Source: Owenia fusiformis
Taxonomy: Eukaryota
Length of the DNA stretch: 64,000 nucleotides
Assembly (NCBI GenBank): GCA_903813345.2
Contig: CAIIXF020000001.1
Coordinates: 28,520,001 to 28,584,000 of the forward strand
Reading direction: 5' to 3'
Under the pieces are notes generated by a model, which was given only the letters and a program-made list of their open reading frames with translations, had not been told where the DNA came from and made no database searches. Made by a program: the position numbers and the translations under genes. Positions 1 to 64,000 of the stretch are shown one piece after another; within the stretch, counting starts at the first letter, position 1; every line of letters starts with the position of its first letter.

Positions 1-3000
1 GGAGACATCACACAATCAACAGTTGTTGTTGAAACTACAAAAACAACAAGTACAACAAAGGAACTCATAAATGACACTGTAGATGCAAAAATTGACAACA
101 TTGAACCAGAAGAAAAGGAGATTACAGCAGATGTCCAACAGGAGCTTCTTTCCCAACAAAACGTAGTGGAGGTCAAAATGATTGAAGTTCAGCAAGAAAT
201 ATCTGAAATAAAAGAAGCAAAAGCAGGTGACATAAAAGATGAAACAGTTGATGTTGAAACTACAAAAACAACAATTACAACTAAGGAACTCATAAATGAC
301 ACTGTAGATGTGAAAATTGACAACATTGAACCAGAAGAAAAGGAGATTACAGCAGATGTCCAACAGGAGCTTCTTTCCCAACAAAATGTAGTGGAGGTCA
401 AAATGATTGAAGTTCAGCAAGAAATATCTGAAATAAAAGAAGCAAAAGCAGGTGACACAAAAGATGGAACAGTTGATGTTGAAACTACAAAAACAACAAT
501 TACAACTAAGGAACTCATAAATGACACTGTAGATGCGAAAACTGACAGCATTGAACCAGAAGAAAAGGAGATTACAGCAACTGTTCAACAGGAGCTTCTT
601 TCCCAACAAAACGTAGTGGAGGTCAAAATGATTGAAGTTCAGCAAGAAATATCTGAAATAAAAGAAGCAAAAGCAGGTGACATAAAAGATGGAACAGTTG
701 ATGTTGACACTACAAAAACAACAATTACAACTAAGAAACTCATAAATGACACTGTAGATGCGAAAATTGACAACATTGAACCAGAAGAAAAGGAGATTAC
801 ACCAGATGTTCAACAGGAGCTTCTTTCCCAACAAAACGTAGTAGAGGTCAAAATGATGGAAGTTCAGCAAGAAATATCTGAAATAAAAGAAGCAAAAGCA
901 GGTGACACAAAAGATGGAACAGTTGATGTTGAAACTACAAAAACAACAAGTACAACAAAGGAACTCATAAATGACACTGTAGATGCAAAAATTGACAACA
1001 TTGAACCAGAAGAAAAGGAGATTACAGCAGATGTCCAACAGGAGCTGCTTTCCCAACAAAACGGAGTGGAGGTCAACATGATTGAAGTTCAGCAAGAAAT
1101 ATCTGAAATAAAAGAAGCAAAAGCAGGTGACGTAAAGGATGGAACAGTTGATGTTGAAACTACAAAAACAACAATTTCAACTAAGGAACTCATAAATGAC
1201 ACTGTAGATGTGAAAATTGACAACATTGAACCAGAAGAAAAGGAGATTGCAGCAGATGTCCAACAGGAGCTTCTTTCCCAACAAAACGTAGTGGAGGTCA
1301 AAATGATTGAAGTTCAGCAAGAAATATCTGAAATAAAAGAAGCAAAAGCAGGTGACATAAAAGATGGAACACTTGATGTTGAAACTACAAAAACAACAAT
1401 TACAGCCAAGGAACTCATAAATGACACTGTAGATGCGAAAATTGACAACATTGAACCAGAAGAAAAGGAGATTACAGCAGATGTCCAACAGGAGCTTCTT
1501 TCCCAACAAAACGTAGTGGAGGTCAAAATGATTGAAGTTCAGCAAGAAATATCTGAAATAAAAGAAGCAAAAGCAGGTGACATAAAAGATGGAACAGATG
1601 ATGTTGAAACTACAAAAACAACAATTACAACTAAGGAACTCATAAATGACACTGTAGATGCGAAAATTGACAACATTGAACCAGAAGAAAAGGAGATTAC
1701 AGCAGATGTCCAACAGGAGCTTCTTTCCCAACAAAACGTAGTGGAGGTCAAAATGATGGAAGTTCAGCAAGAAATATCTGAAATAAACGAAGCAAAAGCA
1801 GGTGACATAAAAGATGGAACAGATGATGTTGAAACTACAAAAACAACAATTACAACTAAGGAACTCATAAATGACACTGTAGATGCGAAAATTGACAACA
1901 TTGAACCAGAAGAAAAGGAGATTACAGCAGATGTTCAACAGGAGCTTCTTTCCCAACAAAACGTAGTGGAGGTCAAAATGATGGAATTTCGGCAAGAAAT
2001 ATCTGATATAAAAGAAGCAAAAGCAGGTGACATAAAAGATGTCAATAATACCGATCAGGAAAAGTCAGAAACAGAAATAATTTCTAGTACAACTGCCGTT
2101 ACCCGACTAAGTGAGGAAGACAAGGATTTAATGAAGAAAGTTATGGGAGATCTAATTGGTGAGGACGATGAGGAAACACAAACCATCAAGGGAATAAAAA
2201 AAGAAAATGTCACAAAAGAAACGATTACAATTACAACATCAGAAGTTACTCAGACAAATGATGACGACAATGAACTTATGAAAGAGGTCATGGATGACCT
2301 TATCAACAAAACTGATGCATCTGAAGAAAAAGCGCAAATAGACGAGCAAACAAAAGTAGAAAGACAAGAAGATTCTACATTAACTAAGACTACCACTACA
2401 ACGGTAATAACAACCGAAGTTACAGAGACAACTTCTGATCAAACAGAGCAACTCAACATTGCGCCAGAGGTTGAGATCACACCTACAACAGCTACAGACC
2501 TAAGCGGGACAGTCATAACAACAACAATGACAACACTACACAGCAAAGACCGCATCGAGGCTGAGCAGTCGGAAAAAAATATGAATAAAGAAGACGAAGC
2601 TTTAATGAAGGAGGTAATGGAAGATCTTCTTGATGATGAAGATCAAGTGAAAGAATCGACACCAGAGCTGCAACAACAAATGTCAATGGATGAGATTATA
2701 AAATACGAAGTTACGGATGTAGCCTCGGCACCAAAAGCATCAGAGGTAAATGATGTTCAAGAAATTAGTTCAGTCAGTACAGTCACTACAACGACAATAA
2801 CAACCACAAAAACACTGATTGATGATACAGGTTTCCAACAGCAAGAATCAATGGAAGACGACGTCGTTATTGAATATGATGTGAGTGAGACTCAAAACGT
2901 AGTAATTGAACAATTAACGTCCGAGGCATCACCTACGGTAGAGAGCGTCCCCTACGTTCAACAAGAGTCCACTGAGGAAGACACAGTCATCAAATATGAT

Positions 3001-5833
3001 GTCGAGATTTCCAAAGCTGAAGGCGCTAGCTCTGAAAGCATTGAATCTTCTATTGAAAGCTCTGAAACCTATATAAGCTCAGAAGGGATTGGGGAAAAGG
3101 TCTATGTTGAAAGCCCAGACAATTCCATAAGCTCAGATGGGGTTGAGGAGAAAGTCACCACCAAAACAACGTTTACCACAACAACTTCTTCTACCACAGT
3201 CAATACAACGGGTAAATAAAACAGCTCCTAGAAATGATAAAATCCGAAACCTTATAAAATCATTTTACGGTTGTCGTTTGTGCATATAGTTGGGAACATA
3301 ACTGATTTAATGTTTGCTTTTTCTGTGTGTTTAGATAGATCTCTATACCTAGCATGTCTTTGCACTGTCATACCTCAAACTCACAATGCGTTTTAGGAAG
3401 TAGACTAAGCCCTTTAATTAGATAGATATTATTCACCTCCTCTTCACGTTGCCATATGTATTTCATAGTGTGACTTAATGTTACTATGAAAACACAAGCA
3501 TTTTGACTCTGTTGTTGAAGAAACTGAAATGTGATAATTTGAGAATCTGCATTATTCAATATATTCCCCCAAGTTTTTATTTGTTTTCAGTTAGAAATTC
3601 GAACTGTGCTTGTAGTTCTTTTGTCTTGTGTATGTAGTACATTTAGACCATTCTTTGGAATCCCCTAATCATAACCAATAAATTAATGTCATAACAAAAT
3701 GCCTAGTAATGTACTAAATCAACAATTACAACATAGAATTGATCCATCAATGATAAACATGCTTTCCATCAGTACAGGGTGGTCCAAAAAAATGGGACAC
3801 TCGTATTTCAAAAATAGATATTGATTTTCATGATGAAAACATATCATATTATATACCAGTGGATAGGGAATTTACTTATCTTTAATTTGGTATATCATCA
3901 GTTCAAATTTATTATAATGTCTGTCAACCAGCGTCCATAATATAAATGATGTCATTTTCATTTTAAAACGGATTTTCCAAAACTTGCAAAAACCATGAAC
4001 CCCTACATTTACTCAGTCCCTTATTAAGGATAGACTTGTTGAGTTGTGGAATTCATTGTCTCAACTGAATTTCAATGATGTTTTTGACCAGATAAGGCCA
4101 AATTTGAGGGCTATAATTGATCAAAATGGTGGACATATTGAATGTCTGTTTGTGTACATAAAGTTGACAAAAAACTTGTTTTTTTGCAAATTTTGGAAAA
4201 TCCGTTTTGAAACTAAAATGACGTCATTTATATAACAGACGCTGGTTGGCAGATATTACAATAAATTTGAACTTATGATATACCAAATTGAAGATAAGTA
4301 CATTTCCTATCCACTGGTATATAATATGACATGTTTTCATCAAGAAAATCAATATTTACTTTTGAAATACGAGTGTCCCATTTTTTTTTGAACCACCCTG
4401 TAGATTGCTGAGCTTGGCTCTACCCATGCTTAAGCCATGCCAATTTTGACATTTTTAATCAACGTACTCAAATGTGAAGGTTTAATGCATTGCCATCGAA
4501 AGGACTGAATACAAAGTAAAGGGCATACTCATACGTAGATATAAGTACTTCTATGAATCAGTTGGCCCTTTATTGTTTTAATTAATTCATTATTTCATGC
4601 GATTAAACGGAGCTATTTGTGCATTTCATATCAGCTGCCTGAAAACAATAATGTTTGTGCATCAAAGCAAAAGCTATTTGCTGAAATGGCCTCTACTAGC
4701 ATCTCATATTATATTTTTGCTTGTGAATTTTGCATTTGAACCATCACCACCCTCTCTTGCAACAGGAACTTGCTCAATTTGCCGGTGATCAGTTATGTCC
4801 TCAACAATGCCCATGATTATCAATTTTATACTATTGTGCCTCGAGTCGCGATACTATGCAATAATAATGGAACAAATATTATGATAACTTACTTGTAAAG
4901 CAAGAAGACTTACAAATAGTAATCCAAGCACTTGCCAATGTTATTTGCAGACCATTGGTCGTATTGACAGAACCTTTGGAAATTGATATGAATTTAAATC
5001 GTTTTCGATACCGTTGGATATTGGTCATTGTTATTGTTGTTGTGATACTTTTTGAGCTTTCTCTTTTTATTTGCATCTATATATAAGCCGCATTTATATC
5101 ATATAATTAATTACGTAATTTTATTATTATATTCTTTGGGAGCTTATATTTTCACAACGATTGCTCAACTAATTTCATTTCATTTACTACTTTTCATCTT
5201 ATTTGATCTCATTTTCTTACATTCCTCTGTGTATAGGTGGAAAGGTGCAATACGCAATGCACTACTGGCCCGAGGATGAGAACAGGACTCTTGCAATTCT
5301 TGGAGACATCCCGGAACTAGGGGCCTGGGACGCTAGCAAAGCAGTCCTTGCAGAGGAATATAAGAACAGCGGTTGGTGGACCGTCAATCTCAGCGAGAAA
5401 GGTTTGTTCTTTGATTCGTTGGATGAACTACTGGTTTTGGATAGTTTGTATCAGTATATATATTTAGCATTCTGATACTCATACCATCTTTCTGTTTCAC
5501 CTGAGGGCTGAGAAGAAATGAGATGTCATGGTTCTTCATAGATATTTAGTTATATGCTAGTTGTTAGGCGTTTCATTTTCTGAAGAAAACTATCCATCTA
5601 ATTTAATTTCTTTTATGTACCTGGCACGTTATGTAACTCCGTGTATAATGATTGTCTTCTTTTCAGTGCCAGCTGGTAAGAACTTTGAATGGAAGTGGGT
5701 GGTCGTAGACAAGAACCGACCCCGGGTGCTACGGTGGGAGATCGAGTCGGGTGGCAAGAACCGAGTGGGCAAATTGGGCACCGAAGGCGCTGAGTTGTGG
5801 TTCCCGTGGAAGGACTGGTCAAACACTGTCTAA
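1..5833 (+). CDS. Giant acidic, Thr-rich repeat protein with C-terminal CBM20 (STBD1/genethonin-like) domain; 5'-truncated. Exons <1-3211, 5237-5401, 5667-5833
   Basis: Frame is open from base 1. Phase-1 junctions are consistent: ACG G|gtaaat(3212)..tatag|GT GGA(5237), and AAA G|gtttg(5402)..tttcag|TG CCA(5667). The spliced C-terminus VQYAMHY..ILGDIPELGAWD..SGWW..PAGKNFEWKWVVV..RWE..NR..W carries the CBM20 signature. AATAAA at 6552. Extra exons between 3212 and 5236 are not excluded. Confidence 0.85.
20..2040 (+). repeat. Coding tandem repeat, 9 x 225 bp (75 aa)
   Basis: The VDVETTKTTITTKELINDTVDAKIDNIEPEEKEITADVQQELLSQQNVVEVKMIEVQQEISEIKEAKAGDIKDGT unit recurs every 225 nt with few substitutions and no indels. 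Confidence 0.97.
3775..4400. mobile_element. Tc1/mariner-derived non-autonomous element with ~215-bp TIRs and a transposase C-terminal remnant
   Basis: TA|CAGGGTGGTCCAAAA...TTTTGAACCACCCTG|TA with long inverted arms. The spacer encodes ...RPNLRAIIDQNGGHIE, resembling the C-terminus of Tc1/mariner transposases. Confidence 0.88.
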
Positions 5834-6864
5834 ACTAGACAGTCAATATAGCATCCTTCCTTCCAACAGGCTGTCTAAGGAGCACGTGCAAATATGCTCT
5901 TAAAGGAGGGAGAGGTGCAATGATAGGACTTATTCCATCAGTTTATTTTTTAACTTCATTTTTTTATGAAATGGTGATATCATACTAGGCTAGTATGGAC
6001 ACAGGGACCAGTATGAACATGTGATTATGGCATTAGAGTGCGGTCTTCAGTATATCAGCTATACTGGAAATATTGTGTTTAAGTTGCTCATCATTTCTAA
6101 TAGTATTAAATTCAATGAATTATTCAGACCATTAGCAATTTATAATTCTTGTTAAAACTAGTATCTATAGCTCGTATCAAATGTACATAATTAAAGATAT
6201 TTTTAGTGGCTCCAAGCAAGTATTATTTTAACCAGTACATGTAACACAACAGCTTGTATGTTATCATATGTTTTATGTTATTGAAGAAATGTATTTGAAT
6301 AGCTTTCCCGGTATAATCAAAATTGTGGTTCATGTGAGTCTAATTAAAGGTGAAGAGAGTTATGTAATTTAATATGTACGAAAAGAGGATCGGAATTTCT
6401 TGATTTAATTAATGTAGTGGCAACTGCTGAATTATAGATATATTTTACATGAGAACATACATAGCAGGGGACGGAACGGTCATTATAACTTTTAACATAA
6501 ATTGGCGATGATGTTGTCTCTTGTTCCTCTAAACGGTTGAATTGATATTAAAATAAATACATTTAAAGTTAACAAAGAATTCTCTGTTGGTACTTATCTT
6601 AAAAGTTCGTTACGGACATTGAGCAAGAATAAAAGATCTGATAAGAAAACCAGTAAAGTGATATTACTTATTTTTCTTAGAAACGTATTACAAAATCATG
6701 GCCAATCATATTTACATTATTCAGAGAATGTGTCAGGATATGGTGTCTCTTTTGATATCACTCTATTATAAGTAAAAGAATCATAAAAAGGGATTTCTGC
6801 TATTATATTTCTGATTACTTTGTACAGCCGTTTGTAAAGCCGTTCAGTTTCAACCAACATTTAA

Positions 6865-8597
6865 GGCTTTGTATAAAAAACCTCCTACCCACGTACCCTC
6901 GTACCCACGTACGTGGGTCCTGACCCAGTCTTTAAAGAGTTAAATCTTTAACATTTTTTAAACATTATTCTATCTCAATGTATGCTTAATTATGGATGAA
7001 TTTATGTACCCATATGCCTTTATTTCTAGATCGGACATCTGTCTCGTCATAAAATAAAGCCGGTGTGAAAGAAATGATGGTCCCCCAGGGATTATGGTCC
7101 CCTTTCTTAACGGCCCTTACTGGCCCTGATTGCGTATAAGATAATGAGGGAAAACGTTGTATTGAGGTCACTATATAAATCAATGGAGAGTGGGACCATA
7201 ATTTGATAGGACCTCCTACCCTTTTACACCGGCATTGCATAATGTTCATTTGAGCTATTTGAGTGTTGTTTTTGATATATCGAAGCGATTTTTTGTTGAT
7301 CGGGCAGTCTTACAGTGTACAACCAATCTATTGCTTGGCGCAAATTGGCCACATGCGGCATGTGTTGTAAAGTGCTGTAGTTTTTGACTCCATGAGCAGA
7401 ATATGGTCAAACTTTCACAACAAAATTCACATTGAATGACCTGAATGATTCTGGATTGACGAAGTTATTCAACTTTTCATCGGTCCTGTTTTTTAACACC
7501 CTGTAGTTTCGATTTTTATCACATATACTTTTTATTCTTTCAAACGATATTACAAGTATTCATTGTTTGCACGACAGATTTGAACTATACGTGTAATTTG
7601 TCTTATGTCTCTTATTTAATTTAACATCAGAATTGGAGATACAAAGTGATAGAGTGATCAATTCACACGATCTCAAGGAATAATAAAGGCTGCATTTCTG
7701 TTTAACCGTGGCGCAATTGAATAACGAAATATTTGAAAAGTAGAAGGATTCGCTATATTCGTTTTTAATCGCTTTTTGGCACAATTTAAGGATAATTGTG
7801 CGCACTAGTTCAGTGAATCATTTAGATGGAATTAAAAGTTAGAGTTGACAAACTTATGCAGGGGAGTGTAAGTTTGGTTTTGTAAACTTCGACATTATTC
7901 ATGGCCGTTTGATCCATAATTAGGTAATATGAAGAGTAGAGTTTTATTTTGACAATGATTTGATGTAAAACTGGTTTGAATGATAAAAGTTCAGCTTTGT
8001 AGTTTCTAGCTTTTTGCGCGTAAAACGTGAATACAATGGACAACAACGACACCAAATCTTTGACTAACATACGTTAATAACGTATAATATTCGTAAGAAT
8101 GAATTCTAATAACATTTGAAATAAACATCTAATAAAATGTGGTGAATTTAATTGGTTGGAAACTCTAAGAAATATATTTTAAAAAAGATGTCAACTTTTG
8201 GACAAGGGTAAACTTCCCGGGACATTTACAATCTGCATGAGGTAACAGGAGGCACGGATTGCACTGAACGAAGGCTAGGAGATTGCTAATCAGCACTGAT
8301 GTGTTATACAGGTAAGACTGCCCGATCAACAAAAAACATTTCGACATATCAAAAACATAAATCAAATAGCTCAAAAATAATGAACATTTATGCAATTCCG
8401 GCTTTATTTTATTTTACTAGAGAGATGTCAGACCTATAAATAAAGGCATATGTATGCATAAATTCATCTATAATTCAGGATAAACTGAGATTCAATAATG
8501 TTTTAAACATTTAAAAATTTAACTCTTTAAAGACTGGGTCAGGACCCACGTACGTGGGTACGAGGGTACGTGGGTAGGAGGTTTTTTATACAAAGCC
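6865..8597. mobile_element. Non-autonomous Mutator(MULE)-like element, 81-bp TIRs, 9-bp TSD
   Basis: GGCTTTGTATAAAAAACC...TTAAAT (6865-6945) is inverted at 8517-8597. AACATTTAA flanks both ends (6856-6864, 8598-8606). No long internal ORF. Confidence 0.88.
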
Positions 8598-9071
8598 AAC
8601 ATTTAAGTATAGATGAAATCAAGTGAATTGAAGAAAAAAGATGTTGATATCATTATAAATATAACAATGGTTATTCAATAGAATTTTATTTAAATCTGGT
8701 TAGTATTGTCCCTCAAACAAAAACTTCAAAATACACTAATCCAAATTCAATTTCACGATCAAAGTTTTGTCTGAATGAAAATATAATGGATTTAACTACA
8801 TTGACAAACATAAATCTGTCACAGAAACTTTAATCCACAATGGGCATTCTTGAGATCATATAACATTGGTTTATCCACTAATAACGCAATGAGCTGTGGT
8901 ATCAATAGAGACGCCGTAATACACAGAAAGCAAAGAAACAACTTGAACAGGAAACATCTAGACCGAGAAGACACAATCAAAGGAAAGCATGAACGATTAA
9001 TAACTTTCCAAATAAGAGGAGGTGTAGGTCATAAACAAGAGTAATTGTCCATTCAAATAAGGAACCCAATC

Positions 9072-9965
9072 ATGCCGACGACGCCAGCAACAACAACTCT
9101 GCTCCTACCAAAGACACGGAGCTACCATGCGAAGAGCGTCCGACCAGACGCCAAAGTGGGCATGCACCTGAACCTTCATAAAAACATCGACAAACGCTTC
9201 AGGCCAACGTATGTAACGATAGATTATAAAAATGGACCAGAGAGTTTGGAGTTGATTGATATCGTATTGGCACGGCAGAGGCCATTTCTAAGGAGCTTCA
9301 GTGGAAGAAGGATGTACTCTGCGGGTCAGGTTTACACTCATGTTGACCACATAGCGCAGTCCGACCCATATAGGATAGCCGAGTCTAAAGGCTTCATGAT
9401 AGAAGAAAGAGAAGCACCTGGTGTACCACGACTAATTAAGAAAACCCCTGATGAAGTTGATGCCATTATAGATAGGATAACTAAGTTCGACCCTCGCAAA
9501 CACCCGGCCGATTCCCGGGGAAGATGTGGACGGTTTACTCCAGCCCAAGAGGATAGAGACCAGCGACCCACAAATAAATACTCCAATGATGACGTGAAAG
9601 CTATTGTTGAACGTTTATCAAAATTTGACCCTGAGAAAGTCCCTGAATCAAAGGGGCCAATCCGAGGAACGCCTACAAAGATGGATCTTCCCATTATCTA
9701 CAAAAAGAACTACACAGAGGATGAAGTACATGCCATAATTGACAGACTTATTAAATACGATCCTAGTAAGTGGCCTCCAGAATCACGAGGTAAATCTCCA
9801 ACCTTCCTACAGGAGGTCACAAAACAGAAGATGACAACTATCAAGAAATGTAAACCGTTTGAAGTTGAGGAGATTGTCGATAGACTGATGCAGTTTAACC
9901 CACAGAAATGGCCACCGGAGTCCAAGAGATTCAATCCAAATCGATCAACAACAGTTTGCTTCTGA
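9072..9965 (+). CDS. Intronless basic protein (297 aa) with five ~28-aa repeats, unknown function
   Basis: ATC ATG CCG start and an uninterrupted ORF. Repeats such as TPDEVDAIIDRITKFDPRKHPADSRG and YTEDEVHAIIDRLIKYDPSKWPPESRG are conserved in protein but diverged in DNA. AATAAA near 10529. Confidence 0.85.
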   Translation: MPTTPATTTLLLPKTRSYHAKSVRPDAKVGMHLNLHKNIDKRFRPTYVTIDYKNGPESLELIDIVLARQRPFLRSFSGRRMYSAGQVYTHVDHIAQSDPYRIAESKGFMIEEREAPGVPRLIKKTPDEVDAIIDRITKFDPRKHPADSRGRCGRFTPAQEDRDQRPTNKYSNDDVKAIVERLSKFDPEKVPESKGPIRGTPTKMDLPIIYKKNYTEDEVHAIIDRLIKYDPSKWPPESRGKSPTFLQEVTKQKMTTIKKCKPFEVEEIVDRLMQFNPQKWPPESKRFNPNRSTTVCF

Positions 9966-12385
9966 ATTACAATGACCTGCTTTAACATATGAAGCCCTGT
10001 CAGCATAGTGAACTACAAGGTGGACTCTTAAGGACTTGCCGTTCACCATATGGTAACTTTTAAGTATATATGTAGCTTGCAAAGTCCAGTACAACTAAAA
10101 AAAAATTATTTGTAGACTACAGAGCGATTTTTTATTTAGGTTTCGTATCAAAAATTAAGTTGGAGCAATTTTTCAAAAAAGGGGCCAATCTATTTCTAAA
10201 CATGTGTCCCTCTGGTTTCTTGATAACCTCATGCAGTAACCCAAAAGGGGTTTATTAGATGGAAACAGGAAAACATAAAAGAGCATTAAAGTGAACCAAT
10301 CCATTTAAATTTTGTAATATACCACGAAGTAATGAATGAACAATTACATAGAAAGATGAAATGGAAAATACAGTCGAACAAACTATTTTTTGAAACTATA
10401 CAAAATATATTTCACCATAATTGCAATGGTATTTATAGCAATCACCATTTTGACATCAAATTATTAACAGAGTTATTATAACCATGATTTATGGGTATTG
10501 AACAATTGTATTTGTGAATGTACTATGAAATAAAAGTGGAATGAAATATCAGAGTCTTAGATACCAATGATCGGTCGGAGATGATCATGTAAATTGATTG
10601 TGTTTTAACAATCTAAAATACCTTTAAAATACACTTCAATAGCACTATCCAATTACATGCTGTCCAGTATTTATTTGAAAGTCTAGCTCTGATCCTAAAA
10701 TTCCCCATTGACCAGTTTGAAAATACTTTGAAAATGGGTATGGGCCTTTATCAATTTGAACTTGTCATTCGGACTACAAAATTAGGAATTTTAGTTTTCA
10801 TATTTGCATGAAAGATTTCTATCAAAGCCTATGATGGTGAAAAATGCAGATTGTTTTGCTTTTAAAGGGGTATTTTAGGGTAAGAGTTAGAGAGTATACT
10901 ACATTAGAAATACCATGCGCCATCTTTATAAATATAGAAAGAACAGTCAATAATATTCCTTTAGTTCTATATAATAGAAAAGCAAATCCACTCAATTCTT
11001 ATGCCGAGGGAAGATATCACACTGAAATATTGACTCAACCCACATACAATCTTGCCCAAGGAGTTAATTACCTGTTATATTGCATGATTAATATAAAACC
11101 ATTCTAAAATATTTGTAATTTTATTATGCTTTATCGATTTTCTTAACATTTGTGCTGTTTATAAGATGTCATTGTTATATTTTATTACAGTACAGTTTTA
11201 CAGTATTGTTTTCATCAAAAATCTTTAATTTCATACCAACAGAATAATAATTTGTGCATTATCATAATGTAATCACATGTACATACACTGTATGTATATT
11301 GTAAGTTATATATGGAAAAATATATTTTACTGCACTGAATATACTATGTAGTGATTTATGTACATTTTTCATTTTATGAGGTATCATTCTGTATTCTATA
11401 CTCCAGGCACATTCTGTAAGCATTTTAAGTATTGCCTTGTAACATGTTAAAATATGCTCAAGCTTTTCAAATGGGCTACAAAAGAACAACTGAATAACAT
11501 TTACAAAACAGTGAAAATGCTCTTCAGATTAAATACTTCTTTTAACCCCTAAATGTGTCTTTTTGGTTAAGATATAACCAACTTTAGCAAACTTTCAACT
11601 TACAACATCCAAAATTTAATTTGTAATTCAATAAATGCCATTCTTCACACTCAAACGGATATACTTGAAATAAACATGTTAAAGAATATATTATTATTTG
11701 AAATGGTCCCTTATGATACCAAATCGAACCATTAAGTCCATTATCACCTTCAGTCAGCCTTTGGCCATTTTAAATGGCTAATATATCTCATCAATTGGAC
11801 TTTAAATCAGAATTATTTGACTGATTCCTTTTTATTGACATCATATGGTTAGATTGTCATGTAGCGTTTTAGATTCAATCACTGGTATTGTTCTTTTGTT
11901 CGGGTTTCCTACTCCAAAAAATTACTTAATTTCTTCAAATAGTGTTACTCCTTTCTTCATAAGCATTTTAGATATTTCAATGTTTTTTTCAATTTTAAAT
12001 ACTTTTGGCACTCTCACACTATTTATAAAGTTAAAAAATATGATAGCAATGTGCAAGATCAGTTCTTTTGGTGAAAATCTGTTGTAATAAGTCCCACCTC
12101 CTCTGCATTTTGGAATTATGATAGTCATTCAGTATAGCTGTATATACATTTTGTGCAAAATGTCCTCAATGCTGTAAATTCCTGGTGTTAATGTTCAGCT
12201 CTTAAAGTGCTCAAAATATAATATTCGGCCACCCTTTATACAAAAAGTCAAGCTCTAGTATTTGAAGTCCTATGTACAATATCTCAAAATCTTTTGGCCA
12301 GGTCATCTGAACAAGCATGGTGACCTATGCATCAGAGGTCCTCCATATATTAATTCTCATCACATGTTTTAAAGTCCTCCCATCT

Positions 12386-15300
12386 TTATGTATCTCTGAG
12401 TCCATCATTAGTGTACTCCCTGATACAGTTCTCAAATGGTACATTAGAGACCCAATGACAGAGACCATCTCTGTTGCGAGAGCAAATAGTGTATTTGTTG
12501 AAACAGTCTATAGCTGGGTCCTCAGGGTAATACAGACAGACATCTGGGTGCTTGTCGCATGGTTCATAGTCACATGTGATGATCTAAAAGAAAAAGAACA
12601 ATTTTAAATATGTTTGTTTTTAATAAACACATACAGAAAGTCTACAGTGAGTGTGAACCATCCCTGACCCTGATTGTAAGTATAGTAAAACCTGTAAAGT
12701 GAAACACCTCAAAAGTGGAACACCTCTATTAGTGGACCACTTTTCAACATCTCCCACATGGAACATTTATAGATACCAAAGGTGTTCCACTAGGACAGGT
12801 TTTACTGTACAAAGAAAATTCTGAGAAGATGTGAACATCAGATACAGTATTTAGATATACACTACCCTTATTGAAAAGATCAATGGTAAGAGTTTGAAAT
12901 ACTCATAACAAAGAATGTCCATTTTAAAAATTCACATGTCAGTAAACAAAAACAAAGAGATTTATTGTATCATTTGATTAAACTAAAATAGCATCTACCC
13001 TGCATTCACAGTTCTTTGAGTATGATTGCAGGACTGCCCCCAATGCCCTCCTCTCCTCCACAGACTCTGGCCAGTCTGATATGTACATACAGGAGTCACT
13101 GAATGGGAGATTTTTCTCTGCAATACCTATAGCATACAGGGTCGTAGAAAGATTAGTTACAAAAAGGAGACCTAGTGTCACCACTTACAGTACAATAAAA
13201 TGCAATACAATAAAAGTCAAATGCAATATATATGATTTATGTGTGAGAGTTGTGCATGAAGTACAATGCAATACAATACAATACAAGAACACAAATGTGT
13301 ACAAAATGTCCCCACCTATGGGTGATCCCATCAAATGGTTATCCTAAAAATGAGTAGACAAGACTTTAATGACACAATTTGAGGACGGAAAATCCAATAT
13401 GGCCACCTTAAAATTTACCCAGAATGCCCAAAAATTAGTCAGTTCTAGATTTTCATACTAAGAAGCACCCCTGAAAATTTGAAATTGATCCTTCACACAG
13501 TTAACCAGAAAACATGTAAACAAGACTTTACAGACAAGATTTGAGGACCGAAAATCCAAAATGGCTGCCTTGACATTTATCCAGAATGCCAAAAAACTAA
13601 TCTGTTCTAGATTTTCATACTAAGGATCATCCCTGAAAATTTGAAATTGATCTACCAAACGGTTCACCTGGAAATGCGTAGACAAAACTTTACAAACAAG
13701 ATTTTAGGACAGAAAATCCAAAATGGCTGCCTTGACATTTACCCAGAATGCCCAAAAACTAATCAGATCTAGATTTTCATACTTAGAATCATCCCTGAAA
13801 ATTTGAAATTGATCTACCTAACGGTTCACCTAAAAACGCGTAGAAAAGACTTTACGGGCAAGATTTTAAGACGGAAAATCCAAAATGGCTGCCTTGACAT
13901 TTATCCTGAATGCATAAAAACTAATGAGATCTAGATTTTCATTCTAAGAATCATCCCTGAAAATTTGAAATTGATCTACCAAACAGTTCACCTGGAAATG
14001 TGTAGACAATACTTTACAGACGAGATTTTAGGATAGAAAATCCAAAATGGCTGCCTTGACATTTACCCAGAATGCTCAAAAACTAATCAGATCTAGATTT
14101 TCATACTAAGAATCATCCCTGAAAACTTGAAATTGATCTACCAAACGGTTCACCTAAAAACGCGTAGACAAGACTTTACGGGCAAGATTTTAAGACGGAA
14201 AATCCAAAATGGCTGCCTTGACATTTATTCAGAATGCATAAAAACTAATGAGATCTAGTTTTTCATACTGAGAATCATCCCCATCCCTGAAAATTTCAAA
14301 TTGATCTACCAAACGGTTCACCTGGAAATGCGTAGACAAGACTTTACAGACAAGATTTGAGGACGGAAAATCCAAAATGGCTGCCTTGACATTTACCCAG
14401 AATGCCCAAAAACTAATCAGATCTAGATTGTCATACTGTGAATCATCCCTGAAAATTTGAAATTGATCTACCAAACGGTTCACCTGAAAATGCGTAGACA
14501 AGACTTTACTGACAAGATTTTAGGATGGAAAATCCAAAATGGCTGCCTTGACATTTACCCAGAATGCCCAAAAACTAATCAGATCTAGATTTTCATACTA
14601 AGAATCATCCCTGAAAATTTGAAATTGATCCACCAAACGGTTCACCTGAAAACATGTAGACAAGACTTTACACACGAGATTTTAGGACCGAAAAATCCAA
14701 AATGGCCGACAATAAAAAAGTGATTATGAGTTTTTGCTAATTTCTTTCAACAAAATTATCACATATAACTACTGTTAACAATAACATAGGCTTTTACAAC
14801 AAAGTACACCTGAAATTATTTATAAAGCTACTAAATAGTTTAAGTATGAAAACTGAATAACACCATTCAATATGATACAAAGTATTATCGTGCGCTAACT
14901 TTTCTTAAAACATTCAAAATGGCTGACATGACTGAGCTTACAGGTCCAAAACCTAATCAGATCTAGAATGAAGTGAGCTGAACAAGATTTTAAAGTTTTA
15001 AAAGCAACTGTGAAGCCGTTTTTCTTAAAGTTTGCAGACAAGGATTTTAGCATTTGACTTCAAAATGGCCGACAGGAAGTTGGTATCGAGTTAATTTTTT
15101 TTCATCCACATCTGTATGCACTCATAAGTTATCCCTGAAAATTTGAAGGTGATATCTGTAGCGGTTTTGGAGAAAACTGCCGGACGTACGGACAGACAGA
15201 CGGACAGACAGACGGACGCGCCTAGGCCGACAATATGGCCCCACACTATGTGGTGGGGACATAAAAAGTCAAATGCAATATATATGATTCGATTCTAACC

Positions 15301-18300
15301 TGAGATAATGTACTATGTGTGAGAGTTGTGCATAAAGTACAATGCAATACAATGCAATAAAATGGATTCGAACATGACTGTATTCACGCCTTCTATAAAC
15401 TGTAAACAAAGTCAACATTTCACCCGGGGTATATTCGCGAACAAAACCCCTGGTAATATGTGTAATGTGTGACGTCATAACGGCGGGCCATAGTAATGGC
15501 GGACCATAATGAATATTCGAAACATTTTGGTGAGTTTTCATGTTCGAATCGTAATATAGACCTCAGAGCAGGTATAATATCGTCGAATACACCCCTTAGG
15601 GCTAGGCACAAAAGCTTTCAAACCCCTCACTCCCTTCGGTCGTTTGGGGTACAGAAAACGTTTGTGTCTAGCCCTGCGGGGTGTATTCGACAATATTACC
15701 CCTGCTCTTCGGTCTATATTTCTTAAATACAATATAACACAATAAAATGCAATACAATTAAAGTCCACACCTACCTGAGATAATGTAATGTTTGTGAGAG
15801 CTTATATGAATTCCACAATGCAGTGGGTTAGAGGGGGTAAAGAAAATTCTCTTCTTCATTCTCTTCAAGCTTCTATAGTTACGGCTACCCTGGCAACAAG
15901 AGAAATTTTCAAAGTAGTTTCCATAGCAACTGTCAGAATGTAAGGATATATACATACTTGTAGTTGGACACAATTCAATAGAATAATCAATAATCTTGTA
16001 TTTAATGCTCACTGATATTAATCAAGATAATTTTTATAATAGATCATCTTGAGTGTACATGCAGTAAAGTAGTACAACATGTACTTATAAAAGAGATAGA
16101 TGCTTCCATTAGCTTATTAATATTACAATCGAAAAGAGCCCAGGGCTATATGTTGAAAACATATGTACAGTATCTGCTACCTTCACTGTCAGTGTCTCAC
16201 CTTAAATACAGTCTGAACCTTCATCTTGTATTGACTGAAGAATCCATTGTTTTTCTTTCCTTGGATAAAAGCTCTTACAGCTGAAATACCAAATATTCTC
16301 AAATTTATTTGACCCAAGAATCTTAACATTAATTAAAGAGGCACATGTTGAATGCTGTAATGATCAGGATACGGTTGTGCCTCTTTAAGAGATCTGTTTT
16401 TACAAGTTTTTAATATCTCGTTTTTAATTTCATATAGTTTTTAAGTCTTTAATATGGGAACAGGCTCTAAAGCTATTATATTCAAGTAGCTTATAATTAA
16501 ATTATTACTGTATTATTGATAAAATTGACACTCTACTTAAAGTGGTAGCAAAGACTAAGACAGTGTAAAATGTTGAAAGCAATCTTGTCAAAAACAATGC
16601 CTATGTTTTCCTTACAATCCTACATTTTCTGAAAATGGGATATCTGAAATAGTACTATAGAAGTTATTGAAGTTTTAAAATGCAGAAATGACCAAATGCT
16701 TCAGAAATACATGGAAAAGATGGGTCATAATACTTAGAGTCTACATCATTTTCAAAACATCATCAGTATCCCCATATATATTTCAGTCGATGATTGTACT
16801 AATTGATGTATAACCTGTCAACTTACAGCCCCCAACAATATGGCATACAATAAGGGACAAGGTCAATATCAATGCACACCCACGCACATAATTACAGTTA
16901 TCATATTTGAGGTGCAGGGTGTAAAATGTAAAAATGTAAACATGTTTTTTAATAATGTGAAGTACTTTTAATTTTAAAGAAATGTTCAATATATTTTTGG
17001 GGGAGGAGGGGGGATCAATCTGAAGTTATCAAATGTGCAGTGAAACAATACAATATTGACCTAATCTCTAAAACCCATCTTGTACTAACACTAAGGGCAT
17101 AGCAAAAGTGTTTACATTAAGTCCCATCCAGAAATCAGAGCAAAGAATTAACATGCAAAATGTTATCCCCTACCATTTGTTACAAATGCCGAACGCCAGA
17201 TAATTAACCACCAAAACCATCCACAAAAGTTAGAGGAGACTATAACAAACAAAATGTCACCACTTCTGGTGGTGACATAATAAAACCATACATCCAAGTT
17301 GAACAAACTTGAAGCAAATGAAAAGCAGATCATAACTATCATAACACCCATCTTCTTCCAGAAATAATTAATTCAAGAAAATTATTCTATGGTCTATTGC
17401 CCCAATAGACTATAGAATAATTATCTATGTACATGTATTATATCTTTATATACTTTGTAATGGAACACCTCCGTAAGTGGAATGCTCCTGTACCCAATTG
17501 AGTATTGACTTATTGTTGAATGAACCTCTGAAAGTGGAACAGCTCCCAAGTCAAACACTTTTTAGAGGTACAAAAGGTTATCCAGTTATAATTGGCATGT
17601 CTAGTTATACTCAATGAGCCCATATGTCAGGTAATTGATACATTCATTAGCACCCATGTTAACAGTAACATGTTGCCCATGTTAAACTAACATGTTAAAG
17701 TGCAACATGTAATCAGAGATCCAACACTTTAAATATTTGAGCAATATTTGCAATAATTGACCAACATGTTCTTCACCATCTCAAATATAATTGTTATAAC
17801 AAAATGAAGTTATTTGAGATTCAAAATCTAGAATCCATATTCATAGAAAATGTATAAGTAAATGTTAAAATCAGTGGTTTCTTTATAGTAAATGTGGAAT
17901 TGTGGATATCCAGTTATTCACATTTATGGAAGATGTATCCATAAATGTTAATCGTTGGTTTACCCTTGAATAAAGTATGAACTTTTGAGACTTTTAGAAA
18001 AAATAAAATTGAGACCATTTTTCAAATAATAACTGGCTACCTGATTCTCTGATAACCTAAAATCTTAACTCATATTTGTAATATACTTGATATGATACTG
18101 TGATCTGCAATTCGCACCACCAATACCAAGAGTTTGTTACAATTTACCAAAATCTGATGCACAATATCTTTCTTGAGGATGTATTCTCCCTTCACAAGGA
18201 CAGAATTCCTCCGTTTCTCTATATTCCTCATCATCCTCCTGTCCACATACACTTTGTAACAAATGTACTATATATACTATATACAAACTTTTGTCCACAC

Positions 18301-18310
18301 TAATCTTCAT
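12386..18310 (-). CDS. TIMP: Tissue inhibitor of metalloproteinases-like protein, 227 aa. Exons 18310-18148, 16280-16201, 15889-15775, 13126-12999, 12583-12386
   Basis: All introns are GT-AG with consistent phases (684 nt). Motifs: signal peptide, CPC..HPQERYCASDFAVRA, QYKMKVQTVFKG, FTP..HCG..YIISG, SCMYISDW, YSKNCECRIITC..PC..CL..C.R.RDGLCHW. Intron positions match the usual TIMP gene layout. Confidence 0.93.
12683..12807. mobile_element. Short Tc1/pogo-type MITE
   Basis: TA|TAGTAAAACCTG...CAGGTTTTACTG|TA with internal GTGGAACACC motifs. Related decayed copies lie near 17455-17590 and 59642-59802. Confidence 0.7.
13283..15267. mobile_element. Helentron-associated non-autonomous element (HINE/DINE-1-like) carrying a 162-bp satellite array
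   Basis: ACAAG end, small hairpin, subterminal TGTCCCCAC inverted to GTGGGGACA at the other end, and a (GACA/GACG)n tract. AATCCAA(A)ATGG recurs at 13391, 13553, 13715, 13877, 14039, 14201, 14369, 14531 and 14694. Confidence 0.85.
15553..15720. repeat. Long imperfect hairpin, probable end of an unclassified non-autonomous element
   Basis: AATATAGACC..TCGAATACACCCC..AGGGCTAGGCACAAA is inverted as TTTGTGTCTAGCCCT..GGGGTGTATTCGA..GGTCTATATT. Confidence 0.75.
17150..17285. mobile_element. Mini HINE-like element (family also at 21810-21845, 45070-45190, 61018-61340)
   Basis: Shared terminal hairpin ATGTCACCACTTCTGGTGGTGACATAA and the segment GCAAAATG..CCATTTGTTACA. Confidence 0.65.
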
Positions 18311-20208
18311 ACCAAAATTTTAAGATAATTTCTGAAACTCCTATCAACATGGATGTTATCAATTTTATATTTTTGAATCATCTCTTGGTGGTTTGATAAA
18401 TATTCCTTTGTGATTAAAGCCTAATTATGATCAGAATCAAGCATTCTGTTGTCTTGATCATTACACTGTTTTCCATGTGTCTGCATATATCGTATCCTTC
18501 GAGTTGAGGTTCTCTACTTTTCTAACATTGAAATGAGTATGTTGTTATATTGGCTGGATAAAGCCATGTATCTTAGTAAACTGTCACCTAAATGGCCTTA
18601 CTGGCTTACACTGCAAGGCATTATCAACAGAAACAATTTGTCTCTTAATTTCAAATGTTTTACTTTAATGTGACATAAAGGCTGGTAGACTTCAAGCCAA
18701 TTAAAAGGTACAAAGCTCAATAAACACATCAAATGACTGAAAAACATCAAAAGATCTGTCTTCCAACATTTAAACTTATGCCAATTTTCTTTCATTATAC
18801 AATTTGATCTAATAATTTCTTCAGTAAAAGGAATCATTTATCATAAATTGATGCATAAAGTTGAATAATATTCATTTACTACCAATATTTGGTTATCTAT
18901 TTTTCTGACTTTATGCTTTCATTCACATTGCCATTGGACTTCAACTGTACACATTTTACGAAGGCTAATGGGTCATCAATTTATTCATTTTGCTGATAAA
19001 ATCACTCATGAATGACAAATTCTATGAAAGGCATAAGCATATCTTGGATTTTCCTAGATTGAGAATTAAGAGCAATTATTACTGAGCAAAATATGTTTTT
19101 AGTGATTGTGACATCACAATCAAAAATTGTATATTCATTTTATTATTAAAGCCAATTAAATTCCCCATCTTTGGACATACATGTACTCATACACATAGCT
19201 TCTATCAATGTGATCCTTTTGAAGAATGATACACAGTGTCCCATGTTTATGACATACACATACTGGCAATTAATGATTTTCAAAATTAAGGTTGGTCAAG
19301 AAGAATGTTTAATCTTGCTTATCTGAAGTGATCCTTTTACATGTATGCTACAATATGTATTACTATGTAAACCAATCTGCCTACCTTGAGAAACCGCTTA
19401 TTTTGGATATTACTTTCAGGTACAGTAATCTTTCTTCTGCATTCATTAAAATAATTTTGGTTCTTCTTACTTACTTGTCATTTATTTAATTGAAATACTG
19501 TTAGTAGTTAATAGGTATCACTTCAGTGAATATGTTCCTTAGGAAGAGATTACATGGTGATGGTATATCACAGATTAAACCCCACTTAGTAGCAATACAA
19601 TAGAATTAACTGTAGTTTATTTTAAAGAATTTACAGTTGTATCAAAAGAAAAATCCATTCTCTTTCTATTGTTTTTAAAGAAATGACACTTCGCAAGCTA
19701 TCAAAAACCAATGTGGCAAAAAAGACAATTAATAGTTTTTGATAGTGTTCATCATTTAAGAACAATATACCAATGTACATTTATTCTTCTTTTGTTATTG
19801 TTCATTCTTTGAAATAAAACAATTAAATAACAATTAATTAATTTGTGCTGCTACCTAGAGTATTGATCCAAGTTAACTCAGTCAATAGTTCAATAGAAAA
19901 TACAAAAGAAATCAAATTTTACACTACATACATGGCCTGTTACATGCAGTGCACTGAACGAATTATAGTCATTGTGAGGTTTAAGTGAGATAAACAATAT
20001 CGGCCCTTGGCTATTATTTCTCCTAGTTCCCAGGGCTTATTGTTTATCCATTACTTAAACTGGTGGATCCAAATAGTGATTAGTTCCTTTTAGCTGATTG
20101 TCCCGAAAATACATGGTCCTTGGAAACTCCATAACATCAGAATAACTTCAAGGGGTTTAATCTAATAAGCATTATGTCCTCATATACATAAATGAGTAAA
20201 CAGTCGTG

Positions 20209-22740
20209 CTATAAAACTTCAAATTGAGATACATAAAGTTGAGTCACTTCCTGTGGAGTAAAGTTTTGGTCTAATTTTACAGCAATATTACTAGTATTCC
20301 CTGTCCTTGCTTGCTTTTTGTATTCTTTGTCTCTTTCTCGTTCATTTTCCCTAGCAACCCAATTTCTTTGTCGCGCTAATCTCCGTCTCATTTTATCTTT
20401 CTCCCGTTCTAATTGTCTATATGCAGGGTCCTTTCTTTTAGATGCCATCCTTGCTTTAGCCTCTATGCGTTCCTTGTCTCTGCAATTAAAAGATCACCAT
20501 ATATTGGAAGCACAAAGCATTATGTGAACAAGGTTAAATGACGAATTTAGATAAAAGCGAGTGGCTGATAAGGAGCAATGATGAAGATTGCATCGATGAG
20601 ATGTCAATGTAACCATTTGAATAGTTGATTATATATAGATGTCATTTGATGGGAGGGATTTTGGCCAATATTGGATCAAGTACAGCATCTGATACAGGAT
20701 TTTGGCTGACATAGGATCTGAATATCAATTCTATTCCCTGTTCATTTCCCAGGGAAAACATGTTATGGAATAAACGCTTACATTCACTCAGATGAATTGA
20801 ACATCTGTAAAAATTACCCACTGACCTGAAAGAAGGATCCTGTCTGAGTTGTCTTTTCTTTATTTTGTCACGTTCTCTTTTCAAAACATTTCTTTTAGCA
20901 CAATAATAATCCTCTACAGTCTCTTGGCTGTCCATGTAGAGTTTTACATCCTCTCTGGACCATATGTCTCCCTCCTCTATATATCCCTGGGTAGAGTCAG
21001 GAAGAGTGCTTGGGCCAATGTCTGTAGAACCTCCATCCCCAGGGAACTCCACATAGGATTCAATACTATCATTTGTAATATCACTGCTGAAAAATAGTTT
21101 ACTCTGTCGATTATGTGGAGAAGAATGTCTTATTGACATTTTTTTGTTTTCTGGGTAACTGCATCTTTGAGAAATAGTGCAAACATCTTAGAATGATCTT
21201 TCTGATCTCTTACCCTTTTACCATTTTTGGATTCATTGATCTCATAAATCCCACAAACTTTTCAGGTTTTTTAATTAGTTTATACCAGGTTTTTTCAACT
21301 CCTCCTAAGAAAAAATCAAGAAAATCAAATAATTCAAATAAATCTGACAAATTTTGTGCAAGTGAAATTGCAATCACAGAAGTACACACACATCCAGAAT
21401 TTTTTTTATTTTGGTTCCCAGAATTTTTCCCTTGAATTTATCATTTTGTGCTGAAAATTGCAGAACTCTGACTTCGGAAACGGATTTGTTATTTGACCCA
21501 ACGGTAAAGCATCACTATTCCCTGTGGATAAAATAGTCAAAAATTTGAATCATACTTTCAGTGATTGATTTTATAGTACCTGTTTGGTATGTTGATAGTT
21601 TTCATCTCTCCATTCTCTTGTATCTCTATCTGTAAGCCTTGCACCTCTGACTGCTCACAAATCTGGCCATTGTGTGTAGAAGGCTCACCCGCCTCCTCAT
21701 ATGTACTGTCTGCCTTACTTTGTACTATCAGGTCATCTGCAACAGTTACATTTAGTTACAACAGTTACAATAGTTACATTATGTTAACTGACTTGATCCC
21801 AACACAATGAACTAGACAGCAAGTCTGGTGGTGACATAAATAATACTAGAAAAATACTAATAGTGAGCATATTGAAGGCTAGGCATGTATAGAGAGGTGG
21901 GGATGGTTCCATCCATACACAACTATTTGAAGACCTTTCAGAAGAATCCATTTAAAATGGATTGGACTTGAGTAATGTACCTATAATTATCTGTATATCT
22001 TGCTGGTTGAGCTCCGTGCCTTGCCTCTCTGTGCCATTTGTACCTTCTGTCCCACTTGCTACAACCTGCTCTTCTGTACCAGAGGTAATGACAACTGTCT
22101 CTTCCATAACATCAGGGACCTCATTCTCAACAATACATACATAATCTGGAGGGAAGAGAAGGATGCTTATATTGATGTATCACACAAATAAATGGATATT
22201 ACAAAAATGTAACAAGATCTTATAAAAAAAACTATTTTCCAAAAGATATTCCTGAGACTGAATAACATGTGTTTTAAAAAAAGAAAGTCCATTTCATTTC
22301 TAATGAACTTTGTTTACTGGGATAACAAATGTCAATGATGGTAATAGTTATTGGTCAATTGTAGATATACTTGTATACATCAAGCATTTTAGTAGATTTT
22401 CTATATAATATGCCTACCCTATTATAAATAACCACATAAAATATTAACAGAAATTTAACTTCCAGACATACTATTACTTGGATATCCGAGCTTTCATCCA
22501 GACAGATGAAGCCATTCTCTATAAATATCTCTCAAATTCATCCTCCCTTAATTATTGCTGAGTGTATAAGCATGGGCTTTCAAGATCTCTTTGAAACCCC
22601 ATGGTATAAGCAAGCCTACCTTCCTGATTTGGCCCATGGTCACATGCCTCAGCAGATGATGATGGTGGATATACAATCTTAACAATGTTGTCTTTGCCTA
22701 TCACATATTGTGGGACTGGAGTGTTACTTTCTTCGCTCAT
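20209..22740 (-). CDS. Protein (~324 aa) with an acidic disordered N-terminus and basic helical 21-aa repeats (STPR/ZNF821-like, putative DNA-binding). Exons 22740-22620, 22145-21981, 21736-21580, ~21086-20826, 20479-20209
   Basis: GT-AG junctions with consistent phases (1,1,2,2). C-terminal KRERDKIKKRQLRQDPSFRDKERIEAKARMASKRKDPAYRQLEREKDKMRRRLAR. The acceptor of exon 4 is ambiguous (21086 or ~21160). Possible non-coding first-exon donor at ~24300. Confidence 0.72.
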
Positions 22741-23428
22741 ACTTCTATAAGGATACTGAAATAACAATAGTTATACTTGGTATAATCCATTTGTCTAATT
22801 CAATTCTATCGCAAATTTGGTTGACAACGATACATGTCTTAGCTTGGGTAATTTTTTTTGGGGGGGGTTCTAATTCATGCATGCATCTCCTCTTGACCCT
22901 AGCATGAACACCATTTCACCTTTGTCTCTGACTCAAAAAGAACACTCCATCACAGCCTAGACTGATCAAGAAAATTATATTAAATAAATGGTGTGCACTG
23001 TGCAGTGGCCTTAGAATCATTTAAAGTCTTTGAGTGTCTTTATTCACATTTTCTGCTGAAGTTATTTTCTGGTTCAAAACAATGTATGAAAACATGGGTT
23101 AATATATTTTCTTTTTCAAACAAGTATCATTGTGTACTTTTGATAAATCTGGGAAGAGGCCAATGCCAACTCAGTGAAATGCTGATATTTCAAGAGAAAA
23201 CATTCAAAGCGGCCACTGTTACAACGTTCTCCTCATTTACTGTAGTTTCTCAACAATGTTAAATTACTTACAATTTATTCTAATTCACTTAACCCTTAGA
23301 TGCGACAAGGATACTTCCATGAACAACAAATGAAATATGGTAATTCATTTATGATGCTTAATCTGAAGCAGACAGTAATGTGCAGAAATATTGATTTTTT
23401 TGAAAATGTGAATATAGGTAGACATGAA

Positions 23429-23842
23429 GGACAGGGTGCATGTTGGGAAATTTTCTGCATTCCTCAATTGAGTCACATGTTATTTTTCAAACAAGAATAA
23501 CTCCTTCCCCACATTGTCTACATCTTCCAAGTTTGCACAAAGATTGCACTTATGTGCCTAGAAAAGCCTTGTGAGAAGGTTTGCTTTGTAAAATGTATAA
23601 AAAATGAGAAAATTCAGTGAAAAAAAATTCTGAAAATTTTCTGATTTTTTTCACTGAATTTTCTTGTTTTTTATACACTTTATCAAAACATTCTTCTCAC
23701 CAGTCTTTTCTAGGCACACAAGTGCACTCTTTGTGGAAAACTGGAAGATATAGACAATGTAGGGAAGGAGTGATTCTTGTTTGAAAAATAACATGTGACT
23801 CAATTGAGGAATGCAGAAAATTTCCCATCATGCACCCTGACC
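23429..23842. mobile_element. Foldback (fully palindromic) MITE, probably TTAA-targeting
   Basis: ~205-bp arms are inverted about GAAAATTTTC (~23635) with no spacer. Ends are tgaa|GGACAGGGTGCATG...CATGCACCCTGACC|ttaa. Confidence 0.85.
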
Positions 23843-24639
23843 TTAACCCAACAGCTTGGAGCAGTCTCAGATCTGAGAAATTAGTTCAGGGCACGAGGTC
23901 GTTGTTTTAAGATGAGAATTTACCTACATGTACTTTATGATTAATAAGTTTGTATTGCATGTTGATGTTATAGAGTACATGTGTATACTCTATCGATGAT
24001 AGATCAAAAATCTCCAATATTGAGATTCCACCCTTGAGATTCTTTCATCTCAGGAACTAAAATTTTTCAAAATGTATCCGTTTTGATGGCTATTTGATTT
24101 CCTAAGGTCCTAGTCTGACATAATTTTGATAATAACATTTTTTTCTACAATTTTTGACTGAGTCAGTGAGTTTCAAAATTATAATCTAGATATACCAAAA
24201 ACATAGTAATACTGAATCATATTACAAGAAAAACCATTGTGTATTAGAAGAAATTAATATCAGAGATTATGTATATACAATTGATATTGAAGTTACTTAC
24301 CTCTAAACCATATAATACATTGTAAATGTAAAATGTAAATGAAAAAATAAAAACAAGATGTAGGTCAATACTAGGTACGGCTTCACATCCAGTCTAGTAT
24401 TCTGAAATTTGATTGGCTCATCATTCATGACACGACACAAACTACAAAAATCAAAATATCCTGGCGTGGCAAGTGATCTTTAAATTCAGTTCAGGATGCA
24501 GAGATATCGACATAACAGAGGTGAGAATAAAACCAAACTCGTATCCTTTGTATACTAAAATATTTGCGCATTTGTATTGCATCATAGTGTGAAGTGACAA
24601 AGAAGAAAATGTCATCAAATATTAGTTTTAGAAATGGGA

Positions 24640-24828
24640 CTCAATGTTTTTTGAAAAAATTTTGGGCCCCTAAAACCCAAAAGTGGGCCCAAATTTTTAA
24701 AATGTAATGACCAAAAAGGCCCACTTTTTGGGGCCTTATAAGGCCTTTTTTGACCCAAAATTTTTTAGGCCCAATTATTTTTCTGGGCCCACCCAAAGGG
24801 GGGGGGGGGGGGGCAGATCCGCCATTGC
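24640..24828. mobile_element. Truncated MITE end with GGGCCC repeats and poly-G
   Basis: Ends in poly-G followed by CAGATCCGCCATTG, a TIR-like terminus. No matching left end found. Confidence 0.45.
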
Positions 24829-24932
24829 ATTGGATTGGAGTTTTCAAACGCCGATGATTTGACAAGTGTCCACTGTTACTGTATCAGATATTCAAATTCA
24901 ATGACCACTTATTTTAATATGTTGTCAAACAG

Positions 24933-25044
24933 CAGGGTTCTCACCAGGAAATTTTTAGACCCCGGATTTTTAACGGTATTGTGATTACTTTTTTTCGCAG
25001 TATTGGGAGAATCTCCGGAGTCTAAAAGCCTAGTGAGAACCCTG
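24933..25044. mobile_element. 112-bp MITE with 5-bp TSD
   Basis: aacag|CAGGGTTCTCAC...GTGAGAACCCTG|aacag. Confidence 0.85.
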
Positions 25045-25550
25045 AACAGAGCATTCAATAGTCCAGCCAAATTACAAGCGCTTTCGGATATTTGTTTTAT
25101 CAGTTTTGTTTTATTGAATTATGATTTTTTCTTCTGAATTACCCCCAATGCACACATCAAAGTGTTTTGAAATCTGGAAGTTTGCAGATTTTTTTGGGCT
25201 GATTTGGAAGCTGTCATAGATGGCATTCAGTGTTTCTTCAAAATCATTTGGCCCTATAATAGTAAGAAGATCTGCAACACAAATAACAATAATTGTTTTT
25301 TAGTTACCCGATTCCGGCCTACATGTACATGTTGTTTAGCTTGTTTTGTCATCTATTATCTGGATAGATGTATTCATAAGACTACTGTAGCGCTGAGAGT
25401 ATCTCTTTGCTTAGAAATAATAAACTGATTGTCTTTTTTATGAGTTTTTCTGTTCAGTGTATCAAAAAGCAAGAGTGTTCTGGTAGGCTTGAAAATCCTT
25501 GTTACGTCATGAATAACCCTTGGAATCACATGTCCTTGAAATTATTTATA

Positions 25551-25953
25551 AAGCTAGCCCTACACCAATGGGACAGGATGAGACATCAGGGGAGTTGTTG
25601 AGTAAAATATTTTCAGGGGACATGAAGGGACAAGTTTGGACATTCCCAAGGGACATCAGGGGACATTGTCCCAAGTTGTCCCGGAGACATTGTCTGACTT
25701 TGTCTGATTTTGTCCCTTATGTCCCGAGAAAAAAATGAACATGTTGATTCTTTTCTTGGGATATTACTGCACAAATGAGGGGCATTTCATCACATGATGA
25801 TCATATGACCATTTTCTGACAAAATGGCGGTATATTCCAGATATCATCGGACAAAATGGGACAACGTGGAACATTGTTCCATGATGTCCGGGGGACAAGA
25901 ACTGATTAGTTGGGACAAAGTCGGACATTGTCCTATCAGTGTACGGCTAGCTT
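25551..25953. mobile_element. ~400-bp MITE with GGGACA/TGTCCC subterminal repeats
   Basis: AAGCTAGCCCTACACCAATGGGACA is imperfectly inverted as TGTCCTATCAGTGTACGGCTAGCTT. TSD is unclear. Confidence 0.75.
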
Positions 25954-26179
25954 CAATCTTCTACTTACTGTCCAAGTTACACTTGTCGGGTTGGAGTCAG
26001 TGATTGGTAAGACATGTGCTACATGTACAAGTTCGAATCTTGGGCGGATGACACATGTTATAATTTTTGGTTTTTTTTCTCCAGAACACATTTTTGATTG
26101 CTTGCTACATGACATCTAGTCATATTTTGTACTTTAGAGGGTTTCACAATATAGATGAAACAATGATATGCTGCTTTAG

Positions 26180-26655
26180 ATTAATTTAGATTAAATCTGA
26201 CTTTAGATTTTAGATTTGACCTTCAGTGACCTTCTCAAGGTCAAAAAGGTCTTTTATCAACTTGTTTCGAATTAACCAATTCTTTTTTTAAATCATCTAC
26301 AAGTTTTCAGAAGTTCAAATCTGACTAAAGATTTCAAAGTTCACCTTCTCAAAGAAAACAAGTGAGTGATTGCAAAAGTTCAACATAGAGCTAAGAATGT
26401 CAAAAAGGTCTTTTGTCAACTTGCCTCAAATTGACTATTTTTCTTTTCAAAATCATCTACAAGTTCTCAGAAGTTCAAATCTGACTAAAGATTTTAAAGT
26501 TGACCTTCTCAAGGAAAACAAGTGAGTGATTGCAAAAGTTCACCATAGAGCTAAAAATGTCAAAAAGGTCTTTTGTCAACTTGCCTCAAATTGACTATTT
26601 TTCTTTTCAAAATCATCTACAAGTTCTCAAAAGTTCACATCTGACTTAAGATTAA
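26180..26655. repeat. 160-bp tandem repeat (x3) related to the 31-42 kb element family
   Basis: AATCATCTACAAG occurs at 26291, 26451 and 26611. Shares TTGACCTTCAGTGACCTTC with the large family. Confidence 0.8.
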
Positions 26656-26878
26656 ACTCATATATTGTGAGCAACTAGGTGGTGACATTTTGTCCGTTCA
26701 GATATTGAAATTTGAATTGTAAATCATCTATTGCCTCATTTTTATCAGTTTATCTTTTTCAGATATTGAAATTTGAATTATAAAACACCCATTAATTTGC
26801 TTCATTTTTATTTAACTCTCCCTTGCTACCACTAAATCAATACATTTTAGTATTGAAACTGAAAAACATAAAACATTG

Positions 26879-27044
26879 CAGGGGTTTCATAAGCAGCAGC
26901 CAATACTAGTAGGCACTTGTTGTTTTTATCAAAATGACTCCTGTCGCTCTGCAACTGTTTCCATAAACATATTAAAACATATTTACCAATAATTTTGCCT
27001 AATGTTTTCATTTTTCTGTAATCAGAAAATGTAAGGAAACCCCT
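26879..27044. mobile_element. 166-bp MITE with 5-bp TSD
   Basis: cattg|CAGGGGTTTC...GAAACCCCTG|cattg. Confidence 0.8.
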
Positions 27045-27829
27045 GCATTGATGTGGATAGTATAAGTTATCAAAAATATCAGTGTCCTTGGAATATGAGA
27101 TGGACTTATATAATGACCATTGAATACTTTTTGAAAGTTGGTTTCAAAATACACTGAACATGTAGTAAAGACACATTGTCATGAAGGTGTCATCATGAAT
27201 ATCAAGGATATTAGAAAATAATGGTGCAAAATTGACATGCACATTCCTTGAGCTTTTTGACCACACTGTTTTATGCATTTACACTATGTTTTGGCAGGGA
27301 TTGTCAATTATTTACTATGTTCGTTATTGCTTAACTGCAAGAGGAAGCTGGCCAAATCCACAATACGTACATGTACAGCACATGTTTATTGCCAATAAAG
27401 ACTGAATCATGCATGATATATCTGTTGATAGCATGAGTCAATTCTTCTTTCAACATACAGTTCATACTTTATAATGGATCAAACTTCCGTAAGTTTGAAG
27501 TTTCATAAATGCCAAAATATGATAATTGGTTTCAAAATGGGCTTTCAATGAAAGCCCATAGTTTCGATAACAATTTCTTTCACTATTCAGTATAATAATG
27601 ATTGCTTTGAAAAACATTGCTATATTATAGATATCGTATATCGTATAAAGTTAGTTTATTAATCAGTTACTGTAGATGTCATAATTTATGCAGAGGTAAA
27701 TTTTCATGCCTTTTATATTTTCATTAATTTCGCATGTTTATATTTTCGTATTGTATATTACAGAGAAAGCTTTCTTGTTCTTCAAGTTATTTACATGTAC
27801 ATGTCCAAACATTTTCCATTATACTTAGA

Positions 27830-28320
27830 TTAGAATTCCCACATTGATTTTGGAACCTCAGCTTCTATTGTTCTCCTCAATCTTTCGAACTGTTTAGTGT
27901 CAGCCTCCCAATCATCTTTGAATTCAAGACAGAAGTTTGGAATATAACCCGGCACCACATCTCGTCTTTTTACTCCAATCACAAGTGGAATAAGTCTTGC
28001 TAGCTCTCCCGAATTAACCAGAAGACGGAATATTGTCTCCATCACAAATATTGTGAATTTATCTTCCTTGAAATCCGTGTCAAATACCACAATGAAATAT
28101 TTGCTTTTCTTTAACGCATCTGTTAGCTCGCTGAGGGAGTCTTTAATCTTTGAGTCTCTCCAAGGGAGGTAGCCACGCTGTCCCTGCTCCTCTAGTTTTC
28201 CCATGATGAATAGTGCTTTTTTTCGTGACCCCTCAGACTTCTCATTGCAGATCAACCAGAAGTCATTTTCATACTTCACCATTTGGCCCTTTAATGTCTC
28301 AACGTAAGACGAGATTACTC
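27830..28320 (-). CDS. Divergent TIR-domain protein, apparently TIR-only (150 aa from ATG 28282; exon acceptor at 28320)
   Basis: KYENDFWLIC (box 1-like), KLEEQGQRGYLPWRD (box 2-like), DALKKSKYFIVVFDTDF, RLIPLV and terminal FERLRRTI follow the TIR secondary-structure order. The upstream exon is probably near 28750-29100; its coding status is unresolved. Confidence 0.82.
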
Positions 28321-28839
28321 CTAAAAAAGAAAATATTGAATTCATTTTTCAGTGGTTTGTGTAGTATTGAATGAACAACATAATTTATTTAAGTTGTAGA
28401 ATCATTGAATTGCATATAAATAATCTTTAATCTTACTGTTTCAATAAAAAGTCGCTGCTTTAGAATGTATCTTATTATACGATATGTTTTCCACTTTGGA
28501 TTGGTGCATTTTTGTGCATTACAGGGTGGTATCGTATAGGTGGAACACTACAACTTTTAATATACATATGTAATGATTATCTTCTATGCCAAAATATTCT
28601 ACTAATATTCTATTTAATCTATTCCATTAAAAATTAAACTTCTTTATCTTAGTTTTTTATCATTGATATTGTTGATATTACATACAGCAAACAGAATAAC
28701 ATGTAGAATAGTATACAAATAGGCAGTCACTATTTGTTTTATTATATACCCTATACTGACTATTGTCCCGTTTCCTCTGCGAAGGCCAAAAAGGTTTAGA
28801 AAGCCCCCTCCCCGGGTCCATTGTTAGCATTATAAGCTG

Positions 28840-29270
28840 TGACGTCATCAGATGCTCAACAGAAATTTTTGCCTCTGAGACTCTCACTTGACAAATTCAA
28901 TGGCGTTTAACACGTGGAATAGATTATCATAACACTTGAAATTACACAGACGTATTGAGTTTAGGGAACTTTATCCACCTTGCTTATATTGTATCGTTCA
29001 CGCACGTCTGTCATGGTGAACGGAGTTGATTTGTGTTTGTGCTCATCCTCCATTTTTCTATTTTTCGTCTGCGCAGTGATGATGCGCAGACGTTTCCAAG
29101 GGTAATAGAAGTTGCAATCGTGACGTCAGCGGGCAATAGTTCAAATGTATATTCCCGCTGACGTCACATTTGAGGGAATATAACTTTCCGAGGGAAATAG
29201 TAAATCTATTTCGGAACACGTGACTAGGTATTGACCAATCAGGATTAGTGTTACATATTGGGTATATAAT
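28840..29270. promoter_or_regulatory. Probable bidirectional promoter between the TIR and ankyrin/SOCS genes
   Basis: CpG-richer patch with TGACGTCA at 28840, 29121 and 29159, CACGTGAC at 29217 and GACCAATCA at 29233, between divergent genes. Confidence 0.65.
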
Positions 29271-29831
29271 AATGAGCATTGTCAAACAGGAAGGGAAAAT
29301 GTTTAAAGTTAGTAATTACATGTACATATATAAACGTATACTATAGTGTATCACCTTGTAATCATAATGTGTAACAGTTTCGAAAGGATTTCGGTATTGG
29401 TTTCAGTTTCAGAAGTCTGATGGTGTATATACAGTAAACAGTATACAACATATAAAATTGTTCATACACAAGATTAAACATGTCAGACATGTAAAGTTAA
29501 TGATAACAACAGAAATGGAAGGCATTTTAAAGACATACATGTAAATAAGGATATGACTTTTCATATAGGCGCAGGTAGCAATAAGCTGCTTATACATGTA
29601 TGTATGACCCCAGAATCTGTCAGGGAACACCATAATTACTTTCATTGGCCTCTAAATGGCTGAGGATTTTAGAATTGATTCAAGTATTGCTGAGACGGTT
29701 GTGAAAGTTGAAATGGCAAAAAATCAAACAAATGACTGTTGTATACTGTTTCTGCTGCAGGGTATGTCAAGCCGCGTCATCAAAGATGGCAGCAGCGTGG
29801 TATCGCCTACATAGAGGACGATGATGACTGT

Positions 29832-32800
29832 ATGGACAACTTCTGTATTGGGGTCAGTGCACTCTCCATTCCAGACCAGACAGAAACCTCCAGAAACCTT
29901 AGAGAGGCAATCAAGGATGGGGACATTGCTGCTGTAATTAACATTGCCAAACAGGGTGCCAATGTGTCCAGGTTGGTATCAGGTATAAAAGGGATATGTA
30001 CTCGGTCAGATGAATCAAGGGTCCCTCCATAAAAAAGGCAGAAAAATTCTAGGGTATACTCAGGTTAAGTAAAATCATGTAATTAAAGGGGCAGACTCAA
30101 GATGATATTTGTAAAGCAGACATACATGTATAATGTACCATGTACAATGTAAATTTGTGAAATTTAAGATTAGGGGTAAAAGACAGTGTTAATTGAAGGA
30201 ATGGAAACATGGTCAGGCCTTTTATCTTGGTGAGATACTTGTAAATTAAAAATGAGGTCGATATTAAATTTTTACAACATAACATTAATGTTAAACGGCT
30301 TATACATGTACAGTACATGTACATATAACATATATAATAGACATACATGTATGACAGACAGATGTGTCATTGTTGTTCTAGATTTGTGACATGTTCATGT
30401 GAAGACTGTCTCTACAATGATGGATGTCCTGCTTCTCTACACCTCCAACCTACCACCCCTCTCATTATGTCCATAGTAGAGTCCAAAACAGACATTGCAG
30501 CAGAGTTGCTGAAGTATGGAGCTGACCCAAATATAACTAATGGTACAGTTTATTGTGTAACGATCATAGCAATTGTACTATACTGTGAAGTATCTACAGG
30601 GTGTCAAATAAATATGTTCGACCCCTTAATTTCAGTATGAACTTTTATGCATAAAGGTGCATCTACTTGAGCTAGTCATCTGAAACTTTCTTTGAGAGTT
30701 ACTCCATGAAGCCTAGATTTTATGTGCTAAAGAATAATTCAGATAACTTGCAGACAAGACATTTATGCAACATTATGTGGATGTTAAAGTTACAGAGGGA
30801 GAACATATTTATTTGACACACTGTATTTATTGCTGTTATTTTCATATTTGTTAGCCTCAATTATCTCTATTCTTAATATTATTAGGAGGCCCTCCTGAAA
30901 GGGCCTCCTATAGCTTTTGTAGCTTTTCTTTATTATTCTTCTTATTCTTATTCTATCAAAGCATTTTTCTCCTACTTCCAACTAGCTTTCAACTACCTAC
31001 TATATGATCCTACTAGGAACCTTGGCTGAAATTGGGGGGAAAATATTTTTTATCTAGGTCAAGGTCAAAGGTCAAAATCTAGGTCAAATCTAAGTTTTTC
31101 TTCAAGTTTCTCAAGTTTGTCATTATACTTCATTATTTCTTGCGATGAATTAAACTGAAACTACATTTAAGTATTCTCTACAAATTGTTCACTATATGTC
31201 AGCATTAAATTTTTACCGTTTTTGAGATATTTGACGTCAAAAAACGGTCAAAAGAGGTCATTTTTCAACTTGCTTCAATCTGACCCAATTTTTTTTCAAA
31301 ATCATCTACAAAATCCCAGGAGTCCAAATCTGACTTCAGATTTGACCTTTCACCTTTAGTTGACCTTCAGTGACCTTCGAAAGGTCAGAAAAGTTGATTT
31401 TTCAAATTGAGTCTTTGGATTCAAATTTAAGTCAGTCTAATTACAAAAAGCCTACTGAGGTCTAAAAAAGTAAAAATTTCAAGGTCAAAGGTCAAGGTCA
31501 TCAAATTAGGTCACAAACTGTGCTATCTAAGTTTCTCATAGTTCAAGACTACAAATCAATATTATTAATTGAAAGTCAACATATACATTTCTCTAAGGGT
31601 TCTACACATATTAGCAATTGACTATCTATTAAAATTTTGTCCCAGTTTTGAGATATAAGAGCTCAAAAACTGAAAAAGGTCAATTTTCGAAATTTTTAAT
31701 GTCAAATTTTAACTTGCTTCAAATCGACCAATCTTTTTTTTCAAAATCATCTACAAGTTGTCAAAAGTTCACATCTGACCCCAAATTTGGCATTTGACCT
31801 TTAGTTGACCTTCAGTGACCTTCAAAAGGTCAGAAAAGTTGATTTTTAGATTGAGGTTTTTGATTCAATTTTTTTTTAAATTAAAAGTTCTCAGGAGTTT
31901 AAATCTGACCTCAAATTTGAGGTTTCACCTTTGGTTGACCTTCAAATTATTAAAAATGCCTAAAAGGGCCTCCGTGAGATTGCTTGCAATCTTAAAAATC
32001 TAGTTATTAGGAGGCCCTCCTGAAAGGGCCTCCTATAGCTTTTGTAGCTTTTCTTTATTAGGAGGCCCTCCTGAAAGGGCCTCCTATAGCTTTTGTAGCT
32101 TTTCTTTATTAGGAGGCCCTACTGAAAGGGCCTCCTATAGCTTTTGTAGCTTTTCTTTATTCTTCTTATTCTTATTCTTATTCTATCAAAGCATTTTTCT
32201 CCTACTTCCAACTAGCTTTCAACTACTTACTATATGCTCCTACTAGGAACCTCGGCTGAAATTGGGGGGAAAGAAATTTTTATCTAGGTCAAGGTCAAAG
32301 GTCAAAATCTAGGTCAAATCTAAGTTTTTTTTCAAGTTTCTCAAGTTTGTCATTATACTTCATTATTTCTTGCGATGAATTAAACTGAAACTACATTTAA
32401 GTATTCTATACAAATTGTTCACTATATGTCAGCATTAAATTTTTACCGTTTTTGAGATATTTGACCTCAAAAAACGGTCAAAAGAGGTCATTTTTCAACT
32501 TGCTTCAATCTGACCAATTTTTTTTTCAAAAATCATCTACAAGTTCTCAGGAGTCCAAATCTGACTTCAGATTTGACCTTTGACCTTTAGTTGACCTTCA
32601 GTGACCTTCGAAAGGTCAGAAAAGTTGATTTTTCAAATTGAGTCTTTGGATTCAAATTTAGGTCAGTCTAATTACAAAAACCCTACTGAGGTCTAAAAAA
32701 GTAAAAATTTCAAGGTCAAAGGTCAAGGTCATCAAATTAGGTCACAAACTGTGCTATCTAAGTTTCTCATAGTTCTAGACTACAAATCAATATTTTTAAT

Positions 32801-35800
32801 TGAAAGTCAAGATATACATTCCTCTAAGGGTTCTACACATATTAGCAATTAACTATTTATTAAAATTTTGTCCCAGTTTTGAGATATAAGAGCTCAAAAA
32901 CTGAAAAAGGTCAATTTTTCAAAGTTTATAAGGTCAAATTTTAACTTGCTTCAAATTCACCGTACTTTTTTTTTAAAATCATCTACAACTTCTCTGGAGT
33001 TCATATTTAACCTCAGATTTGACATTTGACCTTTAGTTCACCTTCAGTGACCTTCGAAAGGTCAGAAAAGTTGATTTTTCAAATAGAGTTTTTGGGTTCA
33101 AATTTAGGATAAGCCTAATCATAAAAGACCCACTGAGCTCTAAAACAGTAAAATTTTCAAGGTCAAGGGTCACGGTTATCAAATTAGGTCAAAGGTCAAA
33201 ATCTAGGTCAAATCTGTATTTTTTTCAAGTTTCTCAACTTTGTCCTTATACTTCATTATTTCTTGCGATGAATTAAACTGAAACTACATTTTAGTATTTT
33301 CTACAAATTGTTCACTAGATGTCAGCATTAAATTTTTACCGTTTTTGAGATATTTGACGTCGAAAAACGGTCAAAGAAGTCATTTTTCAACTTGCTTCAA
33401 TCTGACCAATTTTTTTGTTAAAAATCATCTACAAGTTCTCAGGAGTTCACATCTGACTTCAGATTTGATATTTGTCCTTTAGTTGACCTTCAAATTGTCA
33501 AAAATGCCTAAGAGGGCCTCCGTGAGATTGCTTGCAATCTTAAAAGTCTAGTTCTTATTCTTTATTAGGAGGCCCTCCTGAAAGGGCCTCCTATAGCTTT
33601 TGTAGCTTTTCTTTATTCTTATTCTTCTTCTTATTCTTCTTATTCTTATTATTCTATCAAAGCATTTTTCTCCTACTTCCAACTAGCTTTCAACTACCTA
33701 CTATATGATCCTACTAGGAACCTTGGCTGAAATTGGGGGGAAAATATTTTTTATCTAGGTCAAGGTCAAAGGTCAAAATCTAGGTCAAATCTAAGTTTTT
33801 TTTCAAGTTTCTCAAGTTTGTCATTATACTTCATTATTTCTTGCGATGAATTAAACTGGAACTACATTTAAGTATTCTCTACAAATTGTTCACTATATGT
33901 CAGCATTAAATTTTTACCGTTTTTGAGATATTTGACGTCAAAAAACGGTCAAAAGAGGTCAATTTTCAACTTGCTTCAATCTGACCAATTTTTTTTTTAA
34001 AAATCATCTACAAGTTCCCAGGAGTCCGATTCTGACTTCAGATTTGACCTTTGACCTTTAGTTGACCTTCAGTGACCTTCGAAAGGTCAGAAAAGTTGAT
34101 TTTTCAAATTGAGTCTTTGGATTCAAATTTAGGTCAGTCTAATTACAAAAAACTTACTGAGGTAAAAAAAGTAAAAATTTCAAGGTCAAAGGTCAAGGTC
34201 ATCAAATTAGGTCACAAACTGTGCTATCTAAGTTTCTCATAGTTCAAGACTACAAATCAATATTTTTGATTGAAAGTCAAGATATACATTTCTCTAAGGG
34301 TTCTACACATATTAGTCATTGACTATTTATTAAAATTTTGTCCCAGTTTTGAGATATAAGAGCTCAAAAACTGAAAAAGGTCAATTTTTCGAAGTTTATA
34401 AGGTCAAATTTTAACTTGCTTCAAATTCACCCAACTTTTTTTTAAAAATCATCTACAACTTTTCAGGAGTTCATATTTAACCTCAGATTTGACATTTGAC
34501 CTTTAGTTGACCTTCAGTGACCTTCGAAAGGTCAGAAAAGTTGATTTTTCAAATTGAGTTTTTGGATTCAAATTTAGGGGAAGCCTAATCATAAAAGACC
34601 CACTGAGCTCTAAAACAGTAAAATTTTCAAGGTCAAGGGTCACGGTTATCAAATTCGGTCAAAGGTTAAAAATTAGGTCAAATCTAAATTTCATTATTTC
34701 TTGCGATGAATTAAACTGAAACTACATTTTAGTATATTCTACAAATTGTTCACTATATGTCAGCATTGAATTTTTACGAGTTTTGAGATATTTGACGTCG
34801 AAAAACGGTCAAAAAAGGTCATTTTTCAACTTGCTTCAATCTAACCAAATTTTTTTTTAAAAATCATCTACAAGTTCCCAGGAGTCCGAATCTGAATCTC
34901 ATATTTGACCTTTGACCTTTAATTGACCTTCAATGACCTTCGAAAGGTAAGAAAAGTTGATTTTTCAAATTGAGTCTTTGGATTCAAATTAGGTCAGCCT
35001 GATTACCAAAGACCTACTGATGTCTAAAAGGGTAAAACTTTTCAAGGTCAAAGGTCAAGATCATGAAATTAGGTCACAAACTGTGCTATCTAAGTTTCGC
35101 AAAGTTCGAGACTACAAACTAATATTTTTAACCCGAAGTCGAAATATACACATTCCTCTAAGGGTTCTACACATATTAGCAATTGACTATTTAATAGAAT
35201 TTTGTCCCAGTTTGAGATATAAGAGTTCAAAAGTTGAAAAAAGGTCAATTTCGAAATTTATCAAGGTCAAATTTAAACTCGCTTCAAATTGACAAAATCT
35301 TTTTTTGAAAATCATCTACAAGTTCTCAGGAGTTCACATCTGACCTCAGATTTGATATTTGTCCTTTAGTTGACCTTCAAATTGTCAAAAATGCCTAAGA
35401 GGGCCTCCGTGAGATTGCTTGCAATCTTCAAAAGTCTAGTTCTTTATTCTTATTCTTATTATTAGGAGGCCCTCCTGAAAGGGCCTCCTATAGCTTTTGT
35501 AGCTTTTCTTTATTCTTCTTTCTTCTTTATTCTTCTTCTTATTATTATTCTATCAAAGCAGTTTTCTCCTACTTTCAACTAGCTTTCAACTTTCTACTAT
35601 ATGCTCCTACTAGATACCTGGTTTGATCTTGATGGGAAAATATTTCATATCTAGGTCAAGGTCAAAGGTCAAAATCTAGGTCAAATCTAAGTTTTTTTTC
35701 AAGTTTCTCAAGTTTGTCCTTATACTTCAGTATTTCTTGCGATGAATTAAACTGAAACTACATTTAAGTATTCTCTACAAATTGTTCACTATATGTCAGC

Positions 35801-38800
35801 ATTAAATTTTTACAGTTTTTGAGATATTTGACGTCAAAAAACGGTCAAAAAAGGTCATTTTTCAACTTGCTTCAATCTGACCAAATTTTTTTTTAAAAAT
35901 CATGTACAAGTTCCCAGGAGTCCAAATCTGACCTCAAATTTGACCTATGACCCTTAGGTGACCTTCAGTGACCTTCGAAAGGTCAGAAAAGTTGATTTTT
36001 CAAATTGAGTCTTTGGATTCAAATTTAGGTCAGTCTAATTACAAAAAGCCTACTGAGGTCTAAAAAAGTAAAAATTTCAAGGTCAAAGGTCAAGGTCATG
36101 AAATTAGGTCACAAACTGTGCTATCTAAGTTTCTCATAGTTCAAGACTACAAATCAATATTTTTAATTGAAAGTCAAGATATACATTCCTCTAAGGGTTC
36201 TACACATATTAGCAATTGACTATTTATTAAAATTTTGTCCCAGTTTTGAGATATAAGAGCTCAAAAACTGAAAAAGGTCAATTTTTCAGAGTTTATAAGG
36301 TCTAATTTTAACTTGCTTCAAATTCACCCAATTTTTTTTTGAAAATCATCTACAACTTCTCAGGAGTTCATATTTAACCACAGATTTGACATTTGGCCTT
36401 TAGTTGACCTTCAGTGACCTTCGAAAGGTCAGAGAAGTTGATTTTTCAAATCGAGTTTTTGGATTCAAATTTAGGGTTAGCCTAAGCATAAAAGACCTAC
36501 TGAGCTCTAAAACAGTTATATTTTCAAGGTCAAGGGTCACGGTTATCAAATTAGGTCAAAGGTCAAAATCTAGGTCAAATCTAATATTTTTTGAGTTTCT
36601 CAACTTCGTCCTTATACTTCATTATTTCTTGCGATGAATTAAATTGAAACTACATTTTAGTATTTTCTACGAATTGTTCACTAGATGTCAGCATTAAATT
36701 TTTACCGTTTTTGAGATATTTGACGTCAAAAAACGGTCGAAAATGTCATTTTTCAACTTGCTTCAATCTGACCAATTTTTTTTTTAAAAATCATCTACAA
36801 GTTCCCATGAGTCCAAAGCTGACCTCAGATTTGAGCTTTGACCTTTAGTTGACCTTCAATGACCTTCGAAAGGTAAGAAAAGTTGATTTTTCAAATTGAG
36901 TCTTTGGATTCAAATTTTGGTCAGCCTAATTACAAAAGACCTACTTAGGTCTAAAAAAGTAAAACTTTTCAAGGTCAAAGGTCAAGATCATGAAATTAGG
37001 TCACAAACTGTGCTATCTAAGTTTCGCAAAGTTCGAGACTACAAACCAATATTTTTAATCCGAAGTTGAAATATACACATTCCTCTAAGGGTTCTACACA
37101 TAATGGCAATTGACTATCTAATAGAATTTTGTCCCAGTTTGAGATATAAGAGTTCAAAAGTTGAAAAAGGGTCAATTTCGAAATTTTCCAAGGTCAAATT
37201 TAAACTCGCTTCAAATTGACAAAATCTTTTTTTGAAAATCATCTACAAGTTCTCAGGAGTTCACATCTGACCTCAGATTTGATATTTGTCCTTTAGTTGA
37301 CCTTCAAATTGTCAAAAATGCCTAAGAGGGCCTCCCAGAGATTGCTTGCAATCTTCAAAAGTCTAGTTATTCTATCAAAGCAGTTTTCTCCTACTTTCAA
37401 CTAGCTTTCAACTTTCTACTATATGCTCCTACTAGATACCTGGTTTCATCTTGATGGGAAAATATTTCATATCTAGGTCAAGGTCAAAGGTCAAAATCTA
37501 GGTCAAATCTAAGCTTTTTTTCAAGTTTCTCAAGTTTGTCATTATACTTCATTATTTCTTGCGATGAATTAAACTGAAACTACATTTAAGTATTCTCTAC
37601 AAATTGTTCACTATATGTCAGCATTAAACTTTTACCGTTTTTGAGATATTTCACGTCAAAAAACGGTCAAAAGAGGTCATTTTTCAACTTGCTTCAATCT
37701 GACCAAATTTTTTTTTAAAAATCATCTACAAGTTCCCAGGAGTCCAAATCTGACTTCAGATTTGACCTTTGACCTTTAGTTGACCTTCAGTGACCTTCGA
37801 AAGGTCAGAAAAGTTGATTTTTCAAAACGAGTCTTTGGATTCAAATTTAGGTCAGTCTAATTACAAAAAGCCTACTGAGGTGTAAAAAATTAAAAATTTC
37901 AAGGTCAAAGGTCAAGGTCATCAAATTAGGTCACAAACTATGCTATCTAAGTTTCTCATGGTTCAAGACTACAAATCAATATTTTTAATTGAAAGTCAAG
38001 ATATACATTTCTCTAAGGGTTCTACACATATTAGTCATTGACTATTTATTAAAATTGTGTCCCAGTTTTGAGATATAAGAGCTCAAAAACTGAAAAAGGT
38101 CAATTTTTCAGAGTTTATAAGGTCAAATTTTAACTTGCTTCAAATTCACCCAATTTTTTTTTGAAAAACATCTACAACTTCTCAGGAGTTCATATTTAAC
38201 CTCAGATTTGACATTTGACCTTTAGTTGACCTTCACTGACCTTCGAAAGGTCAGAGAAGTTGAATTTTCAAATTGAGTTTTTGGATTCAAACTTAGGGTT
38301 AGCCTAAGCATAAAAGACCTACTGAGCTCTAAAACAGTAATATGTTCAAGGTCAAGGGTCACGGTTATCAAATTAGGTCAAAGGTCAAGATCTAGGTCAA
38401 ATCTAAAATTTTTTCAAGTTTCTCAACTGTGTCCTTATACTTCATTATTTCTTGCGATGAATTAAACTGAAACTACATTTTAGTATTCTCTATAAATTGT
38501 TCACTATATGTCAGCATTAAATTTTTACCGTTTTTGAGATATTTGACGTAAAAAAACGGTCAAAAAAGGTCATCTTTCAACTTGCTTCAATCCGACCAAA
38601 TTTTTTTTATAACTCATCTACAAGTTCCCAGGAGTCCAAATCTGACCTCAGGTTTGACCTTTGAACTTTAATTGACCTTCAATGACCTCCAAAAGGTAAG
38701 AAAAGTTGATTTTTTAAATTGAGTCTTTGGATTCAAATTTAGGTCAGCTTAATTACAAAAGTCCTACTGAGGTCTAAAAAAGTAAAACTTTTCAAAGTCA

Positions 38801-41800
38801 AAGGTCAAGATCATGAAATTAGGTCACAAACTGTGCTATCTAAGTTTCGCAAAGTTCGACTTCAAACCAATATTTTTAATCCGGAGTCGAAATATACACA
38901 TTCCTCTAACGGTTCTACACATATTAGCAATTGACTATATAATAGAATTTTGTCCCAGTTTGAGATATAAGAGTTCAAAAGTTCAAAAAAGGTCAATTTC
39001 GAAATTTTTCAAGGTCAAATTTAAACTCGCTTCAAATTGACAAAATCTTTTTCTCAAAATCATCTACAAGTTCTCAGGAGTTCTCATCTGACCTCAGATT
39101 TGATATTAGTCCTTTAGTTGACCTTCAAATTGTCAAAAATGCCTAAGAGGGCCTCCGTGAGATTGCTTGCAATCTTCCAAAGTCTAGTTATTTATTCTTC
39201 TCTGCACTTTTTCTCCTACTTCTAGCTAGCTTTGAATTAACTCTTATATACTCCTAGTAGGGACCTTAGTTGAAATTGGCGGGAAAGAAATTTTTATCTA
39301 GGTGAAGGTCAAAGGTCAAAATCTAGGTCAAATCAAAGTTTTTTTTAAGTTTCTCAGATTTCGTCCTCATACTTCATTATTTCTTGCGATGAATTAAAAT
39401 GTAACTAGATATAAGCATTCTCTACAAATTGCTCACTATATGTACGCGTTAATTTTTTACCGTTTTTGAGATATTTGACGCCAAAAATCGGCAAAAATTG
39501 GTCATTTTTCAACTTGCTTCAAATGAACCAGATTTTTTTTTAAAAATCATCTACAAGATCTCAGGAACTCAAATATGTCCTTACTTTTGACATCTGACCT
39601 TTGGTTGACCTTCGGTGGCCTTCGAAAGGTAAAAAAAGTCGTTTTTTCAAATTGATTTTCTGGATTCAAATTTAGGTATATTTGATCACAAAGGACCCAC
39701 TGAGGTCAAAAAAGTAAAATTTGCAAGGTCAAAGGTCAAGGTCATCAAACTAAATCACAAACTGTGTTTTCTAAGTTTCTCAAAATTGAAGACTACAAAT
39801 CAATATTTTTTCATGAAAGTCAGGATATATATTCCTCTATAGGTTCTACACATATTAGCAATTGACTATTTATTAAAATTGTGTACCAGTTTTGAGATAT
39901 TGGAACTCAAAAACTGAAAAAAGGTCAAATTTCGAAACTTTTCAAGACTAAATTTCAACTTGCTTCAAATTGACCAATTTTTTTTTTGAAACTCATCTAC
40001 AAGTTCTCAGGATTCCAAATCTAACCTTACTTTTGACCTTTGGTTGACCTTCAGTGACCTCCGAAAGGTAAAAAATTGATTTTTCAAATCGATTTTCTGG
40101 ATTCAAATTTAGGTATATTTATTCACAAAAAACCTTCTGAGGTCTAAAAAAGTAAAATTTGCAAGGTCAAAGGTCAAGGTCATCAAATGAAATCACAAAC
40201 TGTGTTTTCTAAGTTTCTCAAAATTGGAGACTACAAATCAATATTTTTAAATGAAAGTCAGAATATATATTCCTCTATAGGTTCTACACATATTAGCAAT
40301 TGACTATTTATTAAAATTGTGTACCAGTTTTGAGATATTAGAACTCAAAAACTGAAAAAAGGTCAAATTTCGAAACTTTGCAAGACTAAATTTCAACTTG
40401 CTCTAAATTGACCAAACTTTTTTTTAAAAAGCATCTACAGGATCTCAGGAATCCAAATCTGACCTTACTTTTGACCCCTGACCTTACTTTTGACCCCTGA
40501 CCTTTAATTGACCTTCGGAAGGGAAAAAAAAGTTGATTTTTTAAATCGATTTTCTGGATTCAAATTTAAGTATATTTGATCACAAAAGAGCTACTGAGGT
40601 GAATTAAAGTAAAATTTGCAAGATCAAAGGTCAAGGTCATCAAATTAAATCACCAACTGTGTTTTCGAAGTTTCTAAGTTTTGGTGACTACAAATCAATA
40701 TTTTTTCATGAAAGTCAGGATATATATTCCTCTATACTTTCTACACATATTAGCAATTGACTATTTATTAAAATTGTGTACCAGTTTTGAGATATTAGGA
40801 CTCAAAAACTGAAAAAGGTCAAATTTCCAAACTTTTCAAGACTAAATTTCAACTTGCTTCAAATTGACCAAACTTTTTTTTTTTAATCATCTACAAGTTG
40901 CCTGGTGTTAGTATATGACCCTAGATTTGAGATTTGACCTTTGGCTGACCTTCAAATTGCCAAAAACGCCTACAGGGCCTCCGTAAGATTGCTTGCAATC
41001 TTAAATCTCTAGTTCTTCTTATTCTTATTCTATCAAAGCATTTTTCTCCTACTTCCAACTAGCTTTCAACTACTTACTATATGCTCCTACTAGGAACCTC
41101 GGCTGAAATTGGGGGGAAAGAAATTTTTATCTAGGTCAAGGTCAAAGGTCAAAATCTAGGTCAAATCTAAGTTTTTTTTCAAGTTTCTCAAGTTTGTCAT
41201 TATACTTCATTATTTCTTGCGATGAATTAAACTGAAACTACATTTAAGTATTCTATACAAATTGTTCACTATATGTCAGCATTAAATTTTTACCGTTTTT
41301 GAGATATTTGACCTCAAAAAACGGTCAAAAGAGGTCATTTTTCAACTTGCTTCAATCTGACCAATTTTTTTCTAAAAATCATCTACAACTTCTCAGGAGT
41401 CCAAATCTGACTTCAGATTTGACCTTTGACCTTTAGTTGACCTTCAGTGACCTTCGAAAGGTCAGAAAAGTTGATTTTTCAAATTAAGTCTTTGGATTCA
41501 AATTTAGGTCAGTCTAATTACAAAAACCCTACTGAGGTCTAAAAAAGTAAAAATTTTAAGGTCAAAGGTCAAGGTCATCAAATTAGGTCACAAACTGTGC
41601 TATCTAAGTTTCTCATAGTACTACAAATCAATATTTTTAATTGAAAGTCAAGATATACATTCCTCTAAGGGTTCTACACATATTAGCAATTGACTATTTA
41701 TTAAAATTTTGTCCCAGTTTTGAGATATAAGAGCTCAAAAACTGAAAAAGGTCAATTTTTCAAAGTTTATAAGGTCAAATTTTAACTTGCTTCAAATTCA

Positions 41801-43652
41801 CCGGACTTTTTTTTAAAAATCATCTACAACTTCTCAGGAGTTCATATTTAACCTCAGATTTGACATTTGACCTTTAGTTCACCTTCAGTGACCTTCGAAA
41901 GGTCAGAAAAGTTGATTTTTCAAATAGAGTTTTTGGGTTCAAATTTAGGATAAGCCTAATCATAAAAGACCCACTGAACTCTAAAACAGTAAAATTTTCA
42001 AGGTCAAGGGTCACGGTTATCAAATTAGGTCAAAGATCAAAAATTAGGTCAAATCTGTATTTTTTTCAAGTTTCTCAACTTTGTCCTTATACTTCATTAT
42101 TTCTTGCGATGAATTAAACTGAAACTACATTTTAGTATTTTCTACAAATTGTTCACTAGATGTCAGCATTAAATTTTAACCGTTTTTGAGATATTTGACG
42201 TCGAAAAACGGTCAAAAAAGTCATTTTTCAACTTGCTTCAATCTGACCAATTTTTTTTTTAAAAATCATCTACAAGTTCTCAGGAGTTCACATCTGACTT
42301 CAGATTTGATATTTGTCCTTTAGTTGACCTTCAAATTGTCAAAAATGCCTAAGAGGGCCTCCGTGAGATTGCTTGCAATCTTAAAAGTCTAGTTGTAATT
42401 GTTCTTCATCATAGTAATGTAAACAATTGATTAGCTCTGTGTCAAGATGCCACAACTCACCATTATCTATTTCAAAAAAGAAGCTATTGATATTTCAAAC
42501 TAATGTATATGTATCTTGTATGAAATATTCCTAATTCTGATTGCAGGGCTGCAGGAGACCCCCCTCCTGCATGCAATTTGGCAGGGCAATTTAGACCTGG
42601 TCAGCCATCTATTAAAGCACAAGGCTGATCATAGCCAGAAAGACTCTCGTGGTGTGACCCCTATAAAGCAAGCCTGTCAGCATGGTACTCTTGCAATGGT
42701 GAAGGATCTACTTGACAATGGAGTGGATATTAATGAGACCACTGTCCATAAGTTTACTCCCTTGCATCACGCAGTACTTGGTGGTAATGCAGACATTGTT
42801 GAGTATATACTAGATGAGGGTGCTAACTTGAATGTACAGTCATATATGGGAGACACACCATTCCTCCTCGCAGTTAAGCTCAACCATATTGACATTGTGC
42901 AACTATTCCTAAGCAAGGATATAGACCTTAAGTTTGAGAAACAAGGAGAGAGGAGTCTTAGAGAGTCCCAGAGTTCTGAGATTATGAAGCTACTGCTAGA
43001 TAAAGGCATATGTGCAATGGAGGTGGATGAATGGGGTGACTCAGTTTTCAAGTCCATAATAGCCCAGCTAAGGAGGGACTCTTCTGATGAGCCTTTTCAG
43101 GTTTTGAAGCAGATGTGCAGCCATTATGGGTACAATAACCTTGGTAAGTGGCAGGATGTTGTGCTCCACATGGCTGTGTGGAATTGTGACATTGAGATGA
43201 CTAAGCTGCTCCTTGAGGCTGGTGCCAACCCCAATGTCGCCCTAGACTCATACTATCCCTTGATAACTGCAATGGAAAACTATTCAGATGATATTTTTAA
43301 ACTGTTGATACTTTATGGTGCTGATATAAACCCCACCAAAGGTGCTAATCCTTTTATCACTGGTTGCCAAGGAGATGGAACGTACCTTATGTTGAAGATC
43401 CTTTACACTGCTGGCTGTGACCTTGACCCCTTAAGGTCATGGATAGATGAAGGTAAAGCAGTTCAGAAACTGCAAACTGACGATGTTGTTACATGGAGTT
43501 GGATTCAGGATGTTGTGTCTCAGCCACGCTCATTGAAACAACTGTGTGGAATTGCAATCAGACAATTGCTACACCAACCCATCTATTCACCAACTGAGAA
43601 GCTTCCACTACCGAAACCCCTCAAAGAGTACCTATTGTTCGAAACTGAGTAA
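29832..43652 (+). CDS. Ankyrin repeat and SOCS box (ASB-like) protein, >=468 aa. Exons 29761/29832-29971, 30382-30542, 42547-43652
   Basis: Junctions TCC AG|gt..ag|A TTT (phase 2) and AAT G|gt..ag|GG CTG (phase 1). About 10 ankyrin repeats (TPLLHAI, TPLHHAV, TPFLLAV) and a SOCS box PRSLKQLCGIAIRQLL..LPLPKPLKEYLL. AATAAA at 44221. The true start may lie upstream. Confidence 0.9.
30880..42393 (+). mobile_element. Cluster of seven nested/tandem Helentron-like (HINE) elements with ~445-bp internal subrepeats
   Basis: Heads AGGAGGCCCTCCTGAAAGGGCCTCCT plus (TTC/TTA)n at ~30881, 32006, 32057, 32108, 33563 and 35461. Tails GGGCCTCC-GAGATTGCTTGCAATCT-CTAGTT end at ~32005, 33552, 35441, 37367, 39188, 41013 and 42393. 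Confidence 0.88.
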
Positions 43653-45069
43653 TTATTTCAAACTGAGAAACAAAAATCAAGAATCTCTCGTTTGTCAGTT
43701 ATCCATGGTGGATGCACTAGGGACTCAAATATATATTCCAGCTTCATAGTTGTCATTTACAGTCATGTGTATCTGTACATGTATGTATGTTGATTGCTCA
43801 ATGTACTGCTGCTGGAAATAGGTGAAATGCAATGTATAAAAAGTTAATGTTCAGTATTATGTGGAAAATGGTGCTTTTTAATGCTCTAAATAACCCAGAG
43901 TATGATGTGCATCAATCAGCAGGGATTTGCCAGTGTAAAAATTTTTAAACGTGATAAAAATTAGAAGGAGCCAGAACTAAAAATGGTTATTTAGTATTTT
44001 CTTCTGTATTTTCAAATCCTGGCTACAGGTCTGATCATTCAATAAGGATAAACAATTTTTCTATGTTAATTCATTACTGTGCTATTGTAATTATATACAT
44101 CTGTATTGTTAAATCCAAAATGTTTTCTTTCTCAAAGTCTATTCTATTGAATGTTGAAAGTTGTTTCTGTTGCTTTTGAAATTTTGACTTTTAAGAATTT
44201 TTGTATAAATGTTTATTTTAAATAAAACATTATTTGAAAGTTGTTATTTTGTCAAGATCAAATTTTGAGTTCTTGCCTTAAACTTAATTTGATGAAATTC
44301 AATGTCATTGAGTTCACCTACAGTATCCTTTCAAAACAGGAATACTTTCTGTCTGTTACCGAAAGTAAAACTTTATACAGAAGAAAACGTTATACAGTGC
44401 TGATTTGATCCAGAAATTGCTAGATCCAACTGTTCGAAAAAAATTACTGTTATAATTACTGTTGTTAAGTTAAAACTACAGTTTTGCAGTTAACTTTAAA
44501 TTTAACTTGAAAAGTTTAAATGAAATATGACTGATGTATAAATGTATTTAGAAATTGTTTGAAATATGTCTGCTACTGATGTTATGTAATAGTATATTGC
44601 CAAGTCAAGTTTAAAACAAAATATATTACATGAATATTACTTAATTTTATAGTTATTTCCTATTTTTTCCCAAGCGTCAAAAAGATGGCGACTAAACTAG
44701 TTTTCATGAACTTTTTGTTTTCTAACTTGATAACGCTTGTTTCGGCAACATTTACAAAATGTGTCGACTTGACCTTACTAATTCCAGTTGCATATTTTGG
44801 TGGAGGAACATAATATCAAAAATTGTTTTTGCTAAGATAAATTAGGGGGTAGGTCACCATGTCCCATCTTGCAGTTTTTGCAATCTTCAGCATTCTCAGT
44901 GGTTCATAAGTGTAAAACCTTACATTTAGACAATCAATTTAATGGTGTTTCATTTAAATGTGAAATAAAAGTTGGTTACATATAGAAAAAATATGTTGAG
45001 ATTCACTGACTACATACATGTATTAGATCTTTATGTAGTATGAGCTACTGCTCTATGCAGTGTTGGCCT

Positions 45070-45190
45070 TTTTATGTCACCACCCCAAGTTGTGACATAT
45101 TATTGTTAGAGTCTCCAATTTTTTGTAACATTGCGCTGGTAATAAATGGCTACTGTAACAAATGGCAGGTGTTGACATTTTGCTTGTTAA
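45070..45190. mobile_element. Mini HINE-like element, opposite orientation to the 17150 copy
   Basis: TTTTATGTCACCACC..GTGACAT ... TGTAACAAATGG..CATTTTGCTTGTT. Confidence 0.6.
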
Positions 45191-45704
45191 TGCTTTGTTT
45201 ATCAGTGTATTGATTTTAAGAGGCTAATTTGGGAGACTCGGATTTCATTAAAACATTGAGTGGGAGATAATGTAGCTTAATGTTTCAATAAGACAATGAA
45301 CAGGGGGATGGAGATTATGCTATTTGTTCAATTAGGTTCGGGATAAAAACAGTGATATGTTGATCTTACCATTAATGATGGCTGGTTCAGAAGGGAAAGA
45401 GTATATGGTAAACATGCATTTGAACAGGTAGCTAACATTCATGTAAACTTTACACAGCTTCTTTTTTTTATTACAAATAGTTTATAAATTTATTACATTT
45501 TCTTCATAACATTCTAAAGCAGCATTTCACTTTACAAAGCATGTCACACTGCACCTTTAACATATAAAACCTATCCATGTCTAATCTTTGTCTAATCTCA
45601 ATATGTGTACAGTGAGAGAAAACAGTGCAGGTTGTGTAGAATATAGTACAGACTAGTTCAAACTTATACAGGCTACATGTAAAATACTCTGAAACATATA
45701 CAGT

Positions 45705-48700
45705 ATAAAGATAAAGGAGCTAAAGGCAAAGTGATAGAAAGATTTTTGATAAATAAAGAGTAGAAAGGTGATGAGAGAAAAAGAAATGAGAGAAGCAGAA
45801 ATACAACGATTGTTAGAGATGAATGAAAATAGAAAGTGTGAATATTGGAACTAGAAATATTGAAAGAGAGTAAGTGAAAACATGATTAGAAAAAAGAGAG
45901 GTTTGATTATTAGAATTTATAAGAAAATGTGTGATAAGTAGAAATAGAAAGATTGTAAATGAGAAAGTGTGATGGTTTGAAATAGAAGGATTGTTAGAGA
46001 AATAGTTAGACAGGTAGAAATAGAAAGGTTGTTAGAGAAGACTATGATGAGTAGAAATAGAAGGATTGTAAGACAGTAGCTGAGCTTGATAGAAATAGAA
46101 AGACTATAAAGAAAGTGTGATGATTTAGAATAGAAAGATTGTCAGAGAGAAAGTAAGATTGATAGAAATTGAAAGATTTGCAAATGAGAACGTGATGATT
46201 TGAAATAGACAGATTGACAGATTGAGAAGTTTGAATAAGTAGATTTAGAAAATTTGTAAGAGAAAATTGTGATAAGTAGAAAGATTGTCAGAGAGAAAGT
46301 GAGGATTTGAAATAATCAGATTGTCTGAGAAAAAAGAGAGTTAAGTAGAACTAAGAACTTGTTAAAGAAGATTGTGATAAGTATTAGAAAGCTTTTAAGG
46401 GAAAGTGTGATGATTCAAAATAAAAATATTGTTATAGAGTGTGAGATAAGAAGTAGCAAGATTGTTACAGAAGATTGTGATAAGTAGATATAGAAAGATT
46501 GTAAGAGAGAAAGTGAGATAAGTAGCAAGATTGTGAGAAAGTAAAATCAAAATAGGAAGATTGTGATTGATAAGTGTGATGATTTAAAATAGAACGATTG
46601 TCTGAAAGAAAGTGAGATAAGTAGAACTAGAAAGATTGTTAGAGAATATTGTGATAAGTAGAGATTAGAAAGATTGTTAGAGAAAGTGTAATGTTTTGAC
46701 ATAGAAAGATTGTCAGAAAGAAAGAGTTATGTATGTAGAACTAGAAAGATTGTAAGAGAAGATTGTGATAAGTAGAAATAGGAAGACTGCAAGAGAAAGT
46801 GATACTTTGAAATATAAAGATTGTTAGAGAGAGAGCGTGAGATAAGGAGATTGTAAGGGAAAATCGTAATAGTGGAAATAGAAAGATTGTAAGAGAGAAA
46901 GTGGGGTTGTAAGAGAAAGTGTGATAATTTGATATATAAACATTGTTACATCGAGAGAGAGAGAGAGTGAGATCGATAGAAATAGAAAGATTGTATGAGG
47001 GAAAGTGTGGTAATTTGAAATAGAAGGATTGTCGGAAAGAAAGAGTGAGATATGTAGAAATAGAAAGGTTGTTAGAGAAGGTTGTGATAAATAGAAAGAT
47101 TATAAGAGAGAAAGTGAGATTAGATAGAAAAAGTGTTACAGAAAATTGTTAGTGAGAGAGTGAAATAAGCAGAAATAGAAAGATTGTTAGAAAAGATTGT
47201 AATAAGTAGAAAAGGAAAGATTGTAAAGGAGAGAGATTGATAGAAATAGAAGTATTTTAAGAGAGAAAGTGTGATTGATAGCAATAGAAAGATAGTGTGA
47301 TAATTTGATATACAAAGACTGTTAGAGAGAGATCAGTAGAACTAGAAAGATTGTTTGAGAAAGTGTAAAGATTTAACATAGAAAGATTTTCAGAAAGAAA
47401 GAGATATGTAGGAATAAAAAGATTGTTAGAGATAAAGTAAGATAAGTAGAACGAGAAAGATTGTTAAAGAATATTGTGATAAGTAGAGATAGAAAGATTT
47501 TAAGAGAGAAAGTGAGATAAGGAGAAATAAAAAGTTTGTTTGATGAGATTGATAGAAATAGGAAGATAGTGAGAGAGAAAGTGTGATGATTTGAAATAGA
47601 AGAATTGTAAGTGAGAGAGTGAGATCATCAGAAATAGAAACATTGTAAGAGATAAAGTGAGATCGATAAAAAAGAAAGATTGTAAATGAGAGAGTGTGAT
47701 AGATATAGATGGAGTAAAGGAGAAGGATATGAATCGAAATAGGAAGATTGAAAGTGTGATGATAAGAAATAAAGATTGTTGTAAAAGTATGAAAGGTTGA
47801 AGTATTGTAAAAGAGAAGGTGAAATTGTAAATTAGAAAGTGTGATGAACTGAAATACAAAGATCACAAAAGAGAAAATGAGATAGAAGTAGAGATAGAAA
47901 GAATGTAAGAGAGAAAGTGAGATAAGTAAAAACAGAAAGATTGTTAGAGAGAAAGCGAGAAAAACAGAAAAGGAACGAATGTTGGAGTAAAAATATGATA
48001 GGTAGAAAAAGAAAGATTTTTGTAGTGAGAACGTTTGATAAGTAGGAAAGAGATAATTAGACAAAGAAATGTAAGAGTAAAAGTATGATATGTGGAAATG
48101 CAAAGATTACAAGAGAAAGGGTAAGATAGGTAGAAATAGAAATATTGTTGAAGAGAAGGTTGAAATTGATAGAAATAGAAAGTCTGTAAATAAGAAAATC
48201 TGATGATATTAAATAGAAAGATTGTCATAGAAAAAGTGAGGTATAAGTAGAAATAGAACGATTTTAAGAGCAAATTGAGACAAGTAGAAATAGAAAGATT
48301 ACAGGGGAGAAAATGAAATTGATAGAAGTAGAAAGATTGTAAATGAGAAAGTTTGATGATTTGAAATAGAAAAGTTGTCAAGAGAGAAGGTGGGATAAGT
48401 AGAAATAGAAATATTGAAAGAGAGAAGGTGAAATTGATAGAGATAGAAAGATTGTACAAAGTGTGATGATTTGAAATAGAAAGATTGTCAGAGAAAGTGA
48501 GAAAATTAGAAATAAAAAGATTGTTACAGAGAAGGTGAGAGAAGTAGAAATAGAAAGATTATAAGAGTAAAATAGATAGTAATATATGATAGGTCAAAAT
48601 AGAAATATTGCAAGAGAGAAGGTGAAATTGATAGAGATAGAAATTAGAAAGTGTGATGATTTGAAAGATTCTCAGAGAAAGTGAAACAATTAGGAGTAAA

Positions 48701-49290
48701 TGATTGTTAGAGAGAAAGTGAGAGAAGTGAAAATAGAAAGATTGCAAGAAAGAAAGCGAGAAGTAGAAAAAGAAAGATTGTAAGGGTAAAAATATGATAG
48801 GTAGAAATAGAAATATCGAAGGAGAGAAGGTGAAATTAATAGAGATAGAAAGATTGTAACTTAGAAAGTATGATGATTTGAAAGAGAAAGATTGTCAGAG
48901 AAAGTGAGATTATTAGTAATAGAAAGCTTGTTAGAGAGAAAGTGAGAGAAGTGGAAATAAAAAGATTGCAAGGGAGAAAGTGAGAAGTAGAAAAAGAAAG
49001 ATTGTAAGGGTAAAAATATGATAGAAATAGAAATATTGAAAGAGAGAGGGTGAAATTGATAGAGATAGAAAGATTGTAAATTAAAAAGTGTGATGATTTG
49101 AAATAGAAAGATTGATAGAGACAAAGTGAGAGAAGTAGAAATAGAAAGATTGCAAGAAAGAAAGTGAGGTGAGTAGAAATAGAAAGATTGTAAGAGAGAA
49201 AGCGAGATGGGTAGAAACAGAAAGATAGTAAGGTATATATTTATAGAAAGAAAGGCAGAAATTAAGATAGGAAAGTTTGATTGAAAGCAT
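45705..49290. repeat. Purine-rich degenerate minisatellite, ~38-bp unit
   Basis: GTGAGATAAGTAGAAATAGAAAGATTGTAAGAGAGAAA and its variant GTGTGATGATTTGAAATAGAAAGATTGTCAGAGAGAAA recur. C is very scarce on the + strand. Confidence 0.92.
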
Positions 49291-49376
49291 TACAAGAAAA
49301 TACTTCACGGTTATAGAAATGCGATAGCCATATATTCGTGATAATACTGAATTTGAATACAATAGTGTGGTGGTCT

Positions 49377-49496
49377 CTAAGTCGTGAAACAAGCCTGTCA
49401 AGTCATCTAAGCCGTGAAACAAGCCCGTCAAGTCATCTAAGCCGTGAAACAAGCCTGTCAAGTCATCTAAGCCGTGAAACAAGCCTCGTCAAGTTA
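49377..49496. repeat. 30-bp tandem repeat x4
   Basis: CTAAGCCGTGAAACAAGCCTGTCAAGTCAT starts at 49377, 49407, 49437 and 49467. Confidence 0.95.
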
Positions 49497-49922
49497 TCAA
49501 CGCCTGACGTTGGGCTGTCAACGCTATACTTCAGAAGTATGTCTAGGTTAACCTAAACTGTAAAGCGAAGCATCACTACAAGTCTATACACTGTTATGGA
49601 TCAATTGAGTATCTACATCAGTATCAATATAACATTAACAACTACGATTTCAATTCTTCCGTAAACAACGTACATTGTGTACGTTTGTATTAATATAAAT
49701 ATGTTAAAGAACCGTCCAAGGCCCCGTGGGTTCGTTTGGCACTTTCACTGATTGAGCACTTGTGAATTTTTCTTCATAAGAATCGTTTGACACTAGCATC
49801 ATACTTAAATCATTTAACAGTTAATGAACCAAAATAATTTCAAATATATATACATGTTCGATCACTTAAAGTGTTTAAGTAGGTATGAATGCATACTTTT
49901 ACCTATACTTTATGTTAATTTG

Positions 49923-52900
49923 TCAAGATGGTTGTTTGCTGTAAAATGATCTGACTGCGCTGAATATAAACGTTGCAAGGCCAACAATGATGATGAACCA
50001 TGTGGGACTAAATTCAGTGGCAGATGCTAAAAATGTAGATGATGCCACGAGTGATGCATAAAACTGCATTATTTTAATTTCATCCTCCCCGAGACTTTCG
50101 AAACATGAATATAAGGAGCACTTTGGGGAGTTACTTGAGATTCCTGGCAGTTGTTCCGCCGGCATTGTTAAGCAAGGTTGTGTCCGATCCCTGCAGATAA
50201 TGGGGTCCTCCATAATGCTTGTATCCTCAGCAGTTTGTTTTTCAGCCATTTCTTTCTCCAAGAGTTCCTTTTCTTTCATCTCTTTTTCTATTTGCTTCAA
50301 GTTGAATTCCTCAATAAGGTCACTTTTTGGGCGTTCTACTTTAATATGAATATCCACGTATCCACTTTTGTCTATATTATCCATATTGCTCGGTTCAGAT
50401 ATTGTTTGTCTGAGGAGGGACGACTCTGATTTGTCAATTTCAGATGAAAAACTCAGCAGCTCTGGAGTAGAGACGACTTTTGATGCTACAAAAGGAGGGA
50501 AGGATTTCGCCTTCTCTGGTGTCTCGGCCGTTCCTTTCTCCTCCTCAGTTTCAGCCAGCTTTTTTCGTCGTCCCAATATAGGAGACTTGCTATCACTGAC
50601 ATTTTCGAGATATTTTATTATACCATTGCCCCTATTTTTGTTGTCTTTATCGTCATCATTGACTGTGTCAATAGTCTGCTCATTTGATTCGTCATGCAGT
50701 AGAAATGTTGGTCTCTCTTGGTTCTTCTCAGTATTTTCCAAATCTTGTTTCTCTGGTATGGACGTGATCAGCTCCTCAGTCTTGTCATTGATCATTTGGA
50801 AGACGTCGTCGTCATCGTCATCAGCAGCACTGTCATCATCGTCATAACGATCGTCACTACTGAAATCTGGACTAATGCTTCCATCTGTAACAGAAACAAT
50901 AAACCAGAGGACCATTACAAGAAAAGCTACAAGTGAAAGACTTCTCATTTAAAGCAATGGTATGAATGAATCAAGATGAAGCGGTCACTAATGATTCCAG
51001 AGACATTTTTTCGTCTGTCACATAAACATAAACAACAATTGAATATTTAATCTGAATGGCTGTGTTGAGGGACCCCAGGCAGTCTAGTGACCTATTATGC
51101 TTAATAGTATCATTACTATCAGATCATTTGCAGACCTAGTTTTGTGAATCATCATCCTAAATGTGAAAGTGGCTTATAATGTACAAAGTCGCAAATGTAT
51201 TTGTGTTTATTGGAATAATTTGAAATAAAGAAATACAATATATATAAAAAAAATCTGAATGACACGGAAAAAATTATTATTTTTCGTCTGTTTTCTGTAC
51301 CATTCTCTTTCGTGTAGTCCTCGGGGTCACTTAACGTGCGTTGCTTCTTTACGGTCCTTGGCCAGGAGCGGGCTTTGCGAATCTTGTCATAGTCTATAGG
51401 AGAGGGGGGTAAATGACTGTACTCTTCCTCCTCTCGTTCCTCCTAGAATATCAAAAGAGTTATAAAATACAGGAACAGCTCTGTATAGTGAACACATTTC
51501 AGTCCTCTAGAAATAATAAGAGTTCCAGTGTGGGGGTGTTAATCTTAGAGTGAATTAACATCAGAGAGAGAAAGTGTCTAGTATATTTATCATTATTATT
51601 AGGCTAGAGAAGAGACCTACCTTAATGGCGTCCTCCACAATAGTTGCAATGTTAGGAGGGAAGGCTATTGGACTTCGGACCGGAGAGTGGGAAGATTTCC
51701 TCTTGGGACGCTTGGGTTTGGTTTCACCTTTAACACTAACGTAACTAAAGGTGGACGTGGACCCTTCGCAGTTCTCAGCTTTACACTTATATGTCCCTTC
51801 ATCTGCCTTGGCTAAGTTTTCAATTGTGAGAAGAAGTAATCCCATATCACGTTGTATGAGATACCTAAAATTAATAAAAGTAATATCATACATTTATATA
51901 GAATTTCCATTTAACCAAGGCAGGTGAATATCAGTATTAAAGCTGCTTTGTTGTTGCTCTCTTGGGGCTAACCTTAACATTGAGAATACGCCAAGGTTAT
52001 AGGATGTTTTACTAATTATGCCTATATATAAATTATGAGGATATATTTGCGCAGACAGCTAAACCTTATTTCAACACTGAAGAGCCAAACTAGATCCAAG
52101 TCCGTTCGTAACTTTTAAACTTTGAACCTAGATATCTTTGCCTCTTTGGCTTACTCTTGTTGCTTGCAGTTTACGTACCGTTCATCCTCATCGCTGAGTT
52201 GGTCCTCATCTTTGAACCATTTCACAGAGGGTGAGGGGAAGCCCTTTACTTTGCTTTCCAGTACAATTGAATCTCCGGCGTTCTTCTCCTCATAAGCTGA
52301 GAGACGCTGGATAAATTCAGGAGCTATAAGAAGAAGAATAGAATGAATATGTTAATTTCTCATTATCATAGACAACGGTTATATTAATATTGATTTGGTC
52401 GGGCTTCTTTAAATTCAATGTTTTGCCATATCAATTCCACCCCTCCATGGCTCCATCATTGCGTTAGTTGTATTGGAGATGATTACCCACATTAATTAAT
52501 AAGGTACAATTGCATCAAAATGTTTACATAAAAGTCGAAAAATTCAGAGGCCAAAGAGAAACCTCAAATCAATAGAGTGAGAATCCCTCGAACGCATGGT
52601 TTCAGAAATCCACTCTCACAGTGACTCTGCGACCATCGCAACTTAGTATCATCATGTCCTGCTTTTTGTCAATATTGTTCGCAACTGCTAGGATCTTATC
52701 TGTTCTCAAACTGAAGCTATCAATTCTTCCTTTTGATGGCAGGGCAGAGATTAATGAGCAACGATTCGGGCTCTTTGGTACGGATGGGGTATCTCAATCT
52801 TTATGAATTTGACTAAGGGCAGTTTTAGACGTTTCACATGTTCTTCCATCCGTTAGTTGATTACGCCTTCGACAACTGCTCTACTTTGAAACAATCTCCG

Positions 52901-55900
52901 TTCATGATGAAAGTATATTGTTGAGGTCAAAGTTCTAGCAGAGACAGAAGGGAAAGATGATCTAAGCTCAAAAAACAAATTGCTAAAACATATGACGGAG
53001 AAGAGTTAGATGACAGATGAGCGCAAAAAGTCAGATTGAAATATGCATTCTATCCCAAAATCATAAAAGAGGCGTTTTATCAATTCTACAACTATGGCAC
53101 GATGATTCATTTTTGATAATTAAACAGCATGAACCGGAGACTTGGAAAATAACTTCAACCAGGGAATGCTAGTTATTTTTTCATCATGTTTATTTTGTGA
53201 TATAGTAGTTCACCTTGAAATCTATGCCACCCTTGCTTGGCAAGGTATGTTGATTTATAACGACCAGTTGTTCGTTAATATATGTGTTTATATTTAGAAA
53301 CTTTTTCTGGAACATCGTCTTGGAAACAGGAATGAAAAGTTTAAGGTCTGATGTTGCTGCTATCTGGAACTGTGTATACCTGAGTAAAAGAACCGAAAAC
53401 GATTGAACTCTGCATGAGACAATTTTAAAGTCCTTACATAATGGACCTTTTAGGGTTTGCCCATTTAATTCGGATAGTCTCGTTTGTGTTAGAGTCTCCA
53501 GGCTCAAGTTCAAATTTGAGTCAATTACTAAATTAGCGGCATCTTTGGCCTTGTGCCATGTTTGCGCTAGATTATGATCCATCTCCCAGTCTCGATTCCT
53601 TGATCTTAATTATTGATCTTATTACTAAATGAAAGTCAAAATAAAGAAGCAATGTCTTGGCGCCAGATTACGCTACACTGAGTAGTGTGGTAAAGTTATC
53701 AGCCTAAGAAATAAAAGGCATCAGGCCCAATATTACCATACGAGGGCTTTATGACTTTCAAACAAACATACTTTCATATTGGGGTTCATAATCATCAACA
53801 AACAACTGTTTTCTTTTTCATTTCAGTCATTTTTTCATTCTTATGAATACATTTAAGGTGGGTGTACAAACGGAAAGTGACTGGAGCGTTTAAAGATGAA
53901 ATATATTGTTTCCGGTATATCTTAATAAAAAACGAGCAACGACACAGTTACAATTGCTCTTAGAATCACGTACGCCTCCATCTCAACTCCAACCCCGTCA
54001 ACAACATTGTTTATGTGGTGGAGATATCAAATGAACACAACCTGTCCAATTTTGATACAGTTAAACACTGTTTCGACAACGATATTTATTGCTTTCTGCG
54101 CCAGAGAGATGCAAGTGGGTCACCGTGATATTCAAGGGCAAGACTCTCTTTAGCGTCAAAATATTCAAGGAGACATCTCGTTTCTCACACATAAGAGGCC
54201 CTCAAGATAGACCTACATAAATCAAGATAAATTAAAACTGCCAAAGGGTTCTAAATTCAATTAGTATTATATTCTTGCAAAAGTGTATTTCTCTCGGGAA
54301 TACTTTAATTCCTTTAATATATAGGTCTGGATTTTGATAGACTCGTTTTCGCTAATGAGCACCGATATTTCCTCGTTATTCTGGAGTAATGGGGGAACAT
54401 TTACGTTTTTGAATGGTAGCCCTAATTGCAAAGTGTTTCCTTTCAAGATACACCAATGATTTCTACATCTCTAGGGTTCCCATGGTAACATCTACAATCT
54501 TGTTATCTAGTTGACTAAAAATAGAGTGAGTAGACGGGGCGAATGAAACCAGGATGATGAATTACACCTCACGGAAGACACTGATATCATCATTCTTCAT
54601 ATTAGAGCTTATTAGTGGGGCTGGTCATATTTGATAATATACATGTTACCAAATATTTACCAAAATATTAGCAGATTCCAGATTCCAGCTTTGATTTCAT
54701 TAACTAAGTCAACATTGAGGTCAATTTGGCAGATACTACTAGTATCAATACTACAATATAATTATATTTATTATACTTATTCCATCTACATAAATTGATA
54801 AATAAATAAACATAAATAAAAAAAATCTGTCATTGTGAATTGTGCACATTAATTTTGTAGTGGATTTGACTATTCAATTCTGTTGAATTGTATTGAAGAA
54901 CGGTTGAGTTGTAGATTTGCATCAAAACTTCTCTCTTCCGCTACTACAACTGCACAACCTTGCTTTCAAGCAACTAAGTTTCCCATAAGGCTACCCATGA
55001 CGTATTTCAGTTTTCGTCATTCCAATACAATAATGGACAGTAGAACGTTCGGTAAAGGAAATAAGTACAGCAATATTCATTACAATCAATAATTAGCACA
55101 TATCTGTATATACCACAATAGCTCTACCTGTTGCTGGTGTATCTATTGATCGCAGTCAACATATCCTGCAATAATTAAACTTAGAAAGATTGAGCTGAGT
55201 ATGTTTTACTTATACGCCATTTTTCACATTTTATTCCGTTTATCGCATGATGACTTACAATCACACAATGTGTTAGGAGATTTTGTATTGTTGGCCTTAT
55301 TCACTGATAATAAGTGTTGAAAAATAAAGAATATTTATTCCTATTGCATGTAATGTTTAATTTGGAAACACCAATGATATTTCACGAGTTTGGTAAATGG
55401 CAATGAATACTGAAATGCGTGACGTACACATTTAGCGAACGCCATTTTAACACAAATGACGCTTTATGACGCAGACTTCGTCCTCGACGATGGGGCCTAA
55501 TCGAATTCTTCCATCATTACTGACTAACATAAACATCCATCTTTGTTGTTCTATCCTGAAATGCCACTTCTAAAACAGACTACCTTCAGACCTGTATTGT
55601 AATATATAGATTACAGATGCTCCCAAAGATAAAATATGCTTATGCTTAACACAAACAAAATAGCTCAATTATGGCGGATGTGGGATTATAAGGGTTGTGC
55701 AAATACAACACATACTACTCGTATATTCCGCTGCATACCATTCTGATATGGAATCCATAGCCAAGAATTTGCATAAGCTTTTCTATTGTAATTTCATTTG
55801 CCGACCGCCCAATCTGTTATTTTTGTTCGCGTCATGTTACATGATATTTTGCCTTCAATGGTGTTGGAAAATAACTAACATATGTAAGGATATATGATAG

Positions 55901-56591
55901 TTTTGAAACAGCGTTTGTGGAATAAGGCCAACGAATTTACCCATAGCGTTTGGTAAGGGCTAATTTGCCATAGTTATTTTACTTATTTACCTTATTTACA
56001 TGGACCAAAATATCTCGATTGCAATGGCCTTCAAATCTTTGTGATTCACTGGAAAATACCTTCCACCAGAAAAAACTTGTTTTCAGATTTAACCTTTTAG
56101 ATATTCACGTCAGGTTTCATTACCAGTTTTACAGTGTTTGAGCATCTGTTTCCAGTAGGCGTTTATTAATAATGTAAACTTTTGCCAAATGATACTGCCA
56201 AAAATATTAACGATGAGGAGGGGTGGACTTTTGCATGTTTCGACCATCTTCTATTTGTAATCATAGTCTTTTAGTAACCTAATTCTACTGTATATGTGAC
56301 TGTGAGTAAATTGCTTTATTTTCAACGAACTATACGGAATGATGATAAATGATCTGTCAATTGCACTAATTCTGGTAAGAGTTTTCCTAGATATACTCTA
56401 TACTCACCCTCGTAGAAGCACCTTCTCCGTCTCGTGGTCAAAGGTCGGCTCCTGGACAACAGGTCATCGAGATCCAGCTCATCATACGACGGAATCTTTT
56501 TCTCGACATCATCTATCGTTTTCTCCTCGGTTGTTGTCATAGAATTCTCCATATTTTTACAATTCTCCTCCGAAACATCGTTGGGTTTCAT
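49923..56591 (-). CDS. I-set immunoglobulin-domain protein with a long acidic region and C-terminal hydrophobic anchor, 558 aa. Exons 56591-56408, 52323-52179, 51864-51621, 51442-51301, 50884-49923
   Basis: GT-AG junctions have consistent phases (1,2,0,1; 1677 nt). APEFIQRL..GDSIVLESKVKGFPSPSVKWFKD..LLTIENLAKADEGTYKCKAENCEG is a titin/MLCK-type I-set domain. C-terminal WFIIIVGLATFIFSAV. The first-exon assignment is less certain. Confidence 0.82.
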
Positions 56592-57165
56592 GTTGTGCTG
56601 CTCGAGACATAACACTGATCGGTAAAGGTATTTACGGCTAGCAACGATATAAATTCTTGGTACTAGATAGTACCAAGCAAGAAGTAAAGGGCTCCCTCAC
56701 TGGTGTTTATGCATTGAATTGCTAGTCACTACAAGTAGTTTACCAGAAGCACTCACAGCTTGGATATCTCTAAATGGTAAGTTCGTCTGCTTGATAAAGT
56801 CTACTTGACTGTACCATTGATAAGTCACTCCGCTGTTGTAGGCTATGCACGGAGATGGTGTAGACTATATATGTTTGCTGGCAGCCTTGCCTCTGAATCA
56901 TCCCTGCATTCTAAGGTCGACTGATGAGGAGAAATATTTACCTGGAAACACGTTCAGGTAACATCCAGGTAAAGGCTAAAAAATTAGGTCAGAAAAAATA
57001 TGTGAATATATGAGAGGCGGCGTTTTCAGAAACGTCTTGCAAAAGATATTTAGCAATTCTGATGCAGTCTAACATTATACAGGATCTCCAGAAAGTCTCT
57101 TTATAAAGGTTAGAGACTTTGAATTGTAATTGTAAAGGAATTTTATGGACACCATGTACAACACC

Positions 57166-57443
57166 CATAGGCGTAGCCAGGGGTGCGGTACCCCACCTCC
57201 GCCCCCACAGCCAATAACCATGAGATAAAAGAAGAAAAGAGCTTAAAATGCTTTTTATTTGTAGATTCTAGGTCAATTTTTTCCAGGTCAATTTTGAAGG
57301 AAGTTGCATCAATTTTTGTAAAATTCAAGATACATCTTATTGTTAGCTTGTTTATGCCACAATCGCAACCCCCGAACTGAAAACCGAATTCTTTTGGCGA
57401 TCCCACCCCCCCCCCCCCCGACTGAAAGCAGGCTACGCCCCTG
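57166..57443. mobile_element. 278-bp MITE with 5-bp TSD
   Basis: acacc|CATAGGCGTAGCC...GGCTACGCCCCTG|acacc, with internal poly-C. Confidence 0.82.
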
Positions 57444-58574
57444 ACACCCGAATAACACTTCTCTATTGATACACGTTTATTTCTTGTTGCTTTGTCTTGT
57501 ACTGTATTTCTATCTATACTAAATCTGGTATAGTATATTGTCTATGTTCCATCGATGAACGTAAGGTGTACCTAAAGTTTATACAAATAACCTTAGATAA
57601 ACAGATTAATCATTCTGATAACTCGATTATATGAACAAATCAATGATGAATCTAAAAATACTCAAATTCAATCAGTGCTGATAACTTTGTGAATAAGGCT
57701 AAACGTGCTCGTAATTACCAGAAAATCATTATTTTAGTATAAAGACCGGATTGTTCTCTGGAAGATAAGTGCTTGTTTGAAATACAACAGCAAGGTACTA
57801 CAGTATATAGCCTGTATATTGGCCTAGGAGAGCCAACATATTATTCTATAAAATATTCTTGACCTTAATATTGAAGGGGGACTATTTCGGCTTGAATAAG
57901 ACAAAATTACAATGTCCTGGTCGAGCAGTTCTTGTATTTTTCTTTATGTATTTTAGGTTTCGGTATTATTCTTTGGGTCCAGTTCATTCAGGTAATATAA
58001 ACTACTCCGATAGAATTTAATTAACAGGTTAACCCTAGTGGTAGTGTCAGATTCCACTTGCCTTACCAATAAGAAAGCCCCGTAGCTGCCCCCCTTGGCT
58101 GTCCTTATTAGTTGTATGTGTGTATATTTATACCATTAATGTTCATACCTATCCTCTAAACCGTCTCGTTCTTCTTTTCTCTCAGGCTCCGGCTTCGATG
58201 CTTTTATAAGTCACTCCCCCTCGTACTATATCCTTCTCTTACCTTGTTATCTCATACTCCGAAAACGTCATGCCTTGGAAACGTTGCACTTGGAAATGTT
58301 GAAATATGGTGATTCGTCAAATCAGTCCTTGAATATGATAGGTTTCATTATTTTGCTCTGTTTACAAGTTCAAAAGAACATTTGTTGGTTTAGTACGTAT
58401 GAACTGTTTGAAGTAAATAAAAGCTATGTCACTTGAAAGCAGTCACGTTAGCCTTTAAACATGTTTTTAATTTAAAAACAATTTTGTTTACAATGAATAA
58501 CGTACTTGTCATTTTTAAGCATTAGCCTTGGGCCCATCACCCTAAAATGATGAAAACAATAATGAAAGTATAGA

Positions 58575-59581
58575 AACTAGAAAAACAGCAACTCCACGGA
58601 GTAGCAAATCCCACCGAACGGCAGTTGAGTTACCAAAGATTACTAAAATGAAAATGAAAAATGGCAGCCATTCTGAAGATCAGCCGCCATCTTAAAGGTT
58701 TTTCTCGAACAGAGCTACTGTGTTTCTAGGCATCAGCATATAAAATTTGAACCAAATCTGTTCACTGGTATTTGACTTATCAAAGATTACGTTTTTTCTT
58801 ATGAAAAATGGCTACCATTTTGAAATTCAGCCGCCATCTTGAAAAATTTTTCTCGAACAGATCTACTGTGTCCCTAGGGATCATCATATAAAAAATGAGC
58901 CAAATCTGTTCACTGGTATTTGAGTTATCAAAGATTACGTTTTTTACGAAAAATGGCGTCCATTTTGAAATTCAGCCGCCATCTTGAAAATTCTTTCTCG
59001 AACAGATCTCCTTTGTCCCTAGGCATCATCATATAAAATTTGAGCCAAATCCGTTCACTGGTATTTGAGTTATCAAAGATTACCTTTTTTACGAAAAATT
59101 GCCGCCATTTTGAATATCAAGCCGCCATCTTGAAAATTCTTTCTTGAACAGATCTATTGTGTCCCTAGGCATTATCATATAAAATTTGAGCCAAATCCGT
59201 TCACTGGTATTTGAGTTATCAAAGATTAAGTTTTTTTACGAAAAATGGCCGCCATTTTGAAATCTAGCCACCATCTTGAAAATTTTTACTCGAACATATC
59301 TACTGTGTCGCTAGGCACCAGCATATAAAATTTGAACCAAATCCGCAAACTAGTATTTGAGTAATTAAAGATTACATTTTTTTACGAAAAATGGCGGCCA
59401 TTTTGAATTCAGTGGCCATTTTCAAAATTCCTTCTCGAGCAGAGGTCCTACAGCCATAAGGCATAAGTCTATAAAATTTGAATCAAATCCGCGAAACGGT
59501 ATTTGAGTTATCGCCCGGACAAACAGACGGACGGACGGCTTTCCTATATCCCTCTCGAACTTCGTTCGGTGGGATAATAAA
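58575..59581. mobile_element. HINE-like element with ~146-bp internal tandem array (~6 units)
   Basis: AACTAG end, hairpin GCAACTCCACGGAGTAGC, subterminal ATCCCACCGAACG inverted as CGTTCGGTGGGAT, and a (GACG)n tract. CC(G/A)CCATCTT at 58684, 58831, 58976, 59122 and 59268. Confidence 0.87.
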
Positions 59582-59586
59582 GGTTA

Positions 59587-60118
59587 AGCTTGTTTTCGCA
59601 AACGCAACCATCGGTTGTCGGCTACCGGATTAACCTACTCAGTAGTAAAACCTTATTTAACACCTCTCGACTCTAGTGGACAACCTGCCTCCACACATAC
59701 TAATGTAGATCGACTTATTTATAAATTATCGTCTCTCCCTACCAACACTGAACTTTTTTCTCGGCACTTTTATGTTCAATAAACTCTACTCGGGTCTTAC
59801 TGTATTTTATAGGCAACTCATCTAAATATGAATAGTAAAGTTATACCATTCATATTGAAATGAGTTGGTCATAAAATAGTAGGTTAATCCTGTAGCCGAC
59901 AGCCGAAAGTTGCATTCGTGAATACAAGCTAGTTTAAATAAACGAATGCAAATAATGGGCATCGGCTACCGGGTTAACCTACTATTTTATGGGCAACTTA
60001 TCTAAATATGAATAGCACCTGCCTCTATTCCATTCATATTTATATGAGTTGGTCATCATACAATTGTAGGTTAATCTGGTAGCCGACAGACGAAAGTTGC
60101 ATTCGCGAATACAAGCTA
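59587..60118. mobile_element. Two tandem copies of a small TIR element, the first interrupted by a pogo-type MITE
   Basis: TCGGCTACCGGATTAACCTAC..TAGGTTAATCCTGTAGCCGA..TACAAGCT occurs twice. The insert at 59642-59802 has AGTAAAACC...GGTCTTACTG ends. Confidence 0.65.
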
Positions 60119-60598
60119 AGCTACACGTTTTTGACAGAATTGTACGTGGACTTTTCAAAGTATTATTCACTTTGTATATATATATTACTACACACTTGAA
60201 ATGGATACTTAGATTTCATTCCATGTAATTTAACAGAAATCAAAATATTGACGGAGTGAAAGCGGTTACAATGACCCATACTTACATCAATTTTCAACGT
60301 TTTCTAAGCCCTTGACATCTATATACTGTATATCCTTTATTACATTTTTACTCACTCGGGCAGTAAATACCACAGGCAAAGGCCGATATGAATTATTTTT
60401 AAATAAAGATGGCATGGTCTGTGTTTATTTATAAATATTCTCTAAAAAGATAATACTGAATTCTGTTGGTGCTGCCATCTTTATATCGGCCAAGAACCTA
60501 TGGTAAATACAACAAAGGGGAGAATCGATCCCCAGATGAATATATATAATACTACACGTTCACATATAAGTTGTCCTAAAATGTGTTGCTAACCTCCA

Positions 60599-60961
60599 GA
60601 GGGGGAGAAACACCAGAATTCAAAGATGACATACGCTTATAATGTAAATCTGTATTGAGATGACATCGTCGCTGATTGGTCAGAAGTCGACAAACAAATG
60701 ACGTCATCAATGGCGGTTTCAAAATTTTCGAAATACGCTTCGAATAATACTATGTTCATTTCTGGCGTGTTAACCAATATCATAGCTTCTCATTTCACAA
60801 CAAGATAAAGAAAGGTGTACGGAATATGCCTATGTCAATTAAAACATCCCATCGAAGTGTAGTATTTGATAACTAGCCGATGAAAATTCGAACGAACGAA
60901 GGTGGTAAGCAAGAGAGGTAAATATGTCTGTCATCTTTAAACTCTGGGGCTTTCCCTCCTC
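60599..60961. mobile_element. 363-bp element with imperfect TIRs flanked by a perfect 13-bp direct repeat
   Basis: ttgctaacctcca|GAGGGGGAGAAACACCAGAATTCAAAGATGACA...TGTCATCTTTAAACTCTGGGGCTTTCCCTCCTC|ttgctaacctcca. Confidence 0.75.
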
Positions 60962-61017
60962 TTGCTAACCTCCATATATAATGACTTTGTTGTATCTAAC
61001 TGCACATAGATGTTGTA

Positions 61018-61340
61018 TTGTTATGTCACCACCCGGGTGTCACCACCAGAAGTGATGACATTTTGTTATGATCTCCATCTTTTTTGTATACGGTGTTCGG
61101 CGGTAGGCGGTTGGTGTTCGGAGGTTGGTTGGTGCGTCTGTAACAAATGGAAGGTGGGTGGCATTTTGCATATTAATGCCTTGTATATATTTGTCGATGC
61201 AAAATGTGCCTTCGACAATATCAATCGAACATGTTTTTGCAAGGTTGACTCCAAATGTACCAAATGTGGCCGGCACTTTGAAATCGGTAGACGAGAGGAG
61301 CAATGCTTCACTACAAGAGTTATCCTCTAATTTATAAAGA
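61018..61340. mobile_element. Longer copy of the GTCACCACC-hairpin HINE-like family
   Basis: TTATGTCACCACC..GTCACCACCAGAAGTGATGACATTTTGTT and TGTAACAAATGG..CATTTTGCAT match the 17150 and 45070 copies. Right boundary is approximate. Confidence 0.6.
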
Positions 61341-61747
61341 ACTCATTTCCCGATACCCTTATACCCAATATTGGGCAGGTAAATTCTAAAGGGGTGTCAT
61401 TCTACATGTTTATGTTCAAGTTCTCTAAACAAATGTTCAGTTTAACCTTCTTGTTGCACACGCACCACAACACAACTTTAGGCACCAATACGTTTTTATG
61501 AGAAATTCTTTCAGGAACAACGATCCAATATTTTGGATTAACGATTGTCACACTAAGTTTACATTTCAATATCTAGCTTATTGGCACACGTATATTAGGA
61601 AATATCTACTTAAGGATGATTGAGGTTCATTATACCCCGGCGTTATACCAGGTGAGGAGTACTAATATGAGGCAATAGTTGAGGCTTTGGGCAACTATTC
61701 AAACAAGCCAATAACATGATATATAGCTGTTACCTATCTACATTGTG

Positions 61748-63527
61748 CAGGGCCGTCAGATGGGGGGGGGGGTGCGATGGGTGCGACCGCACCCCCCTTT
61801 GTCACCCCCCAAAATAAATTTGAAAATTCAAATTTTTTTTTTTTTGAAAAATAGTTTTTTTTGTAATTTTTTTTTCATTGACTCATACACTTTGAAAGTA
61901 CCCAGAAAGCACCAAATAGCATCTTAAAATTGTAAAATTTTCTAGGGGTATTGGCCACCCCTCACCCCCCCCCCCCCACAAAACAATGGAAAAGTTCTAA
62001 ATTTATTTTAGAGTTTTGTCTCAGACACTTTTAAAGTGCCCAGATATCATCAAATAGCTCCTTGATATAGTTAGTGTTTCTGGGGGACTTACTCCCCCTC
62101 TTGCATCTTGCACTTGCAACCCCCCCCCCCTCTGGCGCCCCCCCCCCCTTGACCCCCCCCCCCCCCCCAAAAAAAAATAAAATTGTGATTTTCTCAAATT
62201 CTTTAATTGACTCATACACTTTGAAAGTGCCCAGAAAGCACCAAATAGCGTCGTAAAATTGTAAAATTTTCTAGGGGGAGTGGGCCACCTCTCACACTCC
62301 AAACAAAACAATGGAAAAGTTCTGAATTTGTTTTATGTATTGTCTCAGACACTTTTAAATTGCCCAGACATCATCAAATAGCTGCTTGATAAAGTTAATG
62401 ATTCTGAAAGACTAACACTTACTCGCCCTCTGGCATCCCCACTCCACCTCCCCCTCTGGCAGCCCCCTCCTTTAACACCCCCCCCCCCCAAAAAAGAAGA
62501 GATTTTTCAAATTTTTTTATTGACTCATACCTTTTGAAAGTGCCCAGAAAGCACCAAATAGCATCTTAAAATTGTAAAATTTTCTTGGGAAATAGGCACT
62601 TTTAGGCACAGACACTTTTAAAGTGCCCAAACTTCATCGAATAGCACCTTGATATTGCAAATTTTGATATGGGGGACAAACACTTGCTTCCCCTCTGGCA
62701 CCCCAGCCCCACCTCCCCCTCTGGCACCCCTCCCCCCCCCCCCCTTTGACACCCCCAAAATTTGAAAAAAATTGTGATTGTTTTTTTCAATGCTTTTATT
62801 GACTAATACACTTTAAAAGTGCCCAGAAGCACCAAATATCATCTTTAAATTGTAAAATTTTCTAGGAGAGTTAGCCACCCCTCACATCCCCCACAAAACA
62901 AAATATTCTGAATTTCATGTATTGTCTCAGATATTTTTTAAGTGCCCAGACATCATCAAATAGCACCTTGATATGGTCAATATCTCTGGGGGACAACCCC
63001 TTGCTCCCCTACTGGCACCCCACCCCACTTTACCCTCTCATCCTCTTTGACACCCCCAAAAGAATTTGAAAAAAATTCACATTTTTCTTATTGACTCATA
63101 ACGCACAGGCGTACCAGATGGTTGCAAATTCGCTCCAAATACAACCAAATTTCAAAATTTTCCTGGGGGAGAACCCCCAGACCGCCCTGAATGCTCGGTT
63201 TTTTATTCACTCAACTCTTATTCCCATGGTGGTGGCTTACTTCTTAGAAACTTACACTTTGAAAGTGCCCAGAAAGCACCAAATAGCATCTCAAAACTGT
63301 AAAATTTTCTAGGGGGAGTGGACCACTCCTCACACCCCCCACAAAACAATTGGAACGTTTGGAAGTTGCATGCATTTGTTAATTCCAAACCAATATAGGG
63401 AGTAACTGACCCCCCCCCCCTCTGTCTTACGCGATTTAATTTACGCGGCAAAAAAATGACAATTTTACATTCTCTTTAGTAAGCTAAAAACCGCACCCCC
63501 CTTGGAGAAAAGTGTCTTACGGGCCTG
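61748..63527. mobile_element. 1.8-kb non-autonomous element with 5-bp TSD and ~300-bp internal tandem repeats rich in poly-C
   Basis: ttgtg|CAGGGCCGTCAGA...TCTTACGGGCCTG|ttgtg. TTGACTCATACACTTTGAAAGTGCCCAGAAAGCACCAAATAGC recurs near 61878, 62207, 62520, 62799 and 63250. Confidence 0.85.
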
Positions 63528-63669
63528 TTGTGTATCTAGATATGTACATTATTAAAAGAGGGCAACACTGTACAACTCCGACAGTTTGATGCAGTCAGGT
63601 CGTACCCTTTGCATTCTTTCCGACTTCGCATCTCAAAAGAGAGGTTCGTCTAACTCTTCAGTAGTTTAT

Positions 63670-63745
63670 AACTAGACTCTGCGCGCAGGGTAGTCAAGTC
63701 GCAGAGTCGTTTCAAAATCTAAGATGGCTCTCAAAGTGAGTAAGT
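63670..63745 (+). promoter_or_regulatory. Possible promoter and short first coding exon (ATG GCT CTC AAA|gtgagt) of a downstream gene
   Basis: TGCGCGCA, a YY1-like AAGATGGC overlapping ATG 63724, and a strong donor GTGAGT at 63736. No downstream exon is visible. Confidence 0.3.
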
Positions 63746-64000
63746 GACATCAAGACCACAGCCTGGTCAGTTACTTTCAGTCTAAAAGCCCCCCCCCCCC
63801 CATCTGGCCGTGAGCTTCAAGCTTACTTTCGATTTGACCATTACCGTTTGAGGACCAATTAAATGATTTATAGAGATTAAAATGCACTGATCATCATATT
63901 CAAGTGGAGATTTTGCATCTAATTCAATTTAAGCAATACACCTTTCTAATAAACCTTGGTATACATTTTGCTTACACCAAAGAACCTAGAATAATTGACC

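Follow-up and report, generated by a model that had tools for sequence, protein, structure and literature searches.

A minus-strand gene at 18310-12386 of the Owenia fusiformis window (the whole 64-kb stretch of DNA that was analysed) is probably, to judge from its sequence, a non-canonical, non-inhibitory paralogue with the TIMP fold. The secreted product would keep the two-domain TIMP disulfide scaffold with a remodelled reactive edge, which appears to be changed in three ways: an acidic tail of 13 residues precedes Cys1, residue 2 is proline, and an insertion follows Cys3 together with the loss of Pro5. TIMPs are defined by one mechanism, the capping of the catalytic zinc by a free Cys1, and in canonical inhibition the free alpha-amino group of this residue must reach and chelate the metal. 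Since that amino group is needed at the zinc, the extended protein is most likely no inhibitor of MMPs, ADAMs or ADAMTSs in the manner of TIMPs; it would instead act as a TIMP-fold binding protein. Its basic N-domain could anchor the product to anionic matrix or to glycosaminoglycans, an anchoring that the acidic arm might modulate. The reading as a whole, that the gene is real, weakly transcribed and apparently unannotated, that it is an additional and very diverged member of a TIMP family expanded in O. fusiformis, and that it encodes a non-inhibitory TIMP-fold binding protein, has in our estimate about an even chance of being correct. The original prediction, which had offered either a latent pro-TIMP or a non-inhibitory TIMP, is partly supported; its suggestions of activation by cleavage, of an acidic arm folded onto the basic patch and of a role in matrix or signalling are conjectural.

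The gene, which looks unannotated, has five exons and 227 codons, with GT/AG at all of its borders (Table 1). The exon phases agree and, in the translation of the spliced model, the reading frame of 684 nt stays open. Translation of the minus strand at 18148-18310 gave 54 residues identical to those quoted originally, and this exon ends at the donor G/GTAAAT at 18148, in phase 1. The product of exon 2 is a strand beginning Val-Arg-Ala that comes directly after Cys14; exon 4 has a second AG, in frame, 9 nt downstream of its acceptor. Five exons are common in the TIMP genes of molluscs and vertebrates, according to the available part of PMC10755359, and the worm gene has the same count of coding exons. 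When the spliced model was compared with the 64-kb window by tblastn, only its own five exons were recovered, the next match having an E-value of 1.2. TIMP genes can nest in synapsin (PMC4860685); a scan of 8 large ORFs, which is not a thorough test, gave no synapsin-like sequence.

Table 1. Positions of the features of the TIMP-like gene in the window (splice borders are marked by a slash)
Feature	Position	Strand	Details
TATAAAA, possible TATA box	18363..18369	-	53-59 nt upstream of ATG; weak evidence, region 30% G+C
In-frame TAA	18320..18322	-	9 nt upstream of ATG; exon 1 has a single ATG
Coding exon 1, 163 nt	18148..18310	-	ATG 18308-18310; residues 1-54 and first base of codon 55
Predicted signal peptide, residues 1-23	18242..18310	-	Hydropathy and -3/-1 rule; Val at -3, Gly at -1
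Predicted 13-residue acidic extension, residues 24-36	18203..18241	-	Net charge -7
TIMP N-terminal motif, residues 37-54	18149..18202	-	Cys1-Pro2-Cys3, four residues, His-Pro-Gln, Tyr-Cys14-Ala-Ser-Asp-Phe
Exon 2, 80 nt	16201..16280	-	Acceptor tatttcag/, donor AAG/gtgaga
Exon 3, 115 nt	15775..15889	-	Acceptor ttgttgccag/, donor G/gtaggt; contains basic run and Cys70
Exon 4, 128 nt	12999..13126	-	Acceptor gctatag/, donor AGG/gtagat; contains Cys96 and Cys123-x-Cys125
Exon 5, coding part, 65 codons and TAA (12386-12388)	12386..12583	-	C-terminal domain, 8 cysteines
3' untranslated region, at least to end of RNA contig	12024..12385	-	RNA contig

Membership of the TIMP family (MEROPS I35) is supported by two collinear sub-threshold Pfam matches together with the spacing of the cysteines, and the expectation that the gene belongs to this family and keeps its disulfide scaffold intact is supported. 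The Pfam scans covered single exons and ORFs, and the gathering score of PF00965 is 23.1 bits. Residues 36-54, from exon 1, matched profile positions 2-19 with 13.9 bits (E 0.047), and exon 4 matched positions 105-135 with 14.1 bits, or 17.0 bits when taken with its longer ORF; both fall below the threshold, but they follow one another in the order of the profile. Exons 2, 3 and 5 individually gave no Pfam match. In the first scan, which took in 32 minus-strand ORFs, PF00965 was the sole family matched by two of them, and among the five exact exons it was again the sole family matched by two. Each E-value of about 0.05 counts all 24736 models and the same family was reached twice; chance would therefore be a very unlikely explanation.

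Counted from Cys1, which is residue 37 of the product, cysteines are found at mature positions 1, 3, 14, 70, 96, 123, 125, 130, 135, 142, 160 and 168, the first six of these being the N-domain cysteines that had been described as intact. Two further cysteines, at 153 and 179, are additional to the 12 of TIMPs. In TIMP-1 the disulfides of the N-domain are Cys1-Cys70, Cys3-Cys100 and Cys13-Cys123 (PMC9409782, available part), and the spacing in the worm product is that of a TIMP with 12 cysteines in six disulfides, so that the same pairing may be presumed. The architecture has two domains, an N-domain of around 122 residues and a C-domain of around 69. The N-domain is strongly basic (net +11), and the basic patch foreseen in exon 3, Arg-Ser-Leu-Lys-Arg-Met-Lys-Lys-Arg, was found at 15848-15874 on the minus strand.

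A secreted product is predicted, in which the acidic tail should stay ahead of Cys1 once the signal peptide has been removed. In Kyte-Doolittle windows of 11 residues the best is formed by residues 8-18 (mean 2.02), with Lys2 and Lys7 preceding the core. The hydrophobic core of the predicted signal peptide is short and includes Tyr and His. The cleavage proposed originally, after Ser-Val-Cys-Gly, conforms to the -3/-1 rule of thumb, as do cuts after residues 20 and 22; these three are the only ones that fit, none of sites 24-39 does so, and cleavage after Phe36, directly before Cys1, violates the rule. None of the 12 AG sites that might serve as internal acceptors in exon 1 has more than 8 pyrimidines among the 15 bases upstream; the AG closest to the Cys codon has 3 of 15, and its use would leave Glu-Phe ahead of the cysteine. 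The Cys-x-Cys and the acidic codons lie within one exon. An alternative exon with Cys-x-Cys...Cys in a TIMP context was found neither on the minus strand at 16281-20000, where there was one unrelated match, nor in the rest of the 64-kb window. Because of the cleavage rule, the single ATG, the upstream in-frame stop and the lack of a pyrimidine-rich internal acceptor, Cys1 is predicted to lie behind other residues in the mature chain, and the view that this chain does not start with Cys stands as a prediction. The extension contains 8 Asp/Glu, 1 Arg and one Tyr between acidic residues. This acidic cluster is beyond what chance would give: when the 227-residue product was shuffled 20000 times, 93 of the shuffled sequences had at least 8 Asp/Glu within 13 residues, and of 56680 stop-free windows of 13 residues, taken from all six frames of the 64-kb window, 10 reached 8.

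Published work on the TIMP reactive edge bears on what such a chain could do. Residue 2 of TIMPs is Ser or Thr (PMC3679795, available part), in keeping with the earlier remark that Pro2 is atypical, and the conserved ridge reads Cys1-X-Cys3-X-Pro5 (PMC10702220). The ridge of the worm product is Cys-Pro-Cys-Glu-Gly; compared with a canonical TIMP it has Pro at residue 2, a one-residue insertion after Cys3 and no Pro5. Vertebrate TIMPs have three residues between Cys3 and His-Pro-Gln, and here there are four. The Cys1-(Ser/Thr)2-Cys3-X-Pro5 ridge of a canonical inhibitor is absent, and Cys1 is predicted not to be mature residue 1. The residue inserted behind Cys3 and the missing Pro5, neither of which had been remarked on originally, argue against a merely latent, otherwise canonical inhibitor. 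Mutagenesis agrees with the statement, made at the outset, that N-terminal additions abolish MMP inhibition: in the accessible text of PMC3003256, extra N-terminal residues turn N-TIMP-3 into a poor MMP inhibitor, [-8A]N-TIMP-3 has a Ki >1000 nM for each of the six enzymes assayed, and eight added alanines also remove inhibition of ADAM17 and ADAMTS-4/-5, which persists with one or two. Ala+TIMP-2 is inactive (PMC5410052).

Like the animal TIMPs (TIMP-1 to -4; PF00965), the worm product has two domains and 12 cysteines at matching spacing, and the first domain opens with Cys-x-Cys...His-Pro-Gln...Cys-x-x-Asp. It differs from them in the predicted internal position of Cys1, in Pro2, in the insertion and the missing Pro5, and in the two extra cysteines of its C-domain; furthermore, none of its exons alone reaches the Pfam threshold and none matches a solved TIMP. 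The engineered proteins [-1A] to [-8A]N-TIMP-3 and Ala+TIMP-2 also have residues preceding Cys1, but these are 1-8 alanines made in the laboratory, whereas the predicted worm extension occurs naturally, has 13 residues and is strongly acidic (PMC3003256 and PMC5410052, available parts). The cnidarian AvTIMP, NvTIMPa and AmTIMPf share with the worm product a spacer that separates the NTR domain from the signal peptide, and are likewise predicted to be secreted; they are reported to be without Cys-x-Cys, whereas the worm product keeps it, and the AvTIMP spacer (residues 25-72) is proline-rich while that of the worm is short and acidic (PMC4860685). For the role of a basic TIMP-like domain, the NTR module of PCPE-1 offers both a model and a precedent, as it does not inhibit metzincins and yet binds heparin and heparan sulfate; it is, however, part of a multidomain protein, in which it forms an internal, C-terminal module, whereas the worm product is a two-domain TIMP (PMC2871463, available part).

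The gene belongs to the same species and the same family expansion as the O. fusiformis TIMPs and 'pseudo TIMPs' already surveyed. According to the accessible portion of that survey (PMC10755359, Table S12) there are 14 TIMPs of the canonical type, 1 pseudo TIMP and 2 further sequences; the surplus copies are proposed to have undergone N-terminal structural changes, and the pseudo TIMP class has Pfam, PANTHER and PROSITE NTR matches with the SMART NTR match missing. The worm product does not seem to have been part of the annotated protein set on which the survey drew, and the public O. fusiformis annotation, in which the protein of a neighbouring gene was found, apparently lacks the gene. The gene is very diverged, and sequence searches with single exons retrieved no TIMP. 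With exon 1 as the query, a word-indexed search of proteins of 96-2000 aa gave no candidate, and with exon 5 (115-2000 aa) it gave six, none at E <= 0.01. By phmmer against 1.84 billion representatives, exon 5 had 10 matches at E <= 0.001, each with several matched stretches and none with a TIMP domain by Pfam; the ESM Atlas returned nothing usable for this exon. Neither orthologues, of which a survey had been suggested, nor paralogues were retrieved by these exon-level searches. Among solved structures phmmer found two matches to exon 1 (E 2.2 and 3.2), both of them designed helical repeat proteins and not TIMPs, none to exon 4, and six to exon 5 (E 1.2-1.8), which included no TIMP.

The gene could be drifting. 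It is rather unlikely that it is a drifting or dying duplicate, a barely expressed surplus copy, no longer constrained at its reactive end, in a family of 17 listed genes; the size of the O. fusiformis family, the very low RNA depth, the apparent absence from the public annotation and the extreme divergence, with a C-domain that reached no TIMP at E <= 0.001 among the 1.84 billion representatives, all point this way, whereas the open five-exon frame, the intact splice sites, the 12 retained cysteines and the presence of a spliced transcript speak against it. An error in the gene model or in its processing, such that another mRNA start or signal cut yields an ordinary TIMP beginning at Cys1, seems quite improbable. 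RNA did not show exon 1 and the cleavage site is a rule-of-thumb prediction, but the Cys-x-Cys shares its exon with the acidic codons, the nearest AG would retain Glu-Phe behind its pyrimidine-poor tract, a cut after Phe36 breaks the -3/-1 rule, and the window yielded no other TIMP-context exon.

Alternatively, the product may be a latent pro-TIMP, in which Cys1 stays covered by the acidic propeptide, which might in addition neutralise the basic N-domain, until a protease cuts the chain back to Cys1 and so produces an active inhibitor. The retention of Cys-x-Cys and the 12 scaffold cysteines behind the extension suggests that the N-terminal segment still matters, the charges of extension and N-domain are opposite (net -7 and net +11), and the basic run comes just ahead of the C-connector loop, to which a disulfide joins Cys1 (PMC10702220). 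We nevertheless regard this as unlikely: the extension and its borders contain no dibasic or Arg-x-Lys/Arg-Arg site, and a cut would be needed after Phe36; the ridge required for inhibition is altered by Pro2, by the one-residue insertion and by the absence of Pro5 (PMC3679795 and PMC10702220, available parts); and a literature search on propeptide-bearing or proteolytically activated TIMPs, judged by titles and abstracts, gave nothing on the subject. Its more elaborate form, a natural zymogen-like pro-TIMP whose acidic and possibly tyrosine-sulfated propeptide buries or displaces Cys1 and neutralises the basic N-domain before a protease trims it to Cys1, is somewhat more doubtful again. A tyrosine amid acidic residues is a typical context for sulfation. 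The same composition, with Tyr amid acidic residues, is what favours a retargeted inhibitor, in which the arm would be an exosite-binding tail on the TIMP scaffold aimed at a non-metzincin protease, with hirudin-like acidic tails as the comparison; it has no known relative, and we consider it very improbable.

If the preferred reading of a non-inhibitory paralogue is right, a natural TIMP with the whole scaffold and Cys-x-Cys but a hidden Cys1 would be the natural counterpart of the Ala-extended TIMPs, which serve to separate inhibitory from non-inhibitory functions, and the worm product could reveal roles of the expanded invertebrate TIMP families beyond protease inhibition. A pro-TIMP, if true, would add a level of control not described so far to the balance of proteases and inhibitors of the extracellular matrix, and a removable propeptide would, to our knowledge, make it the first latent TIMP. 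At present the case consists of a single gene and its predicted protein, in a family already noted for N-terminal changes and spacers.

Expression of the gene is very low across three RNA-seq runs. A spliced RNA contig from set X10 covers exons 2-5; the last 561 of its 891 nt match 12024-12583, ending exactly at the exon 5 acceptor, and by arithmetic the remaining 330 nt correspond to exons 4, 3 and 2 (323 nt) plus 7 nt. The bin 15812-16212 holds 12 nt of exon 2 and 78 nt of exon 3, and the depth of the contig accounts for it: 6.19 x 90 exon bases / 401 = 1.39, which is the depth observed. RNA supports the splicing of exons 2-5; exon 1, for which confirmation by cDNA had been proposed originally, is unconfirmed by RNA, the X10 depth being 0 over 18218-18618. 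The mean depth of raw reads over this interval was 1.07 (X14), 0 (X15) and 0.75 (X16), and these few reads may stem from read-through of the upstream gene, where depth fades towards exon 1. The best-supported joints listed for X14, X15, X16 and X10 belong to repeats and to the upstream gene, and none among them, 18148 to 16280 included, is from the TIMP-like gene. The high depth over 12604-15811 and 17015-17816 comes from repeats, where most reads are only 90-95% alike.

The 54 residues on which the original prediction was built are indeed the minus-strand translation of 18148-18310, the first exon of a five-exon TIMP gene model, and the basic run which it had placed in exon 3 lies at 15848-15874 (residues 87-95). 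Exons 1-5 join into an open frame of 684 nt with 227 codons; five is reported to be the usual exon number of mollusc and vertebrate TIMP genes (PMC10755359). The window DNA is AT-rich (30-42% G+C). The acidic cluster of exon 1 is beyond chance, since at least eight acidic residues in 13 arose in 93 of 20000 shuffles of the TIMP-gene product, and eight in 13 in 10 of 56680 stop-free six-frame windows across the 64-kb window. No second TIMP-like gene was found in the window, either by a motif scan, which gave the TIMP-type N-terminal motif once plus one unrelated plus-strand match, or by tblastn of the gene model, which recovered its own five exons (next match E 1.2).

Features of the TIMP gene model and of its predicted N-terminus
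Feature	Position	Strand	Details
Hydrophobic stretch with initial Met	residues 1-23	minus	translation of exon 1
Acidic stretch, 13 aa	residues 24-36	minus	8 Asp/Glu, 1 Arg, net -7
TIMP-type start after acidic stretch		minus	translation: Cys-Pro-Cys, with His-Pro-Gln four residues on and Tyr-Cys-Ala-Ser-Asp-Phe after a further two
Sole ATG of exon 1	18308-18310	minus	
In-frame TAA	9 nt upstream of exon 1 ATG	minus	
Exon 1 donor	exon end at 18148	minus	G/GTAAAT
Exon 2	16280-16201	minus	canonical borders, matching phase
Exon 3	15889-15775	minus	canonical borders, matching phase
Exon 4	13126-12999	minus	canonical borders, matching phase; second in-frame AG 9 nt downstream of chosen acceptor
Exon 5	12583-12386	minus	stop included; canonical borders, matching phase

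Pfam scans were run exon by exon or ORF by ORF. In the first scan 2 of 32 minus-strand ORFs matched the TIMP family PF00965, those of exon 1 (13.2 bits, E 0.075, profile positions 2-19) and exon 4 (17.0 bits, E 0.0051, profile positions 103-137), each under the 23.1-bit threshold and with E-values computed for all 24736 Pfam models; the remaining weak matches came from five ORFs and fell to five unrelated families. With exact exons, two of the five matched TIMP (13.9 and 14.1 bits, again below threshold) and exons 2, 3 and 5, scanned singly, gave no Pfam match. We consider a chance coincidence very unlikely, because both matches name one family, share a strand and follow the expected order, at E-values that cover all the models. 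Numbered from the first Cys of the Cys-Pro-Cys motif, cysteines fall at positions 1, 3, 14, 70, 96, 123, 125, 130, 135, 142, 153, 160, 168 and 179; six in the C-domain presumably match the TIMP-2 pattern, with 153 and 179 as two extras. Those of the N-domain fit the pairs published for TIMP-1, Cys1-Cys70, Cys3-Cys100 and Cys13-Cys123 (PMC9409782). From the collinear PF00965 matches and the cysteine positions the gene is accepted as a TIMP-family member, albeit a very diverged one. None of the exons searched matched a solved TIMP structure, and the C-domain, compared with 1.84 billion representatives, gave 10 matches at E up to 0.001, none with a TIMP domain.

The mature chain had been proposed to start ahead of Cys1. 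The -3/-1 rule permits cleavage at three places only, after residues 20, 22 and 23, directly behind the 11-residue hydrophobic core, and nowhere in residues 24-39. Twelve AG dinucleotides lie between the ATG and the Cys codon; none is preceded by more than 8 pyrimidines in 15 nt, and the last of them would leave Glu-Phe ahead of Cys. A search of 16281-20000 gave no further exon that has a TIMP-type start. The cleavage rule, the AG sites and the lack of an alternative start exon all oppose a start at Cys, so that a product of the modelled gene is predicted to carry at least 13 residues ahead of Cys1, barring a further protease; the cleavage site itself is a rule-of-thumb prediction.

RNA evidence came from three RNA-seq runs labelled as this species (X14, X15 and X16, sampled at ~6-12%) and the contig set X10. 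The last 561 nt of an 891-nt X10 contig lie on 12024-12583, ending exactly at the exon 5 acceptor; the other 330 nt exceed by 7 nt the summed length of exons 4, 3 and 2 (323 nt), and its depth (6.19 x 90 exon bases / 401 = 1.39) is the exact value observed in bin 15812-16212. As contig end, depth and length agree with the exons, we infer from this arithmetic that the splicing of exons 2-5 follows the model. Exon 1 itself found no confirmation in these data: X10 depth is 0 over 18218-18618, and what few raw reads fall there may be read-through from the minus-strand gene upstream, the depth of which declines steadily toward exon 1. The joint 18148-16280 is neither among the best supported joints listed nor thereby ruled out. 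Exon depth in the raw runs is only ~1-4, the large intronic depths being repeat-derived. X10, catalogued as 'RNA?', does contain RNA, with spliced contigs for two genes within 11000-23000.

The TIMP gene appears to be absent from the public annotation. A plus-strand gene with ankyrin repeats and a SOCS box (ORF 42504-43652) shows 100% identity over 96% of length (span 42504-43649) to a 500-residue O. fusiformis NCBI protein, yet exons 1 and 5 of the TIMP gene drew nothing from the protein collection that includes this species' annotated proteins. The TIMP gene is probably outside the 17 O. fusiformis TIMP-family entries (13 core, one branch, one pseudo TIMP, two other) of Table S12 in PMC10755359.

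In TIMPs, the protease cleft is filled by the ridge Cys1-X-Cys3-X-Pro5 together with the C-connector loop, and residue 2, Ser or Thr, goes into S1' (PMC3679795, PMC3003256, PMC10702220); Pro at position 2 is atypical, as the original prediction had it. This Pro, a Gly as residue 5 and an additional residue ahead of His-Pro-Gln argue that the ridge itself is altered, beyond mere capping of the N-terminus. Published mutagenesis also agrees that N-terminal additions abolish MMP inhibition: a blocked or extended N-terminus severely reduces it, eight alanines added to N-TIMP-3 gave a Ki >1000 nM with six of six enzymes (PMC3003256), and Ala+TIMP-2 is inactive (PMC5410052); ADAM17 and ADAMTS-4/-5 are still inhibited by [-1A] and [-2A]N-TIMP-3 (PMC3003256). 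By analogy with these Ala-extended proteins, the 13-residue arm should abolish canonical inhibition.

The most likely reading, to which we give about half of our confidence, is a secreted TIMP-fold protein that has lost canonical inhibition. Its N-domain carries a net charge of +11 and its C-domain -6; so basic an N-domain would suit attachment to glycosaminoglycans or anionic matrix. A precedent is PCPE-1, whose NTR domain acts through heparin without metzincin inhibition (PMC2871463). Extreme divergence, low expression and a large family could instead point to a surplus copy in drift, but its frame, splice sites and cysteines are intact and we think this unlikely.

If the protein were a latent pro-TIMP that trimming activates, the retention of Cys-x-Cys would be explained; however, the acidic extension holds no dibasic or furin-type site, nor any recognisable processing site, and trimming would still have to cope with the altered ridge, making this quite unlikely. 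Titles and abstracts in an incomplete literature collection yielded no publication on a TIMP propeptide or latent TIMP. That the 5' model is wrong and the real product an ordinary TIMP is improbable given the cleavage rule, the AG sites and the lack of another start exon, and that the acidic tail is an exosite binder aimed at another protease class is pure speculation, to which we attach very little weight.

Published work already describes a TIMP expansion in O. fusiformis as well as 'pseudo TIMPs' that show N-terminal changes (PMC10755359). Predicted cnidarian TIMP homologues have a spacer between signal peptide and NTR domain but are described as lacking Cys-x-Cys (PMC4860685), which the worm gene keeps. 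The gene's particular combination is a short acidic arm in front of Cys-x-Cys and a scaffold that is intact; it merits a bench test, and would be no surprise for the field.

Intron 3 holds a tandem array (13332-14706; 162-nt unit, 8.4 copies, 87% matches) that the RNA runs cover in great abundance (depth 300-700, chiefly one orientation); as these reads are 90-95% alike, related copies are transcribed elsewhere. The intronic repeats at 12604-15811 and 17015-17816, where RNA and contig depth is high and multi-copy and loose ends are numerous (12712, 12774, 12809, 15366, 17248, 17280), are probably transposon fragments. The upstream neighbour (19400-22620, minus) is transcribed at ~10-30x; reads and one X10 contig give it four introns (20479/20826, 21086/21580, 21736/21981, 22145/22620; each CT..AC when read on the plus strand). 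Pfam matched neither its large ORF (20645-21187) nor a 306-codon frame at 9045-9965 (plus), with about four repeats ending Phe/Tyr-Asp/Asn-Pro-x-Lys-x-Pro-x-Glu-Ser-Lys/Arg-Gly, nor a 341-codon ORF at 49923-50948 (minus), in which Met and a signal-like segment lead into a long Asp-rich acidic region and, at the C-terminus, a hydrophobic stretch. An ORF at 27830-28348 (minus) matches the TIR domain at 25.3 bits (E 2.2e-05) against a Pfam threshold of 28. Low-complexity DNA with strong strand skew occupies 46000-50000 and 1-2064 (GC skew reaches 0.8 within 46-48 kb), with long repetitive minus-strand open frames at both.
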